This document shows, piece after piece, positions 1-64,000 of a stretch of 64,000 nucleotides of DNA. Positions within the stretch are counted from its first letter, which is position 1, and each line of letters opens with the position of its first letter. The notes below the pieces were generated by a model. It ran no database searches. It was not told where the DNA came from and was given only the letters and a program-made list of their open reading frames with translations. The stretch spans positions 1 to 64,000 of the IMG/VR virus record IMGVR_UViG_3300045973_000169; one strand, 5' to 3'. Both the position numbers and the translations under genes were made by a program.

Positions 1-1031
1 GGAGATACACCTAACCCAACCCATACTCTTGATTTAAAGTACTCAAGATAAGGTTGAACATCTAATGATTTTCCATTACTTCCTACAAATTCAATTGTAT
101 GTCTAGCATCTGTAGCGATACCACCATCTTGAACAATATGCTGCATATCGCTTTTAGCTCTATCTAATTCTGTAATAGATGAAGCATGATCAATGGTTCT
201 TGGAGTCTCTACTTTATAATGGATGATAGGGAATAAGTCTCTATAGATTAGAAGCTGGATATCTTCTTCTATCTTTCTTAGGGTTCTAATATCATCAATA
301 ACAGGAATAACATCTGGCATCCCAAGTATCATTCCATCTTCTTTAAATAAAGTAAAATGAATAACATCTTCTTTAGGGAAGACTCTCATTTGACCTTTTC
401 TATTAGTTTGTACCCAAGACTCAATCTCCCACTTCCATAGGACATGTCCATTAAATGTGTCTTTTACATATTTGAATCTAGGTTTAATAGTAGTAGGATG
501 AGCTAAGAAATATCCAACTACTGGATGCATCTCTTTCCCATCTTTCTTATAAGAGGAAGCGTATTCAAAGTCTTTATCTCTTACTTTGATTAGGAATGCA
601 TTAGAGCAAACTATAAGATAATAGAGTAATGTCTTAATGATATGATCTAATGATAGACCAGTCGCTAACATCATTACTAAAAATCTTTTATCAAAATATT
701 CTGTAACTTCATCATTCTCTGCATTTATACCAAAGCCTGATTTTGTAGCTAAAGCTAGTTTCTTCTGTGTAGCTTTAAGAAAGAATGACTCATACTTTAA
801 GAACTTAAATACGGCAACTAAGTCATATTCACCTTCTGAGAAATATGTTGAAATCGTTCCTGGAGCTTCAAAGAATCTTATTACAGGAGGTTTAATTGTT
901 TTTAAATTCTTTGTTACTTTTGATAGAAAAGCTGGACTATTAGATATTGCACCTTGAGTTGCATCCATTATCTTAATATAAGACTTAGCTTTATCTAATG
1001 TTTCATGAGATGGTTTAATAAGGAGGTCCAT
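1..1031 (-). CDS. Phage portal protein (runs off window start; not in ORF track)
   Basis: Manual translation from ATG at 1031 (TAATG overlap with the upstream gene): MDLLIKPSHE...VFPKEDVIHFTLFKEDGMILGMPDVIPVIDDIRTLRKIEE...FKSRVWVGLGVS. The 'F..EDVIHF...G.P' and 'GLGV' motifs are portal-like; same operon as the terminase. Confidence 0.75.
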   Translation of the reverse strand, partial: MDLLIKPSHETLDKAKSYIKIMDATQGAISNSPAFLSKVTKNLKTIKPPVIRFFEAPGTISTYFSEGEYDLVAVFKFLKYESFFLKATQKKLALATKSGFGINAENDEVTEYFDKRFLVMMLATGLSLDHIIKTLLYYLIVCSNAFLIKVRDKDFEYASSYKKDGKEMHPVVGYFLAHPTTIKPRFKYVKDTFNGHVLWKWEIESWVQTNRKGQMRVFPKEDVIHFTLFKEDGMILGMPDVIPVIDDIRTLRKIEEDIQLLIYRDLFPIIHYKVETPRTIDHASSITELDRAKSDMQHIVQDGGIATDARHTIEFVGSNGKSLDVQPYLEYFKSRVWVGLGVS

Positions 1032-2506
1032 TAATTATTGTCTCCACAATTTCTCTTTACGGTATTGACTATTTTTATCTGGTTATTGTTATTATAAATA
1101 CTATAATTGCTATCGAGTAGATCGTTTAGTGCTCCGCCTTTTATTAGATCAACTATCTTTTTAGGTGTATCACCTAAATCATAGACTGAAATGATATGGT
1201 CTGGAGTTACATATGTTAGTCCTTTGTTATTAAGTACAATCTTATTTGCTATATCCTCTATATTATTTGAGATGATAGGAATATCACCAGATATAATGCT
1301 AGGGATAGTTGTAGATGTATTATATAATGTATCTAAGTTCCCAATATCACTAGGTTTAAATTGGTCTGCTTGAGGAATACTATTAGGACCACATGGAGAA
1401 ATTCCACATGCTACTGCTATATCAAAGAAATGAGCGGCTATATATTCTAATGTATTTACAAAAGCTTGTATTTCAAGGCCAAAAGCTGATTGTAAATTAA
1501 ACTGTTGGAACTTAAGATTGAAATCTGCATCTCCTACCATTAGTTTAGTAAGCATCTCTAATAGTCTACTCTTAAATGTTTTTATTGTAGAGATAAGCAT
1601 CTGTTGTAGTTTAACAGCCATAGTCCCAAAACATATAGATGGAGTTATAGATGTAATCATATCTTCAATTGGTTTAATTAACTTAGATAGTCCTTCATCT
1701 GCTGCTTGCATTGCTATTGATTCCATCATAAACAATACATGTCTTGCAAAATCCCATAAGCTTTTACCCTCAATATCAGGCATCATAAACTTAAAGTTTA
1801 AACCTAATTTAAGGGCATTGGTGATAATCTTTATTTTATCTAATATGAATGCTGGGGCTGCTAACATTGTAGCTGCAGAAGAGAGAATAGAGCTAGTATC
1901 TTTGGCTGTTCCATTACCAGAGAATAGATTATTTGCAGATGCAGATATATTATCTAAGCTAGCTGCTACTCCACCTATTGCAGTTATTGTTTGGTTAACT
2001 GCTGTAACTCCACTCTTGATTGCTTGTGAGGCATTATTTATTTGTTGTATTGCATTATAGAGTTCATTTCTTGTACTGCAAGATAATGTACTAAGTAAGA
2101 AACAAAATACAGTACATAGAATATCAGTAGCTTTTATATTGAATGCTTGTAATAGGAAAGCAGACTTGATAGACTTATCTATCTCTTCTCCCATTTTATC
2201 AATAGACTTCAATGCTAATGTAGTAGGAGCTAAGTATTGACTTATGTTAATCTGTTTGTCTAAATTACTAACACCACTAGCTACTGAATTATATAACCCA
2301 GTAGATGACTTATCTGTTATACCAATACTAGTCCCATTAATATTTAATAGTTTAGACCCAGGTAAAGATATATCTCCTAGTAGTTTTGAATAACTATCTT
2401 TTTTAGTAAAGTTCTCTATTGAACTATCTATAGCAGATAGACCTGATACATTACCGATGTTCTTAAGTTGATTGCCTATTGCCTGTCCTGGATTTATATC
2501 AGTCAT
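1031..2506 (-). CDS. Hypothetical virion-associated protein (491 aa)
   Basis: Long ORF coupled between portal and terminase; Ser/Ala/Asn-rich helical N-terminal half. Confidence 0.5.
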   Translation of the reverse strand: MTDINPGQAIGNQLKNIGNVSGLSAIDSSIENFTKKDSYSKLLGDISLPGSKLLNINGTSIGITDKSSTGLYNSVASGVSNLDKQINISQYLAPTTLALKSIDKMGEEIDKSIKSAFLLQAFNIKATDILCTVFCFLLSTLSCSTRNELYNAIQQINNASQAIKSGVTAVNQTITAIGGVAASLDNISASANNLFSGNGTAKDTSSILSSAATMLAAPAFILDKIKIITNALKLGLNFKFMMPDIEGKSLWDFARHVLFMMESIAMQAADEGLSKLIKPIEDMITSITPSICFGTMAVKLQQMLISTIKTFKSRLLEMLTKLMVGDADFNLKFQQFNLQSAFGLEIQAFVNTLEYIAAHFFDIAVACGISPCGPNSIPQADQFKPSDIGNLDTLYNTSTTIPSIISGDIPIISNNIEDIANKIVLNNKGLTYVTPDHIISVYDLGDTPKKIVDLIKGGALNDLLDSNYSIYNNNNQIKIVNTVKRNCGDNN

Positions 2507-2688
2507 TATTTAGACTCTAACTCATAACTCTCTAGTGTATTTAACGAAGCATTAGTTCGTAATCTTAAAAGTTTTAATTGTGACCATTGCATTGCAAATA
2601 CTGCATTAGGATTAGTTATATCTTCAGAAAGTTTAGAGATATAAAAATCAACTATATTTTTTGCTGCATTAAATGATTGATCTAACAT
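2506..2688 (-). CDS. Hypothetical protein
   Basis: ORF with 1-nt overlaps at both ends (translational coupling). Confidence 0.6.
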   Translation of the reverse strand: MLDQSFNAAKNIVDFYISKLSEDITNPNAVFAMQWSQLKLLRLRTNASLNTLESYELESK

Positions 2689-3065
2689 TATATTCCATAT
2701 CCAATATTGTTAATAGCACTTCCCTGTTTGACTAATACTCCGTCGATTGGGCCTTCTTTAGGCTTCAACATTGTTTGTTTAGATGGGACTATTGTATTAT
2801 AGTCTACATTCATATTATGGTCCATAAATGATTGCATAACGAAGATCTCTACTTCTTCTCTAGTAGGATAGTCCTTATGCATATAAGGGAATACTAAATC
2901 GTATGTACCTTCATTCTGAACTGAGTCTAATGCCTTCTGTGGTATTTTAGACATATTAGCAGTTACATTAGCTCCTAATCTTTGTAATTGAGCAGCAGAC
3001 ATAACAGCACTAGTATAATCAATCATTAGCAACTCCTGTAAGCCCGATGAGAGCCATATCTTCAT
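2688..3065 (-). CDS. Hypothetical protein (start probably near 3026)
   Basis: ORF in the packed late operon. Confidence 0.55.
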   Translation of the reverse strand: MKIWLSSGLQELLMIDYTSAVMSAAQLQRLGANVTANMSKIPQKALDSVQNEGTYDLVFPYMHKDYPTREEVEIFVMQSFMDHNMNVDYNTIVPSKQTMLKPKEGPIDGVLVKQGSAINNIGYGI

Positions 3066-3408
3066 AACCCTTAACGACTAACTCAACTGCCTTTTTAAAT
3101 AGATCAAAGTCTACTATATTACCTGAGCTTCCAATAAAGCTAATATCTTTTATTAGATCTTCTCTGTTAGTTATATACTGTGGATTTCCAGCAAGTTTAT
3201 TGGCTCCATCAAGTAAATAATCAATAGCAGCAACCCTATCTCTGAAATCTTGTACTGACGATAGATGCTGTAATAGTTTATTAGCTATAGACTCATTTAT
3301 TAAATCACTATCAGTAAATTCATTTGCTTTATTAAGTTGACTAGCAGTAGCCCCATTCTCTATATTAGCAGGAGTATACTTTAAATTTAATCTATCAAAT
3401 TGATCCAT
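3019..3408 (-). CDS. Hypothetical protein (MDQFDRL...)
   Basis: The ATG at 3408 overlaps the stop of the upstream gene. Confidence 0.6.
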   Translation of the reverse strand: MDQFDRLNLKYTPANIENGATASQLNKANEFTDSDLINESIANKLLQHLSSVQDFRDRVAAIDYLLDGANKLAGNPQYITNREDLIKDISFIGSSGNIVDFDLFKKAVELVVKGYEDMALIGLTGVAND

Positions 3409-4031
3409 TAAATAGTTGTCTCCATAGAATATGATACATCTATAAAATAATCTCTTATAGTATATAGCGAAGGAACATCCTTCCATACCATTCTCATTCT
3501 AATAGGGATGTAAGATGTATCTGCCATTCCCGAGGTACCTATAGATGGAATAGCTATAATAGATGATTTTGATTCCCATTCAGAGAAAGATAGTTCATCA
3601 TATCCATAACTAAGTTTAACACTAACCTTGCCATCATCTTCTACAGGAATATACGTTGTCATATATTGGTCAGTTAAAGGAAGACTCCCAGTAGCAGATT
3701 GGCTAAAAAGAAAAGCTGGTTCAACTTTAATATCATTTATTCCGTTTAAAGAGAAAGTAACATCTCTTCCAAGATTAGAGAAGTTAATATTACCAGTAGT
3801 TAAAGCTGGTGTCCCTTCTCCTTCCTTCATTAAACAGATAACTATATTAGAATAGTATTGCTCTTGAGAATCATTCCTAAGATAGATGACTGTTTCCATT
3901 ATATTCTCAGATCCAGTTGTATCAAAAACAAATGGAATGATTACAGGATTAGTATATACACTACTCTTGCTTATAGGAGCATCATACATCTTATTACTTA
4001 ATGGAATTAATTCCTGGTACATTGTTATCAT
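3408..4031 (-). CDS. Hypothetical beta-rich virion protein
   Basis: 207-aa ORF immediately downstream of the terminase. Confidence 0.55.
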   Translation of the reverse strand: MITMYQELIPLSNKMYDAPISKSSVYTNPVIIPFVFDTTGSENIMETVIYLRNDSQEQYYSNIVICLMKEGEGTPALTTGNINFSNLGRDVTFSLNGINDIKVEPAFLFSQSATGSLPLTDQYMTTYIPVEDDGKVSVKLSYGYDELSFSEWESKSSIIAIPSIGTSGMADTSYIPIRMRMVWKDVPSLYTIRDYFIDVSYSMETTI

Positions 4032-4038
4032 TGGACCC

Positions 4039-5892
4039 TCAATTATCTATAGATCGAGAAATTATAGTTCTATTTCTTCGTTTCATTATAGCCTGTAATG
4101 ATGCACTGTTCCTTGCCGTTCCTTTATTATCAAAGGTTCTCGACACAAAAGCTAAACTATCTTCAGTTGGTTCTTTCCATGCTTTACTATCTAAGTGTAT
4201 CGGTTCAGGACTATTGTCTGTTAATAAAACTATACTAGACCCATTAGGCACTTTAAAATCTACATCTTTTTCATCTCTAGGTGATAATAATTCCTTCCCA
4301 TCGAAAGGGACTGAATACAAGAATATCTGTTTAAATAATTCAGAATAGTGCTTTATGATACCATAGACCGCTAACATCATAGCATCCATTGCATGATCTT
4401 CTATGTCACTATTCTTTTCAAAGCCATATTTCTCTACACCTTTATCTGTTATAGCAAGTAATTTATAATTTTCTAATGACTTAGTTAACTGTTCATCAGC
4501 CTTAGAATACATAATAGGGACTTGATCAAAGTCAGGTTCGAATAGTTTAGACACTTGTGATACTATAAATGATTTACATGTTTTCTTTATTATCTCTTTA
4601 GTAAATGGATCTTCAATCTCTAACCAAGAACCAAAATTAACTGGTTCAAGGATATGCTTAACCATTTGGTCTGGATGATTCCCAGGAAGGTTAGATGGTA
4701 ATTCATAGGTAGACCAGAACTTTAATTCTTCATTTGTCCCATGCCCGTAACCAAAATCGGTCATCCAATGCTTACATAACCATTTTCTATTTAATGCTTT
4801 AAAAGTATCTTTAGCAACTTGTTGATTCCATACAGCGGATGATACTACTTGCTTATCTACTAATTTAATTTTATATGTCTCAGGATTAAAGGCTGCTATA
4901 TAGAAGTAAGTCCCAACATTAGGTCCATTCCAGTCAACACCACCAAAATATAACCAACCTGGCTCTCTTCTACAATCCTCATATTCATATTCAAACTGAG
5001 CTAAATCTATACCTTTATAGTTAAATGGTCCCCCAGAAGCGTCTGGGAACTCAGCTAAACATTCTTGAATAAAGCCAGTAGCTCCTAATATCTTCTTGAA
5101 CCTATCTATTTGTGATTTAATTTCATCTACTTCTGTAATAGATACATGATATTCATTAAATGCAGGATCTAACTTACATGAATCATAGAACATATTTCCT
5201 CTACCTTTTGGGGTAGAAGTCATAAAGATAGTAGCTTCATCACCTCTAGCTAGAATAGTACCCATAATAGAGGATAGTTCTTCTGCTGGAATAATAGCTG
5301 CTTCATCCATATAGATAACATCTGCAGTCTGAGATCTAGCTCCAGGGCCTGCAATCATTAATATGATCTTTGATCCATTATCTAACTTAATATTGTAATA
5401 AGGACTCTGTGAGAAGTTCTTACCAATAGACTCTTTAACTTCGGCATTCTTAAAGTACCAATCCCTAAAGATATATTCGTCCCATATCTTCTTAATTTGA
5501 GATTCACGAGGAGTTACAACTAATACTGTCTTATCATCATTAGTAGCTATGTACTGGAATATCTTATACATAAACATAAGAGTCTTACCAGTTTGCCTAC
5601 ATTGACGTCCTACTAAGTTTCTAGATGTACAATATAAGATTCTAGACTGATACCATCTTACTTTAGAACCATAGATATACTCAAAATAATAAACAGGATC
5701 GAACATCATTCTTGCTGTATGTTCATCTGTCCCTTCTCTAAGAGCAGCTTTAACATCATCTTCTACTGTAATTCCATCACACTGACATTCAAACCTACCA
5801 TATTTAATAATATTACGTTTAATGCAAGCTTTACATATATCATTTCTGAACTTCTTGTGATTAGTGTTTATCATAAATCCTTTATCGTCCAA
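4039..5892 (-). CDS. terL: Terminase large subunit
   Basis: YQ motif (RWYQ), Walker A CRQTGKT, Walker B IYMDEAA, coupling motif MTSTP, nuclease GVDW and EDHAMDA. Confidence 0.93.
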   Translation of the reverse strand: MDDKGFMINTNHKKFRNDICKACIKRNIIKYGRFECQCDGITVEDDVKAALREGTDEHTARMMFDPVYYFEYIYGSKVRWYQSRILYCTSRNLVGRQCRQTGKTLMFMYKIFQYIATNDDKTVLVVTPRESQIKKIWDEYIFRDWYFKNAEVKESIGKNFSQSPYYNIKLDNGSKIILMIAGPGARSQTADVIYMDEAAIIPAEELSSIMGTILARGDEATIFMTSTPKGRGNMFYDSCKLDPAFNEYHVSITEVDEIKSQIDRFKKILGATGFIQECLAEFPDASGGPFNYKGIDLAQFEYEYEDCRREPGWLYFGGVDWNGPNVGTYFYIAAFNPETYKIKLVDKQVVSSAVWNQQVAKDTFKALNRKWLCKHWMTDFGYGHGTNEELKFWSTYELPSNLPGNHPDQMVKHILEPVNFGSWLEIEDPFTKEIIKKTCKSFIVSQVSKLFEPDFDQVPIMYSKADEQLTKSLENYKLLAITDKGVEKYGFEKNSDIEDHAMDAMMLAVYGIIKHYSELFKQIFLYSVPFDGKELLSPRDEKDVDFKVPNGSSIVLLTDNSPEPIHLDSKAWKEPTEDSLAFVSRTFDNKGTARNSASLQAIMKRRNRTIISRSIDN

Positions 5893-6250
5893 GTCCTGCT
5901 GCTACTTCTAAAGCTTTAGCCCATACACCAGCAGACTTTTTTACTGTAAAGTTAAATGCTGCTCTACCTTCCATCTGTGCTCTACTTGCAAGGTTAGATG
6001 CTACATTCCCAAATCCTTCAAATGAACTACCATCTAATCCAAAACTTGGTGTTTGGACATTAATTGATCCATGAAACATACTCTGATCGAATATGCCTCT
6101 ACCACCAGTTCTTACCATATATTTAATAGGTTCTTCAACAGATTCAAATGCAGCACGAGAAGCGACACTGCCAGAGACTGGAAGACCATTAGACTGGTCA
6201 TCATCACCTTGGTATGCTTGGTATTGCTGTACATTATCCATTGGTATCAT
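5882..6250 (-). CDS. Hypothetical Gly/Ala-rich protein
   Basis: ORF in the late operon. Confidence 0.55.
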   Translation of the reverse strand: MIPMDNVQQYQAYQGDDDQSNGLPVSGSVASRAAFESVEEPIKYMVRTGGRGIFDQSMFHGSINVQTPSFGLDGSSFEGFGNVASNLASRAQMEGRAAFNFTVKKSAGVWAKALEVAAGLGR

Positions 6251-6582
6251 TTTACTACTTCCTGTGAATATGGTTCACCTACTGCATTTGTACAATGATC
6301 TGGATCTAGCATATCTAAGCATTTACATACGAACTTAGCTAACCAATTCATTGATTGATATCTACCAATTCTAGAACTAATCGTCTCTCTTGAATCTCCA
6401 CCAGCCATTGCATTAACTGCTCTATCAATAGCAAGGAAGTTATTTACTAGATATTGTTTAACAGCTTTATTCCCAAAGAAGATAACTGGGCCAAAACATA
6501 ATGCACATATAATAAACTTAGTTAATTCCATTAAGAATAAAGGAATCTGTAGTATCATTACTATTAGTAAAAAAATATTCAT
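6247..6582 (-). CDS. Phage membrane protein (D..VNA..GGD.RETISSR.G...LD..DPDHC type)
   Basis: N-terminal hydrophobic helices; the ETISSR...DPDHC motif is familiar from phage proteins; GGAG SD. Confidence 0.6.
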   Translation of the reverse strand: MNIFLLIVMILQIPLFLMELTKFIICALCFGPVIFFGNKAVKQYLVNNFLAIDRAVNAMAGGDSRETISSRIGRYQSMNWLAKFVCKCLDMLDPDHCTNAVGEPYSQEVVK

Positions 6583-6593
6583 TTTAATTCTCC

Positions 6594-7412
6594 TTAATTA
6601 ATCGGACGTGTTAGGTGAGATTCGCCTGTCCCAGCCCAAGTAGAAGCGCCAACAGCGCCAAACATTAATGCTTTACCTTTTCTATTATTTACAAAACTAT
6701 TTACATTCTGAAGGAACTCATTACCTTTATATGCTTGGTTCCCAGCCATTCTACCTAATCCACTATGAGCCATACCCATAGCTGCACCCATTACTGCTCC
6801 TTTTAATATAGGAGCAACCATACCTTGGTATTCAAAGTTGTTAGGGAATGCGGTCTGCAGAGCTAGATTAGTTGCTGCTCCAGCTACACCGAATCCAGCT
6901 GCAGCACCCATAAGTCTCATACCAGGACCACCTTTAAAGTCCATTATTGCACCACTGAAGAATGTATGAGCAGCATTAGCCCATTTATTTCCAGAAACAG
7001 CAGTTTCAACTGGTTTCGCTCCTATAGATGCATTTGCTCCTGAATGATCACTACCAAATGACTCAGAGTTTAATACTCTTGTTTCTGTTGCGTGGGGTAG
7101 GACTTCAGGGTTAAATGCTCCTTGTGAAGGACCGGCCATTTTTCTTCCTGGGATTGCATCTCCAAACTTGGAAGCCATAGGGTCCCAATCTCCTGGGACT
7201 ATTTTTGGGGCTCCACTATTTGAATGGAATCCTGGTGCAGAATACCCAGGTTTAACTGCTCTTAGATTAGATTGTGGAGTAGAAATATCTTTTATTATAT
7301 TTCTTATCCCATCCTGTACTGCTCCTCTACGAGAATTCATTAAATGGGCTTCTTCAAGCATTGCCATTCCTGCTTTTTTGCCCATACCTAACATACTATT
7401 CCACTTAGCCAT
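6594..7412 (-). CDS. Gly/Ala/Met-rich protein, possible internal/ejected virion protein
   Basis: Glycine-zipper-like hydrophobic segments; GGAGGA SD. Confidence 0.5.
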   Translation of the reverse strand: MAKWNSMLGMGKKAGMAMLEEAHLMNSRRGAVQDGIRNIIKDISTPQSNLRAVKPGYSAPGFHSNSGAPKIVPGDWDPMASKFGDAIPGRKMAGPSQGAFNPEVLPHATETRVLNSESFGSDHSGANASIGAKPVETAVSGNKWANAAHTFFSGAIMDFKGGPGMRLMGAAAGFGVAGAATNLALQTAFPNNFEYQGMVAPILKGAVMGAAMGMAHSGLGRMAGNQAYKGNEFLQNVNSFVNNRKGKALMFGAVGASTWAGTGESHLTRPIN

Positions 7413-7423
7413 ATATCCTCCAA

Positions 7424-8137
7424 TTACCTTGAATGGTAAACTCTACTTAAACTTACTAACTTAGATTCATAATTATTCATTGCAGATCCTACTTGTTGAT
7501 AAGTAGATTGATCATACTTACCTGTATCAAAGAATCTATTATCATAATGAATTTGTCTCATCATTCTTTTAGATTCCCAAGCTTGATCCATTATATGTCC
7601 AGCAAAACCCATAGCTGAAGATGCAGCCATACTAGCCATTAAAGGAAGAGTCATTATTCCAATTCCTTTCATCATACCCATATTACGCATGAAACCTTTT
7701 GGAGCACCACTTCCTCCCATAAATGGACGTTTAGATATGAATCTAGATAAAGGATTCATATTCTTCTGGAATACTCCTTCAACTCCTTCTGCCATAATAG
7801 TAGCTCTTCTTGCTTCAGTCATTCCACTAAGCATATCATGAGTATAAGCTGTTCCTTTATGTGCTATAGCTTCAGCTCCATTATGTCTTAAACCAAAATA
7901 AGCAAGTGAACCAATACCATTTATAGCAAAGTCAGCACCTGCTCCAAGTAATCCACCACCAGCATAACCAGCATTCTGGAAAGTATTAGGGTCTAATCTA
8001 TTAGCATCATGTAGATAATTAAGACTACCATCTATTGCACTAGTAGCCATAGCTACACCTGATGCAACAGCAGAATAATTAGCTGCTCCAGAAGAAACAA
8101 ATATATCTTTTATTTGTTGAGCACCAGGTATTTTCAT
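7424..8137 (-). CDS. Gly/Ala/Met-rich protein, possible internal/ejected virion protein
   Basis: Composition similar to the neighbouring gene. Confidence 0.5.
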   Translation of the reverse strand: MKIPGAQQIKDIFVSSGAANYSAVASGVAMATSAIDGSLNYLHDANRLDPNTFQNAGYAGGGLLGAGADFAINGIGSLAYFGLRHNGAEAIAHKGTAYTHDMLSGMTEARRATIMAEGVEGVFQKNMNPLSRFISKRPFMGGSGAPKGFMRNMGMMKGIGIMTLPLMASMAASSAMGFAGHIMDQAWESKRMMRQIHYDNRFFDTGKYDQSTYQQVGSAMNNYESKLVSLSRVYHSR

Positions 8138-8140
8138 AGG

Positions 8141-8854
8141 CTATCCTCTTTCTAATAGTTCAGTAAATTTATTGAATTGCTCTACTGTATTATTTCTATT
8201 CCCAAACTGATGATGAAAATTTTTATGACACCTATCACATAAAGTAATGCCATTAGATAATAAAATTCTTTTATCTGGATTGTCAGTATATCCATCTAAA
8301 TGATGTGCATTTAAGTTTCCACCACTTTTATCTTTACAAATCTGGCAAGAATATCCGTCTCTTTCATAAACTGCCTTTCGCCACTCTGTGTATTCTGGAT
8401 ATTTTCTACCTATGACTCTATCTTCTATTGTCAAACTTGGGTTATAGTTAGGATTATTCTTTCCAAGAAAATTCTCTCTATTCAAACACCCACATGACTT
8501 AGTATTCCCAATCTTTAAACTATATCCCTCAACTTCAGTTTCATTCCCACATTCACATTTGCACAACCAGTATGTTTTTCTATTTACAGATTTCCCTTTT
8601 CTTATAACTGTAAGTCTATTAAACTTCTCTCCAGAAATATCTTTTATCTTTCTTTTGAAGTTCGTTTTCCTTTTACATCCGCATGATTTAGTAGTTCCAT
8701 TTGTTAATCTATATGAAACAACAAAAGAGATTTTTCCACAGTCACATGAGCATTCCCATACTACATTTTCTTCATCTTTTGTCTTCCCATGAATTTTATT
8801 TGCTATTAAGAATCCAAATCTTTGTGCTGTTAGGTCTTTTGCTCTTTTATACAT
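8141..8854 (-). CDS. HNH homing endonuclease with two N-terminal WxCxCxCG...SCGC repeats
   Basis: Repeats WECSCDCG..KSCGC and WLCKCECG..KSCGC; C-terminal RDGYSCQIC...AHH...NGITLCDRCH. Confidence 0.88.
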   Translation of the reverse strand: MYKRAKDLTAQRFGFLIANKIHGKTKDEENVVWECSCDCGKISFVVSYRLTNGTTKSCGCKRKTNFKRKIKDISGEKFNRLTVIRKGKSVNRKTYWLCKCECGNETEVEGYSLKIGNTKSCGCLNRENFLGKNNPNYNPSLTIEDRVIGRKYPEYTEWRKAVYERDGYSCQICKDKSGGNLNAHHLDGYTDNPDKRILLSNGITLCDRCHKNFHHQFGNRNNTVEQFNKFTELLERG

Positions 8855-9154
8855 TTAACAACTCAGTAACTGTAATAGGGATTATTTCATTCTCTATATT
8901 TAATAATGTATAAAGTTCATCAATTGAGTCCATTAGTTCAGATTGGTCTCTTGTAAAGTACATTTCTACTAGAGGATATGCTTTTGACATATCCTCTATA
9001 TAGTTAGCAGCATTAAAATTCTCAGGAGTTTCCATCTTTATCCTTTGGTTCTTTGGTATCACAAGTATCAAGAATCTGGACTTTCTTCTTAAATGGCATC
9101 TTTGTATAATCTAAATCCATCTTTTCTACTATATCTTTAGAGATTATCATACTA

Positions 9155-9328
9155 TCACTTCTGCATGATTGATGTAATAGCTAGAACAGCATCACCTAAT
9201 TTAGTCATGCCTTCCTCTACATCTTTAAAGCCATTTTGGATCTTAGGTAAAACTCCCAAGAATAGATATAAAAGAACCCCTACGTTTATTAAAGATAAAA
9301 CTAAAGCTATGATTGTCATTGTTTGCAT
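9155..9328 (-). CDS. Small single-TM membrane protein (57 aa; not in ORF track)
   Basis: MQTMTIIALVLSLINVGVLLYLFLGVLPKIQNGF...; GGAG SD upstream. Confidence 0.55.
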   Translation of the reverse strand: MQTMTIIALVLSLINVGVLLYLFLGVLPKIQNGFKDVEEGMTKLGDAVLAITSIMQK

Positions 9329-9337
9329 TTAATGCTC

Positions 9338-10411
9338 CTATAAATATTGTGATTTTAATCTTTCTATACTAGTTTGACAAACATCAAACCTACCACTACC
9401 CCAATGTGTCAGCATCACTATACAGCGATTGTAAGCGTTTGCACCACCATCTGCATAGTCATCTGTATGTTCACTAAATAAACCGCACAGGAGGACCTGC
9501 TGGACGTCATCAGCACCATGTCTGTAATAGCTCATAGTCTCAAATCTATGGTGATGTCCAACTACTACAGATTTAGCAGTTAGAGATGCAATTGTATTCA
9601 TGATACTCTTCCCTGATACAGGAGAATTAGCAGCATTCATGATTGCATGTGTGAATAAAGTCCCTTGAATAGTTAAGAACTTTCTGTATGGAACATAAGT
9701 AAGACCTAGTTCATCTAACCTTAGATCATCAGCTATATCCATATGCCCTCTTAGTTGCGGGTGAGACTCGATATACTTCTCAATACGACCTTCATCGTGG
9801 TTACCACCAAGAAAATACATACTAGGTTTGTAATCTTTATCCAACTCAGCCAAGAAAATAAGCAAAGCTTGACGACAAACCTTAATATCATCCTTATACT
9901 TTTTACCATGACTTCCTTCTTTACCTGCATCCCAAGCAGAAAGGCTATCTAAATTCCCAAAATCTCCCATAAATACAATATTATTAGGTCTATTTATATT
10001 AGTGTAAATACCTAAAGCTTTGAATCTTTTAAGATCTTGACCAGGAGCAACATGTGAATCTGGTACAACTAAGGTAGTTTCAAACTTATTCTCAACTACT
10101 TTAACAAAAGGCTTAATTATTTCTCCGTTTTGGATATTGTAATGGATTTCTCCGTGTGGTGCTGATGAACTATATGTAATAGTCTGAACAGGAGGAGTTG
10201 GGATTGTATCTCCTACTACTTGAATGAAATTTACTCTTACTTTACTCTCTGCTAATCTGTTTCTCTTATCTCTTATTGATTTATAGCTTCTGACATAACC
10301 TGCTTTAGCGAAAATGGCGACTAATTTTTCTAATTTAACATCTATATGTAGTTTTAAAAGATCTAATTCTGCTTGTTTCCATGTATTTACAACTTTTTCT
10401 TGTTTTTTCAA
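9338..10411 (-). CDS. Calcineurin-like metallophosphoesterase with N-terminal extension
   Basis: PDSH, MGDF, GGNHD, FTH and VGHHH motifs. Confidence 0.85.
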   Translation of the reverse strand: MKKQEKVVNTWKQAELDLLKLHIDVKLEKLVAIFAKAGYVRSYKSIRDKRNRLAESKVRVNFIQVVGDTIPTPPVQTITYSSSAPHGEIHYNIQNGEIIKPFVKVVENKFETTLVVPDSHVAPGQDLKRFKALGIYTNINRPNNIVFMGDFGNLDSLSAWDAGKEGSHGKKYKDDIKVCRQALLIFLAELDKDYKPSMYFLGGNHDEGRIEKYIESHPQLRGHMDIADDLRLDELGLTYVPYRKFLTIQGTLFTHAIMNAANSPVSGKSIMNTIASLTAKSVVVGHHHRFETMSYYRHGADDVQQVLLCGLFSEHTDDYADGGANAYNRCIVMLTHWGSGRFDVCQTSIERLKSQYL

Positions 10412-10414
10412 AAT

Positions 10415-11224
10415 TTACTCCCCAATTTCTTCTTTATAATCTTCATCTTGTAATGGATTTAATAAATTATCTCTAACTTCATCTTTATCTATAGAATTTT
10501 TCATTTTTTCTTTGATAGAAGCCTTAAGAGATGACATAATTTTAGAAGGTCCCTCTCTAGTTTCTTTTAGAGCAGCCTGTTTACGCCATTTTTCTTTTCT
10601 AGTAGCTGTGAATTCTTGTAGAATCTGTAATTTTCTCTTTTGTACGCTCTCTTTTATAGTTAGAGCATAAGAAACTTCTTCAGCCTCTACAATTTCTCCT
10701 TGCTTATCAAGTCCAACTACCCTAGTCCAAGTCATATTAGTATGACTGTTAGATAAAATAGCATTACATCTATACTCTAATACTTCATATTCTACAAGCA
10801 TATTAATTAATACCATTTCTGGCATATTCTCAACATCTACTTCTAAGGATTTAAGATATTCATCCATATAGAACATTAGCATATAGTTCTCATGGAAACA
10901 TTCTTTACCTTCAGGACATATATCATCTTCATATAGAGTGCATCTATTCTTATATAGACAATTATCTTTCTTACAGACAAGAACTAAATTAGTAGCTGCT
11001 CCAGCAGATATATCTTTAAAAGCTCTAGCTAAACCTTTTACATTAGCAGGAGATAAAGCTATATCATTATATTGATTCATTCTTAAAGCTAAAACATTTC
11101 TAACTCTATCTAAGCCTGTATCGTTATCATTTAAGGCTAACATTACATCCCCTAAAGTAGCAGGAGCAGCGATATCTTTTGTAAATCCAGTTCCAGTTTT
11201 AGTCAAGTCTTGTTTATCTGACAT
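10415..11224 (-). CDS. Hypothetical Cys-cluster/coiled-coil protein (possible terminase small subunit)
   Basis: CxxxxC...C...C...C cluster and helical C-terminus, upstream of terL. The function is an inference. Confidence 0.35.
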   Translation of the reverse strand: MSDKQDLTKTGTGFTKDIAAPATLGDVMLALNDNDTGLDRVRNVLALRMNQYNDIALSPANVKGLARAFKDISAGAATNLVLVCKKDNCLYKNRCTLYEDDICPEGKECFHENYMLMFYMDEYLKSLEVDVENMPEMVLINMLVEYEVLEYRCNAILSNSHTNMTWTRVVGLDKQGEIVEAEEVSYALTIKESVQKRKLQILQEFTATRKEKWRKQAALKETREGPSKIMSSLKASIKEKMKNSIDKDEVRDNLLNPLQDEDYKEEIGE

Positions 11225-11529
11225 TCGGTAAATACCTTTATATACTGCTTAAGAAAGCCTTTTGGTTCTATAAAGAATTTTCTAGAATTTAATACTTGAG
11301 CTAACCATGCTCTTCCTTCTAGATATTCTTTGCAACCAACCTCTCTCTTATTTTTAGAAATTATTCTTTTTATTTCTGTTTCCTTAACTAAAGTAGGAAC
11401 TCCATCTAGTATACAGACAAAACTTTCTGTATTGTATCTGACACAAAGCGAATAATGCTTTACCGTTTTAAATTTATTTCTTATCCAATTTTTATCCCAA
11501 AGGATAATCTCGATAAAACATTGCTTCAT
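11203..11529 (-). CDS. Hypothetical protein
   Basis: ORF with GAGGTG SD. Confidence 0.55.
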   Translation of the reverse strand: MKQCFIEIILWDKNWIRNKFKTVKHYSLCVRYNTESFVCILDGVPTLVKETEIKRIISKNKREVGCKEYLEGRAWLAQVLNSRKFFIEPKGFLKQYIKVFTECQINKT

Positions 11530-11538
11530 ATCACACCT

Positions 11539-11955
11539 CTAGATCATAGGAGAACTCTCCTCGATTAAATAATTATCTTCATAACTTCTATAGTCTTCTT
11601 GTGAATTTAATGAACCATACAATTTAAAGTCTGTCTGGTTTATATAAGAGTCATATGCCATCCTACCAACATATGCTTGTACTGTTTTAACAGAACCCAT
11701 AGTTGATTTAAGAGTAGCTATAACCTCAAATGGCTTATGTATACAATATTCTAACTTACTGATAAAAGCCTCTATCCCATTCCTATTAACAATACTAAAA
11801 CAAAATATTTCATCACCAATTGTCTGTCTAGTCCAAAAACTATTCTCTATTAAGAAATCCATGTCTAACTCTGCAGTCTTATCATGGAAATAAAACTTTA
11901 TACTACTTACAGTAAACTCTTCCTTCATCCAATCTAAACTATTAATTGTTTCCAT
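11539..11955 (-). CDS. Hypothetical protein
   Basis: ORF in operon. Confidence 0.55.
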   Translation of the reverse strand: METINSLDWMKEEFTVSSIKFYFHDKTAELDMDFLIENSFWTRQTIGDEIFCFSIVNRNGIEAFISKLEYCIHKPFEVIATLKSTMGSVKTVQAYVGRMAYDSYINQTDFKLYGSLNSQEDYRSYEDNYLIEESSPMI

Positions 11956-11956
11956 A

Positions 11957-12724
11957 TTATTTTAAAAATAACCTCGTTTTTAATTCGTCTTTACATTCAA
12001 GTTGAGGATTCTGGTCAAATCCCATTTGGTCCATTCCAATATTAACTGCTAGTATAAGAGACTTAAGATCAATCTCAGAAGTCTGACTAGCAATATGTGT
12101 AAGCATATAACTTAAAGCACCTTGATATTCTTTATTAATATAAGCATCAGCACTAGTCTGATTAGACATACATCCACTAATAAGGATAATATCACCCATC
12201 TCAGTATTAGCATTAATCTCTTTAACTGAATCAGATATAGGATAAATATCTTTTCTTTCAGTTTCTTCTATTACCATAAATCTATTCTGTTTCTCTAAAC
12301 TAAAATCTCTAACTCCATCACCTGAATGACAACAGTCAAAGATAACATACATTAAAACACCTTTAGGCAATTGAGATAGAATAGAATAAATGTCATCATC
12401 TCTAATAACACCGAAAATATTATAATCATAAGGAACAATAGCTTCATCTAAATAATCAGCCTCTCCACCATTTATAGCAGCAACTTGACATCCATGTCCT
12501 GAATAATGCCATATAAGTATATCTCCACTAACAGAATCTTTAATTAGTTTCCTAAGTTCAGTTGTAATATTCTTCTGTGTAGCATGATCATCTTTAAGAA
12601 ATGTAATATCAGTATACCCATAAGATCTAGCAAGATCAATCATATGATCAACATCATTTAAGCATCCTCTAAGAGAAGATCCATGATAAGCATTAATCCC
12701 AACAAACAATCCTTTGTTAGCCAT
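11957..12724 (-). CDS. Metacaspase / peptidase C14 family protein
   Basis: VGIN.Y...LRGCLNDV, catalytic His HYSGHG, catalytic Cys DCCHSG, SGC...QTSAD, QNPQL; start MANKGL after GGAGGA. Confidence 0.9.
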   Translation of the reverse strand: MANKGLFVGINAYHGSSLRGCLNDVDHMIDLARSYGYTDITFLKDDHATQKNITTELRKLIKDSVSGDILIWHYSGHGCQVAAINGGEADYLDEAIVPYDYNIFGVIRDDDIYSILSQLPKGVLMYVIFDCCHSGDGVRDFSLEKQNRFMVIEETERKDIYPISDSVKEINANTEMGDIILISGCMSNQTSADAYINKEYQGALSYMLTHIASQTSEIDLKSLILAVNIGMDQMGFDQNPQLECKDELKTRLFLK

Positions 12725-12866
12725 TGTTATCCTCCAAAGCTTTCTTAATAATATCAATTAAACTAGGGCCAAACTTATATAGTTTATGTTTAGCTCCATA
12801 TGCCATGACCAAGTGATATAGCTCATCAGGGAAATCAATGGTCCTCTTAGTTAGTTTGTCTTTCAT
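12717..12866 (-). CDS. Ribbon-helix-helix-like DNA-binding protein
   Basis: KRTIDFPDELY...LIDIIKKAL pattern; first gene of the minus-strand operon; AGGAG SD. Confidence 0.55.
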   Translation of the reverse strand: MKDKLTKRTIDFPDELYHLVMAYGAKHKLYKFGPSLIDIIKKALEDNNG

Positions 12867-13181
12867 TAGGTCTCCTTTTAAACCGTTTGACTCGGCTCTC
12901 TTGATGTTAATAACGGTTTTCTTCTCGTACCTCACTTTAGTAATATTATAATATTTCTCTTATTAGGTTTAGAAATAATTTTATATAGGATTTGGTTTGG
13001 TATTTTATAGATTTTCAGTTTTAGTTATGTGGGATTTGGAAAAGTTATTTTTTACATATGGGTAGTTTGGAATGGGATTTAACATCCTAGTAGACTATAG
13101 GTGAGTTGGGGTATGGGACCCTAATTCATAAACCGGAACCCCGGTAGGGTAAGTGTTGTCTACTATGAAAGGAGATTCAAA

Positions 13182-13712
13182 ATGAAAGTACAATCAAAGG
13201 TAGTGTTCAATGATTCAGCAGCCGTTGTTGAGGTAACAGATGCGTTGTTAGTTAGATTAATCACTCTTGACATGCACTATGGGGCATACAAGCTTGTTAA
13301 TGGGGATTGGTCGGTACTGATATACAAGTCTCTTATGGACAGTGACCCAGTGGACACATACACATGTAATGGGGATCTATTTGATATGGAAGCATGTAGC
13401 AGTGCATGCCATGCATGTAAGCATAGTATACCGAATGCTGTGTATACAATGGACAATAGAGTAGCAGGACTACTAGCTGATGCTATGGGTGATATGAGTA
13501 AGACCACATCACGTAAGGATAGATACGATGTATTCTATACATACACTAAAGAACTTAACACTATGGACGAAGAGATAAATGTGCAGGTAGACAAGCAGTA
13601 TCATACCAGTAGTGCATGGGCTGCATGGCATGAGTATCACTGTGCTATACATCAAGTATGGACACTGCTATGGGATATGTATAGGGGTGTAGTACAGCAT
13701 AATAGAGCATAG
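13182..13712 (+). CDS. Hypothetical early protein
   Basis: AAGGAGA SD; first gene after the strand switch. Confidence 0.65.
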   Translation: MKVQSKVVFNDSAAVVEVTDALLVRLITLDMHYGAYKLVNGDWSVLIYKSLMDSDPVDTYTCNGDLFDMEACSSACHACKHSIPNAVYTMDNRVAGLLADAMGDMSKTTSRKDRYDVFYTYTKELNTMDEEINVQVDKQYHTSSAWAAWHEYHCAIHQVWTLLWDMYRGVVQHNRA

Positions 13713-14053
13713 GCAGGGTACCCTTAAGCCCTGTGCGTACATGTACTGCTAGTATAGGGTACATGTGGTGGGTATATAGGACAGTTGAGTCATCCATAAA
13801 GGACTCTTATCCTACAGTCAGGGAGGTGATATCATGACTCTCATGGATGTACTTGGCAATGATGCAGAGGACGTACTATGGGCGATAGGTAAGGCCCATG
13901 GGATGAACCCTATGGACAAGGTACAGCCACAAAAGAAAGAGAGTAGCATTACTGCTGAGTATCATAGGCAGTGCATGCACCCTGCTATAGATGAGGCTAT
14001 GGCAAGGGAAATGGGAATTGTGTAACATAACCAGAAACAAGGAGGATATAACA

Positions 14054-14359
14054 ATGAGTGACTTGATCATGGTAGTACTGGTAGAGTGGATCATGGTAGT
14101 GGGTGGGTACTGGTCAGTGGTACAGGGACAGGGGTACAGTGCATCGTGGTGTATACTGTTCGCTGTAGTAGCAGGTGTTGCTGCTGTATGCGTAGGTGTA
14201 TCAGAGAGGGCCAATGCGAGGTATTCTAAAGAGTTGATAGCTCGTATAGAGGAGAAACTCAAGGAAGAACACTACAATGTAACATCACTGTATAAAGGGG
14301 GGATGGACATAGCGTTTATGGAGCAGGAAGACATTAACAAGAAAGGGGAAAAATCATGA
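14054..14359 (+). CDS. Hypothetical membrane protein
   Basis: GGAGGA SD before ATG 14054; two hydrophobic segments. Confidence 0.55.
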   Translation: MSDLIMVVLVEWIMVVGGYWSVVQGQGYSASWCILFAVVAGVAAVCVGVSERANARYSKELIARIEEKLKEEHYNVTSLYKGGMDIAFMEQEDINKKGEKS

Positions 14360-14526
14360 GTATGTTCCTTATCAACAACGACAAAGTGAAGTACACGATG
14401 GATCAGGCCCTGGAGTTTGGGGAGATGTTGAAAGAGATGAATGGTGGCGGGCTTATCACTATTCGTCCATTGGCCTGTGGCGCTGGTTACGAAGTAAGTG
14501 TAGCATAACTAGAAAGGAGAAACAAA

Positions 14527-14838
14527 ATGAAAAAGAATAATCGCGGCTGGATCAGGGTATTCATTATGAGCATCGTCCTCTTGGCGATAGTACTCTGGCT
14601 TATCACCAGAGCTTTCCAGAAAGGCCACGTGTATTTCGATATGCGTGTTGACCCTTCGTTCGCGCAGACATCGTATCTTGGTGATACTCGGTTAGAATGC
14701 GAATGGACTGAAGGTGAGTCCTTCGCTAGATGCTACGATTCTATGACTGATCGAGGGAAACACAATCCAATACTGATAACCTTGACACCGGCGAAGCTCG
14801 AATGGTGCAGGAATGAGTTAATGAAAGGGAGGATGTAA
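14527..14838 (+). CDS. Hypothetical membrane-anchored protein
   Basis: AAGGAGA SD; N-terminal TM segment. Confidence 0.6.
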   Translation: MKKNNRGWIRVFIMSIVLLAIVLWLITRAFQKGHVYFDMRVDPSFAQTSYLGDTRLECEWTEGESFARCYDSMTDRGKHNPILITLTPAKLEWCRNELMKGRM

Positions 14839-14841
14839 ACT

Positions 14842-15447
14842 ATGAGAACTCTTATCTTTATCATACTGGGAGTACTGTTCGCTGATGTATTGGTTGGTTG
14901 TGGAGATAATGCAACTATCACTCAGCCTGAGCCTAAGCATACTGAGACCTATTCTATTACTACCATCAACACATCTCTCTCATCTGGGACTATTGTAGTT
15001 GAGGGCGGAAATAAAGAAATACATTGGGGTGAATCAAGAACTATCATTATCACTCCTAAACAGGGGATGAAGATCAACTCTGTTAGGTTAGATAATAAAG
15101 AGATATTACTACCAGGATCAGAGTTTGGGTTCTGTACAACGCTCACAGATATCAAAGAAGATTACATTATAACTGTCAGGTACTCATTTGATATCAAGTA
15201 CTATGACATAACAACAAGCTGCGGCCCTGGAGGAATCGTAGAGGTAAGGGGTGGACTAAGTACTCATATCGCTATGGGTAGCAACAGAGCAGTAGCTATT
15301 ATACCCTTTGCAGGGTATCGAATTAAGGTAATAAGAAAGGATGGTGAAGTAATAATCCCAGAAGATCCAAACACAGGCTATATGATTGTATTCACAGTCA
15401 TATCAACTTCACACAACATCAATGCAGAGTTCGAGGAGGTTAACTAA
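14842..15447 (+). CDS. Lipoprotein with two tandem InlB-B-repeat-like ('bacterial repeat') beta domains
   Basis: Lipobox LVGC; repeat Y.ITT....G.[IV].V.GG...I..G..R...I.P..G..I..[VI]R.D...I. Confidence 0.65.
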   Translation: MRTLIFIILGVLFADVLVGCGDNATITQPEPKHTETYSITTINTSLSSGTIVVEGGNKEIHWGESRTIIITPKQGMKINSVRLDNKEILLPGSEFGFCTTLTDIKEDYIITVRYSFDIKYYDITTSCGPGGIVEVRGGLSTHIAMGSNRAVAIIPFAGYRIKVIRKDGEVIIPEDPNTGYMIVFTVISTSHNINAEFEEVN

Positions 15448-15779
15448 TGGAAAAGCTTATTGGGTGGTTGATTGTGGCAGCAGGAGTGGAGTTTCGTGAG
15501 CTGGGGCAGTCTGCACAGCGTTGGACTGACATGGTGGCGATAGGTGGACGTTATCCTCTTGTTGCCTCACTGAATAAGGGCTTTGTTGTAGCTCGTATTC
15601 CCTGTATCATCAAGCAACAGGTGTCTGATGATATCATCATGGGTCAATTGGTCCCTCATACTGAACGCGATGAGGCGGCTAAAGGTGAAGAAACTTACTA
15701 TTACTATGAGATCCGTGATTACAATGTTAAGGATTTCAAGTACAACGATGCTGGTGATATCAGCATTGAACTCATCTAA
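15447..15779 (+). CDS. Hypothetical protein
   Basis: Coupled ORF. Confidence 0.55.
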   Translation: MEKLIGWLIVAAGVEFRELGQSAQRWTDMVAIGGRYPLVASLNKGFVVARIPCIIKQQVSDDIIMGQLVPHTERDEAAKGEETYYYYEIRDYNVKDFKYNDAGDISIELI

Positions 15780-15850
15780 CTGTAGTATCCGGCCAGATGG
15801 ACTCTACATCCATCTAAACTATCACTCTAACCAAACAAAGGAGAAACAAA

Positions 15851-16837
15851 ATGAAAACTATTATTATCATGCTTGCAGCAATTGAGTACGCAATTAACAT
15901 TGAAGATGGCGTTGCTATTACCGTGGAGAAGATCATGGATGCCCTCAGCAATAGGTTGGCTATTATCGATGGTATCCATAGCATCAATCCTAAAGGTAGC
16001 TGGATGCTCCCTGACCTCACGAGCCCTTACCCAAAGGAAAAGGGGGGAAGGACTTGGATGCGATTCACTGGGCTTAAGATCAAGAAGGAGAATGTCATCA
16101 CGCTTACTCCTAATGAGCAGAAATTATGGGAAGTTCGTGTCCAAAGCTGGTTAGACATAGCTAATGGGGTAACTACTAAGTTAGATCTTAGTTATGTTGT
16201 TACCCCTCCTGTTGTCCCCGAAGCTGATCGCCAGGATATCTTTACTGATAAGGATGGAACACAGTATCCTATTATATGGCATGCAAGCGCAAGAGGGCTT
16301 AATGCAAGGGTTGCATGGGAAGTAGAGTGCAGCAAGTGTACCACTAAGATTAAAGGCTATCGGCGTATTGCATCTAAGAATGGAGTGATCCCTGCTATTA
16401 CTGAACTTCAACCTTTCATGTGTGATGATGATGGTTGTGGTAATTCTGGCCGCAATTGGCTGTGCAAGGTACATATGCCATCGTTGGTTACTACAAACCA
16501 GTTGATCGAGGAAGCTCAGAAGCCTACATACATTGGGCAGATGAGTGTTAAACTCTTGAAGGAGCATTGCAAGGGTTTGGAAACACAGGTCCAGTTGGTC
16601 AAACAGCATGAAGAGCAGTACATCCAGGTTATTGACGAACTCGAGAAATCGGTTAAGCGTCTCGAGAAAGAGGTCCTGTCAATAGTCACCGCCAAGCAGA
16701 TGGTTGATGAGTTGGAGTCTTACTGTCAGACTCTGATTGTCAATCCTAACAAAGATGATGCTTCTGACCAGAAGATTGGGATCCTTGTCCGCTTGATTCA
16801 CCACTCAAGGGCTTGGATGTTGAAGGTGACGAAATAA
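15851..16837 (+). CDS. Hypothetical protein with CxxC motifs and a C-terminal coiled coil
   Basis: AAGGAGA SD; CSKC and CDDDGC motifs; heptad-rich tail. Confidence 0.65.
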   Translation: MKTIIIMLAAIEYAINIEDGVAITVEKIMDALSNRLAIIDGIHSINPKGSWMLPDLTSPYPKEKGGRTWMRFTGLKIKKENVITLTPNEQKLWEVRVQSWLDIANGVTTKLDLSYVVTPPVVPEADRQDIFTDKDGTQYPIIWHASARGLNARVAWEVECSKCTTKIKGYRRIASKNGVIPAITELQPFMCDDDGCGNSGRNWLCKVHMPSLVTTNQLIEEAQKPTYIGQMSVKLLKEHCKGLETQVQLVKQHEEQYIQVIDELEKSVKRLEKEVLSIVTAKQMVDELESYCQTLIVNPNKDDASDQKIGILVRLIHHSRAWMLKVTK

Positions 16838-17154
16838 TGGAAGAGACAGATCCTTGTACCCATTGTACACGCCCGTTCTGCTATGGGTGTGAATACCAAC
16901 TTAAAGGAGGTGATTAAAATGCCGTGGAGCTTGACCTACTTCTTCTTGTGTAGGCATTGTCACTATATGGATGAGATTCCTGCTCATTCATTGCCTGTAC
17001 ATGATGGTTGTCCCAAGTGTGGGGCAATCGGCTTCAGGAGACAGGTGCTTGAGGATGATCAGTTGGTTGATTTCAATCCTAAGAAGCATGTGAAGTAAAC
17101 AAACGTTCTGAGCAGGACGTTAAAAGGCTCATACTTAAATAGAGGAGATATATC

Positions 17155-20100
17155 ATGAGTAAGATCAATCGGAACCAATTGGTAACATTGGCCCAGCAGT
17201 TTGGTTTGTCATGGACTAAAAGCAAAACAATGTCATGCGATGATGTGTTGGCATTCATCGTTAAGGCTGGTGGTACTGTTGAAGAGGAACTTGACCGGTG
17301 CCATGAGCATGAAGCATTCGCAAAAGATGGCAAACTCTGCTCCTTGCTGCTCAAAGCAAAGGCAGAGAAAACAAAGGGCAAAGGCCCTAAAAAGGAGGCT
17401 CCTATGACCAAGGAGCATTACGACCCGATGGTGGAAATGAAGCGCCTTCTCGCTGAACAGGAGAAAGGTACGATTGTGACAACTGAGGAGCTGTTGACCT
17501 CTACGTCACCTACTGAGGTGAAAGATGTCAGGACAGGTAAACGCTTCACTCTGATCACTGGAGAGGAAGTCAATGCCTCTGAACAGGTAATGATGCCCGG
17601 TATCCTCGTTAAGCTGTACAAACAGGGTGAGGGTTTCATCATCCGTTTCGAGGATGGTGAGGTACCTATCGGTATCCATGCCATAAACAGGTATGGGGCT
17701 GCAACGATGAAGAATGAAGATGGGACTAATGTCTTCAAACTCATCCGCATTCAGCTCATTGACCCTCAGCTCAGGATCGAGGCTACCAAACAGTGCATCA
17801 GCAAGTTGCACGACCATGGGATGGAGAAGTATGGCCGTCCTCTGTACCCTATCTTCTGGCATTCCGATACCAAAGATATGAAGGGTCTCGTTGGCTTCAA
17901 AGAGGATTTCGATAAGCTGTTGGGTGTCGATATCTTTGCTGGCAAGGATCCGGTCAAGCTCATTGGCTATGATACTCCTACACGTATCATGGTGGCAAAC
18001 TGCACTAAGAACAGTCTCAGGTTCTTGGTTGTTAATCCTGTTGGCCCCAACGGTGAGGCTTACTGCGATGGGCAGGCATACATGAACTTCGAGTTCAAGT
18101 ACATCAAGTGGCTGTCCACAAAGGAAAAGGAAGCTGGGAAAGAGGCTCAGTGGAAGAAAGAGGATACCATGCAGTTCAGGTGCTTCTCTCCTCTGTTCAT
18201 GAAGGGTCAGCAGCTCCTTGGTTGGCAGTATGTCCACGATATCTGCCATTCGTACAACATCGAGAACTGGCAGGACTACGATGGTGTGGTCAACCTCGAT
18301 GTCATGAAGACTAACCCTAATGGCCTGAAACATGGGGATAGCTTCGAAGTCAATCCGATGGATATCAGTATCGTTAACATGATCACTGAGAATCCTTCAT
18401 CCTCTGCTGGTGTGCAGTTGGTCACTCACAAGCCAAGTGTTGTTTGTGCTTTGGCTGATGAGATGGGTGTTGCCGAGAACGGTAAGACCTTCCGTGGTAT
18501 TCTGGATGGCAATCTCGATGACGTCTATAAGATGCTCATGTCCTCCAAGGTTAAGTCCATGGAAGACTCTGACATCGCTCCTGCTATGTTCTTGGGTATG
18601 AGTGTACCCAATGGCAAGGGTAGCTGGCGTCCTCTCGCTATCAAGAGCATCAGGGATCGTGAAGCTGCTCGTATCACGAAGTTCTACCAGACTGATGTGC
18701 TCAAGATGCAGACGTCCGAGTTGGCTCTGTACTCCTGCGCTACACCGGTTATCATCAAGGATGCTAAAGGTAATCTCCGTGATTGCCTGTCAGTATTCGA
18801 GCGCTACACTCTGGAGAATGATGGGAATGCAGTTAACTATGTTATTCTCCCCGATGATATCGCTTTCATCCGCAAGTGGGTAGCCAAGAAGTGCAGGAAC
18901 TCGATGCGCCATCCGGTGGTTGGTATTGGTTCTATTCAGGAGGATACTAATCTCCCTAAGTATTTCGTCGATGAACTCATTCAGATGGGTTTCAAGTCCA
19001 TCTATACGATCAATGTGGATGGTGTCGATTATGCTGTCCATCCTGCTAAACACGGGATTCTTATCTCCTATGATCGGGCAATCGCTCAGAATGGGGACTT
19101 TGATGGTGATATGCAGTATTTCATCATCAGTGACACTGCCAAGTTCGGTGTTGCAAAGATGCCCGAGATCACCATCGACATGGAAGACACTGGCAAAGAG
19201 ATCGATGCCTACAACCACAACGTGTACCACAAGTTCCTGTTGTACAAGTATGTGCAGGTTATCAACTCTCAGCCTCTCATTGGCTTGGTTGACCTCTTGG
19301 TACGTCGTATCATCGAAGAGAATAGGCTCAACAACAAGGGTCTGTCCGTTGCTCAGTACATGAAGTTGGCTCTCATCAGGGAGTCCATGATTCAGGGCAG
19401 GAAGCATCTCACCGATGATATGGACTTGGATAACCCTCCATCCGTGGATGAGGTCTACAAGAACATCAGTGAGCGTTTGATTCGCACGTATCACTGGGCT
19501 GGGAAGATGAATCCCAAGGGTGCTGCTGCTCCTGCTACGCACAAGCTGAAAGTGTTTGGTGCATCTGGTACTGGCATCAGGGCAACTTCAAGCTTCCAGG
19601 CTGTTCAGAACATTGTTGAATTGGTTCCTACAGCCAAGCGCCAGCCTAATTACTCCTTGGACCCTTACTCCAAGGGCTGGGATGAACTGATTGGTGCTCA
19701 GTACATGTACCACAATGAGGATGCTGTTTACTGGATGACCAAGTTCGATACCCTTTGGACTGCTCTTCAGAAGGGCAATAGCACCATCCTCGGTGTTGAA
19801 GTATCTGCCAAGCGTATCATCAGTGTAGTTTCGTTCTGCCACTACTTGGTGTACGGTAACTCTGGCAAGACCTGGTTGGGTTACACTGCAAGTGCACGTG
19901 ACCTGCTCTCTATCAGGGATGAGAATGTTCAGCGTCAGGCATTCTTTGACCTCAACAAACAGATCGATGCTCTCGTTGCTGGATTCGTTGAGGAGCAGTG
20001 TGGTCTGGACCCTCACCGTCAGGATCTGCTCAAGAAGATGTTGACCATTTACTTGGGTAAGATTGGCTTCGGTGGTCGCTTGGGCAAGGGCATTTACACT

Positions 20101-20247
20101 CTGCCTGATAATGGTGGTATCATTGGTCATTCTGGTGGTTGCTTCTGGCGTATGAAAGCCAAGTACATCATCTGGGTTGCCAAACTCATCCATCCCAATA
20201 ACCCGATGCTGGACCGTCTCATCGACGATTACAACATCAAGATGTAG
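17155..20247 (+). CDS. Single-subunit double-psi-beta-barrel RNA polymerase (YonO / eukaryotic RdRP-like)
   Basis: Catalytic NGDFDGDMQY preceded by MRHP; upstream CDGQAY and QFR...MKG motifs in the same order as DG / QxR..KG / RxP / DxDGD in QDE-1-type polymerases; GAGGAG SD. Confidence 0.85.
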   Translation: MSKINRNQLVTLAQQFGLSWTKSKTMSCDDVLAFIVKAGGTVEEELDRCHEHEAFAKDGKLCSLLLKAKAEKTKGKGPKKEAPMTKEHYDPMVEMKRLLAEQEKGTIVTTEELLTSTSPTEVKDVRTGKRFTLITGEEVNASEQVMMPGILVKLYKQGEGFIIRFEDGEVPIGIHAINRYGAATMKNEDGTNVFKLIRIQLIDPQLRIEATKQCISKLHDHGMEKYGRPLYPIFWHSDTKDMKGLVGFKEDFDKLLGVDIFAGKDPVKLIGYDTPTRIMVANCTKNSLRFLVVNPVGPNGEAYCDGQAYMNFEFKYIKWLSTKEKEAGKEAQWKKEDTMQFRCFSPLFMKGQQLLGWQYVHDICHSYNIENWQDYDGVVNLDVMKTNPNGLKHGDSFEVNPMDISIVNMITENPSSSAGVQLVTHKPSVVCALADEMGVAENGKTFRGILDGNLDDVYKMLMSSKVKSMEDSDIAPAMFLGMSVPNGKGSWRPLAIKSIRDREAARITKFYQTDVLKMQTSELALYSCATPVIIKDAKGNLRDCLSVFERYTLENDGNAVNYVILPDDIAFIRKWVAKKCRNSMRHPVVGIGSIQEDTNLPKYFVDELIQMGFKSIYTINVDGVDYAVHPAKHGILISYDRAIAQNGDFDGDMQYFIISDTAKFGVAKMPEITIDMEDTGKEIDAYNHNVYHKFLLYKYVQVINSQPLIGLVDLLVRRIIEENRLNNKGLSVAQYMKLALIRESMIQGRKHLTDDMDLDNPPSVDEVYKNISERLIRTYHWAGKMNPKGAAAPATHKLKVFGASGTGIRATSSFQAVQNIVELVPTAKRQPNYSLDPYSKGWDELIGAQYMYHNEDAVYWMTKFDTLWTALQKGNSTILGVEVSAKRIISVVSFCHYLVYGNSGKTWLGYTASARDLLSIRDENVQRQAFFDLNKQIDALVAGFVEEQCGLDPHRQDLLKKMLTIYLGKIGFGGRLGKGIYTLPDNGGIIGHSGGCFWRMKAKYIIWVAKLIHPNNPMLDRLIDDYNIKM

Positions 20248-20769
20248 TATTGTCTCGTAGTATAATGGTTTGGTAGTAATATCCTTAAAACTACCAATAT
20301 ATTAGGAGGTAAGTATGTCAGACAGAATGTTTAAGCACGATATTTGTTTGCCAATAGGTGATTGCGATGATGATATAGGTGATTTCTTTAGTACTCTTGG
20401 CTGGGTTATTTATTTATCTATCCCAGCATTTGAAGGGATGGTTATCCAATTTGAGAATGGTGAACACTTAATGTTCTATGTTAAAGACATCATATACTCT
20501 TACTGGAAAAATACAGCTGTAATAACGCTAGTTAAATACAGAGGGAGTTGCTCCCCATACAAGAAAGGAGTATGATATGTCAAATAACTTACGTGAACGT
20601 TTTATTGAAACATATACGACATTATCTCTTTTAGTTAGAGAGTTTTATGGTGGTCGGCGTGTATCTAATAAAAGGAGGAAATCATGATTGAAGTTCACTT
20701 ATCGTTAATGGGGTGGTATTACGTTGTGATACCTATTTGTGCTAAAGTATCTGTTTATCTGATCTATTA

Positions 20770-21207
20770 ATGGAGGGTGATATGAGAAGGGGATATAAAC
20801 AACCTAAACTTGTTGATAAAGTTAAATCTCTTATTGAAGCAGATGCTATCTCATTAGATAGAGTTAGATGCTATGATAACTCTTTGGAGAGTATCCCAGC
20901 TAAAACAGGCAGGACATCCAGAACTCATGGGTTCGAACGTGTCATAATAGAGAGGAATCAGAAGCATCGTGTAAGGTTGAAGAAAGAAAAGAGAATGAAA
21001 GAGATATTTAAAAGGGGCAAGGAAGTCCTAGCAAAGCAAGGAAGTGATCACAACTGTATTAGGAGAGGTAAACGAACTTATAGTAAAGAAGAAGCTGATG
21101 TATATATTAAAGGTTACAAGCAAAAGAAACTTGGGAAATACTATTGTAAGAAGTGTAGAGGTTGGCATCTAACTTCTAAGCTGGAGGTGAGTAATGGTGA
21201 TACTTAG
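20770..21207 (+). CDS. Basic hypothetical protein with C-terminal YxCxxCxGWHLTS zinc motif
   Basis: The YYCKKCRGWHLTS motif is common in small phage proteins. Confidence 0.55.
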   Translation: MEGDMRRGYKQPKLVDKVKSLIEADAISLDRVRCYDNSLESIPAKTGRTSRTHGFERVIIERNQKHRVRLKKEKRMKEIFKRGKEVLAKQGSDHNCIRRGKRTYSKEEADVYIKGYKQKKLGKYYCKKCRGWHLTSKLEVSNGDT

Positions 21208-21714
21208 ATTCATATGGTTATCATTAATGGACCTATTCTTTCTATTCACTCAATTTAAATTAATAGGACTAATAGTATTCTTCCTATTGTTCTGTATTAT
21301 GTTCTACTTGAAGCGTAAATAGAATTTCATGGATTCTTCTGGAGTCATTCGAGAGAGTGGCTCCTAGAGAGTGCGCGAGCATTCTAACTGCAGTACACGT
21401 TACACCTGTTATACCTGTAGTTTACAAGTTACACCTGTTGTACCATAGTACCGTTTAACCGTTACACATTAGTAAATATACCGCTGCTCCAGTCCCCCTA
21501 AAGTCAAGGGCGTGGTGCTATTTGTTGTGTTGAGTTATTAAGTGAGTGATTGTGTTAGTTGTAGCATTGTAGACGTAAGTGTAGCATTTGTCCGAAGATG
21601 TCTTATCGTTGGTTAGTGTTCGTTCGTGGAGTCGTGTTAGTGTATGAAATTTTGAAATGGTGTTAGTGTTTGGCACCATTCAATAAAAAAAAACGTGTTA
21701 GGAAGGAGATTGTC

Positions 21715-22200
21715 ATGATTAAAAAGCGTTCCATGGTAGCAACTGTTGAGAGTCTCAAGACCGATTTCGTGAAGTTTGGTAGCAATGCTGCCATCCGCCA
21801 GATCGATATCAATCTTGGTGACCAGACCCGCATCCGCTGTAATGAAGGCGATGCACTGTTCGACTCTGTTGTAAAGTCCGTTCGCGGTGGCTGTACTCTG
21901 TCGTTCGACTATGCCGACATCCGTGAGGACAAGAAGACCGAGGCTTTGATTTCGGGCGGTACTGGTTCTGTTGGTTCCGGTTGGTTCACCGTGCATGGCG
22001 TCGAGATTACCGATGCGAAACCCGGCGAGATCAGCAAGTTGCTGGAAGAGCGTTTGGAAGCTGCTGCTGTTCCGCTGTCCTTCCCCGAGGCTCCGCGTGA
22101 AATCGTTACCGGTAAGACAAAGGGTGACATTGTTCCCGAGTACAAAGCTGGGGCACATGCTGAAGCCTCTGCTACTGGTGACACGGTTGAGAAGTTCTAG
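21715..22200 (+). CDS. Hypothetical protein, strongly codon-biased (likely highly expressed)
   Basis: AAGGAGA SD before ATG ~21715; GC-rich third codon positions. Confidence 0.65.
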   Translation: MIKKRSMVATVESLKTDFVKFGSNAAIRQIDINLGDQTRIRCNEGDALFDSVVKSVRGGCTLSFDYADIREDKKTEALISGGTGSVGSGWFTVHGVEITDAKPGEISKLLEERLEAAAVPLSFPEAPREIVTGKTKGDIVPEYKAGAHAEASATGDTVEKF

Positions 22201-23719
22201 CCTTTTGTGCTAGTGTACGATTTTGGTAGGGGTACCGAATCCCTGCAGAGGGATAGGATTGAGTTGCTAATCCCTATCAAACGGTAGAGGGGCCTCCATT
22301 GTTATGCATACAGTGGAGCCGAAAAGCCCCTCACCGTATTATTCTGTATCGAAGGAAGGAGAACTTAAACCAATGGTTATCGAAATTAAGAGTGACACCG
22401 TAGTCAGCTCAAATCGACCATGCCATGGATGTCGAAACTTCCAGTTTAGGAGAGTAACAACGGAAGAGACCGATCCTGAAGCTAGGATTGAGGCGCAACA
22501 ACTTACAAAAGAAACCTGTTTAACTTGTGGTATCACTCGACCACGAACTTCTTTAAAGATTTATAGAGTGAAAAGTCCACCTGAACGTCGAAAACAAGAA
22601 AGGGGATGATATTTTGAAAAACTTCTTTAAAAAAGTATTCAAGTATGGGTCCCTCTTTATTATGGGATATGCATTACACATACTTGTAGAGGCATTTGTT
22701 GTAACGAATATACTTGCTATGTTCGGGATGCATATTCCCGTTCTAGTATAAGGGGGTGAACTTATGATCCATCCCATACTTCTGGCTTTCATTTCTATGA
22801 TTGTTGGGAGTGTTGCACTCGTTATTACATTCGCTACAGGTCGTTGGTTCTTTAGGAACTTTATTGATCCACCCAACATGGAACTTGTTCGTGAGTTTAA
22901 CTCTTGTGTTGAAACTATAACTCGAGAACATCAACGTGGGAAACAACTCTATCGTAAATTCGGTACTGCTGAAATGAGAATCGCACAAAAGAATTGGGGT
23001 GCTGAAACACTTAGCACTTTCAAGTGAGGTGGTATATCATGCTCATGGTATTCTATGTTGGATTCGGAACTGGCATATTGTTTTATATCATTAAACTTGT
23101 CATGTTCTTTATTAGTACCCGTGGTTGGTTAAACTGGCTATGGAGATTAGCTCATCGTAATGGATTAGCTTTATTCATATTCGACTTTATATTCGGATTG
23201 ATAATCTCTAGTGCCATACACACTGCTGGAGCCGAAGGGTTAACTACCCTATTTGTATTTATCGGCTTCACTGTAAGCTCATGTTTTTACGTTATCACAC
23301 ACCTTAGTTGTCGAAAGGGAAAGGAGTTAGCATGCGCATTTGGCCGTTCGTATTAATGATGACAATGTGCATACTCTTCTTTGGTGTAATGTTCTTTGCA
23401 TTCTATAAGTTTATCATCCTCTTAATCGGGGCTGCTTGCTTTGCATGTGCAATGTTCGTAACACTTAAGGTCTGTATCCCATTTGTCAATTGGTGCTATG
23501 GTTTGAAACACAGAATTAAAGATTGTACTGGTAGATAGCGTTCGCGGACTGCCATCCTGAGAGATAGAGACTCTAAGTGCCAACTCAAAAAGGCATGTAC
23601 AGTTTCTTTGGCTGATATACGTGAACATACGCTAAATGATCCTATATTACGACTCTTGCCTGACTGGTCATCGGGTAAAAGCATATTTAGAGGATTAGTT
23701 CTACCAGTGCATTAAATAA

Positions 23720-23806
23720 GCCTCTATGGTGGAATTGGTAGACACAAGGGACTTAAAATCCCTCGACAGTAATGTCGTCCCAGTTCGACTCTGGGTAGGG
23801 GCACCA
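23720..23806 (+). tRNA. tRNA-Leu(TAA)
   Basis: GCCTCTA/TAGGGGC acceptor stem, D-loop GG, anticodon loop CTTAAAA, long variable arm, GTTCGAC T-loop, CCA end. Confidence 0.93.
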
Positions 23807-23828
23807 CTCTTACACGAAAGGAGATACA

Positions 23829-24032
23829 ATGAAACTGCCTAACATGACTAAGTTAAAAGACATCAAAGGGGAACCTATGTATGTTAATGCTGACAGGGTT
23901 ACTTCAGTTACTCTTGATGCAACGGGTACGAACACTGTCATCTGTCTTGATGGCAATGTCCAAGGCTTTTATGTCAAGGGTACGCCCGACGAAGTTGTTG
24001 CACTCATCGACGCTGCACATATCATCTCGTAG
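23829..24032 (+). CDS. Hypothetical small protein (FlbD-like pattern: KL...G.P.YVN.D.V...TVI)
   Basis: AAGGAGA SD; motif resemblance only. Confidence 0.5.
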   Translation: MKLPNMTKLKDIKGEPMYVNADRVTSVTLDATGTNTVICLDGNVQGFYVKGTPDEVVALIDAAHIIS

Positions 24033-24060
24033 TATAAACTCGCTTGAAAGGAGAATTACC

Positions 24061-24435
24061 ATGAACAAGAAAGAACAGGATGCATTCCTCCTTGCCTACA
24101 ATGGCAGGACATTCGAACAACTGACTGAAGCAAAGAAATCCGATTTCAGCGGAAAAGAAGACATCTACTTCGATATCATGAAAGCTAAGGGAGCTGATAA
24201 ACCTGCTGGTGCATCTACACTTATCGTCATGGGCCTGAAAAAGAAAGTCATCGACGGTGTTGTCGAATCCATCACCGGTCTCAAAGCAACTGGCGCTCAG
24301 GCTATCATCGAGTCTGATGCCGAGAAAGAAAAGAACGCCCTGCTGGAAGGTATCGCTGAAGCAACCAAAGACATGCCGCAACCTGCTGTAGCTGCCATGC
24401 TCAAAGCTTTGAACGATGCCAAACAGCACCCGTAA
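24061..24435 (+). CDS. Hypothetical protein
   Basis: AAGGAGA SD before ATG 24061; codon-biased. Confidence 0.6.
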   Translation: MNKKEQDAFLLAYNGRTFEQLTEAKKSDFSGKEDIYFDIMKAKGADKPAGASTLIVMGLKKKVIDGVVESITGLKATGAQAIIESDAEKEKNALLEGIAEATKDMPQPAVAAMLKALNDAKQHP

Positions 24436-25902
24436 CAATCCGCAAACCATGGAGGTTAGGTGTTAGTTTTGAATCTAACCTTCATGGTTGTAGTACACTT
24501 GAGGAACATATATTCTTCAGTGCATATTATATTACGAAAAGGAGCTTCAAATGTTTACCACAAAAACTTATTCCCGTCAAAAGCTTAAACAGTGTCGTAC
24601 TAAGATAGTATTACTCCTCGCAAGAAATCCTCGAACGTATAGTTCTGGAAGTGTCTCATCGTGATGTACATTCCTTGTATGTTTACTATTACTAAATTTT
24701 TTAGTTAAATTGTTAGATCCGACTCTTGTAAAAAGTTAGCCTTTTAATTTTGACATTTTTTGGAAACTTAATCAAATCAATAGCTTGTGTTAATTACGCA
24801 GAGATAGTATATTTAGTATCACTAAAAACTTCTATATGCGTATAACATGAGTATGATTGTATTTCTAATAGAAACTTATACCGTAACTTATTGATATTGT
24901 TAAATAAAGGGGGAATATGCATAAATTGTACAGTCACTGTTCTATTAATGTCTATTTCAAGTTGTCTCTATTTAGACTATAAACTTATTCCCAACTTATC
25001 CAAACTTATACTCATCTCACTCCACTATAATCACTTCTCTACAGAAACTTATTCCTTTCCTCGTCCTTACCCATCTAACTTAGTGTTATTGTTCGGAGTT
25101 ATCTTCCCACTGTATATAGGTGTTATTGTTTGGTGTTTAATCTATTATTTAAAAGGTGGTATTGTATGAAAAAGGTTATATTTGAAGAAGAAGTTAGTGA
25201 TACTGTTAAGTTTAATGATTGTAATATTCGTTCTCGGCCTATTGGAGTCCAAGTAGGTAATAAGAAATATTTTACTACTGATGCTGATATGAAAGATTCT
25301 GCTTATCAGTTAGTTGATCTTGATGAGAATTTTAAATTCGTCCTTGGTTCTTGTGTTAGAGGTCAGGATACTCAAAGCTTCCTTAAGGATATTAAGATTA
25401 AGTTTCCTCTTTGTCTTATTTATGAGTTTAATTCTTCTCGTGAATTGCTTGTTTGGTTACTTAAATAAAAGGGGTGTTATATGTTCTGGTTATTAGTTTG
25501 GTTTACTCTTGGTGTTATACCTTGGTTCTATGATATTAAGAAACATAAGGTTCTTGTTATAGGGGATATATTGTCTTTTATAATATGTGCGGCTTTCGGT
25601 CTCTTTGGTTTTATTTGGTTTGTTGTTCTCCTTAGTCGTGATGATAAGGTTTGTCTTGACAATCCATTTTATAAAAGGTGACCTATGTTCCCTATTCTTA
25701 TGAGCCTTGTTCTCTGGTATATTATAGGAGTTGTATTATCCTTGTATACATTCTCAATCAATGATTGTTCTGATAAGTATATTGACCCTGTTGTTTTTAT
25801 ACTTGCTTTACTTGGACCTTTTGTTATTGGGATGGTGTTCTTTGCTTTACTTGAACGTTATTTAAATCGTGTTAAAATTAAGAATCCATTTTGTAAAAGG
25901 AG

Positions 25903-26310
25903 ATGGTAGTGGAAAGACCTGAATTAATTAAGCATGGTGAGTCTTTCATTAAGTCAATGGAAGAGTTAGTTACTCATTACCTTGGGGCTGTTGAGCTTGG
26001 TATATCAAAGAATAATTATACTATTAAGTTTGGTAAACCCTGTTTATTGTGTAATCCTCTTGATTGTGATGAGAGTTATCATTCTGTAGTTGCTCCACCT
26101 TTTGATCATATGGCTAGCTGTGTTGCTCTTGGTTGTCCTTGGATAGTTATGACAGGTTTGACCTGTGATGGTTATTATAAGACATTAAGTAATCCTAGTG
26201 TTACATACTTAGGGCCTATTTATCATTCAACTGATAAAGCATATCAGATGTTTCGTGTTATCCAGTTACGTGAATGGATAGCTGCATATAAAAAATACTT
26301 TGGAGTGTAA
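25903..26310 (+). CDS. Cys-rich paralog family member (CxLC...CPWxxxTGxxC)
   Basis: Motif shared with 27008, 29996 and 59355. Confidence 0.6.
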   Translation: MVVERPELIKHGESFIKSMEELVTHYLGAVELGISKNNYTIKFGKPCLLCNPLDCDESYHSVVAPPFDHMASCVALGCPWIVMTGLTCDGYYKTLSNPSVTYLGPIYHSTDKAYQMFRVIQLREWIAAYKKYFGV

Positions 26311-27007
26311 GGAGCTTGTATGGATTTAGTATATGAGCTTGATCGTATTATATTCATCATTAACCGTGATGGACCTGATGAAGGTAAGAAGTTTGCTAAA
26401 CGTATAACTAAAATATATCTTGATACATGTAAGGGATTTCGTAAGAAGTTTCATTCAAGATATCATCCTATGCGTTATGCATATATTCAATCAGCTTGGT
26501 CAGCCAGGTATATATTAAGAGAGATGTTGTGAAGTGTAAGAAGTGTCATTCTGTCCTTGATGGTAAGTGGTGTTGGAGCTGTATGAAATTTGAATGGGAG
26601 ATATAATATGTCATTTAATGTCTTTAAACCAGTTCGTAAAAATGTTGATCCTAAGCTTTGGATAGAGTGGAAGAAGTTGAGAGACATTGAGCAGAAGATG
26701 AGACAGAGTATTATTACTCTTGATGCTATTAAGGAAGATACATGTGATTTTGAAGTTGCATGTGATTCTGTTGTTGAGTTGATGAATAAACTATCTAAAA
26801 GGATGGGTTCATAATATGGCTATTATCTGTAATTGCAGGAAGTGTGGTACGCTTGTTGAGATAGCTGAGTTTATTGATACTAAGGCTGGTGTTAAGGATT
26901 TAGTTAAAGCTACTTGTCATGGTGAGACTCAACCTTTATCAGTTACTGGACATCGTAATCTTGATGGATCTGATGTTGTTTTAAATTTCTTTTAAGAAAG
27001 GTGGAAT

Positions 27008-27349
27008 ATGACTACTAAAGAAAAGATCAATATAGAAAAGATAATTGAAGCTCTCTTATTGTTACGTTCGTATTATGAACGTTCTATTAAAGGCAATGTA
27101 TCATATGCTCTCTATCTTTATGGTAATGATCTTGAATGTCCATTGTGCGATGCTATGTGTGACATTTATGGTTATATAAACTGTAAGCAATGCCCTTGGG
27201 CAGTTATGACTGGCTTGCCTTGTTGTGAATTATCGGATGGTCCTTCAAAGAATCTTTTTACTCGTATAAGTAATGATCCTGATGTTAAGCAAGCTCGTAT
27301 TAATGAAATTGATGAATGGATTGAGTTTTACTCAAATCTAACTAATTAA
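27008..27349 (+). CDS. Cys-rich paralog family member
   Basis: CPLC...CKQCPWAVMTGLPC. Confidence 0.6.
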   Translation: MTTKEKINIEKIIEALLLLRSYYERSIKGNVSYALYLYGNDLECPLCDAMCDIYGYINCKQCPWAVMTGLPCCELSDGPSKNLFTRISNDPDVKQARINEIDEWIEFYSNLTN

Positions 27350-27370
27350 TTAAGAAAGGAGAAGCATAGT

Positions 27371-28618
27371 ATGGCTAAGTTTATCCGTTTCAATGGTTGG
27401 GACAAAAGAGATTTAGAATGTATGTATGCTAATCCTGGTTATAGTAGTGGTATGGCTGATACTTATAGTGAAAGTGATAAAGATTTACATTATGAGTATG
27501 ATCCAAGTAAGAAGAAAGCTATACCTGCTGTTGAGCTTGAAGAGAGATTTAAAATTATCATTGATTCAACTGTTGTCTGTATGCTTGGTGTTGCTAAACA
27601 AATGACTCATAAATCTGTTTGTATTATATATGGCAGAGATATGTATCCTGTTTGTGAAGTTATCCGAGTGTTAGGATATAAGTTAAGAGGGACTTATATC
27701 TATATTGAAGGTGCTTCAAGATATACTTCTTCTGAAGAAGTTTTCAGGAAAAGATTTGCTGATGAGTTCAGTCCTATTTTTGAAAAGGCTGATAAGGTTA
27801 TTGGCTTTGATACTGGTTATCAAGGTACAATTCCAAGTAATATGATTAGAAAGAATCCTCATATTGCTAAATCAGTTAAAGATAAACATGTAATAAGGCT
27901 GATGGCTGCTACATCTGATCCTAAAGAGCATTGTATCTTTAGGGATTATATAGACACAGATAGCCAGTATCATTGGAAAAATGTAGTTAGTTATCTTGAA
28001 GACTTTTATAAGCCTATTACAAGGCCGACTAGAGTCTATAAGAATATGCCTATTCTGAATGTTGCTGATAAAGAATCTATTGAGAAAACATATGCTCTCT
28101 TGGGTTTAATAGCAGCTAAATGTAAAGAATTAGAGCCTATACTGTCTTATCTTCTGCATCCAGAAATTGATATAGTTGATGAATTACTTTCCTTAAAGAA
28201 AAAAGTTGAAGTTAAGCTGGAAGAAAAGAAAGAAGAAGCTAAAACTGATATTGATCCATTATTTAAACCAGGGGTTAAGGTTAAACTAAAAGAATCATCT
28301 AAATATTATGACCAATATAAAAAATATGGTGATCATTCTTTTGGTGTTATTCAAGAAGATTCTTGTGATACGTCTTGGGTTGAAGTTAAATGGCCTATAG
28401 ATAATCAGGAGTTTTGTTATCCAAAAGAAGATCTTATCATTGTAAATGGATTTGCTGTTGGTGATAAGATTAAGCCTAAAGCTAATGCCCCTTATTTAAT
28501 GATTGTTGGTTCATGGAGAGGAGAGGTTATTGGCGTAGATAGTGATATGTGCTCTGATAAACTTCAAGTAAGTGGTGGATATTTTGTTGATGAAGATTTT
28601 TTTGAATTAGATATTTAA
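27371..28618 (+). CDS. Hypothetical protein (415 aa) with C-terminal SH3/KOW-like repeats
   Basis: AAGGAGA SD; FKPGVKVKLK and FAVGDKIKPK repeat starts. Confidence 0.6.
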   Translation: MAKFIRFNGWDKRDLECMYANPGYSSGMADTYSESDKDLHYEYDPSKKKAIPAVELEERFKIIIDSTVVCMLGVAKQMTHKSVCIIYGRDMYPVCEVIRVLGYKLRGTYIYIEGASRYTSSEEVFRKRFADEFSPIFEKADKVIGFDTGYQGTIPSNMIRKNPHIAKSVKDKHVIRLMAATSDPKEHCIFRDYIDTDSQYHWKNVVSYLEDFYKPITRPTRVYKNMPILNVADKESIEKTYALLGLIAAKCKELEPILSYLLHPEIDIVDELLSLKKKVEVKLEEKKEEAKTDIDPLFKPGVKVKLKESSKYYDQYKKYGDHSFGVIQEDSCDTSWVEVKWPIDNQEFCYPKEDLIIVNGFAVGDKIKPKANAPYLMIVGSWRGEVIGVDSDMCSDKLQVSGGYFVDEDFFELDI

Positions 28619-28684
28619 GCAAAGGAGCTTAGTAAATGAAAACGCATGGCTTGTAACTGTAACGGAATGTGGAATATATAACGA

Positions 28685-28978
28685 TTAGTCATCTTATATA
28701 GGAAACATAGGATTGCAGTATAAAGATCTTGTCTAATTTGATTAGCGGTGTGATGGCCGAAGGGTAAGATGTGGAAGAGAGCGATACTCTCCTATGAGGG
28801 CTTATATATTATTAGACAATATACATCATTAGGATTCCTGTAATTTGATCAATTGTGGGGCCTAGACAAACATATATGGATGTAGAGCGATATGCTCGTA
28901 GCTTAGGCTATTAGACAGCATGCAGATACCGTATATGGACTAACTCTGTCTTAGAGAATTGGTGACATAAACTCTAAG
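28685..28978 (+). ncRNA. Putative structured non-coding RNA
   Basis: ORF-free; nested helices TTAGTC/GACTAA and TTGTCTAAT/ATTAGACAA, two GAGCGATA-containing hairpins, GU-rich hairpin at 28830-28864. Confidence 0.5.
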
Positions 28979-28993
28979 TAAAAATAAAAAATG

Positions 28994-29021
28994 TTGACAA
29001 TTAAACTGAAAGGTAGATACT
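28994..29021 (+). promoter_or_regulatory. Sigma70-type promoter
   Basis: TTGACA-16 nt-GATACT with an A-rich UP element upstream. Confidence 0.55.
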
Positions 29022-29995
29022 GTCATGAATTCAGACTCTTCGTAGCTTGAGATTGTAACTTTATTTTATACTTATATGATTATACTATTGGATATATTAT
29101 TGGAAGAATTAGGAGATTATAGGAGCTAGCATACCTTCTTAGATATCGACGGATATCAGTATGCTATATAGAGTAAAGTACATATTGTGTATTTTATTGT
29201 GTATATCAAATTGAAAGGATATTATCATGGCTTATACGTTATCTCAGATTGAAAATGAAATTTTAGTTTCAATTAAAGCAAAGATTCCATCGTTGTTAGG
29301 TATAGTTAGTAAGGATAGATATCAAGAGAAGATTGATAAAGCTGCTAATATAATAGAGGTTCTTATTGCACATATAAGAAAACTCGATAGAAACATTGCT
29401 TTATTAGAACTTGATAAGAAATATAGTTTATCTAAACAAAAATCTAAAGTTAAGTCTGATTCTGCTGAACGAGCATTTGATAATGATGTTCGTAAGGAAT
29501 GGGCTAAACGAGTAGTTCGTGATATGCCTAAATTAACAACTGAAAATGTATTAAATCTTGTACGCTCTGCTTATATAGAGGGTTATAAGAAAGGAGAATA
29601 ATATGCTTGAATTTATACTTGGGTTAGCATTTCTTGTAGCTCTAGGATGTATTGCATTTGGACTGTTTGCATTTTATCATAACTTCTCTTCATTTTGTAA
29701 CTGGGGTATGGTATTGCTAATAACAATTGGTATCATAATTATATTCATTGACACTGTTCATAGTCTTGGAGTTATCGTATTAAAGGTCTTTGGATAGTAT
29801 GTCTGAATTTGCCATGAAGTATTTAGCATTCGTTATTATGTTATTGATTGGGGTTGAATGCTCTGTAATGAATACAAAAGATAAGGATGCATTACAATCA
29901 GTTATATCGTTTGTTGCATTAATAGTTTATGTTGTTATTTATATCATAAAGAAAGGTGTTATTGTTTGGCACCTATTTAGCTAAGGAGAATAAAC

Positions 29996-30322
29996 ATGTC
30001 AAAGCAAGTAACAAAAGAGATGTATTATGCTATGGTAGATCTTCTAGCATGGTATAAAGATGGTGTTAGTCTCAAAGATAAATATGGGGCTGAATGTCCA
30101 TTGTGTTGTGCTTCTTCTCCTGGATGTACTAAATGTGCATGGATGATCTTTGAAGGTAAAGATTGTTTTGATTGGGAAGAAGAGATGGGTTTTGGTGAAG
30201 ATGCAATTGTCCGTGCTCGTATAGCACCTGATCTTTGTGAATCTAATCTTGTTAAACTCAGGATAGAAATGCTTGAACGTTGGTGTAAGGAAAGTAAAAT
30301 AATGCTTGGAGACCAGGTATGA
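29996..30322 (+). CDS. Cys-rich paralog family member
   Basis: CPLCC...CTKCAWMIFEGKDC; AAGGAG SD. Confidence 0.6.
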   Translation: MSKQVTKEMYYAMVDLLAWYKDGVSLKDKYGAECPLCCASSPGCTKCAWMIFEGKDCFDWEEEMGFGEDAIVRARIAPDLCESNLVKLRIEMLERWCKESKIMLGDQV

Positions 30323-30826
30323 CAATATCAATGGTTTGTATCATTGGGGCTATTCTTGTGTCTGTCAATGGGAAAAGAGGCTGGGGATGGTTATTATTCT
30401 TTGCTTTTCTTTTTTCAGGAGTGAAGTAATATGACCAATGAAATGATTAAGCATTATGTTGAACATGTGCTAATAGGTGATATATCTCAGTTAGATGAGA
30501 TGGAAGCTACATTAGCAGGTAAGGTTGTACAAGCTTTTATAATACGAGTAGATGAGATCAGAACCAAACATGCTAACAGGGCATTAAGGGTTAAGAAAGG
30601 ATAGTATATGTTACATCATGTTCGAGGAGTCTATTTAAATGGACAATTTGAAGACAGTAAGGTTAAGAGTGAAGATTTAGCAAATCATCTCTACTATGAT
30701 ATCCATTTCAGACCTGGTAGAGCTTTGTTTCTTGATGGTAAATGTCTTCACAAAGGACATCTTGAAATGTCTAGATGTATGGATATTCAGAATGCTCTTG
30801 TAGTTTCGTTACAACAATGAGTAATT

Positions 30827-30911
30827 GGGGTTGTAGCGGATCGGCCTTCTAAGCCGTGCACATAACACCGTAATGGATCGCATGCTGGTTCGAATCCAGT
30901 CAGCCCCTCCA
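30827..30911 (+). tRNA. Atypical D-armless tRNA-Arg(TCT)-like RNA
   Basis: GGGGTTG/CAGCCCC acceptor stem, CGGC-CTTCTAA-GCCG anticodon arm, GCTGG-TTCGAAT-CCAGT T arm, CCA. No D arm; long variable region. Confidence 0.7.
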
Positions 30912-31253
30912 TTATTCATTTGAATGTAAAATTGAATGACAATTAGCACATAGTAAAATGCATTTATCTAGTTCTTCGTTTATTGAACTTTGTGATCTTA
31001 AACGCAGCTTACCCCAATCAAAATCTTTTTGAGAAGGGTTTGTATGATGGAATTGCATTGCAGCATAGTGATATTCATTATTACAATGATTACATTTAGA
31101 TCCAAGATAAATAATTGCATCTTTTTTACGTTGGATCCATCGCTCAATGCAGTAAGCATTAAAACAAGTTTTACAATAAGTTTGTAACTTAGTGCCTTTA
31201 GTATAGAATTCTGATTTATTTTTTTCTGTGTTACATTTTGAGCATGTTTTCAT
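30912..31253 (-). CDS. HNH endonuclease inserted in the tRNA cluster (opposite strand)
   Basis: CSKC...CKTC, LGSKCNHC, FHH...KDF, ELDKCILLCANCH; AAGGAGA SD. Confidence 0.88.
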   Translation of the reverse strand: MKTCSKCNTEKNKSEFYTKGTKLQTYCKTCFNAYCIERWIQRKKDAIIYLGSKCNHCNNEYHYAAMQFHHTNPSQKDFDWGKLRLRSQSSINEELDKCILLCANCHSILHSNE

Positions 31254-31322
31254 ATATGTCTCCTTATTTGTTAATAACTAGATTAGAATTAAAGTGTCTA
31301 TCCAGTCAGGCGCACCAAATTT

Positions 31323-31397
31323 GGGTCTCTCTTCCAGTGTGCAGGAAGATCCGCTCATAACGGATTAAGTAGAGTTCGATTCTCTAGGGACCCACCA
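31323..31397 (+). tRNA. tRNA with CAT anticodon (Met or Ile2)
   Basis: GGGTCTC/GGGACCC acceptor, ATCCG-CTCATAA-CGGAT, TAGAG-TTCGATT-CTCTA, ACCA. Confidence 0.85.
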
Positions 31398-31398
31398 T

Positions 31399-31530
31399 GG
31401 GATTAGTAGAAAATTGGTAAATCGGGGTGAGCCCATGAGGGTAACCTGTCACTGTCTAACAGGGATAAATGAGTAGTTTTAAATAATGAAAATCTATTCG
31501 TTGTAGGTTCGAGTCCTACCTATCTCACCA
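31399..31530 (+). ncRNA. Expanded tRNA-like RNA (Asp GTC-like loop)
   Basis: tRNA-like ends (GGGATTAG...CTATCTC-ACCA), TGGTA D-loop, GTAGG-TTCGAGT-CCTAC T arm. The interior has three hairpins, including CCTGT-CACTGTCTA-ACAGG. Confidence 0.6.
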
Positions 31531-31868
31531 ATAAAAGGAGACGTATGGCAACAAAAGAATTATATATAGTTATTGTGAATGGAGGAGATGGGAGTTATTC
31601 TTCTCAATATACATTCAATAAAGAGTTCATAGATAAAATGGAAAAGATGGAAGCTGAAAGTGATCCTGATTTTGATTATGAAAGTTATTCTGATGGTGAT
31701 GGTTTCCACTATGATGTGTTAACTGTTCCTGAAGAATGTACTCTTGAATCACTTGGGGTCACTTATGATTTTGCAAAGGATTGGTAAATGTCATTTGCAG
31801 GTTGTGGTGAATGTGGACAAGTATGTATGTCTCCATGCATTATGCTATTTTTGATGAAGGAGAATAAA

Positions 31869-32282
31869 GTGTTACATGTTGGATTTACTGGTACTCAGTC
31901 AGGGATGACAGAGCAACAGTATAAAATAGTAAGTGGTTTGCTTCGTCAGCTTAAACCAACTCATGCTCATCATGGTGATTGTGTTGGAGCAGATGCTGAT
32001 TTTCATAACATCTGCAGAAGTATGCAAACAAAGATACAAATGGTAGGACATCCTCCTATTAAAAAGAATAAACGTGCTAATTGTGAGTTTGATATTCTTC
32101 GTGAGACTAAAGAGTATCTTGTTCGCAATCATGACATTGTTGATGAATCAACCATAATGGTTTCTACCCCATTTGGTCCTGAAGAACTTCGATCCGGAAC
32201 ATGGTCGACTATTCGTTATGCAAAAAGAAAAAAAGTTAAACTCTACATTGTATGGCCTGATGGCCGAATTGAGGAACACTGA
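31869..32282 (+). CDS. SLOG superfamily (YspA/DprA-like) nucleotide-binding protein
   Basis: VGFTG, HGDCVGAD, RNHDIVD, SGTWSTIRYA; AAGGAG SD before GTG 31869. Confidence 0.75.
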   Translation: MLHVGFTGTQSGMTEQQYKIVSGLLRQLKPTHAHHGDCVGADADFHNICRSMQTKIQMVGHPPIKKNKRANCEFDILRETKEYLVRNHDIVDESTIMVSTPFGPEELRSGTWSTIRYAKRKKVKLYIVWPDGRIEEH

Positions 32283-33762
32283 TGGATATTAATATTGAGA
32301 TTGAGTTAAAAAGAGATTCTACTAACTCATATCCTGGTAAAGTTAAGATTAATAATGCTAGTGATGGCAGAGTTAGATTAGCTTTAATAAATCCTGATAG
32401 AATTATTATATTGGATGGGAAAGAACTTACTCAAGCCATAAGTATTGTTATAGGAGAAAACTTATGAAAGGTGATGTTGTGTTATTGCCTGGAGATGTTG
32501 TCTTATTGTCTTTAGAAGAGAAGCCAACATCATTCTGCCATATAATCGACGTTCAATCAGATCCTGATTGTGTTAGTGGTATAGGATTTCATGTTACATT
32601 TAATCATCTTCAATTACCGGTTACTCAAATGACTTGGAAACTTAATCAGGATCATCTTAATCTTGGATGGACTATGGGTGGACAATTCATGAAATTTGAT
32701 TTGGTAAGTACACCAGTTAAACCTGTTGAAAAGAAAAAAGCAGAAGCTGTTAAAGTGGAAGATAACGAATTTATATGAAAGGATAACAAATGGCAGATGG
32801 TAAAGTTTACCCTATTGTCCCTGGCTTAAAGATGATAGGAGAAAAGGGCATAGAACGAATAGAATCGCTTGATGAAGCCTTTTTAATTCGTCTCTATGGT
32901 CATACTAAGGATTGTGTTCAGAAGATCCTTATACGCAAAATCTGTGAGCTTAAAGGGTATAATCTTGTTGTTGATGACAATGATCCTCTTATAGCTTAAA
33001 AAGGAAAGAATATGATTAATGTAATACTCTGTATAGTTTTAGCTGTACCATTTATTGCTATTTTTGGGACTGTCTTTTATAAGGTCTTTATCAAAAATGA
33101 AGTGCTAGATGGGGATATGGAAGACTTTGTTGGTGCTGAACCCGAACTTTCTGAGTTCGGAGAAATTACAATCGAGGAGACTGCTGATGGCGAAGAAGGA
33201 GTATAGTATTGAGAAGGTTGTTGCTGAAGTTTCAAGGCGCACAAAGATGGCTGGTAAAGTCATCGATGTTAAACGTGGTTCTGTTGGGATTGCTTTTCTT
33301 GGCAAGTTGGATTTTCTTGGTAAGATGGGCTATATTGTCCGTTTTGTTGGGTAAGTAATATGTATCCAGAATGGTATGGCCGCTTTAGTAGAATAGTAGG
33401 AAAAGACTTTGTTGTAAAGTTTATTGAAAGATGTATTGGGACAGTTGTTTGGGCTGAACCAGATGCTTCACATAAGGTTGGTGAATTCAGAAATGATTGG
33501 CTGACTGAAGCATTCACAAAAATTGATTATGAAAAGGAAAAAGAAATGGGAAAATTAAAAAAAGGTGATATCATCATTGGTAGTCAGCATAAGACTACCG
33601 GAGCAATCAGTATTGCTGCTGAACCAAAAGTTCACACAAATCTGCTTACTGCACAGCAGGAAGGCGAGCGTCTCGCCAAAGTTACAACTGACAAGAAGTT
33701 TGTTGTCCTTGAAGTAAAAGGTGTTGTCTCAGTAGCTACAACTATCTGGGAATAAGAAATAC

Positions 33763-33885
33763 AGCGCGATAGGCCAATAGGTAGGCCCCGAGAAATCAAG
33801 TGTCTCTGTATAAGAGAACGTTCGGCAATCAAAACTTTCACTCTTAATGACGAAATTCCAGGTTCGAGTCCTGGTCGCGCTGTCA
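33763..33885 (+). tRNA. tRNA-Lys(CTT)-like RNA with a ~48-nt insert between the D and anticodon arms
   Basis: AGCGCGA/TCGCGCT acceptor, GGCC-AATAGGTA-GGCC D arm, TCA-CTCTTAA-TGA anticodon arm, CCAGG-TTCGAGT-CCTGG T arm; no encoded CCA. Confidence 0.7.
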
Positions 33886-33944
33886 AATTTTAAGATAGCT
33901 TAAACGGTAGAGTATTACAGTTATTAACATGTAAGATACAATAC

Positions 33945-34460
33945 ATGGAGGTAACTGTAATGCCAACTTGCATAAAATGTAATGATGTTTTTCCTGTCTG
34001 GATGTGGATAGATGGAAAAAAGAAAAATTTAAATAATAGAAAATATTGCATTGAATGTTCTCCTTTTGGGTCACGTAATACAAAAAAACTTGAATTAGAA
34101 GATGATTCTCCTTTTAAGATTTGTATTGTTTGTAAAAAGCAATTTGAATATATAAGAGAGAAAGGACATAGAAAAACAAAATGTAATTCTTGCCACACAA
34201 GAGAAAAAAATCAGTCTGTTAAAATAAGAGCGGTTAATTATCTTGGTGGAAAATGTTCTATTTGTGGTTATAAGAAGAACTATAGTGCATTATCTTTTCA
34301 TCATAAAGATATAACACAAAAAGATTTTCCTATAGCTAATAGTAAAGGGTTAAAATGGGAGCTTATGCAAAATGAACTTGATAAGTGTGTTCTACTTTGC
34401 TCTAACTGCCATGCAGAATTACATTATCCAAGTCTTGATGTACAAAGTTATCTGTTTTAA
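33945..34460 (+). CDS. HNH endonuclease (same family as 30912-31253)
   Basis: LGGKCSICGY...FHH...KDF...ELDKCVLLCSNCH. Confidence 0.88.
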   Translation: MEVTVMPTCIKCNDVFPVWMWIDGKKKNLNNRKYCIECSPFGSRNTKKLELEDDSPFKICIVCKKQFEYIREKGHRKTKCNSCHTREKNQSVKIRAVNYLGGKCSICGYKKNYSALSFHHKDITQKDFPIANSKGLKWELMQNELDKCVLLCSNCHAELHYPSLDVQSYLF

Positions 34461-34487
34461 AAATTCAAAACTCAAAAAGGAAAAGAA

Positions 34488-35117
34488 ATGGCAAGAGAAA
34501 TTACAGTTTGTGAGGCGCTAAAAGAGTTGAAGACTCTTGATGCACGTATCAATAAAACAACCAAAGATGCACTGTTTATCACTGTTTCTGTTGGTGGTAA
34601 GTTGCCTGTTGGACAGAAGTCTGAAACTGACTTCGAGACCAAAGCTAAAGGTTCCTTGCAGTCGATCAGAGATCTGATTGCACAACGCAATGAGATTAAA
34701 GCTTCTATCGTTGCTTCTAATGCAGTTACCAATGTTACTGTTGGTAATATTCAGTACACTGTTGCTGGTGTTATTGAGCGTAAGAAGTCAATTGAATACG
34801 AAAAGGAGCTTGTAAAGGCTTTTGGTCTTCAGTTGCTTAAGGCATTACGTGAAATCGAGAATACTAATGCGAGAGCATCACAGGTTCTTGATGGCCATAT
34901 CTCTACTATCCTTGGTAAGGATGCCAAAGAAAAGGGCGGTAAAGAAGTTGATGACTTCACTGCTCAGTTCATGGCAAGGAATGAAGCAAAGGTTGTTGAT
35001 CCGATCAATGTGAAAGAGGAACTTGATAAACTGGATGCTTCAGTTAGAGAGTTCGAAGCAAATGTTGATACAGCTTTATCTATCAGCAATGCTACAACAA
35101 AGATCACTGTGAAATAA
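34488..35117 (+). CDS. Coiled-coil protein, DIP1984/septicolysin-like pattern
   Basis: 'EALKELKTLDARI', 'I..SNA.T.V', C-terminal 'VD.ALS.SNATT.I'. Confidence 0.55.
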   Translation: MAREITVCEALKELKTLDARINKTTKDALFITVSVGGKLPVGQKSETDFETKAKGSLQSIRDLIAQRNEIKASIVASNAVTNVTVGNIQYTVAGVIERKKSIEYEKELVKAFGLQLLKALREIENTNARASQVLDGHISTILGKDAKEKGGKEVDDFTAQFMARNEAKVVDPINVKEELDKLDASVREFEANVDTALSISNATTKITVK

Positions 35118-35123
35118 TAGTTC

Positions 35124-35463
35124 TATCCTTGGCTATACGAAAACGATTAATAAAGATACCTTCTCATAATAGGTTAATTATGAACTTCGACTTGATATCG
35201 GATCATAATTTTGACTGTCTAATACACATGATAAATTATATTTAAGCGCGTAGCGCTCATCTAAAAGCTCAGGTACATCAGGAGTTAGGTTACAAGAATC
35301 ATTTAAACTGCGTAGAAGCCTTTCGTGGGTGGAGCGGGATTCAAGTCTTTTTAGTTCAAGATATAAGACTTATGTTTACATGATTCGATAAAACCCATGA
35401 ATTATTTTATAAGCATTTATCTTTTAAGCTTTTCGTTTGTACATGGCTGTATAGCCAGGGATA
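35124..35463 (+). ncRNA. Putative ~340-nt structured RNA
   Basis: Closing 15-bp helix TATCCTTGGCTATAC/GTATAGCCAGGGATA (one G-U), inner helix GAAAA..TTAATAAAGATA/TATCTTTTAA..TTTTC; ORF-free. Confidence 0.7.
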
Positions 35464-35476
35464 TAATATAAATTTA

Positions 35477-35554
35477 AGACTAGTTTCTGCAAACCACACA
35501 AACATGAGAAGCCCTGAACTGGGCAAAGTGGGGTAGAGGGAGAGAACTAGTCTG
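35477..35554 (+). ncRNA. Stem-C(A/T)GCAA element 1 (in the 5' leader of the DUF2828 gene)
   Basis: TAAG-start, AGACTAGTT/AACTAGTCT stem, CTGCAA, A/C-rich linker, ends CTG. Confidence 0.65.
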
Positions 35555-35600
35555 TTAAAATCAATCTTCCTCTACCTCACCCAAATTAAAGGAGAGAAAA

Positions 35601-36977
35601 ATGGCTGCAAAATATACATTAACAGAAAATGGGGCTAAGACCCTATCCGATAGTGGCAATCCTTTAGTGAATTTGTTTTTTACTATTGGGTCTGCTCGTA
35701 ATAACCCTGAAGTAACAAGAGCTAACTTTAAGAAAGCTTTTGAGTTTGATGCATTGAGAGCTTCTGCTATAGTTCTTTGTGCTCGTGATATTCGTCATAA
35801 TGGTATGGGCGAACGTCAGATCTTTCGTACGCTTCTTAAAGACATGGCTGGTAGTGGTAAGATCTATACTCAGAAGATAGTTGAGCTTATCCCTGAGATT
35901 GGCCGTTTTGATGACCTCAAAGCAGTTGAAGGTACTGTTTATGAGAAGATGGCTATTGATATCTTTGCTAAGGCTATCCGTGAGCGTAATGTTCTTGCTG
36001 CTAAATGGGCAAAGCGTGAAGATAAGAAACTTCAGTTAGCTTTAGGGCTGAATGAAGCTGGACTCCGTAAGCTCTTAGCATCAATTCGCAAAGAGCATAT
36101 CGTTGAGGCCAAGATGTGTCTTAAGGACTGGAAATCTATCGAGTATGGTAAAATTCCTTCAGTTGCTGGTACACGTTATTCAAAAGCATTTCATAAGAAT
36201 GATGGTATTCGTTATCGTGCTTTCATTGATAACCCTGATACTAAGGTGAATGCATCTGCTTCTTTCCCTTATGATGTATATCGTATGTGGAGTAGCAGAA
36301 CTTGTCAGCCTCCTGAGATTAACAAGTATTGGAATAATCTGAAAGAGCTTGAGCTTTCAGGTAGTGTCCTTGCTATTGTTGATACATCAGATTCTATGAC
36401 TTGGTTTAAGGTTGCTGGTAGCCTTGTTCCAAGGGATATTGCTGTATCATTGGGCGTCTACTGTGCTCAGAAGATTGAGGGTAAGTTCAAGAATAATATG
36501 ATGACCTTCAATTCTAACCCTGAGTTCTTTACATTGCCTACAGGTGATGTATGTCAGGCATTTGATAAGGTAATGAGATCCAATATTGGTGGCAGTACTA
36601 ACATTCAGAAAGCTTATGAGAAGATTCTTTCCATGGCTCAGACTGTTAATGCTACTGATAAGGATATGCCTAAGTTCATCCTTATTATATCTGATATGCA
36701 GTTTAATGGCTGCACAGATAGACCTTCTGATACTGTCTATGACAATATGAGAAAGAAATATAAGGCTGCTGGATTCACTATGCCTAAAGTGATATTCTGG
36801 AATATGGATGCTCGTCATGATCAGTATCCTACTGCTTCATTTCAGAAAGAAACTGCTTTAATTAGTGGTTTTAGTCCTAATATTCTCAAGGCAGTTCTTA
36901 AGGGGCAAGATGTTGTTATCACCCCTGAAGGAATAATGAATGAGGCAATTGCTCCATTCATTGAGATGTTAAAATAG
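35601..36977 (+). CDS. DUF2828-family helical + vWA (MIDAS) protein, Ro60/TROVE-like by inference
   Basis: TENGA, RDIR..G.GER..FR, G..DDL, LAAKW..RE, MIDAS DTSDS, ISDMQF, VIFWN, SGFSP. Confidence 0.8.
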   Translation: MAAKYTLTENGAKTLSDSGNPLVNLFFTIGSARNNPEVTRANFKKAFEFDALRASAIVLCARDIRHNGMGERQIFRTLLKDMAGSGKIYTQKIVELIPEIGRFDDLKAVEGTVYEKMAIDIFAKAIRERNVLAAKWAKREDKKLQLALGLNEAGLRKLLASIRKEHIVEAKMCLKDWKSIEYGKIPSVAGTRYSKAFHKNDGIRYRAFIDNPDTKVNASASFPYDVYRMWSSRTCQPPEINKYWNNLKELELSGSVLAIVDTSDSMTWFKVAGSLVPRDIAVSLGVYCAQKIEGKFKNNMMTFNSNPEFFTLPTGDVCQAFDKVMRSNIGGSTNIQKAYEKILSMAQTVNATDKDMPKFILIISDMQFNGCTDRPSDTVYDNMRKKYKAAGFTMPKVIFWNMDARHDQYPTASFQKETALISGFSPNILKAVLKGQDVVITPEGIMNEAIAPFIEMLK

Positions 36978-37173
36978 ACCAGCCGAGCCTATGCTCTACC
37001 TAGTAGGATTCTTTCTGGGATTTGAACCCAGCAGAAGATACAAAGTGATTGAGTAAGCTCAAATAGGATTCATGAAGGTACTGCAGTGCATCATGATTAA
37101 CTGGTTGCGAATTAGTAGAGAGGGACTGTTGCTATTACGATTGAGCTTTACGTGTATAGATGCTTGTCCCTCT
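36978..37173 (+). ncRNA. Multi-hairpin structured RNA
   Basis: ACCAG/CTGGT closing helix with internal hairpins (TCTTTCTGGG/CCCAGCAGAAGA, TTGAG/CTCAA, TCATGA/TCATGA), then an AGAGGGAC/GTCCCTCT hairpin. Confidence 0.45.
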
Positions 37174-37180
37174 AGTTTTT

Positions 37181-37364
37181 GGGCACATGACGAAATGGTA
37201 AACGTGAGAGGAAAGTATATACTTAGTATTTATTTAATAAGTGGATTAATTGCCCATAAGTTAATTATTAGAAAAGTATATGACTACCTCTTGGTGATGA
37301 TGGTGACGGCTAGCCTTTATTATGTCATCTAGCCTTACAGGTTCGAGTCCTGGGGTGCCTACCA
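37181..37364 (+). ncRNA. Expanded tRNA-like RNA (184 nt)
   Basis: GGGCAC/GTGCCT-ACCA acceptor, ACG-AAATGGTAAA-CGT D arm, AGAGG/CCTCT anticodon stem extended by an ~80-nt AT-rich hairpin, long variable arm, CAGG-TTCGAGT-CCTG T arm. Confidence 0.65.
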
Positions 37365-37376
37365 ATAATAAATTTA

Positions 37377-37625
37377 AGAGAGATTACAGCAAACAAAAAC
37401 TTTTTTTAGACAAAAAACGATAGGGTTCGATTCCCCTAAGCCGGGTGGTGGTGAGATTTCTCTCTGTATTAAATTAGTAGATATATAAGGATCCATTCAG
37501 CAACTAAAAACTTTTTTAATTGATAAAAAAACAAAAAGTGATCCTGTCTTAAAGATATATAAGGAAGAGTTCAGCAATCCAAAAAACAATCAAATGCTAA
37601 CTTGAAAATGTTAAAAATCTTCCTG
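37377..37625 (+). repeat. Tandem array of three stem-CAGCAA-anticodon-loop elements (37377-37466, 37488-37546, 37562-37625)
   Basis: Each has TAAG start, a covarying stem (AGAGAGA/TCTCTCT, AGGATC/GATCCT, AGGAAGA/TCTTCCT), CAGCAA, AAAAAC, a small hairpin, and a CTG end. Confidence 0.8.
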
Positions 37626-37968
37626 TTTTAATTAAGGTTGTAGGTTATCCAGTATCAAAACCTTCTGCGAATAGATTTTATACGACTTGGCGATTAGGAA
37701 ACTTAAGCGTTACTTTAGAGTATCGAAAGTCCTAGTCCAAATCCAATTAATACGATGACAGCTATTTTAATAATATACCTTGGCACTAGGCGACAAAGGA
37801 CACTGTTATTAATTTAGGGCGATGTGATTATTAATTGAACAACAGTATGCCAATTCATACTGTAATTAATACTGTACGAGCAGTATAAAAGCAGATTGGT
37901 CTCTACTGCTTAACTGGGGCGAAGGACTCAGCAAAAAATGGAGACTACTTAATTAGTTAAGAGGTATT

Positions 37969-38439
37969 ATGAAAGGTAATAAAAAGATCATCGAGACTCT
38001 GAACACAAGACTTGGAGAAGAGTTAACAGCTATTCACCAATATGTAGTTCATTCTCAAATGGTAGAAAATTGGGGCTATAGTAAACTTTCTAAGTATATT
38101 ATGGACCGAGCAAAAGATGAGATGCGCCATGCAGAAATGCTTATGGAACGTATTGTATTCCTTGAAGGTGCACCAGATACAACTAAATTGGGACCTATTG
38201 CAATTGGGCCTAAAGTACCTGATATGTTCAAAAATGATCATTCATCAGAAGTAACAGCAATAAAGAATTATAATGAAAGTATTAAACTTGCAGTAGCTGA
38301 AGGAGATAATGGAACAAGAGAAATCTTAGAGTCTATTCTTCGTGATGAAGAAGGTCACATTGATGCTATCGAAGCCAATCTTTCTCAGCTTGAACAAATG
38401 GGAACTCAGATTTATCTTGCTGAACAACTAGAGGACTAA
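37969..38439 (+). CDS. bfr: Bacterioferritin
   Basis: MKG...ELTAIHQY..H...NWG, DEMRHAE (heme Met), FLEG, DEEGHID ferroxidase ligands. Confidence 0.93.
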   Translation: MKGNKKIIETLNTRLGEELTAIHQYVVHSQMVENWGYSKLSKYIMDRAKDEMRHAEMLMERIVFLEGAPDTTKLGPIAIGPKVPDMFKNDHSSEVTAIKNYNESIKLAVAEGDNGTREILESILRDEEGHIDAIEANLSQLEQMGTQIYLAEQLED

Positions 38440-38879
38440 TATGGATCTCTTAGCTTTTTTTAAGCTTGTAGTAGTAGGAGCTATTGCTTGGTTTAGTGCG
38501 CCATTTATAATGGTATTAGCATTCTTAACTTTAGCATTTGGTCTCTACTTGTCTGTTGATTTTATTGGTTGGGTGTTATATCATTGGTATACATTCAAGA
38601 AAAAGATGACAAATTATAAAAGAAAATAACCCGCCTTCAATAAGGTGAAAACTGTTCTGGAAGTATCTGTGATAGTTGTTTACCTTACCATTCTAAAACT
38701 CTATCACAGAGCTTCCTATATCTAATAGGGAGAATATATATGAAATCCAAAAAACTTAATCCGCTTGAACTTGCAATAAAAGAATTGAAGAAACACCCTG
38801 ACTATATGAATACTGGTAACTTTATAACTGCTCCTGGGGGTAAGAAGCTTGAAGTGCTTGACTTACGAGGTCAATACTA

Positions 38880-39320
38880 ATGAGTGATTTGTCTATGTTT
38901 GAAGTTAGAGACTATGATGATAAACTTAGAGGATGGGTTAATCCACAGCTTATAGCTAAGATGAAAGTATCTCTGGCTAATCTTGAATGTATTAAAGCTC
39001 TCCATCTTAGAAGGTATCATATCTTTGATGAGATGAGAACTCTTGATGAAGAAAGTATGGGTTATAAGAAGATAGCTAGACCTATGCTTAAAGAATTAAC
39101 TCAGATTGAATTTGATTTACAGGAAGCATGGGGCTTTCCTAAAGATAGTAACTTTCATAGGTTCTGGGATATTCCAGGATGTACTTGTCCTACCATTGAT
39201 AACAATGAAAGGATTGGTACTGGTTACTTTATTATTAACGGTGGATGTCCATTACATGGAGGAGACATTGGCAAAGAGAAAAGTGAAGAAGTTGAAACTG
39301 GGAGTGATACTGCCGCCTAA
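38880..39320 (+). CDS. Conserved phage protein (LQ.AWGF.D..FH..W..PGCTCP.DN)
   Basis: Motif familiar from large phages; function unknown. Confidence 0.55.
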   Translation: MSDLSMFEVRDYDDKLRGWVNPQLIAKMKVSLANLECIKALHLRRYHIFDEMRTLDEESMGYKKIARPMLKELTQIEFDLQEAWGFPKDSNFHRFWDIPGCTCPTIDNNERIGTGYFIINGGCPLHGGDIGKEKSEEVETGSDTAA

Positions 39321-39593
39321 ATTAAGATTTATATTACCTCCTAATAAAGCCCATAAAACTGGGAAAGATTATGATAGGAAGAAGGAGAAGAACGTTGACA
39401 ATAATCCTTGATGAATATTATAAGTTCTATCGTAATTGGCATCAGAATCAGAAGCATCAATTACGTTTAGGGCAAGCTTTTTGGAATAAGTATCTTACTC
39501 ATGCTACACAGGAAGAGGATATATTATTCTATGAGCCAAATACTGGTAAGGCTGAAGAGATTATCTTTAAGCATTATATAACGGAGCTTAAAA

Positions 39594-40508
39594 ATGTTTA
39601 GTAAAATTCAAGTATTCCAAGGAGAAAATCCTGATGTTTGGAAGTATGTATTTGAGAAAGATGATATATGTGTAGAAGCTGTTCTCTATAGATATGAGTC
39701 TTTTCAGAAACGTACTGTTCTTTGTATATCAGTCCAGAGTGGTTGTCCTGTTGGATGTGTATTCTGTGGTACTGGTAAGAAGTTTATTCGTAATTTAACT
39801 GCTGATGAAATACAATATCAAGTTGACCATGTAATTAATTGGGTTTCGTCTCAGATTGATTGGCCTCTTAACTCTGTTTGTGAAAAATTTCAGATTATGT
39901 TTATGAGTATGGGTGAGCCTATGCTTAACTGGTCTGAAGTAGATAAAGCAATTCGTAGATTGAATGATACATATCGTAATGCTCAATTGCTTATTTCAAC
40001 TATTGGAGTTAAGGACTACAGTGCATTTTTTAAACTATGTGATCTATCTCGTGAAATAGGTAAAGTTGGCTTACAGTTCTCTTTACATTCAGGTGATGAT
40101 GAAGAAAGAGATGAAATTATCCCATTTAAAAACAAGATGTCTATTCGTGAAATTAGAGATGCTGGTATTATGTGGAATAGTTATACTCATAGACCAGTTT
40201 ACTTGAATATATGTGTGGATGAATTTAATCTTTCTCCTGAAGAACGTGAGAGGATTAAGGATTTGTTTCCCCCAAGTATATTTAGTCTTACGTTCTCTGT
40301 TATATGCGAATATGAGAATGGACAAGTAGTTAACCAAACTTTGAAAGATAAGATTGATAGGAAGATGCAAAATATCATGGCTAACTTCCTTTGTCATAGT
40401 TATAATGTTCGTAAGTTTGATCCTGCTGGACAAGATGATATTGGGGCTGGTTGTGGTCAACTTTGGTACACTCAATCATGGATGAAGGAACATTTTAAAG
40501 GTAAGTAA
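39594..40508 (+). CDS. RlmN/Cfr-family radical SAM RNA methyltransferase-like protein
   Basis: CISVQSGCPVGCVFCGTG (CxxxCxxC), MSMGEP, QFSLH, DIGAGCGQL. Confidence 0.85.
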   Translation: MFSKIQVFQGENPDVWKYVFEKDDICVEAVLYRYESFQKRTVLCISVQSGCPVGCVFCGTGKKFIRNLTADEIQYQVDHVINWVSSQIDWPLNSVCEKFQIMFMSMGEPMLNWSEVDKAIRRLNDTYRNAQLLISTIGVKDYSAFFKLCDLSREIGKVGLQFSLHSGDDEERDEIIPFKNKMSIREIRDAGIMWNSYTHRPVYLNICVDEFNLSPEERERIKDLFPPSIFSLTFSVICEYENGQVVNQTLKDKIDRKMQNIMANFLCHSYNVRKFDPAGQDDIGAGCGQLWYTQSWMKEHFKGK

Positions 40509-40843
40509 GATGGAAAAAGTTAAATGTGATTCATGTAAGGAAACTTTTACAATTAATATGTGGAGAGGTTATCTTAACCTTGAATATAATAGTGAATTAG
40601 AGGCATATGAAACAGTATGTCCTCATTGTGGGCATAAAGGATCATAAATGTTAACATTTTGTTTAATAGTTTTAATAGTTTATCTAACTCCTACTTTATT
40701 ACTTTTAGCACTTTGTGTGTATTTAAGAACAATAGCTAAAGCAGATATTGATATAACACTTAAGAATACATTTAGTTGGTCTTTTGCTTGGCCCTGGTGG
40801 GTAATTATAGGGTTGATTGAAGACTTTAAAAGGAGAAGAGAAA

Positions 40844-41671
40844 ATGATTCTAATTGATAATAGAGAAGTTAAGTTTGGTAAGTTTCCAAACGGTGAAAGT
40901 AATCTGAACTATAACACTATCGAATTCTGTCATGATAGTGATGTTATTCTTAAGTTTGAGTCTGATATTGATTTATTTAATCTTTATATTCTCAAGAAGT
41001 ATATGGATTCTTGTATTTGCTATAATAAGATTTCATTAAAGGTTCTTTATTTCCCTTACTCACGTATGGATAGAGAGAATGATTTCTATACTTTTAATCT
41101 TAAGTATGTTGCTCAGATGATTAATGATATGAACTTCTATGAAGTTATTGTTGGGGATATACATTCAGATGTAGCTCCTGCTTTAATCAATAACTATACT
41201 GGATATTCTTCTATTGATATTCTGTTTGAAACATTCAGAGATGAAATTGGTATTTCTGATTTTAGTATTATGTTCCCTGATGCTGGTGCACAGAAACGTT
41301 ATGGAACTGGCTTTGCTTATCATACTCTTGTTGGATTTAAAGAGCGTGATTTTAGTGATGGGCGTATCCTTGGAATGAAAGTCTTTGGTGATGTACATCC
41401 TGGGAAGCCTGTTGTTATCATTGATGATTTATGTTCTAAAGGTGGAACATTTATTGGAGCAGCCAAAGCTTTGAAAGAAGCTGGTGCTGGTGATATCTAT
41501 CTTATTGTTGGACATTGTGAGAATACTATTGATGAAGGAGCTGTCTTTACATCTGGACTCATTAAGAAGGTCTATACTACTGATAGTATCTATAGTAATC
41601 CTACAACTATTTGGAATACTTCTGATAGATTGTATGTCCATAAACTAATTGTACATGAAAAGAGATACTGA
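40844..41671 (+). CDS. Ribose-phosphate pyrophosphokinase-like (probable Adps, NARP1)
   Basis: FPNGE, YFPYSRMDR, DIHS, FPDAGA, IIDDLCSKGGTF, YTTDS. Confidence 0.88.
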   Translation: MILIDNREVKFGKFPNGESNLNYNTIEFCHDSDVILKFESDIDLFNLYILKKYMDSCICYNKISLKVLYFPYSRMDRENDFYTFNLKYVAQMINDMNFYEVIVGDIHSDVAPALINNYTGYSSIDILFETFRDEIGISDFSIMFPDAGAQKRYGTGFAYHTLVGFKERDFSDGRILGMKVFGDVHPGKPVVIIDDLCSKGGTFIGAAKALKEAGAGDIYLIVGHCENTIDEGAVFTSGLIKKVYTTDSIYSNPTTIWNTSDRLYVHKLIVHEKRY

Positions 41672-42156
41672 TGAATATAATTCAATCTCCTAAGAATACA
41701 AATGGATATGAAGTATATTCAATGTTTCTTGCTGGTGGTATATCTGGTTGTGATGATTGGCAGAAGTATGTATGTAATCAATTAGTTGAGCTATATAAGC
41801 CAAATGATGAAGTTTATATATTTAATCCTCGTAGAAAAGGCGACTTAACTAAAGAAGGAGCAATGGCTAGGAAACAAATTCTTTGGGAGTATAAGTATTT
41901 ACAATTATGTGATTTTTATGCATTTTGGTTTCCACAAGAAACATTATGTCCAATAACTTTATTTGAATTAGGAAAATACGCTAATTGTAATGCTGTTGTT
42001 GGTATTCATCCTGATTACAAAAGAAGATTTGATCTTGAAATTCAGCTCCCTTTAATAAGTAAAAAGATTAAGATCGTTTATGACCTTGATGAATTTGTTG
42101 AAGCTATTGCAGAAAAAATGTTATTAGAAAGGAAAGATAATGGAGAATGTAATTAG
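41671..42156 (+). CDS. Nucleoside 2-deoxyribosyltransferase-like protein
   Basis: FLAGGI..C.DWQ, FNPRR, QILWE, FWFP.ET.CPITLFELG. Confidence 0.8.
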   Translation: MNIIQSPKNTNGYEVYSMFLAGGISGCDDWQKYVCNQLVELYKPNDEVYIFNPRRKGDLTKEGAMARKQILWEYKYLQLCDFYAFWFPQETLCPITLFELGKYANCNAVVGIHPDYKRRFDLEIQLPLISKKIKIVYDLDEFVEAIAEKMLLERKDNGECN

Positions 42157-42622
42157 ATTTTATGGTAAGAGTAAACCTTTCTTTGAAGGTAGTAACTTTT
42201 ATCCTGCAAAATTTAAAGATAGTGCTGGTACTATATGGGATACAACTGAACATTATTTTCAGGCTATGAAGTTTGAAGCTGGATCTGAAATTCAAATTGG
42301 ACCAGAAAGCTTTATCCCAATTCGTAAGCATATACATGATCAGCCTACTCCTATGAAAGCAGCAAACGAAGGACGTAGGAGAGATTTTCCACTCCGTAGT
42401 GATTGGGAACAAGTAAAAGACCAAATGATGTATAATGCATTACGTTATAAGTTTACACAGAATCCAGTATGTAAACAGGCTCTTCTTGATACTGGTGATG
42501 CTGAGTTAATTGAAGCTTCTCCTGTTGATTATTACTGGGCAGAAGGTGCAGATGGTACAGGCAAGAATATGCTTGGTAAACTGTTAGTTAAATTACGAGA
42601 GGAGATCAGAAATGAACAATAA
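42140..42622 (+). CDS. NADAR (YbiA-like) protein
   Basis: SNFY, TEHYFQAMKF, R.DW..VK..M...L..KF.QN, LIEASP.D.YW, G.N.LG. Confidence 0.9.
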   Translation: MENVIRFYGKSKPFFEGSNFYPAKFKDSAGTIWDTTEHYFQAMKFEAGSEIQIGPESFIPIRKHIHDQPTPMKAANEGRRRDFPLRSDWEQVKDQMMYNALRYKFTQNPVCKQALLDTGDAELIEASPVDYYWAEGADGTGKNMLGKLLVKLREEIRNEQ

Positions 42623-44261
42623 GTTATTAGCTGTATTAGCATGTGATGGATATAAGATTGGTCATAAAGATCAAGATGCTCCTGGCGTTGAAAATAAGTA
42701 TTATACATGGACTCCTCGTTCAAACAAATATCTTCCTGAAGTTGAGAAGGTAGTTGTCTTTGGTGTTCAAGGTTTTATTAAGATTCATCTTCTTCAGTTC
42801 TTCAATGAGAACTTCTTTGAATTAGATAAAGAGTATGTTGTCTTTGAATACAAGCGTATTCTTAAATCATACTTGTTCAAAGAGGAGATTGATACAACTC
42901 ATATTGAGGAACTGCATGACTTAGGTTACTTGCCTTTAAAGATTAAAGCTATTAAAGAAGGGATAAGAGTCCCAATCAGAACTCCTGTTTTAACTGTTGA
43001 GGTTACTAATGGGAAATTTGCATGGTTGGGTGGATATATTGAAGATATTCTTTCTACTTCTCTTTGGCAGCCAATGACTGTTGCTTCTATTGCTTATGAG
43101 TATAAGAAACTCTTTAAAGAGTTTGCAATGGAAACTGTAGGAAATACTGAATTCTGTAAGTTCCAAGGTCATGACTTTAGTTATCGTGGCTTGATGGCTG
43201 GTCTTGATGCTATTCAGGCTTCAGGTTCAGCTTGGTTACCTTTGTTTGTTGGAACAGATAATATTCCATCTATTCCTTATATGGAAAATGTCTATGGAGC
43301 TGATAGCTCTAAAGAGATTATTGGGTGTAGTGTACCTGCTTCTGAACACAGTGTAGCTGAGACCTATATGGAATTTGATGATGATGGCAATCTTATCCCT
43401 GGTTGGGAAGATGAATATCTCCGTAGATTGATTGTTGATATTTATCCTACTGGGATTGTTTCAATTGTAGCAGATACAATTGATCTCTTTGAGCTTATTA
43501 CTGTTAAGTTAGTTGCTCTTAAAGAAATCATTATGGCTCGTGATGGTAAGACTGTCATTCGTCCTGATAGTGGCAACCCTGCTGATATCCTTTGTGGATA
43601 TGTTATTAAGAAATTAAATAACCCACTTAATGGTGATGCTGATAAGTACTATCTTCCTTTTGATCGTTGGACTGATGATGGATTTAATGCTTACCAGACT
43701 ACTGATGGAAAAGTTTATAACTTTGATCATAAAGAATTATCTATTGCTGAAACTAAAGGTGTAGTTGAACTTCTTTGGGAGATCTTTGGTGGAACTATCA
43801 ATGCCAAAGGATACAAAGAATTAGACTCACACATTGGTACTATCTATGGTGATTCTATTACTATTTCTTTAGCTAGAGAGATCTGTAAAAGACTTAAAGC
43901 TAAAGGCTTTGCTAGTACTAACTGGGTTGCTGGTGTTGGTAGTTACAGCTTGTTAGGACAGTTAAGTCGTGATAGTCTTGGATTTGCACTTAAAGAGACC
44001 TCTATTACTAGAAATGGTAAAGAGATAGCTGTCTTTAAGGATCCTAAGACTGATGATGGAACTAAGAAATCAGCTAAAGGACGTGTAGTAGTTGTACCTT
44101 CTCCTATTGGTGATGGTTCAATGCGTACTATTGATAACCTTACCAAAGAACAGGAAGAAAAGGTTGGAGCTTTCAACTTACTCCAGACTGTATTTGAAGA
44201 TGGTGTATTGCCTGCAGAAACAACATTAGCAGATATTCGTATTTGTTTAGGTGGAATTTAA
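42612..44261 (+). CDS. Nicotinamide phosphoribosyltransferase-like (probable Namat, NARP1)
   Basis: DGYK.GH, HDFSYRG, SVPASEHSV, SIVADT, IRPDSG, IYGDSIT, KDPKTD...KKSAKG. Confidence 0.9.
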   Translation: MNNKLLAVLACDGYKIGHKDQDAPGVENKYYTWTPRSNKYLPEVEKVVVFGVQGFIKIHLLQFFNENFFELDKEYVVFEYKRILKSYLFKEEIDTTHIEELHDLGYLPLKIKAIKEGIRVPIRTPVLTVEVTNGKFAWLGGYIEDILSTSLWQPMTVASIAYEYKKLFKEFAMETVGNTEFCKFQGHDFSYRGLMAGLDAIQASGSAWLPLFVGTDNIPSIPYMENVYGADSSKEIIGCSVPASEHSVAETYMEFDDDGNLIPGWEDEYLRRLIVDIYPTGIVSIVADTIDLFELITVKLVALKEIIMARDGKTVIRPDSGNPADILCGYVIKKLNNPLNGDADKYYLPFDRWTDDGFNAYQTTDGKVYNFDHKELSIAETKGVVELLWEIFGGTINAKGYKELDSHIGTIYGDSITISLAREICKRLKAKGFASTNWVAGVGSYSLLGQLSRDSLGFALKETSITRNGKEIAVFKDPKTDDGTKKSAKGRVVVVPSPIGDGSMRTIDNLTKEQEEKVGAFNLLQTVFEDGVLPAETTLADIRICLGGI

Positions 44262-44590
44262 AATTATAGTAGTGTCCAAAACAAAACTATCGGTATGTCG
44301 TGGCGTAAGTGAACCGAGCTACTATAATAACTTTATGAAAGGAGAAATAGGGAAATGAGACTTTTTACAAAAACAAAAGAAGTAGTTTCAGTTGCATCTA
44401 TTATGTCTACGTTTAATGAAACAATCAGTAAACTGACATCACATGCATCTGATATGGATTCTAAAGCTGTTACTCATGCTGAAGAAATCAAAATTGCAGA
44501 AGCTAATAAAGCTAATGCAGAAAAAGAAGCAAATAAAGCTCGGTCTATTGCAGACAAACTTACAAAAATTGTAGAATAAGGAGAAGTATT

Positions 44591-45466
44591 TTGTTTGAAC
44601 TTTTAAATTCGATAGTTATCCCAGATACTAAGATTAAGTTTAAGCATATCTTAATGGGAATTTTTATTTTCTTTACTCTTATCCTTACAAACTGTTCTTT
44701 CAGACGTGTCAAAATTGATGCCGGTGAACAGGGAGTAATTGTATCTCAACCTTATATCTTTGGTTCTGGTGGAGTAAGTGACACAGTTCTTCATACTGGT
44801 GGTTATTGGGTTTGGAAATCTAATGCTGTTTATGGGATTAGAATTCTTCCTCAGCAGGTATCAGAAGACTTTAAGGATATGATGTCTGGTGATAGTATCC
44901 CTGTGCAGTTTGATGCTCATTTGAATTATAGGATTATTGATCCTGTTGTTTATTGGAGATCTTGGGGTGAGCATTGGTATTCTTCTAATATTCAACAGAC
45001 CTTTAGGACTGTAGCTCGTGATGAGTGTAAGCGTTATACTATGTCTAGTCTTATTACAAATCCTGATACTACAAGGGCTATTGAGCTTAAAATTCTAGAA
45101 GCAGTCCAGAAATATGCTGCTGAAAAGAAAATGCCAATTGAATTTACAAAAGTAAATATTGGTAAGATCAATCCTAAAGATGATGTAATGGCCGAGATTG
45201 GACAGACTGCTGTACAGCAACAGAGACAACGTACAGAGCTTGATCGTAAGAAAGCAGAGGATAACCGTAGGATGACAGAAGTCTCTAGGGCTGCTGCTGA
45301 TAATGCTTATCGTGAAGCTATGAATCTTGCACCTGAACAATATATTCGTCTTGAAGCTGTTAAGGCTTATTCTCATGCTGCAGAGGAATGTGCTAAGAAT
45401 GATAAATGTACAATGATCCTTACTCAGCCTGGGAATGAAGTTAAAGCAACTATCCCAGCTCGTTAA
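44591..45466 (+). CDS. SPFH/band 7/prohibitin domain membrane protein
   Basis: N-terminal TM, 'IDAGEQGV', SPFH core, Ala/Glu-rich coiled coil. Confidence 0.8.
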   Translation: MFELLNSIVIPDTKIKFKHILMGIFIFFTLILTNCSFRRVKIDAGEQGVIVSQPYIFGSGGVSDTVLHTGGYWVWKSNAVYGIRILPQQVSEDFKDMMSGDSIPVQFDAHLNYRIIDPVVYWRSWGEHWYSSNIQQTFRTVARDECKRYTMSSLITNPDTTRAIELKILEAVQKYAAEKKMPIEFTKVNIGKINPKDDVMAEIGQTAVQQQRQRTELDRKKAEDNRRMTEVSRAAADNAYREAMNLAPEQYIRLEAVKAYSHAAEECAKNDKCTMILTQPGNEVKATIPAR

Positions 45467-45858
45467 TTAATCGTGGTTGGTCTCTACACATACCTTGAGA
45501 CCAAATAAAAAGGAGTGTTCATGAAATTATTTATTATATTAATTTGTTTATTAATACCATTAAATTGCTATTCTGCCTATCCCGATATTACTGGTATTGA
45601 TACATTTAGATTCAATGTAGGTGCAGTTGATATGAATGATAGTACAGTAGTTGAAGGTTATTGTACTTGGGATACTACTAATTGGTGGACCTGGACACTT
45701 GAGACTTATATTGATGAACCTGATGGAGTATGGTGTTATTCATATACTAATTATGGAGAAGCGATACAGAAAGAGAAATATCATATAGCTCCTATAGTTG
45801 TAAGTGGTAAACCATTAATTATAAACAATAATAATAGGCTTATTATAAGGAGTTCAGA

Positions 45859-46251
45859 ATGACAATTATATGTTATTTATTGTTAGCTCATTTTTTAATT
45901 GATTGGTGTTGGCAAACAGATTTTATTGCTCAGAATAAACATAGGATGTGGCAGATAATGTTTGCTCATTGTGCTGCTTGGTCTTTAGGTATAGGAGCAG
46001 TTCTAACCTATTGTGGGTTATTTGCTTGGTGGAAACTAGCAATGCTATTTATAGGTCATTGGATTGAAGATCTATGGAAAGCTAAAAAGGTTGCTTGTAT
46101 AAATGAGACTGGGATTGGATCTGGAGAGTTTCAGTTGTCAGGGTATAGTATTCAAGACTTTGATAAATGGAAGATGAAATACTTTTCTAAACTTCTTAAT
46201 ATAGATCAAGGGTTTCATATCTTACAATTATTAATTTGTTTAGTATTTTAA
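45859..46251 (+). CDS. DUF3307-like membrane protein
   Basis: AHFLID..WQ....QNK, H...D..K, DQGFH. Confidence 0.7.
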   Translation: MTIICYLLLAHFLIDWCWQTDFIAQNKHRMWQIMFAHCAAWSLGIGAVLTYCGLFAWWKLAMLFIGHWIEDLWKAKKVACINETGIGSGEFQLSGYSIQDFDKWKMKYFSKLLNIDQGFHILQLLICLVF

Positions 46252-46671
46252 AGGAGTATATATGGAAAATTTTGATTATTTCCCTGTTGTTATGGGATTA
46301 TTATTTGGAGCTTTTGTTACTGGCATTGGTTGGATGGGATTCTTTGAAATAAAACCAGATACAATAGCTAAAAATATAGGTAGAAATGTACTTGGTTGTT
46401 TTCTTTGGCTTATATCTGCATTGGAAGCTTTTATTGCAATAACTCTTTTATTTAAGATATTGTATAAGGTGATGTTATGACATTTACAATTGGATATTGG
46501 ATAATCCCATTAGCTCTGACTGCTTTGTTCTTTTATAATGCTAAGAAGAAAGCAGAGTATGATTCTCGTGGACAGTTTATGTTTGGTGGATTGTTCCATA
46601 TATTGTATTTTGGTATAGCAACTATTGGAGCTTTAATCGCATGGCTTGTTTATTCATTTTTGAGGTAGAAT

Positions 46672-47172
46672 ATGAATTTAATATTAAAAGCATTAAGATT
46701 TGCAGAAAATAAACATAAAGGACAGACACGTAAGGTTACTGGAGAAGAGTATTTTGTACATCCTTTAATGGTAAGTTATATTGTAGCTAACTATAAGATG
46801 TCTCAGAACTTAGAGATACTTATTGTAGCTGCTATCTTGCATGATACAGTTGAAGATACAGATACTACTTTTGAAGAGATACTTAAAGAGTTTGGTATGT
46901 TTGTAGCTACATTAGTATTTGAACTTACAGATGATAAGGCTAAGAAAAGGAAGTTAGGAAACTTAGAGTATTGTAAATTGAGATGGTGTGGTCTATCTAA
47001 CTATGCTTTATATCTTAAACTATGTGATAGACTTTACAATATGTCTGATCATCCTACTAAAGAACAACAAGATACTACACTTCTTATACTTGATCATGTT
47101 GAGAGTAAACGTAAATTAACATTATCTCAACAGCGTGTTGTATTTGAAATAAGAAAGGTGATAAATGGTTAA
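46672..47172 (+). CDS. HD-domain RelA/SpoT-type (p)ppGpp hydrolase-like (Mesh1/SAH)
   Basis: FA..KHKGQTRK..Y..HP..V, AAILHDTVEDT, LTDDK, KLCDR..N. Confidence 0.85.
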   Translation: MNLILKALRFAENKHKGQTRKVTGEEYFVHPLMVSYIVANYKMSQNLEILIVAAILHDTVEDTDTTFEEILKEFGMFVATLVFELTDDKAKKRKLGNLEYCKLRWCGLSNYALYLKLCDRLYNMSDHPTKEQQDTTLLILDHVESKRKLTLSQQRVVFEIRKVING

Positions 47173-47701
47173 AGATATTTATGTATTAGTTGGAGCTGCT
47201 GCTCACGGTAAGAGTACATGGGCTGGAAGTAAGACAACTGAATATTTTGCTAAGTGGATGGATGAAAGATCTAAAAATCCAAGTCAAACTGGATCTTATG
47301 GATATGTAAATGCTGATATGATTAGGAAGCAGCTTTATGGTGATCCTACTATCCAAGGTGATGGCAATGAAGTATTTGGTAAAGTGTTTGAAGCTTATAC
47401 TGGGTTCTTAAGAAACAAGGCAGTTGATTTAATTATTGTAGACAATACATCTCTTAAAGTTAGAGATAGAAAAAGATATTATACATTGGCTCAAACTATA
47501 TGTGAAGCTATGGGTTATGCTTTTAATTATCACCTTGTATTTTTCCCACCTCATTTTGAGAGAGCTTTAGTTTGGAATAAGCAAAGGAATCGTCAGGTTC
47601 CAGAAGATGTTATTGCAAGACATTGTGCTGTATATCAAGGACCAAGTGAATTTGAAAGAGAAAATTGTATAATCGAGACTGTTATACACAAAGAAAGGTA
47701 A
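47165..47701 (+). CDS. Polynucleotide kinase-like P-loop protein (AAA_33)
   Basis: GAAAHGKST, DMIR, VDNT, RxRxVP. Confidence 0.8.
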   Translation: MVKDIYVLVGAAAHGKSTWAGSKTTEYFAKWMDERSKNPSQTGSYGYVNADMIRKQLYGDPTIQGDGNEVFGKVFEAYTGFLRNKAVDLIIVDNTSLKVRDRKRYYTLAQTICEAMGYAFNYHLVFFPPHFERALVWNKQRNRQVPEDVIARHCAVYQGPSEFERENCIIETVIHKER

Positions 47702-49349
47702 AAAATGGGTGAGTATAAGACAGAGAAAATTGTATCATTGAATACTCCAGGCTTTACTAGTATCCATGGTAATTGGAGATCTAGACCTAAGAATGGACGT
47801 TTATTTAATGAAGATGAAATTCGCTTGATTAGAGTCCAAGAAGGATCTCTTCGGCATTTAGCTGAAATCCATGGATGTAGTCAAGTCTTAATTCGCAATA
47901 TTAAAAAAAGATGCATCTATGAAGATGTAATTTAAGAGGAGAAATGAAATGAAAAATATTATGATTCAACCGATTAACCGGTTTAAGAAGATTCTTGTTG
48001 GTGATGACTGTGGCGAAGTATTCGACCCTACACAGGGCAAATTTCTTACTGGGTGTACCGAGAGTTACATCTTTCAGAAAGAACGCTGTGGTGAGCTTGT
48101 AGCTTACAAAGAAGAAGGTTCTGATGCAGTGTATGTTGGCTTTGCTATTATGCATAAAGAAGATATGAAGAAAGGTTATGCTAAAGCAACTACTCGTGAG
48201 AAAGCTTTCCTTGTAGCTGATAAATCTTATCATGCTGACTTCTATACTAATAAGAATGGGGTTGTAGGTGTTCCTCATCTTATTCGTGATAATGTCTATT
48301 ACTTCGCTAAACGTATTGAGCGTTATTTCAAAGGTTGTACTGTCCCATTTTGGGTTAATGAAATTGTTGCTCATTACGAAGCATAGTAGTCAATAGTTAA
48401 AGCTTACTGTAGGTGAACCTACTAGCTGGTGGGCTGTGTAAGTTGTCTGTTTATAGCAGAGCAAACCTATTTATTAAGGAGTATATATGTTTGAAATAAT
48501 TGGTATTATGTTATGTATTCTTGCTATTTTACATATGCAATATCCTCACAAAACAAAATTTTACATAGAACGTATTATGATTTTATTTAACTACTGCCCT
48601 AACTGTAAAAAGTTTTCAATGTATACAATAAAGAATTATAAGGTATGTTCTAGTTGTCGTAAACGGTAATACTATGTCTGGTGTATTATGTAAAGATAAA
48701 TCAGATAAGAAGTATGCGATGTTTAGACATTCAGTAAAGAATCTTCGTATTAGATATGGTATTAGAGCTGATGAAGAATTGTATTTTAAATTATGTAAGT
48801 ATATTAAAAATGCTAAAGGAAACACAGAGTTTACTCATCCTGATGGGACAAGAGTTGTCTTTGTTGACAAGCAATCGTGTACTCGATCTGTATGGCGTAT
48901 ATACTTCAAAGATAAATGTATAATTGCTGCTTATGATAAGACAAGACATATATTATGTACTGTCTTACCTGCTAATCTTAAAGATGAAGATATAATTTAT
49001 AAACGATGGTTAGAAGAAGAATAATCTTATAAACAACGGAGAGTATATGTTAAAGGCAAGAAAAGTTTATTTAGTTAAAATAGCTCCTGCTAATCTTAAT
49101 AAATTTATTTCTTTCTCATCTAATTTTATTCCTACTTTAGATGAGATAAAAGATATAATCGAAAATTTACATGAAGAGAATCCTTTACCATTTGATTTGA
49201 TATATGAATGTCATTGTGGATTAGATATTTGGGGAGTCCCTTCTGAATGTAATGGAAAGACTATCCGTTGGTGGAAAAATAAAGGTGAAGCTGTTTCAAG
49301 AGGATTCATCTCAATAAAAGAACAAAATATTTATTTTAAGTAGGTAGTA

Positions 49350-49928
49350 ATGAAGAATAAAAGAGTTTGTGTAGATTTAGATAATACACTATGTGATTTA
49401 ACTGGTTATGTTTGTGATGAAATTAATTTAGGATTAGGATTAGCTGATCCGGTATTTAATCAACGTATTGAAACATATAATTATCTACAAAATACTTATG
49501 GAGCTTGGATAGAAGAATTTTGGACTACTCCTGGAATTTATGATAAACATATTAAACCATTAGAAGGTTCAATAGAATTTATTAGAGAACTTATCGCTAT
49601 AGTAGGTAGATTCAATGTATCTATTGTAACAGCGACTCCAAAAGGGCTTGAAGAAGAAAAGAAACAATTTTGTTTCAAGAACTATGGGATTAGTAATGTT
49701 ATATGTACCCATGAGAAATGGAAGCATACTAAAGGAGCTATTCTTATAGATGATTATTGGAAACATTGTATGGATCATTTATTACAGAATGATGATCCTT
49801 GTATTTTGTTTAACTATGAAAATGATTATCCTTATGCTGATGCTAAGTATATTACTTTCCCAATAACCAATAAGTTACATAGAGCTGATTCTTATAAGAA
49901 AGTATTAGAGATTATAAAGGAGAAATAA
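49350..49928 (+). CDS. 5'(3')-deoxyribonucleotidase (HAD)
   Basis: VDLDNTL, IVTA, K...ILIDD. Confidence 0.82.
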   Translation: MKNKRVCVDLDNTLCDLTGYVCDEINLGLGLADPVFNQRIETYNYLQNTYGAWIEEFWTTPGIYDKHIKPLEGSIEFIRELIAIVGRFNVSIVTATPKGLEEEKKQFCFKNYGISNVICTHEKWKHTKGAILIDDYWKHCMDHLLQNDDPCILFNYENDYPYADAKYITFPITNKLHRADSYKKVLEIIKEK

Positions 49929-49929
49929 C

Positions 49930-50652
49930 ATGGCACGTTATGCTATAAGTGACATACATGGTTGTTTAAGAACCTTTAAGAAAGTGTTACGTTCAGTTGA
50001 CTTTAATAAGAGCGATACGCTTATATTACTAGGTGATTATATTGATAGAGGGTTAGACTCTAAAGGTGTTATTCAATACATTATTGATCTTATTGCAGAA
50101 GGCTATGATGTTATTCCTTTGTGTGGGAATCATGAACAATTCCTTATAGAGTCTATTGGTAATAATGCAGTTCAAACTATGTGGGAACGTAATGGTGGAG
50201 ATAAATGCCTTAGAAGTTATGGTGTTAATCATCCTAGTTTAATGCCACATGAACATATAAGTTTTATAAGATCTTTACCTCTTATGCATGTTGAAAGAGA
50301 TTATGTCTTTGTTCATGCAGGGTTAGATTTCTGTAAAGAAGATCCTATTGAAGAATCAAGTGATGAGACTATTCTTTGGAGTAGGATGCATCGCCTTGCT
50401 GGAGATTCACGTAGGAAGAAACTTGGTGGAAGAGTCTTGGTTACAGGACATACTCCTACAGATAAGAAAACAATGATTACAATGGCTATGGGTGAAGATA
50501 TGATTACTATTGACAGAGGCTGTGTCTTTGAAGGATCTAATTATAACCATATGGCTATTTTTAATCTAGATACAAAACAGTTTAATTTTATTAAAAATAT
50601 TGATACTTTAGAAAATGATTGGGTGAGTAGACATGGATATGCAGGACGATAG
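49930..50652 (+). CDS. Ser/Thr protein phosphatase family metallophosphoesterase
   Basis: SDIHG, LGDYIDRG, GNHE, FVHAG, GHTP, ID.GC. Confidence 0.9.
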   Translation: MARYAISDIHGCLRTFKKVLRSVDFNKSDTLILLGDYIDRGLDSKGVIQYIIDLIAEGYDVIPLCGNHEQFLIESIGNNAVQTMWERNGGDKCLRSYGVNHPSLMPHEHISFIRSLPLMHVERDYVFVHAGLDFCKEDPIEESSDETILWSRMHRLAGDSRRKKLGGRVLVTGHTPTDKKTMITMAMGEDMITIDRGCVFEGSNYNHMAIFNLDTKQFNFIKNIDTLENDWVSRHGYAGR

Positions 50653-51070
50653 GCTTTTAGTTCATATGAATTATAGAAAATATACACCTGAAAACATTGT
50701 CAGTCTAGAGCCAAATGAAGTGTTTGTCTTCGGTAGCAATACCGAAGGCATTCACGGAGCTGGTGCTGCTAGAGCTGCATTGGATTTGTTTGGTGCTAAG
50801 TTTGGACAAGCAGAAGGATTACAAGGTCAGTCTTATGCTATTGTAACTAAAGATCTTGAATTAGGTATGAGGAGTATCCCTCTTGGAGATATATGTAAAA
50901 GTATATTTAAATTCCTTGAGTTTGCTAAAGAGAATGGAGATAAAATTTTTTATGTAACTAAATTAGGTTGCGCTTTAGCTGGATATTCTATTGATGAAAT
51001 AGGTAAGCTTTTTATGGGATTTAATATTCCGAATAATGTTGTTTTACCAGTTGAATTTTGGGAGTGTTAG
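50633..51070 (+). CDS. Macro-domain-like protein (A1S_2505-type)
   Basis: VFVFGSN..G.HGAGAA, GLQGQSYAI.T, VT.LGC.LAG. Confidence 0.75.
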   Translation: MDMQDDRLLVHMNYRKYTPENIVSLEPNEVFVFGSNTEGIHGAGAARAALDLFGAKFGQAEGLQGQSYAIVTKDLELGMRSIPLGDICKSIFKFLEFAKENGDKIFYVTKLGCALAGYSIDEIGKLFMGFNIPNNVVLPVEFWEC

Positions 51071-51429
51071 AATGAAAGTTGAAATTATTCACGAAGAAGT
51101 AAAGCCAGTTATCCCGCCAGTTAAAGAAGTAGTTATTACTCTTACAGCGAAAGAAGCTTTAATCCTTAAGGTTTTAATGGGACATATAGCTGGAGTTAGT
51201 GGTGGACATGAGCTGAGTATTTTTAGAGATAAAATCTGGGAATCTTTAAGTAAAGATTTACCTGGGATTTATTCTGATAAATTTAAAGCAGTTGAAAATG
51301 AATGTAAAAATGTTAAATTAGCATTTTAGTATAAGGAGTAAATATGTATCAAGCTGTAAGCATATAAATGCAAATGTAGCTATCTGCATTAATGTGTTAT
51401 TAACATCTATCAAAACTAAGGAGTCTCAA

Positions 51430-52167
51430 ATGATAGGTGAAAAGTTTGGTAAGTTAACAGTTGTCTATTTCAATGATTTAAATAAGAGAAAAGAGAAACT
51501 ATGGTTATGTCTTTGTGATTGTGGAAAAGAAATAATTGTAAAAACAAGAAATCTTAAAATTGGAGCAACAAAAAGTTGTGGTTGTTTATCAACAGGCCCA
51601 AAAATTTCTGATCTTACTGGGAATAAATTTGGTGATTTAGAAGTTATATCTTATGCACATCAAGATAAATGGAGAACAAGTTTTTGGAATTGTAGATGTA
51701 TTTGTGGTAATTATACTGTTGCTAGTTCCGCAAATCTTAAATCTGGAAATCGTATTTCTTGTGGATGTAAACATGATGAATGGAAACATAATAAACCAAA
51801 AGGTCAAGATAGTCCACATTGGAATTCAGATATAATTGATAGAAATAGCAGACGACTTGACTATGAAGCAAAAGACTGGGCAATAAGAATTAAAGAACGT
51901 GATAAATATAAGTGTTTAGTTTGTGGTAAATCTCCAAGTGGAGAACTAACAAGTCATCATCTATATAGCTATAATGACTATATAGATTTAAGATATGATA
52001 TTGATAATGGAATTACTTTATGCGAGCAATGTCATTATTCTTTCCATAAAAAATATGGATTCAAAAAGAACACAAAAGAACAATTTAAGGAGTGGAAAAA
52101 TGAGTTATATGGCAGTAATAGCACGGTTGAAGAATGTCCGTGCTCATCCGAATGCAGACCGGATTAA
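51430..52167 (+). CDS. HNH homing endonuclease (paralog of 8141-8854)
   Basis: WLCLCDCG..KSCGC and WNCRCICG..SCGC; RDKYKCLVCG..SHH..NGITLCEQCH. Confidence 0.88.
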   Translation: MIGEKFGKLTVVYFNDLNKRKEKLWLCLCDCGKEIIVKTRNLKIGATKSCGCLSTGPKISDLTGNKFGDLEVISYAHQDKWRTSFWNCRCICGNYTVASSANLKSGNRISCGCKHDEWKHNKPKGQDSPHWNSDIIDRNSRRLDYEAKDWAIRIKERDKYKCLVCGKSPSGELTSHHLYSYNDYIDLRYDIDNGITLCEQCHYSFHKKYGFKKNTKEQFKEWKNELYGSNSTVEECPCSSECRPD

Positions 52168-53470
52168 ATTAGCTAATTGTTTAGGCTATCAAGTTATTGT
52201 AGGGCTTGAGGCTAAAGATGATGATATTGTTATTTTATTTCCTGATGATGGGCAATTAAGTCATGAATATATTTTTAATAATAACCTATATAACAAAGCA
52301 GAGATGAATAAAGATCCTAGTGTTAAAACTGGATTCTTTGATCATAAACGTAGAGTAAGATGTCAGACATTTAGAGGAGAGAAAAGTGAAGCTTATACTG
52401 CTGATATCAGAAGCGTGGAATTTACTGGGGTTGATATTGAAAGTCTCTATGTGGGTGTCCGTTTTGATGTTCTTAATGATATTAGCATTTGCAATAAGTA
52501 TATAACTCAAGCCACTAAGGATGCTGCTAATAAGAATGGGAATAAAGATAAGGTTAAACTTAATGTTATTCTTAAGAAAATGTTCCCTGAGCATATAGAT
52601 ACTGAACAGATTAGATTTGCAAGAGATGAAGATCTAATTGGATTAGTTACTATTACTCATAAGCTTCATGGTACAAGTGCTAGAACTGGATATATTAATA
52701 CTCCTGTTGAAGTACCTTTAAAATGGTATCATAAACTTTGGAATCAGTATGTTAAGTTAGTTGACTATCTCCCTCCTAAGTATACTCACGAGCAGAATGA
52801 AGCTTTATATTTTGCTCCTACTACTATCAAGAAATGGAAAACTATTTTTGGTACACGTAGGGTAATTAAAGGTCCTGTTAATGAAGAAGCAACTGATTAT
52901 CGTTCTTTATGTGCTAAACGATTAGCTCCTTTTATTGAAAAGGGTGAAATCTGGTATTATGAAATTGTAGGGTATGAAGATACTGGTGCTCTTATTATGG
53001 GGAGTGTTTCTACTAAAGAAATGCCTAAAGAATTCCAAAAAAGGTTTGGTGAAACTATTACTTACAAGTATGGTTGCTTACCTGGGACATGGAATATTTA
53101 TGTTTATCGTATTACTCATCAGAATGAAGATGGTGTTATCTATGAACTTCCATGGGCACAAGTAAAAGCTAAATGTAATAATGCTGCTATTAAGCATGTT
53201 CCTGAAATTGATGTTATTTTAACAGAAGTAGCTTTAGATGGTACAATTGATGTTGAAGTTTTAAAGCAAACAATTGAACATTACACTGAAGATGAAGATA
53301 TTGCTGAACCCCTTGATGCTTCTCATATACGTGAAGGTATCTGTGTTAGGATTGATAATCTTGAGACTGGTAAAATGAAAATATTCAAGAATAAAACTTT
53401 TGTATTTAAGGTGCTTGAAGGTATTGTTAAGGATTCTGGTGTAGTTGATACAGAAGAAGCTGAAGGGTAG
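52100..53470 (+). CDS. RNA ligase, Rnl2/DRB0094-like, with N-terminal tRNA-binding OB-like domain
   Basis: HPNADR, motif I KLHGTS, YEIVG, REGICV, K.K.F.F; AAGGAG SD before ATG 52100. Confidence 0.85.
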   Translation: MSYMAVIARLKNVRAHPNADRIKLANCLGYQVIVGLEAKDDDIVILFPDDGQLSHEYIFNNNLYNKAEMNKDPSVKTGFFDHKRRVRCQTFRGEKSEAYTADIRSVEFTGVDIESLYVGVRFDVLNDISICNKYITQATKDAANKNGNKDKVKLNVILKKMFPEHIDTEQIRFARDEDLIGLVTITHKLHGTSARTGYINTPVEVPLKWYHKLWNQYVKLVDYLPPKYTHEQNEALYFAPTTIKKWKTIFGTRRVIKGPVNEEATDYRSLCAKRLAPFIEKGEIWYYEIVGYEDTGALIMGSVSTKEMPKEFQKRFGETITYKYGCLPGTWNIYVYRITHQNEDGVIYELPWAQVKAKCNNAAIKHVPEIDVILTEVALDGTIDVEVLKQTIEHYTEDEDIAEPLDASHIREGICVRIDNLETGKMKIFKNKTFVFKVLEGIVKDSGVVDTEEAEG

Positions 53471-53986
53471 TATGGAAATATTAACAGTTATAAGTTTAGT
53501 TTTAGTAGTACTTATATTTATTTATGGAGCTTATGAAATTGAATATGAATTCAAATATACTCTTAGATATCATTTATTAGCAATGGTTATAGTAACATAT
53601 ACTATTTCATGTTTATGTTTTTATCTTAAAGGATTATAATATGAAGAGTGCTAAAGATGCAAGGCGTGAGACTGAATCTATTGATTCCAATAAAGCTAAA
53701 TTAGAAGTTGAAAAGATAGAAAAGGCAATTCAAGAAGCTATTAATAATGGTAAATTTAATTGCTATATAGATTTCTATCCTTCAGCTCCTGTTAAATATC
53801 AAGTAACTTCACTTGGATATTCTATAGGTCCTAATTATGGTAGATATAACGAAACGTGTGTAGAAATATCATGGTAAAAGTAATCAAATATTTAGAAGAA
53901 CTCTATGATCATTATGACAAAAAGAGTTTAGTTTATCGTGCGGATACTGTAAAGAAAATTATAAAAGAATTAAAAGGAGAAACAAA

Positions 53987-54715
53987 ATGAGTTTCGCAGA
54001 TCTTGGCAAAAAGGCAGATGATGCTAGTCAGGTGGTAGCTGGTGAGGCTACTAAAGTAAAAGGTGAGTTCCTTGGTTTAAGTAAGGCAACTAAGTATGTA
54101 GTATATGGTATTATATTGATTGCTATTCTTGCTCTTGGTTCTTGTATGTTAAAGGGCTGTGGTGCTGATAATCATTCAGCTAAAGCTTCTATCCAGAATG
54201 TTGGGACAGAGTATCCAGCACAGCAGATGCAACAGCCAGTTATTGTACAGCAGAATGATCCTACATCTGGAGTTCTTACTGGTATGGCTATTGGCTATAT
54301 GATGTCTAATGGTCAACGCTATGATGGTCATAATGGGTATGGTGATTCACATTATCGTGGGCCTGCTCAAGTAACAAATAATACAACTGTAATTAATAAG
54401 GCGGCTCCTAATGTACCTGCTCCTGTTTCTCCCGTTGCCAATGTTCCTGCCAAGCCTTTGGCCGCTGTGGCTCCTGTTGCTGCTGTTGTACCTGCTGTTG
54501 TCAAAGTAGCTAACCCTGGGGATGCTGCTGCTGAACAGATTAGAAAGAATGATGCATTGAAAGCAGAACTTAAAGCTAAACAAGCTGCTAGAGCTTCTGC
54601 TCCTATTAGTTTAAGTAAACCGTCTGCTCCTAAAAGTAGCTTTAGTTCTTTTAGTAAAAGTGTTAGTTCACCAACAAGAAGTAGTTCATCTAGTTCTGGT
54701 TCAAGGAGAAGGTAA
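53987..54715 (+). CDS. Membrane/lipoprotein with Pro/Ala/Val linker and Ser-rich tail
   Basis: TM segment followed by Cys; GMAIGYMM; PAPVSPVA linker; SSSSSGSRRR end. Confidence 0.55.
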   Translation: MSFADLGKKADDASQVVAGEATKVKGEFLGLSKATKYVVYGIILIAILALGSCMLKGCGADNHSAKASIQNVGTEYPAQQMQQPVIVQQNDPTSGVLTGMAIGYMMSNGQRYDGHNGYGDSHYRGPAQVTNNTTVINKAAPNVPAPVSPVANVPAKPLAAVAPVAAVVPAVVKVANPGDAAAEQIRKNDALKAELKAKQAARASAPISLSKPSAPKSSFSSFSKSVSSPTRSSSSSSGSRRR

Positions 54716-54827
54716 TGTCAAACTTTGCTAATTATTTGGTTTTACTTGGTATTATTCTTGGAGCATTCCCTGGATATTGGATTGGTAAAAAAGTAGGAAA
54801 ATTACAAGCTAAGAAAGAGGATACGAA

Positions 54828-55232
54828 ATGAATTGTGATATATTATTACCAAAGAATGAAAAAGAAGGAATTCTCCTAATAAAAGCTTTACAAGCAATTG
54901 GAATTGAAGACTGTATTGATGAAACTGATCCTAAGAAAACCTATCAAAGAATATTAAGTACTTGGGACTGTATTAACATTATCCCTTCCTATAAAGATAA
55001 AAATAAATTGATCTTTGGTGGTGGGAATAAAAGACAGAAATATTCAACATTTGGTGAGTTACTAGAAATAGTAGCCGCCTATAGACCAGAAATTGTTGTT
55101 GAAGTTAAACTTAATAATGAATATACTGCAATTGTATCAAAAGATGGGATTAAAGTAGGATGTCAAGAATTTTCTCTTGGGGTGATTGACATTTTAGCCG
55201 CTGCAAAAGAGACAATACTAAAAGGAAAATAA
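54828..55232 (+). CDS. Hypothetical protein, paralog of 57159-57563
   Basis: EVKLN..Y.A.V.KD...VGCQ.F shared. Confidence 0.6.
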   Translation: MNCDILLPKNEKEGILLIKALQAIGIEDCIDETDPKKTYQRILSTWDCINIIPSYKDKNKLIFGGGNKRQKYSTFGELLEIVAAYRPEIVVEVKLNNEYTAIVSKDGIKVGCQEFSLGVIDILAAAKETILKGK

Positions 55233-55233
55233 G

Positions 55234-55947
55234 ATGAAACATATAGTGGTTGGAGATGTACACTCTAATCATCTTGCTCTTATTAAAATCATGTTTAAAT
55301 ATCCCCCTAGTGAGTATAAATATATATTCACTGGGGATTATAATGATTATAGAGAAGAGAATCCTAGAGAGAAATCTAATTATATAACCACTATATTTCA
55401 GGTTATGAAGATAGTTAATCTCCATGGTGGAGTTGCTCTTCTTGGTAACCATGATGATAAATTGAGAAGATGGTTTAATGGTAGGAATGTAGAAATTAGA
55501 GACGGTTTAACTGAGACTATCTATGATATTGAAAAGTTTCGTAAAGAACCTTATGGACAGCTTCATCTTGATACAATCAATGCTTTTCTTAATAATCTCC
55601 CTTTAACTCATATCGAAGAAATTAATGGAATAGTTTATAAGTTTGCTCATGCAATCCATCCAGAATATGATGAAGTGTATATCCAAACAGGACATAATCC
55701 ACCATCTGAGAAAAAATGGAAAGAGCATTGTATTTGGGGGTATCCTAGAACTCTTGATGATGAGAAGGTTTTTCATAGAGTTCACTATTGGAATATTAAA
55801 GAGTATAATGATAGAGTCCCTGAGAATACATTCAAGATAGCTGGACATTATCATGAAGTATTTAAGAATGATAAGTTTCTTATACTTGATGCTACTCCTA
55901 ACATTGCAACTTATATTATAGAAGATAACTTAATAGAGGAATGGTAA
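55234..55947 (+). CDS. Metallophosphoesterase (Pnkp phosphatase-like)
   Basis: GDVH, GDYND, GNHDDKL.R, AHA, GH. Confidence 0.82.
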   Translation: MKHIVVGDVHSNHLALIKIMFKYPPSEYKYIFTGDYNDYREENPREKSNYITTIFQVMKIVNLHGGVALLGNHDDKLRRWFNGRNVEIRDGLTETIYDIEKFRKEPYGQLHLDTINAFLNNLPLTHIEEINGIVYKFAHAIHPEYDEVYIQTGHNPPSEKKWKEHCIWGYPRTLDDEKVFHRVHYWNIKEYNDRVPENTFKIAGHYHEVFKNDKFLILDATPNIATYIIEDNLIEEW

Positions 55948-55948
55948 A

Positions 55949-57169
55949 ATGTTTAGATCTTTAAATGATAAAGCCTACTTAGTTGGAGGCGCAGTACGTG
56001 ATCTCCTATTAGGCCATGAACCTAAAGATCGAGATTATGTTATTGAATGTACAGAAGCTGAATTTGAGAGAGTATTTCCCGATGCTGAAAAGGTCGGGAA
56101 TACTTTCCCTGTTTATTTACATCCTGAGACTGGTGATGAGATAGCTTTAACAAGAACAGAAAGACCAACAGAAACTAAATTTGGTGCTCTTGGTTCATAC
56201 CAAGGATTTGAAATTATTGGAGTTGGAGTGTCTATTCTTGATGATCTTAGAAGAAGAGATTTTACTATTAACTCTATTGCTCAAAAATATCTTACGAAAG
56301 AAATCATTGATCCTACTAATGGTAAGTTTGATTTAAAAAATAAGATGTTACGCTGTGTTAATTCTGAAGCTTTTAATGATGACCCTTTAAGAATCTATAG
56401 AGCTTGTAGATTTGCTGCTAGATTTGATTTTAAAGTTGAGATGCATACATTTAAATTAATGAGAGACAATTGTCATAATCTTTTCTTTGTAGAAAAAGAA
56501 AGAGTAGTTAATGAATTAAAGAAAATGTATTCTCAGACTGATAAGCCAGGTATATTCTTTAGGTTATTATTTGAGCTTGGTGGTATGGCACATCATTTTG
56601 ATCCTATTTTAGACCTTACTGTTATCCCTGCTGGACCTAAACAATACCATGGTACTAATACTGGGTTTGATCATACAATGGAAGTGATAGATAGATGTAA
56701 GGCTAATGGATTAAGCTTTGATTGTTTTATAGCTTGTCTATTCCATGATACAGGTAAAGCTTCAACTGATCCTTCTATATTACCTCACCATTATGGGCAT
56801 GAAAATGGGTCTTATCGTATTAATAAAGAGTTCTTTGCTGAGAATAGGTTTGATGCTAGTACGGTAGATTTAGCTTTAACTGTAGGGAAGAATCATATGA
56901 AGACTCATGTTATAACTAAGATGAGGACTAATAAAGTAGTTGATTTTCTTAGAGGAATTAGAAGATTAGATGAGTTTATTGATTGTTGTAATTGTGATCA
57001 TCCTTTTACTGATAATACTTTAGATTATATCAATCTTTTCAAACAAGTAAGAAAAGAAACTGTTGTTGAAATTCCTAAAGAAACAAAAGATAAATATGAA
57101 TTTGTTGGTAGGTTATACACTAAAGCCCTTGGGCAAAAGATAAAGGAATTTAAAGAAAATGGCAAATGA
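55949..57169 (+). CDS. cca: tRNA nucleotidyltransferase (CCA-adding class II) with HD domain
   Basis: VGGAVRD, DRD, DL.RRDFTIN, DDPLR..R..RFAARF, ERV..E, HDTGK. Confidence 0.9.
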   Translation: MFRSLNDKAYLVGGAVRDLLLGHEPKDRDYVIECTEAEFERVFPDAEKVGNTFPVYLHPETGDEIALTRTERPTETKFGALGSYQGFEIIGVGVSILDDLRRRDFTINSIAQKYLTKEIIDPTNGKFDLKNKMLRCVNSEAFNDDPLRIYRACRFAARFDFKVEMHTFKLMRDNCHNLFFVEKERVVNELKKMYSQTDKPGIFFRLLFELGGMAHHFDPILDLTVIPAGPKQYHGTNTGFDHTMEVIDRCKANGLSFDCFIACLFHDTGKASTDPSILPHHYGHENGSYRINKEFFAENRFDASTVDLALTVGKNHMKTHVITKMRTNKVVDFLRGIRRLDEFIDCCNCDHPFTDNTLDYINLFKQVRKETVVEIPKETKDKYEFVGRLYTKALGQKIKEFKENGK

Positions 57170-57563
57170 ACCAGCTTACAAGATGAAAAATAATGCCGAA
57201 CAGAAAGTAATTGTTACTGCATTAAAAACAATGGGTTTCAAAATATTAAGTGCTGATATGGAAATAGCTAAATATTTAAAAGATAATCCTGCAACTGATA
57301 ATCATTATATTTGGGTTCAACTTACTGATTCAGGTTGGATTATTAATGGATGTAATTTTATGGGAAGCAGGAAAGAAGTCTCTCTTGGAGAATTTCTTGC
57401 TAATGCCGCTGAATCTATACTCAAAAATAGAGTTATTGAAGTGAAACTTAACAGTAATTATAAGGCAGAAGTAACTAAAGATAGTGTTGTAGTCGGTTGC
57501 CAGACATTTACACATAAAGCTATTAAAGAACTTTATAACGCTACCCTTGAAGTTCAGAAATGA
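57159..57563 (+). CDS. Hypothetical protein, paralog of 54828-55232
   Basis: Shared C-terminal motif. Confidence 0.6.
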   Translation: MANEPAYKMKNNAEQKVIVTALKTMGFKILSADMEIAKYLKDNPATDNHYIWVQLTDSGWIINGCNFMGSRKEVSLGEFLANAAESILKNRVIEVKLNSNYKAEVTKDSVVVGCQTFTHKAIKELYNATLEVQK

Positions 57564-57927
57564 AACGTTTGAGAGAAGGTTTTACTTTTACACAAGACCA
57601 ATCAATAGGTATGACTTGTAGAGTAGAAAATAATGAAGTTGTCCTTATCCCTTATATAAGAGAGACTGGACAACTTCTATTTAGATGGATGGCAGAATAT
57701 GAAATTAAATAAAATAAAAGAATCAGGGATCTATTTAGTTATAGGACCACCTGAATGTGTTTCTTTGTTACCTACTGAAAATATATTATTTCTTTATCCT
57801 AATGGTGATCTTGTTATGGAAGGTAATAATTATATGGATTGTTTAAATGATGGTGAAGATGAGATAATTGAAGTTATCTGTCTTGCTAAATCAGAGAACC
57901 ATCCATCTTTGAGAGAAGGTGTTTTTG

Positions 57928-59061
57928 ATGAGTGATGTTAACAAATGGTTAACTCAAAATACTATATTTAAAGGTGTGTTAGGGTCTAGGGCTTATGGTA
58001 TCCATAATGCTGATAGTGATTATGACTATAGAGCTGTAGCTATTGCTCCTAAACAATATTATCTTGGATTAGATAATTTTGAACAACAGGAAACTAAAAA
58101 TCCTGATTCGACAGTTTTTGATATACAAAAATTTACAAAACTTGCTTTAGAATGTAATCCTAATATTATTGAGTATTTATTTCTCCATCCAGAGAATATT
58201 CTTATCAATACTCCTTATTGGGATATATTAGTTGAGAATAGAGATATATTCCTAAGCAAGAGAGCTAAACATAGATATCTAGGATATGCTTATTCTCAAC
58301 TTAAAAGAGTCCAATCTCATAAGCAATGGTTGCTTAATCCTGTAGACCATAAACCTACCCGTGAGGAGTACGGATTGCCTGCTACAGAGTCTTTGAATAG
58401 AGAACTAATAGGACAGATAGAGTTAGTGACTAAAGACTGTTTAAAAGAGAATTTAGACGTTATACTTAATAGTTCTGCAGATGAGTTAACTATTACTGGA
58501 TTAAGAAACTATTTAGAGTTTGATGTAAGAGGTGCTCTTGATGAAGCTTTTGCTGATTTTGTTTATCCTACTATATTTAACTTATTAATTAATAAGATAG
58601 ATGTAATGTCAACTCTTGCAATAGATAATTTCTCAGAAGAGATTGTAGCTGTATATACTAAAGAGAAGTCTTATTCTTCTGCTATGAGTAGATGGAAACA
58701 ATACCAGAATTGGGTTGATACAAGAAACCCTGCTAGAGCTGAACTTGAAGCTAAGTTTGGATATGATACAAAACATATAGGACATGTATTTAGGCTCCTT
58801 AAGCAAGGACAAGAAATCCTGTTGGATAAAACATTAACTGTTAAATTAAAACCAGAGGATAAAGAAGAGATTCTTGCTATTAAAGCTGGTAAATTTACAT
58901 ATGATGAAATAATAGATTTAGCTTCTATGAGGATGGCTTTCTTTGAAGAGTTATATGAGAGATCTACTCTCCCACATAGTCCAGATTTTAATAAAGCAAA
59001 TACATTGCTAGTAAAAACAATAGAAAAATTTTATGAGGATAAAAATGAAACAAATTGTTAA
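57928..59061 (+). CDS. Pol-beta superfamily nucleotidyltransferase (YcgL/RlaP-like)
   Basis: GSRAYG....SDYD.R, NPNIIE.L, GYA..Q, GYDTK...H..RLL. Confidence 0.82.
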   Translation: MSDVNKWLTQNTIFKGVLGSRAYGIHNADSDYDYRAVAIAPKQYYLGLDNFEQQETKNPDSTVFDIQKFTKLALECNPNIIEYLFLHPENILINTPYWDILVENRDIFLSKRAKHRYLGYAYSQLKRVQSHKQWLLNPVDHKPTREEYGLPATESLNRELIGQIELVTKDCLKENLDVILNSSADELTITGLRNYLEFDVRGALDEAFADFVYPTIFNLLINKIDVMSTLAIDNFSEEIVAVYTKEKSYSSAMSRWKQYQNWVDTRNPARAELEAKFGYDTKHIGHVFRLLKQGQEILLDKTLTVKLKPEDKEEILAIKAGKFTYDEIIDLASMRMAFFEELYERSTLPHSPDFNKANTLLVKTIEKFYEDKNETNC

Positions 59062-59354
59062 AAAAATTAAAGAACCATTCGCTGTCATAGAATATGATAA
59101 AAATAAAATTGCTTGTAGTAAAATTTATATTGCTGTAGATAATGTTGGTAATATATATAAGCTTTCTTATGATCATGGAGAAGGACACTGGAATCTATTA
59201 AATAGAGTTGACAATGGTCTTGGAAAGACTAAAAATTGTCCTTCTACTTATGAAGCAATGAAAAATGCTCTTGATGTTGGATATGAAGTGTTTGAATTTG
59301 ATAGTCTGTTAGAATTTTCTAAATGGCTTACTAAACAATTTTAAGAGGATAAAA

Positions 59355-59888
59355 ATGAAAGTATATAAAAAAGAAGAATTTATTGCAGCAATGAAAGCAA
59401 CTGCTAAAGAATATATTGATGGAACGCATGCTTGGGATTGTGATACATGTAAACTTTGTTTGGTTGCTGGAGCTAAAGGTCATTCTGACGAATGTAAGGT
59501 TTGTCCTTGGGTAATTATTACAGGGAAAATGTGTTCATCTTATGATAGCGATTCTTTGTCTAGAGCAACTGAATTACTTGATTGGGTTGAAAAGTATAAA
59601 AAAGCCGATATTGCTAATGGGAAGCCTGTTATTGAGCCATTTTCAATTGAAGTACGTTTCGATAATTTTGAAGAAGCAGCTTTCTTACTGAATGTATTTG
59701 GTGAGTCTAATGCTGACTATAGTGGATCAGTTGGGTCACGTATCTATAATACTATTTTTACTGACTTTAAATCTAAAGGTATTAAATTCAGTTACACTGA
59801 TAAGATTTCCCCTTTCTGGGCTGCTAAGAATGGCAACAGAAACTATTGGTCTGATTTTAAGGCTTATATTAAAGAAGAGTATAAATAA
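59355..59888 (+). CDS. Cys-rich paralog family member with C-terminal extension
   Basis: CDTCKLC...CKVCPWVIITGKMC. Confidence 0.6.
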   Translation: MKVYKKEEFIAAMKATAKEYIDGTHAWDCDTCKLCLVAGAKGHSDECKVCPWVIITGKMCSSYDSDSLSRATELLDWVEKYKKADIANGKPVIEPFSIEVRFDNFEEAAFLLNVFGESNADYSGSVGSRIYNTIFTDFKSKGIKFSYTDKISPFWAAKNGNRNYWSDFKAYIKEEYK

Positions 59889-59894
59889 TAGTAT

Positions 59895-59924
59895 GGAGGG
59901 TCAAAAATGGCCCTCCTATTCTTT
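59895..59924 (+). terminator. Rho-independent terminator
   Basis: GGAGGGTCA-AAAA-TGGCCCTCC followed by TATTCTTT. Confidence 0.6.
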
Positions 59925-60679
59925 AGGAGTAGTTAATGTTACATCTTCACTTAGATAGACAGAAAGTAGTATTAGAGAGCTTGATATATTCTTGTTCTAA
60001 TAAGTCATGTGCTTTCTACAGTCCATTTGCTGTTATTGAATGTGCTGAATGTTATACAAAGAGGAATAAGTCTAATGATGATAATAGAATTGGCACCTGT
60101 TGAGTGTTCTATATGTGGCAATAAGAACTTCTCTTTGTTTAGAACACATCAAGAGTTAATTGATTTTAGATGTATGGAATGTAGAAGTTCTCTTATGGAT
60201 ATTGAGAACCATGCTATATTTGAAAATAATATAGAATTAATAAAGAGAGAAATGATATGAATAATATACCAGAATTGCAAAACTTATCAGATAGATGTTC
60301 TGAAACTTATACTGTTGATTATGTAAAAATATGACATTCGAAGAGATAGTAAAAGAAGAACTTGCAATACAAAGACAAATGATTGAATTACTTCTTGAAG
60401 AGAATGTTGCTTTAAATGCTAAAGTGGCAGCTCTAGAAGAAGCTTTAATTGTACATGAAGTCCTTGATAAATCTGAACTTGAGACACTAGAGCAAGCTTG
60501 GTATCAAGATGTTGCCTTAGAAAGAATGGCAATTCAGTAGAGAGTTATTAACAAGGACATACAGAGTAGTTCCCTACCCATCACCGCAATAGGAAAGGTT
60601 TACTTAGCTTAAATACCGAGTCAGAAGAGGGACTGATAATAAGCGAAGTAAGTGGTACTATTACAGGAGGCGTTCGTGA

Positions 60680-61231
60680 ATGAGACTAAGAACATTAGTT
60701 ATGGTTGTGTTATTTTTGGTAATTAGTATATCGCAGTTAGCATTTAGTGATTATCATCCTACGTTTAGTAAGTATAGCACAGAGGCGTATCAATTAGCTA
60801 GTAAGATTGATACATTAAAAGAAAAGTATCATTTAAAACATAAGAGTTATGAAGACTTATTGGAAACATGTAGTTACATAACAACATATTCACAGTATAG
60901 TAAGTTTGATAAGTATGAAGTTTCAGCTATTGTATTAAAAGAGGCTAAGTTTGACCAATTTGCTTTTAACAAAAATGATGGTGGGATAGGGCTAGGTCAG
61001 ATAACAGGTTTAAAAAAAGGTTGGCATGATGATACTTTATTCTGGATGACAGATCCTTGGAATAAAGAACAGAATATTAGAGGAATCTATTTCTTATTAT
61101 CTGACAATTTACACTGTTATAAAACTAAGTTTAATGCTATCAAAAGGTACAATGGTAAGACAGTAAAGAGTAAAAGATATGCAGAGCATATTGGAAAACT
61201 TAAACAAGAAATAAAAGCAGCAAAAATTTAA
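60680..61231 (+). CDS. Secreted lytic transglycosylase (SLT-like)
   Basis: Signal peptide; AI..KEAKF...A, GLGQI, NI.G, RYNG motifs. Confidence 0.65.
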   Translation: MRLRTLVMVVLFLVISISQLAFSDYHPTFSKYSTEAYQLASKIDTLKEKYHLKHKSYEDLLETCSYITTYSQYSKFDKYEVSAIVLKEAKFDQFAFNKNDGGIGLGQITGLKKGWHDDTLFWMTDPWNKEQNIRGIYFLLSDNLHCYKTKFNAIKRYNGKTVKSKRYAEHIGKLKQEIKAAKI

Positions 61232-61765
61232 AATCCTTTCCTAGGCCCCATCCTGTAACACTATCCCTCAAAAATAGTGTTATGGTTTGGGGTCTAAATA
61301 ATTTTTGGAGAAACAAATGTTAAACTTAGATAAAAAGAATTTCTATAATGCAGGTTTAAATAAACAATATACAAAGGTTTATAAAGTTGTAACTGTAATT
61401 AAAGATGTAATGCTTAGTATGAATGCTCAAAGAGAAAATTATGGTACTATAATCCCTTCTGTAATGAAAATAAAGTATGAGTATGGTAAAGTATCATATC
61501 CTAAAGTTGGTAAATTGTTCTGTTTCCCTGATTATCAATCAGCAAAAAAATGGTGTGATAAAATGACTGATGGAATAATTATAGTAGGGAAAGGAACTAA
61601 TGTTGAAGAATGTGAGATCTCATATCTTTTAGGAGAAAGAGGATTCAGGCATGTTGAAAGATTTTGGAGTACAAAGAATAAATCAACTATCTCTGAAGCT
61701 ATTTGGCACGTCCCTACAAAAACTTATACTTGTGATTCTTTCACTCCACTTAGGAGAGTAATAGG

Positions 61766-62194
61766 ATGCTAATAGATCAAATCAGAGCAGATAGAATTGT
61801 TGCATTTAAAAACAAAGAAAATATCAAGAAAAACTTACTAGGCTGTCTAATTGGGGATGCCTGTAAGATTGATAAAGAGCCTACTGATGCTTTTGTACTA
61901 TCTATTATTAAGAAGTTTATTGATGGTGCTAAGATTGTAATTGAAAATGCTAAAGATACTGATTATGAGTTCTATCAAGCTAACCAGGAGATTGATATTC
62001 TCGAAACTTATCGTCCTAAACAATTGACTGAAGATGATATTAGGGGTAAAATTTATAGGCTTATAACTGCTGGGTCTATTGAACAGCCTAACCTTCTTAA
62101 TCTTGGTGATATTATGAAATATTTTAAAACTAATTTTGAAGGTCAATATGATGGTGCATTAGTATCTAAATTAGCTAAAAAGATGCTAGTATGA
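61766..62194 (+). CDS. GatB/YqeY domain protein
   Basis: I..D...AFK, E..ILE.Y.PKQL.E, G.IMK......G.YDG..VS. Confidence 0.8.
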   Translation: MLIDQIRADRIVAFKNKENIKKNLLGCLIGDACKIDKEPTDAFVLSIIKKFIDGAKIVIENAKDTDYEFYQANQEIDILETYRPKQLTEDDIRGKIYRLITAGSIEQPNLLNLGDIMKYFKTNFEGQYDGALVSKLAKKMLV

Positions 62195-63160
62195 TTTATA
62201 TAATTGTATGGAATATAGTTCTAACATGTGCTGTTGGAGTACTTCTATATAAGGAACTTACACGAAAAAGTATTGAGGTAGAGTAATATGTATCCACCAG
62301 ATTATAATACTGGTGATGATGATATGGCTCCAGATGATAGAGGTAAAGTAGGAATGGGTGAATTTGCTGATATGGCTATTGATTCTATTATCAATGGCCC
62401 TTATGGTATGTGGTCTCCTAGTTATAATTCGAGATATAATTCAAGCTATAGTAGACCTAAAAAGAGAATTTCATGTAATAAGTGTAATTCTACTATGGTT
62501 TATTGGGAACAACTTTCTAGTGGAAGATGGTGCCTATATGATAGTGTTACTGATAAACCACATGTATGTCGTAAAGGTGATAATAAGAAAGATATAATTA
62601 AACATAGACAAATTTACAGTTGTTTTAATTGTATCTATATTAATCATAAAGATAAGAGTTGTGATGAACATAACTTTATAACTACTTATGATTCTATATG
62701 TAATGATTATGAAAGTAGTATATGACTGATGGTAAATTTTTTAATCCTTTCTCTATCAAACTTATGCTAATAATAGGGATTGTTTTAACTGTATGTTGGC
62801 TAGCAGAAAGTGAACCTAAGAAGAAAGATCCACAACAGACTATTGTAATAAAAAATTATATATATCCTAAAGATATTGTATACAAAAATGTGAGTACAAA
62901 ATGAAAAATGCTTTTGAAATATATAGTGATGCAGAGAAACTTGAAGAACAACTTAAACCATTTCAATACTTTATGGCTGGATGTGGGATAACTGGTTTTG
63001 CGAGTGCTTTTTTAGCAATAATATGGTCTCCATTTGTTTATGGGGTATTTGGTTTGTTTTTAGCTGGTATTATTGCTGGGTTTCTTGTCCAATACGAAAA
63101 TAAAATTGGGCGATGGAAAAGAGAAGCTATTAGACTCTATGGTAGAGATGAAGAGGAGTA

Positions 63161-63925
63161 TTGGTAATGCTTGATCTTACTGATAAAAGATCCTTTTATA
63201 ATATATATCCTATTAAGAAGGCTAATGGTAAGATTAGGATTATACATGCTCCTAAAAAAGAACTTAAAGATGAACAGAAAAAGCTTGCAGATGCATTAGA
63301 AAAATGGTATAATCCTCCTGATTGTGTATTCGGTTTTATCAAAGGTAAATCTCCTAAAGACTTAGCTCAACATCATATTAATAAAGATTGGATTGTTACT
63401 CTCGATATTAAAGATTTCTTTCCAAGTATAACTAAAGCTCTGTTAAAAGAGTTATTAAGATTAGATGACTATTGGATAGAAGTTGCAACTTATGAAGATA
63501 AACTTATACAAGGTAGTCCAGCGAGTCCTATATTAAGTAATCTTGTAATGCTATGGCAGGATAAGTTCTTTGAAATGTATGCTTTTGTAAATGGGTATAC
63601 TTATAGTAGATATGCAGATGATTTAGTGTTATCAGGGATGGGTAAGCCTAAATGGGATTATATCAATTATATAGAGAGCCATTTAAATGGATTAGGTTTT
63701 AGATTGAATAAATCTAAGATTAAATTTATGTTTAAGAATCAAGAGCAAAGAGTTCTTGGTATTACAGTAAATGATAAGGTTAGTCTAAACCATAAAGTTA
63801 GAAAGAAGCTTAAAAATACGATTAAATATAATCCTATGAGCAATGTATTACAAGGCTATATGGCTTATGTTAATAGTATCAATAAAGATCAATTTAATAA
63901 AATAAAAGAACAAACAAAAGGGTAA
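63161..63925 (+). CDS. Retron-like reverse transcriptase (compact, 254 aa)
   Basis: IKK.NG..R.I.AP...LK..Q, GF.KGKS, LAQHH (NAxxH-like), LDIKDFFPSI, QGSPASP.LSN, YSRYADDL, LN..K, VLG (VTG-like). Confidence 0.88.
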   Translation: MVMLDLTDKRSFYNIYPIKKANGKIRIIHAPKKELKDEQKKLADALEKWYNPPDCVFGFIKGKSPKDLAQHHINKDWIVTLDIKDFFPSITKALLKELLRLDDYWIEVATYEDKLIQGSPASPILSNLVMLWQDKFFEMYAFVNGYTYSRYADDLVLSGMGKPKWDYINYIESHLNGLGFRLNKSKIKFMFKNQEQRVLGITVNDKVSLNHKVRKKLKNTIKYNPMSNVLQGYMAYVNSINKDQFNKIKEQTKG

Positions 63926-64000
63926 CAAATGGAAGGCAATATTGAACCTATTGGTCTTTATAATCCGGAAATTGTAGATGCTAAACTATTAAAATATATC

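What the first reader, a model, noticed from the sequence alone, without database searches (positions are those of the whole stretch)
17155..20247. Divergent YonO/QDE-1-type single-subunit RNA polymerase in the early block
Seen: CDG, QFR..KG, RHP and NGDFDGD motifs on one 1030-aa chain, with markedly more GC-rich codon usage than the rest of the window. Known: SPbeta YonO and eukaryotic RNAi RdRPs share this two-barrel architecture. Inference: an early-expressed phage RNAP that transcribes middle or late genes, possibly marking an uncharacterised phage lineage.
Basis: partly seen in the sequence, partly recalled or inferred. Interest (0 to 1): 0.7.

Follow-up and report, generated by a model that had tools for sequence, protein, structure and literature searches.

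The report
New phage single-chain two-barrel RNA polymerase
A 207-kb pond phage encodes, in an unusually GC-rich early gene block, a 1030-residue enzyme whose predicted fold and invariant residues match single-chain "two-barrel" RNA polymerases (YonO, QDE-1, P23-45 gp64); it is too divergent for sequence searches to recognise and probably drives the phage's later genes from its own short promoter.

Summary
ORF 17155-20247 (+) encodes 1030 aa carrying CDG(304), QFR(340), KG(350), RHP(585) and NGDFDGD(646). Its GC3 is 0.59, against about 0.2 for the rest of the genome.

Sequence searches do not place it: no Pfam hit, no tblastn match in deposited phages, no PDB sequence hit, and hhalign against YonO gives E 0.068. 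The family is rare, with 30 representative clusters among 1.84 billion proteins.

An AlphaFold model built on 32 homologues (pLDDT 87, pTM 0.80) matches QDE-1 (Foldseek E 4e-11, Z 15.9), plant RDR2, Thermus-phage gp62/gp64 RNAPs (Z 13.5), crAss gp66 and YonO (E 7e-9). Both double-psi barrels and a bridge helix are present.

Context:
- The gene lies 4 kb inside an 11.7-kb GC-rich block of small orphan ORFs next to a divergence point. This layout recurs in three relatives.
- A compact motif, GTTA(T/A)TAACA, occurs 29 times (2.3 expected), co-oriented with genes. It is absent from the early block and conserved at the syntenic site in three relatives.
- No sigma factor and no other recognisable RNAP was found. 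A 1659-aa structural-module protein carries a conserved RxP…NADxDGD and is a candidate virion RNAP.

Verdict: this is a new divergent family of a known kind. Its role as the middle/late transcriptase is inferred, not shown.

The parts
17155..20247 (+). Gene for the 1030-aa single-chain two-barrel RNA polymerase (P0001)
   Evidence: ORF; translation; model with pLDDT 87; fold matches to QDE-1, RDR2, gp62/gp64, gp66 and YonO
17155..17289 (+). N-terminal helical hairpin (aa 1-45), SAP/Rho_N-like; followed by a disordered Lys/Glu-rich linker (aa 50-128)
   Evidence: Helices 6-15, 20-25 and 28-37 at pLDDT about 80, then a stretch below 50. Pfam Rho_N hits 5 of 26 family members (best E 8e-9) but not P0001 itself
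17983..18381 (+). DPBB-B (beta-like barrel, aa 277-409) carrying invariant D305-G306, Q340-x-R342, K350 and K385
   Evidence: Invariant columns; beta-strands in the model; DPBB-type folds and PolD DP2 align to 274-409 and 277-669; KG aligns to YonO's KG in hhalign
18706..19158 (+). DPBB-A (beta'-like barrel, aa 518-668) with R585-H-P587 and the metal-binding D648-F-D650-G-D652 (nt 19096-19110)
   Evidence: DPBB domains and RNAP largest subunits align to 517-668. RxP and DxDGD are in register with YonO and with the PhiKZ gp55 beta'-like subunit. P587, D648, D650, G651 and D652 are invariant
19216..19407 (+). Bridge-helix-like 38-residue helix (aa 688-725, invariant G710) and the I-Q-G-R-K-H loop (aa 746-751; I746 invariant, K750 conserved in at least 90%)
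   Evidence: Helix 688-725 in the model; invariant and nearly invariant columns; RNAP largest-subunit alignments extend to about 845. Reading the loop as trigger-loop-like is inference
12936..24900 (+). GC-rich block of rightward small orphan ORFs (putative pre-early/early region) containing the polymerase gene
   Evidence: GC 0.42-0.49 against 0.30-0.35; GC3 0.31-0.59 against about 0.2; no PHROG or Pfam assignments; the same layout and GC rise in L011 and L015; no GTTAWTAACA inside it
12905..12914 (-). Candidate phage promoter GTTATTAACA at the head of the leftward gene block
   Evidence: Conserved at the syntenic place in L013 (exact), L011 (GTTAATAACA) and L015 (one mismatch)
31269..31278 (-). 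Candidate promoter GTTATTAACA, 25 nt upstream of the start of the leftward gene 30912-31253
33920..33929 (+). Candidate promoter GTTATTAACA, the first rightward copy after the early region
51396..51405 (+). Candidate promoter GTTATTAACA, 34 nt upstream of an SD plus ATG
60544..60553 (+). Candidate promoter GTTATTAACA (intergenic)
21670..22200 (+). 176-aa early-block protein that co-occurs with the polymerase in relatives; acidic C-terminal tail ending in F
   Evidence: BLASTP hits to L011 and L015; alignment; no Pfam or PHROG hit
22614..22751 (+). 45-aa hydrophobic protein conserved downstream of the polymerase gene in the three relatives whose contigs reach it (L011, L013, L015)
23024..23356 (+). 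110-aa hydrophobic protein conserved in L011 and L013
12717..12935 (-). First leftward gene, ribbon-helix-helix-like, conserved in L011 and L013; the true start is probably the internal SD plus ATG, giving 49 aa
   Evidence: The fold assignment is by eye only

Best explanation
The gene encodes a non-virion, single-chain RNA polymerase of the two-barrel (double-psi beta-barrel) superfamily, in the phage/plasmid/RdRP clade that holds YonO, QDE-1, P23-45 gp64 and crAss gp66.

Shown:
- The fold.
- Two barrels on one chain.
- A beta'-type barrel (aa 518-668) carrying the invariant RxP and DxDGD Mg-binding triad.
- A beta-type barrel (aa 277-409) carrying an invariant DG, QxR and two Lys.
- A bridge-helix-like helix (aa 688-725).
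- No large insert in the beta-type barrel.

Inferred:
- The 11.7-kb GC-rich block beside the divergence point is expressed first. Either host RNAP or an injected enzyme does this. The candidate injected enzyme is the 1659-aa structural-module protein with a conserved RxP…NADxDGD.
- The 1030-aa enzyme made from this block then initiates, without a sigma factor, at the compact promoter GTTA(T/A)TAACA. That motif lies 20-52 nt upstream of start codons, heads the leftward block, and recurs through the replication/tRNA arm and the structural arm.
- In this way the enzyme transcribes middle and late genes independently of host RNAP, as in the P23-45 vRNAP to nvRNAP cascade.
- The N-terminal SAP/Rho_N-like hairpin on a flexible linker probably adds nucleic-acid binding.
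For: Fold:
- Model pLDDT 87, pTM 0.80.
- Foldseek PDB: QDE-1 E 3.7e-11, gp66 3e-7, RDR2 4e-7, P32 gp64 5e-7.
- VIA-align: QDE-1 Z 15.9 over 669 residues, ZmRDR2 13.8, P74 gp62 13.5, multisubunit largest subunits about 8, DPBB domains on 521-668.
- YonO E 6.7e-9.
- ESM Atlas TM 0.55-0.61 over about 718 residues to a phage cluster in which 51% of members carry PF05183.

Active-site residues:
- They are invariant across a family with about 18% mean column identity.
- They are in register with YonO and with the PhiKZ beta'-like subunit.

Context:
- The layout of divergence point, then small orphan ORFs, then the polymerase 3-5 kb in, is the same in the window, L011, L013 and L015.
- The GC-rich island recurs in L011 and L015.

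Promoter motif:
- 29 matches against 2.33 expected, with a maximum of 7 in 100 simulations.
- 6 matches in the window against 0.66 expected.
- Orientation always follows the local gene direction, and 21 of 29 are followed by an SD plus start codon.
- None lies in 12.9-31.2 kb.
- It is conserved at the syntenic site in three relatives whose polymerases are 25-52% identical to P0001.

Other enzymes:
- No Sigma70_r2 and no Rpb1_2 match in a genome that CheckV rates 100% complete. T7-type RNAP and PF05183 gave no match either, but their control genomes did not ring.

Precedent: P23-45 gp96 to gp64 (PMC10770324), and YonO transcribing SPbeta late genes (PMC5467207).
Against: - There are no expression data. 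No RNA run was listed, and the phage is known from a single pond metagenome.
- The enzyme is not linked to the motif by any direct evidence. The motif could instead serve the putative virion enzyme, host RNAP with an unrecognised factor, or a repressor.
- Template preference (DNA or RNA) cannot be read from the fold, and the best structural match, QDE-1, uses both.
- 'Early' rests on position and gene content only.
- Sigma-70-type consensus sites are depleted in the block (16 against 33 expected). This neither proves nor excludes host transcription, because the host is unknown.
- Global TM-scores against solved structures are only 0.39-0.46.
- The second relative contig has too few motif copies to judge conservation genome-wide.
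Confidence: 0.6

Rival explanations
1. It is a genuine two-barrel RNAP, but GTTAWTAACA is not its promoter. The enzyme would transcribe only a subset of genes, for example the AT-rich early ORFs at 24.9-31 kb or its own block. The motif would be read by the putative virion enzyme, by host RNAP with an unrecognised phage factor, or bound by a regulator.
For: There is no direct link between the enzyme and the motif. In P23-45 the non-virion enzyme covers early and some middle genes only, and host RNAP transcribes the late genes. A second candidate polymerase exists. A conserved ribbon-helix-helix-like gene sits beside the motif at the divergence point.
Against: The motif heads operons in every module outside the early block, and always with the right polarity. 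It is a single compact element 20-52 nt from start codons, unlike -35/-10 promoters. No sigma factor was found. A virion enzyme would be expected to act on the first-expressed block, and that is exactly where the motif is absent.
Confidence: 0.2
2. It works mainly as an RNA-templated polymerase, like the QDE-1/RDR enzymes. It might make antisense or double-stranded RNA or amplify a phage RNA, and would not be the phage's transcriptase.
For: The best structural matches are QDE-1 and plant RDRs. The language-model neighbours are eukaryotic RdRP clusters.
Against: Every characterised phage member of this clade is DNA-dependent: YonO, gp64, gp96 and gp66. The genome shows no other recognisable way to transcribe about 190 kb of genes headed by non-sigma-type motifs. 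The Z-scores to phage gp62 (13.5) and to QDE-1 (15.9) are similar once the length difference is allowed for.
Confidence: 0.07
3. The GC-rich block is a foreign island, either a recent horizontal acquisition or a parasitic element, and the polymerase serves that element and not the phage programme.
For: The block is sharply bounded and differs strongly in GC3. It contains a tRNA gene at its distal end. All its genes are orphans.
Against: The same block, in the same place beside the same leftward genes (RHH-like gene, metallophosphoesterase), is found in relatives whose polymerases have diverged to 25-52% identity. Two of them, L011 and L015, also show the GC rise. No integrase or flanking direct repeats turned up in the scans made here.
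Confidence: 0.07
4. It is a catalytically dead or re-purposed two-barrel protein, for example a DNA-binding or structural factor or a PolD-like DNA polymerase.
For: No activity data exist. PolD DP2 shares the two barrels (Z 5.9).
Against: The full Asp triad, RxP, and the Lys/Arg residues of the second barrel are invariant across the family. The RNAP and RdRP matches are far stronger than the PolD match.
Confidence: 0.03

Closest known systems
Thermus phage P23-45 gp64 / P74-26 gp62 non-virion RNAP (PDB 8f72, 8f5m), with its partner virion RNAP in gp96
   Same: Both are single-chain two-barrel phage RNAPs. VIA Z is 13.5 over 442 of 592 residues and Foldseek E is 5e-7. Both are encoded in the first-expressed block of small genes. 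P23-45 also has a second two-barrel enzyme embedded in a giant virion protein, and here a giant structural-module protein carries a conserved RxP…NADxDGD. Each enzyme has its own short promoter motif.
   Different: There is no detectable sequence similarity. P0001 is about 430 residues longer, with an N-terminal SAP/Rho_N-like hairpin, a linker and a large C-terminal helical domain. The host phage is an AT-rich 207-kb genome, not a GC-rich 84-kb siphovirus. The candidate virion enzyme is not shown to be a tape-measure fusion. In P23-45 host RNAP transcribes the late genes, whereas here the motif also heads structural operons.
YonO of Bacillus prophage SPbeta (UniProt O31945) and YonO-like enzymes of jumbo phages 0305phi8-36 and c-st
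   Same: The fold matches (AFDB Foldseek E 6.7e-9, residues 161-991 against 92-807). The motifs follow the same order, DG … xR…KG … RxP … DxDGD. There is no SBHM/flap insert. YonO is a phage-encoded transcriptase for late genes. YonO-like enzymes are known in some jumbo phages.
   Different: The sequence relationship is not significant (hhalign E 0.068, probability below 1%). There is no PF05183 hit. The YonO family is large, with more than 3500 proteins, whereas this family has 30 representative clusters. YonO has a C-terminal Cys-rich tail and P0001 does not. P0001 lies in an early-type block and is not adjacent to the late operon.
QDE-1 / cellular RNA-dependent RNA polymerases (PF05183; PDB 2j7n, 7y7p; RDR2 7rqs, 7w84)
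   Same: These are the best overall structural matches: Foldseek E 3.7e-11 with about 1000 columns, and VIA Z 15.9 over 669 residues spanning model 140-1025. They share two barrels, a bridge helix and a clamp-like C-terminal region.
   Different: These are eukaryotic RNAi enzymes with RNA-templated or dual activity. Identity is 10-12% and the Pfam model does not hit. Nothing in the phage context suggests an RNAi-like role.
crAss-like phage phi14:2 gp66 virion RNAP (PDB 6vr4)
   Same: It has the two-barrel single-chain core (Foldseek E 3e-7, VIA Z 8.3 over 627 residues). Like crAss-like phages, this genome has a run of three giant genes in the structural arm.
   Different: gp66 is a 2180-aa virion-packaged protein. 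P0001 is half that size and lies in the early block. The analogue of gp66 here would be the 1659-aa protein, not P0001.
PhiKZ/AR9-type multisubunit phage RNAPs
   Same: They use the same catalytic chemistry. The family's RxP…DxDGD aligns to the PhiKZ gp55 RNP…NADFDGD (E 0.47), and AR9 and PhiKZ beta' fragments match 517-668. These are jumbo phages that are independent of host RNAP.
   Different: Those enzymes are split into 4-5 subunits, are close to bacterial beta/beta' and are recognised by Pfam. No such genes occur here.

Membership tests
Two-barrel (DPBB) nucleotide polymerase superfamily | Two double-psi beta-barrel domains forming one active site | tested here: met
   A confident model. 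Full-length matches to QDE-1, RDR2, gp62, gp66 and YonO. DPBB domains align to 521-668, and DPBB-type barrels and PolD to 274-409 and 277-669.
Two-barrel (DPBB) nucleotide polymerase superfamily | DxDxD (DxDGD) metal-binding triad in the beta'-type barrel, preceded by RxP | tested here: met
   D648-F-D650-G-D652 and P587 are invariant in 26 sequences. R585 is in the family consensus but is not among the conserved columns listed. The motifs are in register with YonO and PhiKZ gp55.
Two-barrel (DPBB) nucleotide polymerase superfamily | Two basic residues supplied by the beta-type barrel | tested here: inconclusive
   R342, K350 and K385 are invariant and lie in the 277-409 barrel, and K350-G aligns to YonO's KG.
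Two-barrel (DPBB) nucleotide polymerase superfamily | Template-dependent NTP polymerisation | not testable with these tools
   Needs a biochemical assay.
YonO family (sequence family) | Significant sequence or profile similarity to YonO | tested here: not met
   hhalign of A2 against YonO gives E 0.21. A2 against the YonO family alignment A3 gives E 0.068, probability 0.8%. The exhaustive profile search returned only about 30 proteins, none from the large YonO family.
YonO family (sequence family) | Same fold, with no SBHM/flap insert in the beta-type barrel | tested here: met
   AFDB YonO E 6.7e-9. The barrel spans about 130 residues with only one short helix inserted.
Cellular RdRP / QDE-1 (Pfam PF05183) | Match to the PF05183 model above threshold | tested here: not met
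   No Pfam hit at E<=1 for P0001. None among the 26 members. No hit in the six-frame genome search, although its control genomes did not ring.
Cellular RdRP / QDE-1 (Pfam PF05183) | RNA-templated RNA synthesis | not testable with these tools
   Needs an assay.
P23-45-type two-polymerase cascade (virion RNAP to non-virion RNAP) | The non-virion two-barrel RNAP is encoded in the first-expressed block | tested here: inconclusive
   Position and gene content fit and are conserved, but there are no expression data.
P23-45-type two-polymerase cascade (virion RNAP to non-virion RNAP) | A second two-barrel RNAP carried in a giant virion protein | tested here: inconclusive
   The 1659-aa protein in the structural arm has RFP…NADNDGD, conserved in a homologue 28-29% identical. 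hhalign to the P0001 family gives E 0.052 with the motifs in register. Its nearest named language-model clusters are phage RdRP-like, score 0.77, which is a lead only.
Multisubunit phage RNAP (PhiKZ/AR9 type) | Separate beta- and beta'-like subunits recognisable by RNA_pol_Rpb1/Rpb2 models | tested here: not met
   No PF00623 match in the genome, with controls positive in 14 of 14 genomes. The enzyme is a single chain.
T7-like single-subunit RNAP (PF00940) | Right-hand Pol-A-type fold / PF00940 match | tested here: not met
   No Pfam hit. The fold is two-barrel, not right-hand. The genome search was negative but its control was uninformative.

The most novel reading that the evidence does not exclude
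This phage lineage runs a transcription programme fully independent of host RNAP, using two anciently related two-barrel enzymes: a giant virion-delivered one and the 1030-aa non-virion one. The conserved GC-rich island is then an adaptation that partitions the genome between them. Pre-early genes would be written in host-like, GC-rich codons readable before the phage's 19 A/U-decoding tRNAs appear, and would be free of the AT-rich nvRNAP promoter. The rest of the genome would be AT-rich and promoter-studded. That would be a new family of RNAPs with a defined 10-nt promoter, usable as an orthogonal expression system.
Probability: 0.3. Interest if true: 0.8.

Novelty: new variant of a known kind. 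Interest (0 to 1): 0.62.

Why it matters
Single-chain two-barrel RNAPs are the minimal relatives of cellular RNA polymerases, and only a few have been studied (YonO, QDE-1, crAss gp66, P23-45 gp64/gp96). This finding adds several things:
- A family that sequence methods cannot see (no Pfam or PHROG assignment), with only about 30 clusters among 1.84 billion proteins.
- A confident model of that family.
- A clear candidate promoter of 10 nt. The promoter YonO recognises had not been determined when YonO was characterised (PMC5467207).
- A probable partner virion enzyme.

If the link between enzyme and promoter is confirmed, it offers a compact sigma-independent transcription system. It would also be a second, independent example of the virion-to-non-virion two-barrel cascade, this time in a jumbo phage. 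The lineage-conserved GC-rich early island is an unusual compositional feature that could bear on how phages stage codon usage or template choice.

Tried and rejected
- Pfam and PHROGs on P0001: nothing useful. The only hit was phrog_24524, of unknown function, at E 0.009.
- tblastn and megablast against 50,697 deposited phages: no match for the protein or the flanks. The only hit was a tRNA-Leu match to an Aeromonas phage.
- PDB sequence searches with 4- and 32-sequence profiles: no significant hit.
- First AlphaFold run with 4 sequences: pLDDT 39.5, discarded.
- hhalign against YonO alone and against a YonO family profile: not significant, although collinear.
- Word-index search with the 26-sequence profile: no new members.
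- The search for related loci with the wide alignment failed for lack of a conserved stretch. With the narrow alignment it found only the known relative.
- A search for sigma-70-type promoters in the early block found them depleted. No convincing early-promoter motif came from k-mer enrichment; GTAAGTGT occurs three times in the block and is a weak lead.
- The motif in the relative's whole 83.5-kb fragment: only 2 copies, which is uninformative.
- RNA-seq evidence: no RNA run was listed, and the only DNA holder is kept as contigs, so neither transcript ends nor physical genome termini could be examined.
- The giant protein: no PHROG, Pfam, deposited-phage or IMG/VR match, and hhalign of the whole protein against the P0001 family found nothing.
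- Complex prediction was not used. No protein-protein binding claim is made, and the enzyme plus a partner exceeds the size limit without arbitrary trimming.
- The family's hallmark strings are not found in the held supplementary tables of PMC10770324. This is weak negative evidence only.


Full report
**1. The observation**

The window is the first 64 kb of a single 206,638-bp virus record. The record has 33.8% GC, a 20-nt terminal overlap consistent with circular assembly, and CheckV completeness of 100%. An ORF runs exactly from 17155 to 20247 on the + strand, 1030 aa, behind a strong Shine-Dalgarno.

All the reported motifs are present on this chain: CDG at 304, QFR at 340, KG at 350, RHP at 585, NGDFDGD at 646. 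The gene has GC 0.48 and GC3 0.59, while genes outside the block have GC3 of about 0.13-0.31. The anomaly belongs to a block from about 12.9 to 24.9 kb, the only extended GC-rich island in the genome.

**2. Sequence searches do not place it**

- Pfam gives nothing at E<=1.
- PHROGs gives only a marginal hit to an unknown family.
- tblastn finds nothing in 50,697 deposited phages.
- PDB sequence searches find nothing significant.
- The 5.8-billion-protein index holds three relatives at 44-53% identity.
- An exhaustive profile search of 1.84 billion representatives finds 30 proteins, most of them about 1000 aa.
- In a 26-member alignment with about 18% mean column identity, the invariant columns are D305, G306, Q340, R342, K350, K385, S416, G419, Q421, P587, D648, D650, G651, D652, G710, I746, D856 and N1016.

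I fetched YonO from the SPbeta record. It shows the same ordered set of motifs. Formal comparison is not significant: E 0.21 against the single sequence, and E 0.068 at under 1% probability against a YonO family profile. Even so, that 312-column alignment is collinear and puts KG, RxP and DxDGD in register.

A sub-threshold hit (E 0.47) aligns the family's RxP…DxDGD with the RNP…NADFDGD of the PhiKZ beta'-like subunit. A language-model search pointed to eukaryotic RdRP clusters at score 0.76, which is a lead only.

**3. The fold decides the question**

A 4-sequence model was useless, with pLDDT 39.5. With 32 homologues the model reached pLDDT 87 and pTM 0.80, with residues 130-1030 mostly above 90.

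| Library | Best matches |
|---|---|
| Foldseek, PDB | QDE-1 E 3.7e-11 (about 1000 columns); crAss phi14:2 gp66 3e-7; RDR2 4e-7; P32 gp64 5e-7; P74 gp62 2e-6 |
| VIA-align, independent of Foldseek | QDE-1 Z 15.9 (669 residues, model 140-1025); ZmRDR2 13.8; P74 gp62 13.5; P23-45 gp96 9.3; gp66 8.3; largest subunits of Pol I/II, archaeal, bacterial, vaccinia and ASFV RNAPs about 7-8 |
| AFDB Swiss-Prot | Plant and fission-yeast RDRs about 1e-9; YonO 6.7e-9 |
| AFDB clusters | Mostly proteins named RNA-dependent RNA polymerase, E 1e-11 to 1e-7 |
| ESM Atlas | TM 0.55/0.60 over 718 residues to a 1618-member cluster (53% viral; 51% of members carry PF05183) |
| BFVD | Unnamed uncultured-phage proteins, crAss-like proteins, P23-45 gp64 |

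In the VIA-align search, isolated DPBB domains align to 521-668, and DPBB-type barrels and PolD DP2 align to 274-409 and 277-669.

From the model I read the following layout:

| Residues | Element |
|---|---|
| 5-40 | SAP/Rho_N-like hairpin (Rho_N is detected by Pfam in 5 of 26 relatives) |
| 50-128 | Disordered linker |
| 130-275 | N-terminal beta domain |
| 277-409 | DPBB-B, with no room for an SBHM insert |
| 410-517 | Helical connector |
| 518-668 | DPBB-A |
| 688-725 | 38-residue bridge-like helix |
| 746-751 | I-Q-G-R-K-H loop (I746 invariant, K750 nearly so) |
| About 760-1030 | Helical C-terminal domain |

**4. Genomic context**

The rest of the genome is clearly a tailed phage. It encodes:
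- a large terminase, a metallophosphoesterase, an RtcB-like protein, NAMPT, an RNA ligase, a CCA-adding enzyme, a DNA polymerase and a primase-helicase;
- head-protein-like and tail fibre/spike genes on the minus-strand arm;
- 19 tRNAs.

Minus-strand genes end at 12.9 kb. Plus-strand small orphan ORFs begin at 13.2 kb, and the polymerase gene lies 4 kb in. None of ten neighbouring genes has a meaningful PHROG or Pfam assignment.

The same layout (leftward genes, divergence point, about ten small ORFs, then the polymerase 3-5 kb in) is found on the contigs of P0003, P0006 and P0013. The polymerases on those contigs are 52%, 28% and 25% identical to P0001. L011 and L015 also show a GC-elevated block bounded by AT-rich flanks; L013 does not clearly.

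So the island is a lineage feature and not a recent insertion. Three downstream genes co-occur with the polymerase: a 176-aa protein with an acidic tail ending in F, and two small hydrophobic proteins. The first leftward gene is also conserved.

**5. A candidate promoter**

K-mer counting in intergenic DNA singled out GTTATTAACA. The evidence for GTTAWTAACA is as follows:
- It occurs 29 times genome-wide against 2.33 expected, with a maximum of 7 in 100 first-order Markov simulations.
- It occurs 6 times in the window against 0.66 expected.
- Every copy points the way the local genes run: + between 33.9 and 111 kb; - at 12.9 and 31.3 kb and from 127 to 205 kb. The one exception is the palindromic shadow of a + site.
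- 21 of the 29 are followed at 20-52 nt by an SD and a start codon.
- No copy lies between 12.9 and 31.2 kb.
- The element is conserved on the minus strand at the head of the leftward block in L013 (exact), L011 (GTTAATAACA) and L015 (one mismatch).

By my own rough estimate, a match with one mismatch or fewer in a roughly 300-bp region on a given strand has a chance of a few per cent per locus.

The whole genome has no Sigma70_r2 and no Rpb1_2 match. PF00940 and PF05183 also gave no match, but their control genomes did not ring. Sigma-70 consensus sites are depleted in the early block, 16 against 33 ± 4.6.

**6. A possible second polymerase**

A scan of all ORFs for [DN]xDGD found NADNDGD in a 1659-aa protein (genome 166921-171900, minus strand). 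This gene is the middle one of three giant genes in the structural arm, and an RFP motif lies 42 residues upstream of the triad.

- The relative that carries P0003 encodes a 1746-aa homologue, 29% identical over the matched C-terminal part and 28% over the aligned core. In it, R(F/Y)PNIY…GH…LMNADxDGD is conserved.
- hhalign of this core against the P0001 family gives E 0.052 with RxP and DxDGD in register.
- The nearest named language-model clusters for residues 800-1500 are phage RdRP-like proteins, at score 0.77.

Each of these is only a lead.

**7. Mechanism**

The closest functional precedent is P23-45. There a virion RNAP inside a giant virion protein transcribes a roughly 9-kb pre-early block that includes the gene for a non-virion two-barrel RNAP. 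That second enzyme then transcribes early and some middle genes from its own motif (PMC10770324). YonO transcribes the SPbeta late operon (PMC5467207).

I propose the same logic here. The GC-rich block is expressed first, by the candidate virion enzyme or by host RNAP. It yields the 1030-aa polymerase, which initiates at GTTAWTAACA and transcribes the remaining modules.

What is shown: the fold, the catalytic residues, the synteny, and the motif's statistics and conservation. What is inferred: the timing, DNA dependence, the pairing of enzyme with promoter, and the identity of the first polymerase.

**8. Novelty**

YonO-like single-chain enzymes are already known in a few jumbo phages (PMC7824862), so the kind is known. 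New here are:
- a family invisible to sequence methods and very rare;
- its N-terminal hairpin;
- a defined candidate promoter conserved with it;
- the conserved GC-rich early island;
- a possible giant partner enzyme.

The family's hallmark strings are absent from the held supplementary tables of the 23-family survey, which is weak evidence that it has not been catalogued.

Noticed in passing
L006:2921-7900 (genome 166921-171900, - strand; outside the window): A 1659-aa protein, the middle one of three giant genes (1948, 1659 and 2533 aa) in the structural arm, carries RFP…(42 aa)…NADNDGD. The motif is conserved in a 1746-aa homologue on the relative's contig. hhalign to the P0001 family is in register at E 0.052, and the language-model neighbours are phage RdRP-like. 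It is a candidate virion-packaged two-barrel RNAP. It also has a C-terminal hydrophobic segment.
   Followed up: partly
window 12936-24900; L011 ~5000-15000; L015 ~1000-11000: The GC-rich island (GC3 up to 0.59 against about 0.2) around the polymerase gene recurs in two related phages, so it is conserved and not recently acquired. The cause is unknown. Ideas: codon usage suited to host tRNAs before the phage tRNAs appear, avoidance of the AT-rich promoter, or evasion of AT-targeting silencers.
   Followed up: partly
L002 (genome 86236-91311) and window 23720-23806, 31323-31397: The genome has 19 tRNA genes, 17 of them in one cluster at 86-91 kb interspersed with GTTATTAACA sites. Most have U at the wobble position and so decode A-ending codons. 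One tRNA-Leu(taa) lies at the distal end of the GC-rich block.
   Followed up: no
window 17506-18333, 18790-19542, 19588-20193 (- strand): Long antisense ORFs (201-275 aa) lie inside the polymerase gene and are 'conserved' in L011. They are most likely a by-product of GC3-rich codon usage, which removes stop codons on the opposite strand, and not genes.
   Followed up: partly
window 13149, 14494, 21575 (+): GTAAGTGT(A/T)G occurs three times in the early block against four in the other 195 kb. Two copies lie exactly 33 nt upstream of start codons, within a 39-nt repeat. This is a weak candidate for an early-class promoter or operator.
   Followed up: partly
window 21394-21444 (+); L011 ~4488-4505: A tandem pair of 22-nt repeats contains CACCTGTT(A/G)TAC. 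A similar CCTGTTGTACAGGTG palindrome abuts the promoter-like motif in the divergent region of L011. It could be an operator for a conserved regulator.
   Followed up: no
window 12936-13181: The 246-nt AT-rich divergent region contains three GGGATTT(GG)-type repeats. It sits at the minimum of cumulative GC skew, which is the point where gene orientation switches.
   Followed up: no
L002:7571-7789 (genome 91571-91789, +): A 72-aa ORF contains GDFDGDE, the same core as the polymerase motif. It is probably a coincidence.
   Followed up: no
window 35601-36977, 42612-44261, 51995-53470, 55949-57169: An RNA-repair and NAD-salvage set: an RtcB-like protein (phrog_850), nicotinamide phosphoribosyltransferase, an RNA ligase and a CCA-adding enzyme. 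This is typical counter-defence against tRNA-cleaving or NAD-depleting host systems.
   Followed up: no
L011:6725-7651 and L011:1-419; L014:4692-5474; alignment A2: The relatives' early blocks carry anti-defence-type genes: Gad2 in L011, ART-PolyVal nearby, and NADAR/YAcAr next to the polymerase in L014. Two polymerase family members are fused to a cpYpsA (SLOG) domain, and five carry a detectable Rho_N domain.
   Followed up: no
genome ends (window 1-20 and genome 206619-206638): The first and last 20 nt are identical, which indicates a circularly closed assembly, although the virus catalogue labels the record 'linear'.
   Followed up: partly

What the first reader, a model, noticed from the sequence alone, without database searches (positions are those of the whole stretch)
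21656..29974. Recurrent GTGTTA(G/T)TGTT(T/C)GG motif: candidate phage-RNAP promoter or operator
Seen: copies at 21660-21673, 25083-25096, 25120-25133 and 29956-29969, plus a one-mismatch copy at 61277-61290. All lie shortly upstream of gene starts. At 21656 and 29954 the motif sits in covarying hairpins (AATGGTG/CACCATT versus AGGTG/CACCT), and GTGTTAG also caps the 24446-24489 hairpin. Inference: a promoter, possibly hairpin-type as for N4 vRNAP, or a regulator site for the phage RNAP.
Basis: partly seen in the sequence, partly recalled or inferred. Interest (0 to 1): 0.6.

Follow-up and report, generated by a model that had tools for sequence, protein, structure and literature searches.

The report
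Conserved promoter-like motif in jumbo phage
A 14-base motif found five times in front of genes of an uncultured 207-kb pond phage is real, belongs to a family of elements conserved in related phages that share a new single-chain RNA polymerase, and is most likely a promoter, though no transcript data exist to prove it.

Summary
GTGTTAKTGTTYGG occurs four times exactly and once with one mismatch, always on the + strand (0.1 expected). There are no further copies in the 206,638-bp genome. Each copy ends 26-41 nt before an ATG; one extra copy lies 37 nt upstream of another.

The "phage RNAP" exists. ORF 17155-20247 has an invariant DxDGD signature, and its AlphaFold model matches QDE-1, crAss-like gp66 and P23-45-type gp64, so it is a single-chain two-barrel RNA polymerase.

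Seven metagenomic relatives carrying this polymerase (24-56% identity) have their own versions of the motif, with core TG(C/T)TA(T/G)(T/C), often followed by GG. These are enriched only on the coding strand, mostly downstream of the polymerase gene. They cluster in the long leader of a conserved 160-aa gene and beside a conserved iteron array.

The hairpin idea is weak: only 2 of 5 copies fold, and about 4 of 35 across the family. A separate, commoner motif, GTTAWTAACA (about 28 sites, before structural operons and homing-endonuclease genes), is probably the late promoter.

Best reading: a start-site-proximal promoter of a non-late class, probably read by the phage polymerase. A host extended -10 promoter (TGnTAnnnT) or an RNA-level or regulator site remain possible. 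No RNA data exist.

The parts
21660..21673 (+). Motif copy 1 (GTGTTAGTGTTTGG). It lies in the loop and stem of hairpin 21656-21680, 41 nt before ATG 21715.
25083..25096 (+). Motif copy 2 (GTGTTATTGTTCGG), the upstream member of a tandem pair. AACTTA lies directly 5' of it. No hairpin.
   Evidence: (repeat D8)
25120..25133 (+). Motif copy 3 (GTGTTATTGTTTGG), 32 nt before ATG 25166, the first gene after the iteron region. No hairpin.
29956..29969 (+). Motif copy 4. It lies inside the 3' end of small ORF 29799-29984, in hairpin 29954-29974, 26 nt before ATG 29996.
61277..61290 (+). Motif copy 5 (GTGTTATGGTTTGG, one mismatch), 26 nt before ATG 61317.
21515..21701 (+). Cluster of degenerate copies of the core TG(C/T)TA(G/T)T at 21516, 21553, 21635 and 21696, in the 507-nt leader of gene 21715-22200. 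The 21635 copy (TGTTAGTGTATGAAAT) is the one conserved in position in L011, L012 and L010.
22714..22727 (+). Probable degenerate copy (TTGCTATGTTCGGG), 49 nt before ATG 22764.
24446..24489 (+). Strong hairpin directly after the stop of gene 24061-24435. Its loop holds a partial motif (GTGTTAGTTTTG). It looks like a terminator but has no T run.
17155..20247 (+). Single-chain two-barrel RNA polymerase gene (P0001, 1030 aa) with RHPVVGIGS...NGDFDGD.
21715..22200 (+). Conserved 161-aa gene (P0002) behind the motif cluster. Orthologues in L011, L010 and L012 are all preceded by motif clusters. There is a weak lead to an OB-fold, SSB-like protein.
21480..21503 (+). Conserved box (ACCGCTGCTCCAGTCCC...) at the head of the motif cluster. 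It is shared with L011, L010 and L012.
24564..25053 (+). Iteron array (A/G)AAACTTAT(T/A)CC with at least 5 full copies, directly upstream of the tandem motif pair. It is conserved in L010, L011, L015 and L017.
13182..24435 (+). GC-rich (43-49%) first + strand module. It holds the polymerase gene and motif copy 1. L010 has the same layout.
33920..33929 (+). Example of the separate, commoner motif GTTATTAACA (class A). Other window sites are 12905(-), 31269(-), 51396(+) and 60544(+).

Best explanation
The motif is the window's version of a family-conserved, strand-specific cis element with core TG(C/T)TA(T/G)(T/C), here extended to GTGTTAKTGTTYGG. It most likely acts at the DNA level as the start-site-proximal part of a promoter for a small, non-late class of transcription units: 21715->, 25166-> (tandem pair), 29996-> and 61317->. 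The most likely reader is the phage's own single-chain two-barrel RNA polymerase (17155-20247). That enzyme would first be made from the host-transcribed GC-rich module, as in the T7 and P23-45 scheme. GTTAWTAACA would then be the separate late-class promoter. Shown: the motif's non-randomness, its position, its family conservation, and the polymerase fold. Inferred: that it is a promoter, and which polymerase reads it.
For: There are five copies against 0.1 expected, all on the + strand, and none elsewhere in 207 kb. IMG/VR contigs carry the 14-mer only singly. The motif ends 26, 26, 32 and 41 nt before ATGs that have Shine-Dalgarno sequences. That leaves no room for a further -10 element, so any start site must lie within about 12 nt of the motif. 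The same 26-32 nt spacing occurs at L010 13068, L011 7423 and L012 4633. The tandem pair is the only conserved element between a terminator-like hairpin plus iteron array and the first AT-rich gene, and no sigma-70-like site was found on the + strand there. The genome encodes exactly one RNA polymerase-like protein. It has invariant D648/D650/G651/D652, P587, K350 and K385. Its AF2 model has pLDDT 84 and hits QDE-1 at E 6e-12, gp66 at 8.5e-7 and gp64-type at 1.5e-6. In seven relatives with this polymerase, TGYTAKY-N3-5-GG is enriched on the + strand downstream of the polymerase gene. Observed against simulated counts are L010 11 vs 0.32, L011 4 vs 0.48, L012 3 vs 0.14, L014 5 vs 0.28, L015 6 vs 0.91, L016 2 vs 0.23 and L017 7 vs 0.95. 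The - strand has 0-1 hits. There is no excess upstream in the window, L010 or L017. Orthologues of gene 21715-22200 all have motif clusters in their leaders. T at the position equivalent to -7 is kept in only 23 of 35 family copies (listing), which is low for a sigma-70 -10 element.
Against: There is no transcript or start-site evidence: the only public run holding this DNA is the source pond metagenome. The family pattern was derived after seeing the relatives, so the enrichment tests are partly circular. L015 also shows some excess upstream of the polymerase gene (4 vs 0.8). All five window copies fit the host extended -10 rule TGnTAnnnT. The core is unchanged across polymerases only 24-27% identical, whereas T7-like promoters drift with their polymerase (my own knowledge, not tested here). 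In L012 one copy (4377) abuts a Shine-Dalgarno sequence, leaving no leader. Some copies lie in hairpin loops or in a long conserved leader, which would also suit an RNA-level role. GTTAWTAACA is an equally good or better candidate for the polymerase's promoter.
Confidence: 0.45

Rival explanations
1. The motif is a host-polymerase early or middle promoter of the extended -10 type, with no -35 element. T2-G3 would be -15/-14, A6 would be -11 and T10 would be -7. The extra conserved bases would tune strength or bind a phage factor. The phage polymerase would then read only GTTAWTAACA.
For: All five copies fit TGnTAnnnT (sequence). A purine lies 6 nt after the putative -7 T in 5 of 5 copies (contexts). 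GTTAWTAACA lacks a T at the -7 equivalent, so it is the motif that looks non-host. It precedes structural operons and homing-endonuclease genes, which matches YonO transcribing late genes in SPbeta (PMC5467207). The unchanged core across very divergent polymerases fits recognition by a conserved host sigma factor.
Against: T at -7 is kept in only 23 of 35 family copies. The motif is missing from the divergent gap and the genes upstream of the polymerase, which must be host-transcribed. Fourteen near-invariant positions is more than an extended -10 element needs. Sigma-70-like sites are under-represented in 20-32 kb: 31 found against 45.8 in shuffles. The host is unknown.
Confidence: 0.25
2. 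The motif is an RNA-level element or a regulator binding site, not a promoter. Repeated UGYUAKU units in leaders, some shown in hairpin loops, would bind a phage protein that controls translation, stability or antitermination. One candidate is the OB-fold-like product of 21715-22200, in the manner of T4 gene 32 autoregulation. Alternatively, a DNA-binding regulator could recognise direct TGTT(A/T) repeats.
For: Motif clusters sit in a long, sequence-conserved leader of one conserved gene in at least four genomes. The motif lies in hairpin loops at window 21660, 24460 and 29956 and at L010 13068. The motif is a direct repeat of TGTTA/TGTTT, and class A is an inverted repeat of the same half-site, which suggests one protein with two binding modes. 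P0002 gives weak OB/SSB-like structural hits and has an acidic tail ending in F.
Against: Most copies are unstructured. The copies sit 26-41 nt upstream of the ATG, outside the usual ribosome footprint. The OB-fold lead rests on TM about 0.4 for a low-confidence model. No regulator gene was identified.
Confidence: 0.2
3. The motif is an N4-type hairpin promoter, extruded from supercoiled DNA and read by an injected polymerase.
For: Two copies and one partial copy lie in hairpins, with one compensatory pair between them. L010 13068 lies in a GGGGAG/CTCCCC hairpin.
Against: Three of five copies have no hairpin. Loops are 5-11 nt, not 3. No T7/N4-like polymerase was detected. The hairpin before the L011 orthologue lacks the motif.
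Confidence: 0.05
4. The motif is a relic of duplicated or mobile regulatory cassettes, or a by-product of composition, with no function of its own.
For: The 25066-25100 and 25103-25137 units are a 35-nt tandem duplication at 71% identity. The + strand is G+T-rich.
Against: The flanks of the other copies do not align. The motif shows conservation of type and position in seven relatives. Shuffles that keep dinucleotide content give 0.1 copies.
Confidence: 0.05

Closest known systems
Promoters of the two-barrel polymerases of Thermus phage P23-45 (gp96 virion and gp64 non-virion; bioRxiv 10.1101/2022.12.01.518664)
   Same: The phage encodes single-chain two-barrel polymerases, and the P0001 model hits the gp64-type fold. 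Short class-specific motifs lie upstream of gene starts, and those motifs are shared by relatives that carry the enzyme.
   Different: In P23-45 the start sites were mapped and the polymerases located by ChIP. The motif sequences there (AT-rich and GC-rich) are unrelated to this one. P23-45 has two polymerases; here only one was found.
YonO of Bacillus prophage SPbeta and YonO-like enzymes of jumbo phages 0305phi8-36 and c-st (PMC5467207, PMC7824862)
   Same: It is a non-virion-type single-chain two-barrel polymerase in a large tailed phage. The terminase here is distantly related to that of 0305phi8-36. The YonO promoter sequence is still undefined according to PMC5467207.
   Different: tblastn of P0001 against 50,697 phage records, which should include these phages, gave no match at E up to 10. 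YonO starts one late operon from a single site. Here there are five or more sites in the early half of the genome.
T7-type promoter cascade
   Same: In the window and 6 of 7 relatives there is no excess of the motif before the polymerase gene, and copies begin downstream of it, 20 nt after its stop in L010. The element is conserved, strand-specific and close to gene starts, and most copies end in GG.
   Different: The T7 polymerase has a Pol I-like fold and a 23-bp promoter. Here the element is about 14 bp with a 7-bp family core.
Sigma-70-family extended -10 promoters
   Same: The TGnTAnnnT pattern is present in all five window copies, and there is no -35 element.
   Different: The T at -7 is not kept across the family (23 of 35). 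There is extra invariant sequence. The motif is absent from the region that must be transcribed first.
N4 virion-polymerase hairpin promoters
   Same: Some copies are in hairpins upstream of early-side genes.
   Different: The hairpin is not obligatory, the loop size is wrong, and the polymerase is of a different kind.
T4 gene 32 autoregulatory leader and T4 early promoter stem-loop cassettes (from my own knowledge, not checked in the library)
   Same: There is a long leader with repeated short units before a possible ssDNA-binding protein gene, and there are hairpin-plus-promoter units between small early genes.
   Different: No sequence relation. The SSB assignment here is only a lead.

Membership tests
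N4-type hairpin promoter | Every site is an inverted repeat giving a 5-7 bp stem with a 3-nt loop. | tested here: not met
   Only 2 of 5 copies fold, and about 4 of 35 across the family. Loops are 5-11 nt.
N4-type hairpin promoter | The genome encodes a giant T7-like virion RNA polymerase. | tested here: inconclusive
   PF00940 found nothing, but the control rang nowhere either. The four giant virion-type proteins show only SLT and tail-tip domains. The only polymerase-like protein is a two-barrel enzyme.
Sigma-70 extended -10 promoter | TG lies one base upstream of a TAnnnT hexamer. | tested here: met
   All five window copies read TG-T-TA(K)T(G)T.
Sigma-70 extended -10 promoter | A at -11 and T at -7 are nearly invariant among functional sites. 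| tested here: inconclusive
   A is kept in all copies, but the T at -7 in only 23 of 35 family copies (listing). Some copies may be non-functional.
Sigma-70 extended -10 promoter | Transcripts start 6-8 nt downstream and are read by host holoenzyme. | not testable with these tools
   No RNA run holds this DNA, and the host is unknown.
Promoter of a phage-encoded RNA polymerase | The genome encodes its own RNA polymerase. | tested here: met
   P0001 has an invariant DxDGD motif. Its AF2 model has pLDDT 84 and matches QDE-1, gp66 and gp64-type folds at E 6e-12 to 1.5e-6.
Promoter of a phage-encoded RNA polymerase | The motif is strand-specific, lies before genes, and is absent from the region transcribed before the polymerase is made. 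| tested here: met
   The exception is L015, which shows some excess upstream (4 vs 0.8).
Promoter of a phage-encoded RNA polymerase | The motif is present only where the polymerase is present. | tested here: inconclusive
   All seven relatives with the polymerase have the motif family. No relative without the polymerase was available as a control.
Promoter of a phage-encoded RNA polymerase | Rifampicin-resistant transcripts start at a fixed distance from the motif. | not testable with these tools
   No RNA data.
Two-barrel single-chain RNA polymerase (assignment of P0001) | There is a DxDGD metal-binding loop preceded by an R-x-P segment in one double-psi barrel. | tested here: met
   RHPVVGIGS is at 585-593 and NGDFDGD at 646-652. 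D648, D650, G651, D652 and P587 are invariant in 26 sequences. These align motif-to-motif with the phiKZ beta'-like chain 7ogp_A, although the E-value is only 1.4.
Two-barrel single-chain RNA polymerase (assignment of P0001) | A second barrel supplies conserved basic residues. | tested here: inconclusive
   K350, K385 and R342 are invariant, but their place in the model's active site was not inspected.
Operator of a dimeric repressor | The site has two-fold (palindromic) symmetry. | tested here: not met
   The motif is a direct repeat TGTTA-K-TGTTY, not a palindrome (sequence). Class A is the near-palindrome.

The most novel reading that the evidence does not exclude
The TGYTAK-type motif is the cognate promoter of a previously undescribed clade of single-chain two-barrel (QDE-1/YonO-like) phage RNA polymerases. 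It would be recognised without a sigma factor, possibly through the enzyme's N-terminal Rho_N/SAP-like segment. GTTAWTAACA, an inverted arrangement of the same TGTTA half-site, would be a second promoter class read by the same enzyme at a later time. This would be the first sequence-defined promoter pair for a YonO-like enzyme of a jumbo phage.
Probability: 0.25. Interest if true: 0.75.

Novelty: new member of a known kind. Interest (0 to 1): 0.55.

Why it matters
Single-chain two-barrel RNA polymerases such as YonO, crAss gp66 and P23-45 gp64/gp96 are thought to resemble the ancestor of all cellular RNA polymerases. How they find promoters is largely unknown: the YonO promoter was left undefined (PMC5467207), and gp66 early transcripts showed no common motif (10.1101/2020.03.07.982082). 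This phage group offers a compact 1030-aa enzyme together with two short, sharply defined and family-conserved candidate promoter motifs. Promoter recognition by such an enzyme therefore becomes directly testable in vitro, even though the host is not cultured. If the motif turns out to be an ordinary host-type promoter, the finding is routine phage annotation.

Tried and rejected
- **Close relatives in GenBank phages:** none found. Megablast hit only a tRNA, and the terminase is at most 28% identical.
- **The search for related loci:** queries with the genes next to the motif gave nothing. The terminase gave only a 7-kb fragment.
- **Other polymerases or sigma factors:** PF00940, Rpb1_2, Rpb2_6 and Sigma70_r2 gave no match. 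The PF00940 control was uninformative. A weak Sigma70_r4 hit at 81.6 kb is the C-terminal helix-turn-helix of a GIY-YIG homing endonuclease, not a sigma factor.
- **P0001 by sequence:** Pfam, PHROGs, PDB sequence search and tblastn against phages were all blank.
- **First AlphaFold run:** with 4 sequences it failed (pLDDT 39.5). The run with 26 sequences succeeded.
- **RNA evidence:** only the source pond DNA run holds the stretch. Read laying was therefore not used, because contigs of the source sample cannot show starts.
- **Exact motif in relatives:** absent. Only the relaxed family core is shared.
- **Bacteroidota -7 element (TAnnTTTG):** fits L015 copies but not the window (one base too long). 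The strong Shine-Dalgarno usage also argues against such a host.
- **MotA-box-like -30 element:** rejected, because 26 nt to the ATG leaves no room for a separate -10.
- **AR9-type AACA(N6)TW reading of class A:** positions 16-17 are not conserved.
- **Literature:** a search for the motif strings found nothing relevant.
- **IMG/VR scan for the 14-mer:** only single, apparently chance hits.
Full report
**Observation**

The pattern GTGTTAKTGTTYGG has four exact copies (21660, 25083, 25120, 29956) and one copy with one mismatch (61277). All are on the + strand. Dinucleotide-preserving shuffles give 0.10 copies, and none of 100 shuffles reached five.

The window is the first 64 kb of a 206,638-bp IMG/VR virus record. 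The rest of the genome has no further copy at up to one mismatch. A weight matrix built from the five copies scores them 26.9-29.0 bits, and the next best site in the genome scores 18.1. The exact 14-mer does occur by chance in many IMG/VR contigs, but once in each of the 80 listed.

With my own gene calls, the motif ends 41, 32, 26 and 26 nt before the ATGs at 21715, 25166, 29996 and 61317. Each of these ATGs has a Shine-Dalgarno sequence. The 25083 copy is the upstream member of a 37-nt tandem pair.

**Hairpins**

The strong hairpin at 24446-24489, right after the stop of gene 24061-24435, carries a partial motif in its loop.

The 25083, 25120 and 61277 copies do not fold in this way. The claimed covariation is one compensatory pair beside a shared GGTG/CACC stem.

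Among about 35 copies of the motif family in the window and three relatives, only four sit in a hairpin loop. In relative L011 the hairpin in front of the orthologous gene is kept, but it has a different stem and no motif in the loop. The hairpin is therefore a separate, occasional companion and not part of the element.

**Genome context**

The genome is about 32% GC. It has no close relative among 50,697 GenBank phage records. It comes from a pond metagenome, which is the only public run that holds it, and no RNA run does.

- The - strand carries structural genes at 1-12.9 kb and 126-206 kb.
- The + strand runs from 13 to 126 kb and holds small ORFs, NAPRTase, RNA ligase, a split DnaE, RecA, primase-helicase, RNR and 19 tRNAs.
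- The first + strand module, 13.2-24.4 kb, is 43-49% GC.

**The polymerase**

ORF 17155-20247 (P0001, 1030 aa) lies in the GC-rich module. It gave nothing in Pfam, PHROGs, the PDB sequence search or tblastn against phages. It does contain RHPVVGIGS followed by NGDFDGD.

The word search found three homologues. A profile search of 1.84 billion representatives found only about 30 clusters. In a 26-sequence alignment, D648, D650, G651, D652, P587, K350, K385, Q340 and R342 are invariant. The profile aligns these two signatures with the beta'-like chain of the phiKZ non-virion polymerase, though the score is not significant (E 1.4).

AlphaFold2 with the 26-sequence alignment gave pLDDT 84 and pTM 0.78. 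Foldseek against the PDB returned:

| Match | E-value |
|---|---|
| QDE-1 (TM 0.41-0.47) | 6e-12 |
| Plant RDR2 | 2e-7 |
| crAss-like phi14:2 gp66 | 8.5e-7 |
| P23-45-type gp64 polymerases | 1.5e-6 |

No other protein in the genome carries such a signature. No T7-like, beta/beta' or sigma region 2 match was found.

**Relatives**

I fetched seven contigs that encode homologues of P0001: L010, L011, L012, L013/L014, L015, L016 and L017. They share the window's layout where the contig is long enough to see each part:

- structural genes on the - strand;
- a divergent gap;
- small + strand genes leading to the polymerase (in L010, where I profiled it, a GC-richer module);
- a conserved gene of about 160 aa behind a long non-coding leader;
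- an AT-rich gap with (A/G)AAACTTAT iterons.

The exact window motif is absent from these contigs, but each has its own version:

| Locus | Local version of the motif |
|---|---|
| L012 | AATGCTATTGTA, 4-6 copies, 34-37 nt apart |
| L010 | TGCTATTTTGGG and GTGCTATTGTGTGGG |
| L011 | GTGCTAGTGTTGG and similar |
| L014 | RTGCTATCAATGG |
| L015 | TGCTATTTTTGGG and TGTTATTGTTGG |
| L017 | GTGTTATTTRTGG |

The shared core is TG(C/T)TA(T/G)(T/C), often followed 3-5 nt later by GG.

I compared counts of that pattern with first-order Markov simulations. It is enriched on the + strand downstream of the polymerase gene in all seven. Observed against simulated: 11 vs 0.32, 4 vs 0.48, 3 vs 0.14, 5 vs 0.28, 6 vs 0.91, 2 vs 0.23 and 7 vs 0.95. 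The - strand has 0-1 hits. There is no excess upstream in the window, L010 or L017. L015 has some excess upstream. The pattern was derived after looking at these sequences, so the tests are supportive and not independent.

The gene behind window copy 1 (P0002, 21715-22200) has orthologues at 66%, 32% and 36% identity in L011, L010 and L012. Each is preceded by a motif cluster and a shared box (window 21480-21503).

Several copies in relatives end 26-32 nt before an ATG, as in the window.

**A second, commoner motif**

K-mer enrichment in upstream regions revealed GTTA(T/A)TAACA. It has 19 exact sites and about 9 one-mismatch sites, 10-40 nt before ATGs on the coding strand of both gene blocks. 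These include structural operons (12905, 130214, 179085, 200736) and many homing-endonuclease genes.

It is a near-palindrome (TGTTA-W-TAACA), yet it is directional, because the base before G is almost never T. It is conserved letter for letter in the divergent gaps of L010, L014 and L017.

Its distribution is that of a late or general phage promoter.

**Mechanism**

With only 26 nt between the motif and the ATG, of which about 14 are Shine-Dalgarno sequence and spacer, there is no room for another promoter element downstream. If the motif is a promoter, it must be the start-proximal element.

The tandem pair at 25.1 kb is the only conserved element between a terminator-like hairpin with its iteron array and the first AT-rich gene. 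The consensus scan found no sigma-70-like site on the + strand there. These points, the strand specificity and the conservation of type and place across the family make a promoter the best reading.

Two readers are possible.

- **The phage polymerase.** In favour: the motif is absent from the region that must be transcribed first. It begins after the polymerase gene, 20 nt after its stop in L010. The T at the -7 equivalent is poorly kept (23 of 35). It has more invariant positions than a -10 element needs.
- **The host polymerase.** In favour: all five window copies read TGnTAnnnT. The core does not change across polymerases that are only 24-27% identical. GTTAWTAACA is the motif that looks non-host and sits before late genes, matching the late role of YonO (PMC5467207).

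An RNA-level or regulator-site role is kept alive by the long conserved leader of P0002, by the few loop-displayed copies, and by a weak OB-fold/SSB-like lead for P0002.

I put a promoter of any kind at about 0.7. Of that, the phage-polymerase reading is 0.45 and the host reading 0.25. RNA or regulator element is 0.2, and the N4-type hairpin and no function are 0.05 each.

**Comparison with known systems**

The nearest studied case is Thermus phage P23-45. There, two two-barrel polymerases use two unrelated short motifs that were mapped by cappable-seq and ChIP (10.1101/2022.12.01.518664).

For YonO the promoter was left undefined (PMC5467207). For crAss-like gp66 no common upstream motif was seen (10.1101/2020.03.07.982082). 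YonO-like enzymes are known in the jumbo phages 0305phi8-36 and c-st (PMC7824862), and the terminase here is distantly related to that of 0305phi8-36.

The motif strings themselves do not appear in the searched literature in any relevant context. The element is thus a new member of a known kind, a class-specific phage promoter candidate, attached to a new clade of a rare polymerase type.

**Limits**

- All function is inferred from sequence, and no start site is known.
- Gene calls are my own simple caller.
- The host is unknown.
- The relatives are metagenomic fragments.
- The family pattern is post hoc.

Noticed in passing
window 17155-20247: A 1030-aa single-chain two-barrel RNA polymerase (NGDFDGD; fold like QDE-1, gp66 and gp64). 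It belongs to a family of only about 30 clusters among 1.84 billion representatives. Some members carry an N-terminal Rho_N-like segment.
   Followed up: yes
whole genome, e.g. window 12905(-), 31269(-), 33920(+), 51396(+), 60544(+); G000 67858, 76390, 81125, 82189, 86443, 88560, 111283, 130214(-), 179085(-), 200736(-): GTTA(T/A)TAACA is a directional near-palindrome lying 10-40 nt before about 28 ATGs, including structural operons and homing-endonuclease genes. It is conserved exactly in L010, L014 and L017 and is probably the late or main phage promoter.
   Followed up: partly
window 24564-25053; L010 17538-17975; L011 7866-8450; L015 12349-12833: An array of (A/G)AAACTTAT(T/A)CC iterons sits in a 730-nt gene-free gap between the GC-rich module and the AT-rich genes. 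It is conserved in sequence and place in relatives. It may be a replication origin or another protein-binding array.
   Followed up: partly
window 13182-24435; L010 about 5000-17000: The first + strand module is 43-49% GC in a 32% GC genome, with different codon usage, and L010 shows the same. Early genes may be tuned to the host before the phage's 19 tRNAs are made.
   Followed up: partly
window 21480-21503 and the 21208-21714 leader: A conserved box (ACCGCTGCTCCAGTCCC...) and a sequence-conserved 330-500 nt leader precede the P0002 gene in four genomes. This could be a structured RNA or a composite control region.
   Followed up: partly
window 21715-22200: P0002 is a conserved 161-aa protein with weak OB-fold/SSB-like structural neighbours (TM about 0.4) and an acidic C-terminal tail ending in F, as in SSB tails.
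   Followed up: partly
window 15782, 20244, 20257, 22743, 24029, 24490; L010 4841, 5039, 5591, 5798, 7919, 9579: Genes of the GC-rich module tend to end in TAG followed by TA(C/T), giving a recurring (C/G)TAGTAY string between genes. It may be a stop-codon context or a further signal.
   Followed up: partly
window 13113-13146; L014 about 1105-1135: GGGACCC...CGGAACCCCGG is conserved in the leader of the first + strand gene. G/T-rich TTTGG repeats lie upstream of it in the divergent gap.
   Followed up: no
G000 104718-105890 and 107539-109893: The DnaE (Pol III alpha) gene is split into two ORFs about 1.6 kb apart. The intervening sequence was not examined and may be an intron or a homing element.
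   Followed up: no
G000 81160-81759 and 82229-82999; window 30912-31253(-), 33960-34460: There are many homing-endonuclease genes (GIY-YIG, and HNH-like ones with CxxC starts), each behind a GTTATTAACA site.
   Followed up: partly
window 30827-30908: Rfam calls a tRNA here (33 bits) that ARAGORN does not report. ARAGORN finds tRNA-Leu at 23720-23806 and tRNA-Met at 31323-31397.
   Followed up: no
L011 3231-3920; L017 13052-14020: In two relatives the gene next to the polymerase encodes a protein with a bacterial RNA polymerase alpha C-terminal domain, plus a helix-turn-helix in L011. No such gene was found in the window.
   Followed up: partly
L014 about 2360-2430 and 7620-7690: Cassettes of a GGAG...CTCC hairpin followed by TTGA(C/G)AAACAAT-N4-TATAAT stand before two genes of the distant relative. 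The 11-nt spacing is not canonical for sigma-70.
   Followed up: no

What the first reader, a model, noticed from the sequence alone, without database searches (positions are those of the whole stretch)
33763..37625. Candidate new phage RNP system: Ro60-like DUF2828 protein plus an array of Y-RNA-like stem-CAGCAA-anticodon RNAs
Seen: four elements flank the DUF2828/vWA gene (35477-35554 upstream; 37377-37466, 37488-37546, 37562-37625 downstream). All share one grammar: TAAG start, a terminal stem whose sequence differs between copies but always pairs (covariation), C(A/T)GCAA, A-rich AAAC, a small hairpin, then stem' ending in CTG. The inner loops of the three downstream copies read like anticodon loops (T-TAG-AC, T-GAT-AA, T-GCT-AA), and copy 2 carries a GGG-TTCGATT-CCC T arm. 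Known: bacterial Ro60 (TROVE+vWA) binds the terminal stem of Y RNAs, and YrlA Y RNAs carry a tRNA-like domain. Inference: this helical+MIDAS protein is a Ro60 analogue whose cognate RNAs use a different (CAGCAA) signature. It may present anticodon-loop mimics as decoys for host anticodon nucleases, or scaffold tRNA repair with the ligase/PNK/CCA genes downstream.
Basis: partly seen in the sequence, partly recalled or inferred. Interest (0 to 1): 0.92.

Follow-up and report, generated by a model that had tools for sequence, protein, structure and literature searches.

The report
Phage Ro60-like protein with partner RNAs
A large phage encodes a ring-shaped RNA-binding protein of the Ro60 type next to a previously undescribed, widespread family of small RNAs that share one "handle" and carry imitation pieces of tRNA; the handle closely resembles that of the enigmatic Class I RNAs of social amoebae.

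Summary
Four elements (35478-35554, 37378-37466, 37489-37546, 37563-37625; a fifth lies at genome 90994-91059) share this grammar: A|G start, a 5-8 bp covarying terminal stem, C(A/T)GCAA, an A-rich tract, stem', C-UG(U).

A covariance model of the RNA finds 114 matches in 80 viral loci that hold homologues of the protein, all on the gene's strand. It finds 38 more in 80 prokaryotic-assembly loci. It also hits cultured Felix-O1-like, Listeria, Campylobacter and Pseudomonas phages. It finds nothing in T5, which has 25 tRNAs and no DUF7788.

A search starting from the RNA motif alone finds the gene in 34 of 80 loci, always on the same strand.

The RNAs occupy tRNA "slots" in tRNA arrays or abut the gene's ribosome-binding site. 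Their variable cores mimic anticodon arms, T arms or whole permuted tRNAs.

The best reading is a Ro60/Y-RNA-type particle devoted to tRNA-centred conflict. Binding, transcripts and function are untested.

The protein is already annotated "Ro-like RNA-binding"; the RNA family appears new. Only Rfam's Dictyostelium Class I RNA matches it full length, below threshold.

The parts
35478..35554 (+). Element A. A handle RNA of the CTGCAA variant with an 8-bp terminal stem GACTAGTT/AACTAGTC. It lies in the 5' leader of the Ro-like gene, 46 nt before the ATG.
   Evidence: Read directly from the sequence. R1 scores it 24.6 bits, E 2e-3, and it was not in the training set. The closest relative with DNA (L289, protein 57% identical) has the same leader element with compensatory stem changes, GACAGGTT/AACCTGTC. 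The terminal stem is in the MFE structure.
35601..36977 (+). Gene for a 458-aa DUF2828/DUF7788 protein. The model is a Ro60-like helical-repeat ring plus a vWA domain with MIDAS residues D261, S263, S265, T333 and D365.
37378..37466 (+). Element B. A longer handle RNA (CAGCAA) carrying a U/A hairpin and a T-arm mimic (GGG TTCGATT CCC, 37423-37435). It starts 12 nt after a tRNA-like 3' end (...GGTGCCTACCA).
   Evidence: Read from the sequence. R1 scores it 36.8 bits, E 2e-6, and it was not in the training set. The T arm matches part of the tmRNA/tRNA model. RF01414 scores it 18 bits.
37489..37546 (+). Element C. A short handle RNA (58 nt) with stem GGATC/GATCC, CAGCAA and a U6/A6 hairpin.
   Evidence: R1 54.8 bits. 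It gives a full-length match to Rfam Dicty_Class_I_RNA at 25.8 bits, below the gathering score of 41.5.
37563..37625 (+). Element D. A short handle RNA (63 nt) with stem GGAAGA/TCTTCC and CAGCAA.
   Evidence: R1 54.0 bits. RF01414 13.7 bits, full length.
35438..35467 (+). Best sigma-70-like promoter match (TGTACA-18-TATAAT), 11 nt upstream of element A's first G. It could drive A plus the gene.
   Evidence: Consensus scan, 10 of 12 matches. The number of such sites in the region is not above shuffles, so this is weak.
33763..33886 (+). Unconventional tRNA-like sequence. It has an acceptor stem, D arm, an extra hairpin, a weak anticodon arm and the T arm CCAGG-TTCGAGT-CCTGG. It is part of the degenerate tRNA-like cluster around the gene. 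It has no CAGCAA handle.
   Evidence: The fold shows a cloverleaf plus an extra arm. ARAGORN and the Rfam tRNA model do not call it. Whether it belongs to the system is not shown.
37181..37365 (+). Second unconventional tRNA-like sequence, with a long insertion, the T arm CAGG-TTCGAGT-CCTG and a 3' end GGTGCCT-A-CCA. It lies directly upstream of element B.
   Evidence: Read from the sequence. ARAGORN does not call it. Whether it belongs to the system is not shown.

Best explanation
The locus encodes a second lineage of Ro60/Y-RNA-type ribonucleoprotein. The protein is a Ro60-fold ring with a MIDAS-bearing vWA domain.

**The RNAs.** They are small, modular and made in several copies. All share a constant 'handle' and differ in a variable core.
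- The handle is a 5' G-started 6-8 bp terminal stem with an invariant closing pair, then a single-stranded (U)(U/A)CAGCAA right after the 5' strand, an A-rich tract before the 3' strand, and a 3' C-UG(U) tail.
- The core imitates tRNA parts: an anticodon stem-loop alone (short forms, about 50-65 nt), a T arm, or a whole circularly permuted tRNA (long forms, 90-150 nt), much as bacterial YrlA does.

**Shown.**
- The Ro60 fold of the model.
- The RNA grammar and its covariation.
- The two-way genomic linkage with strict strand agreement.
- Placement in tRNA slots: 6-7 nt after one tRNA and 8-11 nt before the next.
- Placement 12-29 nt in front of the gene's ATG in half of the loci that have an upstream element.

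**Inferred.**
1. The RNAs are co-transcribed with tRNA arrays or the gene's mRNA and are released by the tRNA-processing enzymes.
2. The handle docks on the Ro-like ring, as Y-RNA stems dock on Ro60.
3. Where the last element abuts the Shine-Dalgarno sequence, protein binding there also feeds back on translation.
4. The particle presents tRNA look-alikes to tRNA-directed enzymes during infection.

My preferred version of step 4 is a stable bait or sponge for host anticodon-loop nucleases and other tRNA-targeting defences, possibly coupled to surveillance and repair of cleaved tRNAs threaded into the ring. The main alternative for step 4 is a Y-RNA-like tether that recruits repair or decay enzymes.
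For: **Fold**
- Foldseek's top 8 PDB hits are all Ro60/TROVE.
- Mouse Ro60 gives E 2.8e-8, TM 0.67.
- The MIDAS residues are invariant.

**RNA**
- Grammar scan of 80 viral loci: 139 hits on the gene strand against 8 on the other.
- R1 finds 114 hits at E <= 0.01 in 53 of 80 viral loci, all on the gene strand.
- R1 finds 38 hits, all on the + strand, in 80 independent prokaryote-assembly loci whose proteins are 30-37% identical.
- The stem is 99.1% paired, and all 6 pairs show compensatory changes. The covariation score is 1.01 against 0.26 for shuffles (0 of 500 as high); slid registers pair at 32-51%. RNAalifold finds the same stem independently.

**Linkage**
- In five whole phage records, 22 of 24 hits lie within about 13 kb upstream of the gene on its strand.
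- A motif-first scan recovers the gene in 34 of 80 loci, 34 of 34 on the same strand and 33 of 34 upstream.
- The three complete or large motif-bearing records that lacked the gene in the fetched stretch have it elsewhere.
- Elements occur in cultured phages of unrelated families: Felixounavirus CL1, Listeria LMSP-25, Campylobacter CP8 and Pseudomonas Milchi.
- Negative control: T5 has 25 tRNAs and no DUF7788, and its best R1 hit is 13.6 bits.

**tRNA mimicry and context**
- 26 of 58 short forms have a U33/R37 7-nt loop on a 5-bp stem, against 0.6 expected. Long forms are permuted tRNA-likes.
- Spacing to tRNAs and to the ATG is as stated above.
- RNA-repair genes lie within 4 kb in 22 of 160 loci and 10-22 kb downstream here.

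**Precedent**
- Ro60 with adjacent tRNA-like Y RNAs is known in bacteria and phages (PMC4201824, PMC12135203).
Against: - No transcript, end-mapping or binding data exist. No RNA run was listed.
- About a third of the viral DUF2828 loci, and Vibrio phage nt-1, show no R1 hit within 4-5 kb of the gene. Mycobacteriophage Faith1 gives only weak hits.
- Sequence-level homology to TROVE is marginal (E 0.09), and Pfam TROVE is not hit.
- Co-location could partly reflect shared residence in tRNA arrays.
- The anticodon-arm stems are generic A/U-rich helices, not copies of the phage's own tRNAs. The window's own short copies lack a canonical anticodon loop.
- No conserved protein partner lies next to the gene.
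- The choice between decoy and tether rests on inference only.
Confidence: 0.6

Rival explanations
1. The elements are generic furniture of phage tRNA arrays: punctuation or processing signals, or stable by-products like the 'stable RNAs of unknown function' in the T4 and T5 tRNA clusters. They have no dependence on the DUF2828 protein. The linkage arises only because the gene also tends to sit in tRNA arrays.
For: The elements occupy tRNA slots with tRNA-like spacing. DUF2828 genes are embedded in big tRNA arrays. T5 carries annotated stable and tRNA-like RNAs among its tRNAs. The fifth copy lies 54 kb from the gene, beside a tRNA.
Against: T5's complete tRNA region has no R1 hit (best 13.6 bits), and T5 has no DUF7788. 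In Listeria LMSP-25, Campylobacter CP8 and 21 of 41 metagenomic loci the last element directly abuts the gene's Shine-Dalgarno sequence. The same handle is kept across phage families that share little else but the protein. All three complete or large motif-bearing genomes checked encode the protein. This rests on a single negative control genome.
Confidence: 0.12
2. The elements are chiefly cis-regulatory. They act as an autoregulatory operator or leader for the DUF2828 mRNA (translational feedback or a processing site), and the extra copies titrate the protein. There is no trans-acting particle with a function of its own.
For: In 21 of 41 loci the element ends 12-29 nt before the ATG, with only the ribosome-binding site between. 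In the window, element A can swap its terminal stem for a 16-bp helix with the leader (MFE -40.7 kcal/mol, z -4.0). A leader element with compensatory stem changes is present in the closest relative.
Against: Most copies lie between tRNAs, or downstream of or far from the gene. There are up to 6 copies per genome with elaborate tRNA-like cores, which an operator would not need. The alternative leader helix is not evidently conserved in L289.
Confidence: 0.1
3. The long forms are circularly permuted or otherwise unconventional tRNA genes, or decaying tRNA pseudogenes. The terminal stem serves as a processing or circularisation helix that is removed to yield working tRNAs. The short forms are their remnants.
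For: Long forms carry, in order, an anticodon arm, T arm, closed acceptor-like hairpin and D arm. The window has several tRNA-like sequences that tRNA finders miss. RtcB-type ligases lie near some loci.
Against: The most conserved part is the handle, not the tRNA-like core. Short forms with only an anticodon-arm mimic are the commonest class and keep the full handle. The acceptor-like hairpin is closed by about 4 nt. Bacteria lack the bulge-helix-bulge splicing machinery used by known permuted tRNAs (general knowledge). YrlA has the same layout and is not matured into tRNA (PMC4201824).
Confidence: 0.05
4. The same particle exists, but it works as a classical Y-RNA tether or gate rather than a bait. 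The tRNA-like core recruits an exonuclease or repair enzyme (PNPase, RtcB, kinase/ligase) to damaged tRNAs or rRNAs held in the ring, as in the Rsr-YrlA-PNPase and rsr-yrlA-rtcBA systems.
For: The Ro60 fold. RtcB or Rnl genes lie within 4 kb in 19 of 160 loci, and repair genes are present in this genome. Precedents exist in PMC4201824, PMC7790460 and PMC12135203. The mycobacteriophage LeBron encodes the Ro-like protein together with an RNA ligase and a polynucleotide kinase.
Against: A single effector would not call for many different anticodon-loop sequences per genome. No conserved neighbouring effector gene was found. Most loci have no repair gene within 4 kb.
Confidence: 0.25

Closest known systems
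Bacterial and phage Ro60 (Rsr, TROVE) with Y RNAs, especially YrlA (Chen et al. 2014, PMC4201824; Thermus phage phiLo Ro60-Yrl1/2, PMC12135203)
   Different: The protein belongs to another sequence family: DUF2828/DUF7788, with no Pfam TROVE hit and profile E 0.09 to phiLo TROVE. The RNA signature differs: single-stranded CAGCAA next to the 5' strand and a C-UG(U) end, instead of the Ro-binding bulged helix and the GNCGAAN0-1G motif. No Rfam Y-RNA family is hit. Many copies are minimal anticodon-arm-only RNAs, and they sit inside tRNA arrays.
Dictyostelid Class I RNAs (Rfam RF01414; Kjellin et al. 2021, PMC7919456)
   Same: Length 42-65 nt. Start AAG, with G opening a ~6-bp 5'/3' stem that varies by compensatory changes. 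A conserved motif ending CAGCAA lies directly after the 5' strand (Dictyostelium CCUUACAGCAA; phage (G/U)U(U/A)CAGCAA, and some copies read CTTACAGCAA). The middle is variable and A/U-rich, with an A-run before the 3' strand. The end is CUGU, with the C pairing to the first G. It is the only Rfam family that matches the phage RNAs full length.
   Different: Scores are 12-30.5 bits, below the gathering score of 41.5. There is no DUSE promoter. The host domain is different, and the family is described as unique to Dictyostelia. The known direct binder there is the RRM protein Rnp1A, not a Ro-like protein. The phage family also has long tRNA-like forms. Whether dictyostelids encode DUF2828 could not be checked here.
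Stable small RNAs of unknown function in the T4 and T5 tRNA clusters
   Same: Non-tRNA small RNAs interleaved with phage tRNA genes and presumably released by tRNA-processing enzymes. Some are annotated as tRNA-like.
   Different: T5 gives no match to the handle model and has no DUF7788 gene. T4 was not tested here.
Phage strategies against tRNA-targeting defences (nuclease-resistant phage tRNAs, PMC10264068; the phage tRNA that neutralises PARIS, PMC11455837; T4 Pnkp/Rnl1 repair of PrrC damage)
   Same: The same battlefield: large phage tRNA arrays, anticodon loops as the contested target, and repair enzymes encoded in the same genomes.
   Different: Those use working tRNAs or enzymes. Here the anticodon arms are mounted on a non-tRNA handle tied to a Ro-like protein. 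No functional evidence exists yet.

Membership tests
Ro60 / TROVE proteins | Toroidal helical-repeat (HEAT-like) domain followed by a vWA domain, the fold of 1YVP/1YVR/2NVO | tested here: met
Ro60 / TROVE proteins | Sequence membership in the TROVE domain family (Pfam PF05731) | tested here: not met
   Pfam reports only DUF7788, DUF2828 and a weak VWA_2. The family profile against PDB sequences gives E 0.09 to phiLo TROVE, around the MIDAS only.
Ro60 / TROVE proteins | MIDAS motif (DxSxS...T...D) in the vWA domain | tested here: met
   D261, S263, S265, T333 and D365 are invariant in 36 homologues.
Ro60 / TROVE proteins | Binds Y RNA stems on the outer surface and single-stranded RNA ends in the central hole | not testable with these tools
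   This needs EMSA, CLIP or a structure. Only genomic linkage is available.
YrlA-type bacterial Y RNAs | Encoded next to the Ro-type gene, with 5' and 3' ends paired in a terminal stem | tested here: met
YrlA-type bacterial Y RNAs | tRNA-like domain with T and D arms and the GNCGAAN0-1G motif in every member | tested here: not met
   Only some long forms have T and D arms. Short forms carry only an anticodon-arm mimic. No Y-RNA family appears in the Rfam scan down to E 10.
Dictyostelid Class I RNA (RF01414) | Short 5'/3' stem, AAG start, 11-nt motif ending CAGCAA beside the 5' strand, CUGU end, 42-65 nt | tested here: met
   Logos of 108 elements and alignment A2, compared with the features stated in PMC7919456. 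Only 6-9 of the 11 motif positions are shared.
Dictyostelid Class I RNA (RF01414) | Score at or above Rfam's gathering threshold (41.5 bits) | tested here: not met
   The best phage element scores 30.5 bits. The window's copies score 25.8, 18 and 13.7 bits.
Dictyostelid Class I RNA (RF01414) | DUSE promoter element about 60 nt upstream; dictyostelid host | tested here: not met
   The elements follow tRNAs by 6-7 nt or other elements by 8-22 nt in phage genomes. A eukaryotic promoter is not applicable.
tRNA | Recognised by tRNA models, with an open acceptor stem and a free 3' end | tested here: not met
   ARAGORN and Rfam tRNA do not call any of the elements. In long forms the acceptor-like helix is closed by a loop.

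The most novel reading that the evidence does not exclude
The phage handle RNAs and the dictyostelid Class I RNAs would be one ancient RNA class: the cognate ligands of DUF2828/DUF7788 Ro-like proteins. That protein family is spread over phages, giant viruses and many eukaryotes. Class I RNAs, so far thought unique to social amoebae and of unknown mechanism, would then be the 'Y RNAs' of a second Ro lineage. Eukaryotic DUF2828 proteins (plants, fungi, protists) would have undiscovered CAGCAA-type RNA partners.
Probability: 0.25. Interest if true: 0.95.

Novelty: new variant of a known kind. Interest (0 to 1): 0.85.

Why it matters
**A named partner for a common phage gene.** The gene occurs in 711 cultured phage records. 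These include Felix-O1-like coliphages and Salmonella phages, the Listeria, Staphylococcus and Enterococcus phage groups used in therapy and biocontrol, and Campylobacter and Vibrio phages. The finding gives it a concrete RNA partner and a testable role.

**A new RNA class.** It adds a large, modular class to the short list of protein-tethered tRNA mimics. It also suggests that phage tRNA arrays hold more than tRNAs: baits or adaptors in the fight over anticodon loops.

**A ready experimental handle.** The stem-CAGCAA-CUG handle is compact and conserved. It could be used to find the RNAs in any genome and to purify the particle.

**The amoeba link.** If the resemblance to dictyostelid Class I RNAs reflects a shared protein partner, a 20-year-old question becomes directly testable: what do those abundant developmental RNAs bind, and what do they do? 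DUF2828 proteins of plants and fungi would also gain a first functional lead.

Tried and rejected
- **DNA and single-protein searches.** Megablast of the locus against cultured phages gave no match. The single-protein locus search found nothing until an alignment was used.
- **Rfam.** At gathering thresholds it gave only tRNAs. No Y-RNA family was hit down to E 10.
- **Thermodynamic folding.** Single copies are not informative for the short A/U-rich RNAs (z -0.6 to -1.2).
- **Inner hairpin.** RNAalifold on the MAFFT alignment recovers the terminal stem but not the inner hairpin, because the cores are misaligned. The anticodon-arm claim therefore rests on a hairpin scan with shuffles.
- **Copies of the phage's own tRNA anticodon arms.** Rejected. 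Identity is 6-14 of 17, and only 9 of 25 have a tRNA with the same triplet in the locus.
- **Promoter or terminator explanation.** Rejected. The stem strands are 40-130 nt apart and covary, and promoter-like sites are not enriched.
- **Transposon-like terminal inverted repeats.** Rejected, because the arms covary rather than being conserved, and the strand bias is absolute.
- **A conserved neighbouring protein partner.** None was found.
- **Transcript evidence.** One DNA run (pond metagenome) was listed and no RNA run.
- **Whether dictyostelids encode DUF2828.** AlphaFold-cluster rows came without organisms. Atlas taxa list only phyla such as Mucoromycota and Haptophyta. Paper and supplement searches found nothing. 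Avesson et al. 2011 is not held.

Full report
**1. What is in the sequence**

The window is the first 64 kb of a complete 206,638-bp, 33.8% G+C virus record from IMG/VR.

ORF 35601-36977 (+) encodes a 458-aa protein with Pfam DUF7788 (1.6e-39), DUF2828 (3.5e-18) and a weak VWA_2 hit.

Each has the following parts:
- It starts (T)AA|G.
- It opens with a 5-8 bp stem whose sequence differs between copies but always pairs with the 3' end.
- After 0-4 nt comes CTGCAA (A) or CAGCAA (B-D).
- An A/U-rich core follows.
- It ends stem'-C, TG, T.

A grammar scan of the whole genome gave 8 hits on the + strand and none on the - strand. Five of them are intergenic with the same flanks: the four above plus a fifth at 90994-91059, 9 nt after tRNA-Leu in the main tRNA array at 86-91 kb.

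**2. The protein is a Ro60-fold protein**

An AlphaFold2 model built on 36 homologues is confident (pLDDT 87, pTM 0.85).
- Foldseek against the PDB puts only Ro60 structures (1yvr, 2i91, 1yvp, 9nfa and others) and the Thermus phage phiLo TROVE protein (9kop) at the top. E-values run from 1e-8 to 2e-6 and TM from 0.56 to 0.68 over the full length.
- Reviewed mouse Ro60 gives E 2.8e-8 and TM 0.67.
- The MIDAS residues D261, S263, S265, T333 and D365 are invariant.

By sequence the tie is marginal. The family profile hits phiLo TROVE at E 0.09 only, and Pfam TROVE is not hit.

The Ro likeness is already in annotation. PHROG 850 is named 'RNA-binding protein'. RefSeq names homologues 'RNA-binding protein', and cluster-L mycobacteriophage records say 'Ro-like RNA binding protein'. 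LeBron gp53 of this kind is moderately cytotoxic when overexpressed. I found no paper on its RNA partner.

**3. The RNA family is real and tied to the gene**

From 80 viral loci with a homologue on the + strand, the grammar scan gave 139 hits on the gene strand against 8 on the other, in 660 kb. Of 108 stricter hits, 57 end within 500 nt upstream of the gene and 14 start within 500 nt downstream. Four stricter hits fall on the minus strand.

The logos show features that the scan did not require:
- U-rich TTTTA before the G.
- Stem positions 2, 3, 5 and 6 that change in step on both strands.
- T at stem position 4 in 101 of 108.
- (G/T)T(T/A) before CAGCAA.
- TT after CTG.

I built a covariance model (R1) from 52 short forms with only the 6-bp stem as structure.
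- It recovers the untrained copies B (36.8 bits) and A (24.6 bits) and nothing else in the window.
- It finds 114 matches at E <= 0.01 in 53 of the 80 viral loci, every one on the gene strand.
- It finds 38 matches, again all on the gene strand, in 80 further loci from prokaryotic assemblies whose proteins are only 30-37% identical.
- On 39 matches, mostly outside the training set, the stem is 99.1% paired. All six pairs show compensatory changes. The covariation score is 1.01 against 0.26 for shuffles (0 of 500), and slid registers pair at 32-51%. That alignment is fitted to the model, which favours the stem.
- RNAalifold on the MAFFT alignment predicts the same stem by itself, plus a possible A-U pair outside it.

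**4. Linkage tested both ways, with a control**

- In five whole phage records, 22 of 24 matches lie within about 13 kb upstream of the gene on its strand.
- Starting from the RNA alone, I scanned the viral collection with a 19-nt degenerate pattern holding 14 fixed bases and using no protein information. The held stretch contains a DUF2828 gene in 34 of 80 loci. All 34 are on the motif's strand, and in 33 the motif is upstream.
- Ten loci without the gene were checked as whole records. The two complete genomes and one 165-kb fragment all encode DUF7788 elsewhere. The other seven are fragments of 10-40 kb, estimated 3-84% complete.
- Phage T5 has 25 tRNAs, several annotated stable RNAs and no DUF7788 anywhere. 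It gives no match better than 13.6 bits across its whole tRNA region.

**5. Cultured phages**

Homologues of the protein occur in 711 cultured phage records. Handle RNAs are found as follows:
- E. coli Felixounavirus CL1: three, between tRNAs right after the gene.
- Listeria phage LMSP-25: three in tandem just upstream, with an RtcB ligase gene 1.3 kb downstream.
- Campylobacter phage CP8: two just upstream.
- Pseudomonas phage Milchi: four in its tRNA array, of the CAGCAC variant.
- Mycobacteriophage Faith1: only weak hits. Vibrio phage nt-1: none.

**6. Anatomy and placement**

Lengths fall into two groups, short forms of about 50-65 nt and long forms of 80-150 nt.
- Of 58 short forms, 32 contain a 5-bp/7-nt-loop hairpin against 3.9 in shuffles. 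Of these, 26 have U at loop position 2 and a purine at position 6, like U33/R37 of anticodon loops, against 0.6 in shuffles. The central triplets are diverse.
- Their stems are generic A/U helices, not copies of the phage's own tRNAs.
- Long forms carry T arms (GGTTCGAnnCC). In clear cases the order is anticodon arm, T arm, closed acceptor-like hairpin, D arm. That is a circularly permuted tRNA, as in YrlA. Another recurring subclass has a GTGAGTTTCGAATTCTCAC hairpin.
- The window's own B carries a T arm. C and D have only imperfect hairpins. The fifth copy has a canonical loop.
- Elements sit 6-7 nt after a tRNA (18 cases) and 8-11 nt before the next (16 cases).
- In 21 of 41 loci the last element ends 12-29 nt before the ATG, with only AAAGGA-type ribosome-binding sites between.
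- In the window, A ends 46 nt before the ATG. It can trade its terminal stem for a 16-bp helix with the leader (MFE -40.7 kcal/mol, z -4.0).
- The nearest relative with DNA keeps a leader element with compensatory stem changes.

**7. Context**

The gene in this genome is surrounded by tRNA-like sequences that tRNA finders miss.

Downstream in the window lie these genes:

| Gene | Start |
|---|---|
| AAA_33 kinase | 47165 |
| Metallophosphoesterase | 49930 |
| RNA ligase | 51995 |
| CCA-adding enzyme | 55949 |
| RlaP nucleotidyltransferase | 57919 |

Across 160 loci, 22 have RtcB, Rnl, CCA-adding or RlaP genes within 4 kb.

**8. Mechanism**

Shown:
- the fold of the model;
- the RNA grammar and its covariation;
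- the reciprocal, strand-specific linkage;
- the placement in tRNA slots and in the gene's leader;
- the tRNA mimicry.

Inferred:
- co-transcription with tRNAs or the mRNA, and release by tRNA-processing enzymes;
- docking of the handle on the Ro-like ring, as Y-RNA stems dock on Ro60;
- feedback on translation where the handle abuts the ribosome-binding site;
- presentation of tRNA look-alikes to tRNA-directed enzymes.

I favour a protected bait for anticodon-loop nucleases, because each genome carries several different anticodon-loop mimics. A Y-RNA-like tether for repair or decay enzymes is nearly as likely.

Rivals were weighed and found less likely: array furniture unrelated to the protein, a purely cis-acting operator, and permuted tRNA genes. 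The reasons are given under each rival. No transcript or binding data could be obtained.

**9. The amoeba resemblance**

In an Rfam scan with relaxed thresholds, the only family matching these RNAs end to end is Dicty_Class_I_RNA. Copy C scores 25.8 bits, and the best relative scores 30.5 bits with E 5.5e-6 per record. All are below the gathering score of 41.5.

The published definition of Class I RNAs matches the phage handle point by point:
- 42-65 nt long;
- AAG start;
- a ~6-bp end-to-end stem kept by compensatory changes;
- an 11-nt motif (CCUUACAGCAA in the Rfam consensus) right after the 5' strand;
- a variable middle;
- a CUGU end whose C pairs with the first G.

That paper reports no Class I RNA outside Dictyostelia, and the RRM protein Rnp1A as the direct binder. 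DUF2828 proteins occur in eukaryotes and giant viruses as well as phages. I could not find out whether dictyostelids have one. I therefore report a strong resemblance, not membership.

**10. Verdict**

The core of the interpretation, a Ro60-like protein with its own class of Y-like RNAs, is well supported by comparative evidence. Binding and function are untested. The protein's Ro likeness is already annotated, while the RNA family, its modular tRNA mimicry and its Class I-like handle appear undescribed. I rate it a new variant of a known kind, of high interest.

Noticed in passing
window 30827-30908, ~31399-31530, 33763-33886, ~37181-37365: Four tRNA-like sequences with good T arms (GGTTCGAGTCC / GGTTCGAATCC) and paired ends, but with insertions of 20-100 nt. 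ARAGORN calls none of them, and Rfam's tRNA model calls only the first (33 bits). Two end in ...ACCA. They could be intron-bearing or otherwise unconventional tRNAs, or further tRNA-mimic RNAs without the CAGCAA handle.
   Followed up: partly
window 35528-35543 with 35565-35582: A G-rich stretch inside element A is complementary to a C/U-rich stretch of the mRNA leader. The 16-bp helix (MFE -40.7 kcal/mol, z -4.0) excludes A's terminal stem, which makes it a possible switch in the leader of the Ro-like gene. It is not obviously conserved in the closest relative (L289).
   Followed up: partly
genome 90994-91059 (outside the window; L002:1501-1566): A fifth handle RNA, 9 nt after tRNA-Leu(UAG) in the main array of 17 tRNAs at 86.2-91.3 kb. 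It has a canonical anticodon-loop mimic (TTTGA-CTTTAAC-TCAAA, central triplet TTA).
   Followed up: yes
window 47165-59061: A set of RNA-repair-type genes: AAA_33 kinase, metallophosphoesterase, RNA ligase (weak Pfam hit, 2e-5), CCA-adding enzyme with an HD domain, and RlaP nucleotidyltransferase. NAD-salvage genes (NADAR, NAPRTase) lie at 42140-44261.
   Followed up: partly
window 63161-63925: An ORF with a reverse-transcriptase domain (RVT_1, 1e-21) near the end of the window. Its kind (retron, DGR, group II intron) was not examined.
   Followed up: no
L038 3712-3808, L039 2993-3120, L062 3689-3801, L064 3750-3881, L065 5393-5495, L066 3726-3873, L086 1678-1789 and others: A recurring long-form subclass. 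Its core ends with a hairpin close to GTGAGTTTCGAATTCTCAC, followed by AAAAAGTAGAAAAC before the 3' strand of the handle. It usually sits as the second-last element before the gene.
   Followed up: no
L296 (phage T5, record 28-41 kb): T5's tRNA array carries eight annotated 'stable RNAs with unknown functions', some called tRNA-like. They do not match the handle model, and T5 has no DUF7788. This may be an analogous but separate solution.
   Followed up: partly
window 33945-34460 and 34488-35117: Between the upstream tRNA-like sequence and element A lie an HNH endonuclease gene (phrog_2255, 7e-40) and a gene matching phrog_1491 'tail fiber protein' (1e-58). The second is an odd neighbour in this region.
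   Followed up: no
L294 8295-8827 (Pseudomonas phage Milchi): In this phage the handle motif reads CAGCAC instead of CAGCAA in all four copies. Leader copies in several loci read CTGCAA or CCGCAA. The invariant core is therefore C-N-GCA.
   Followed up: partly
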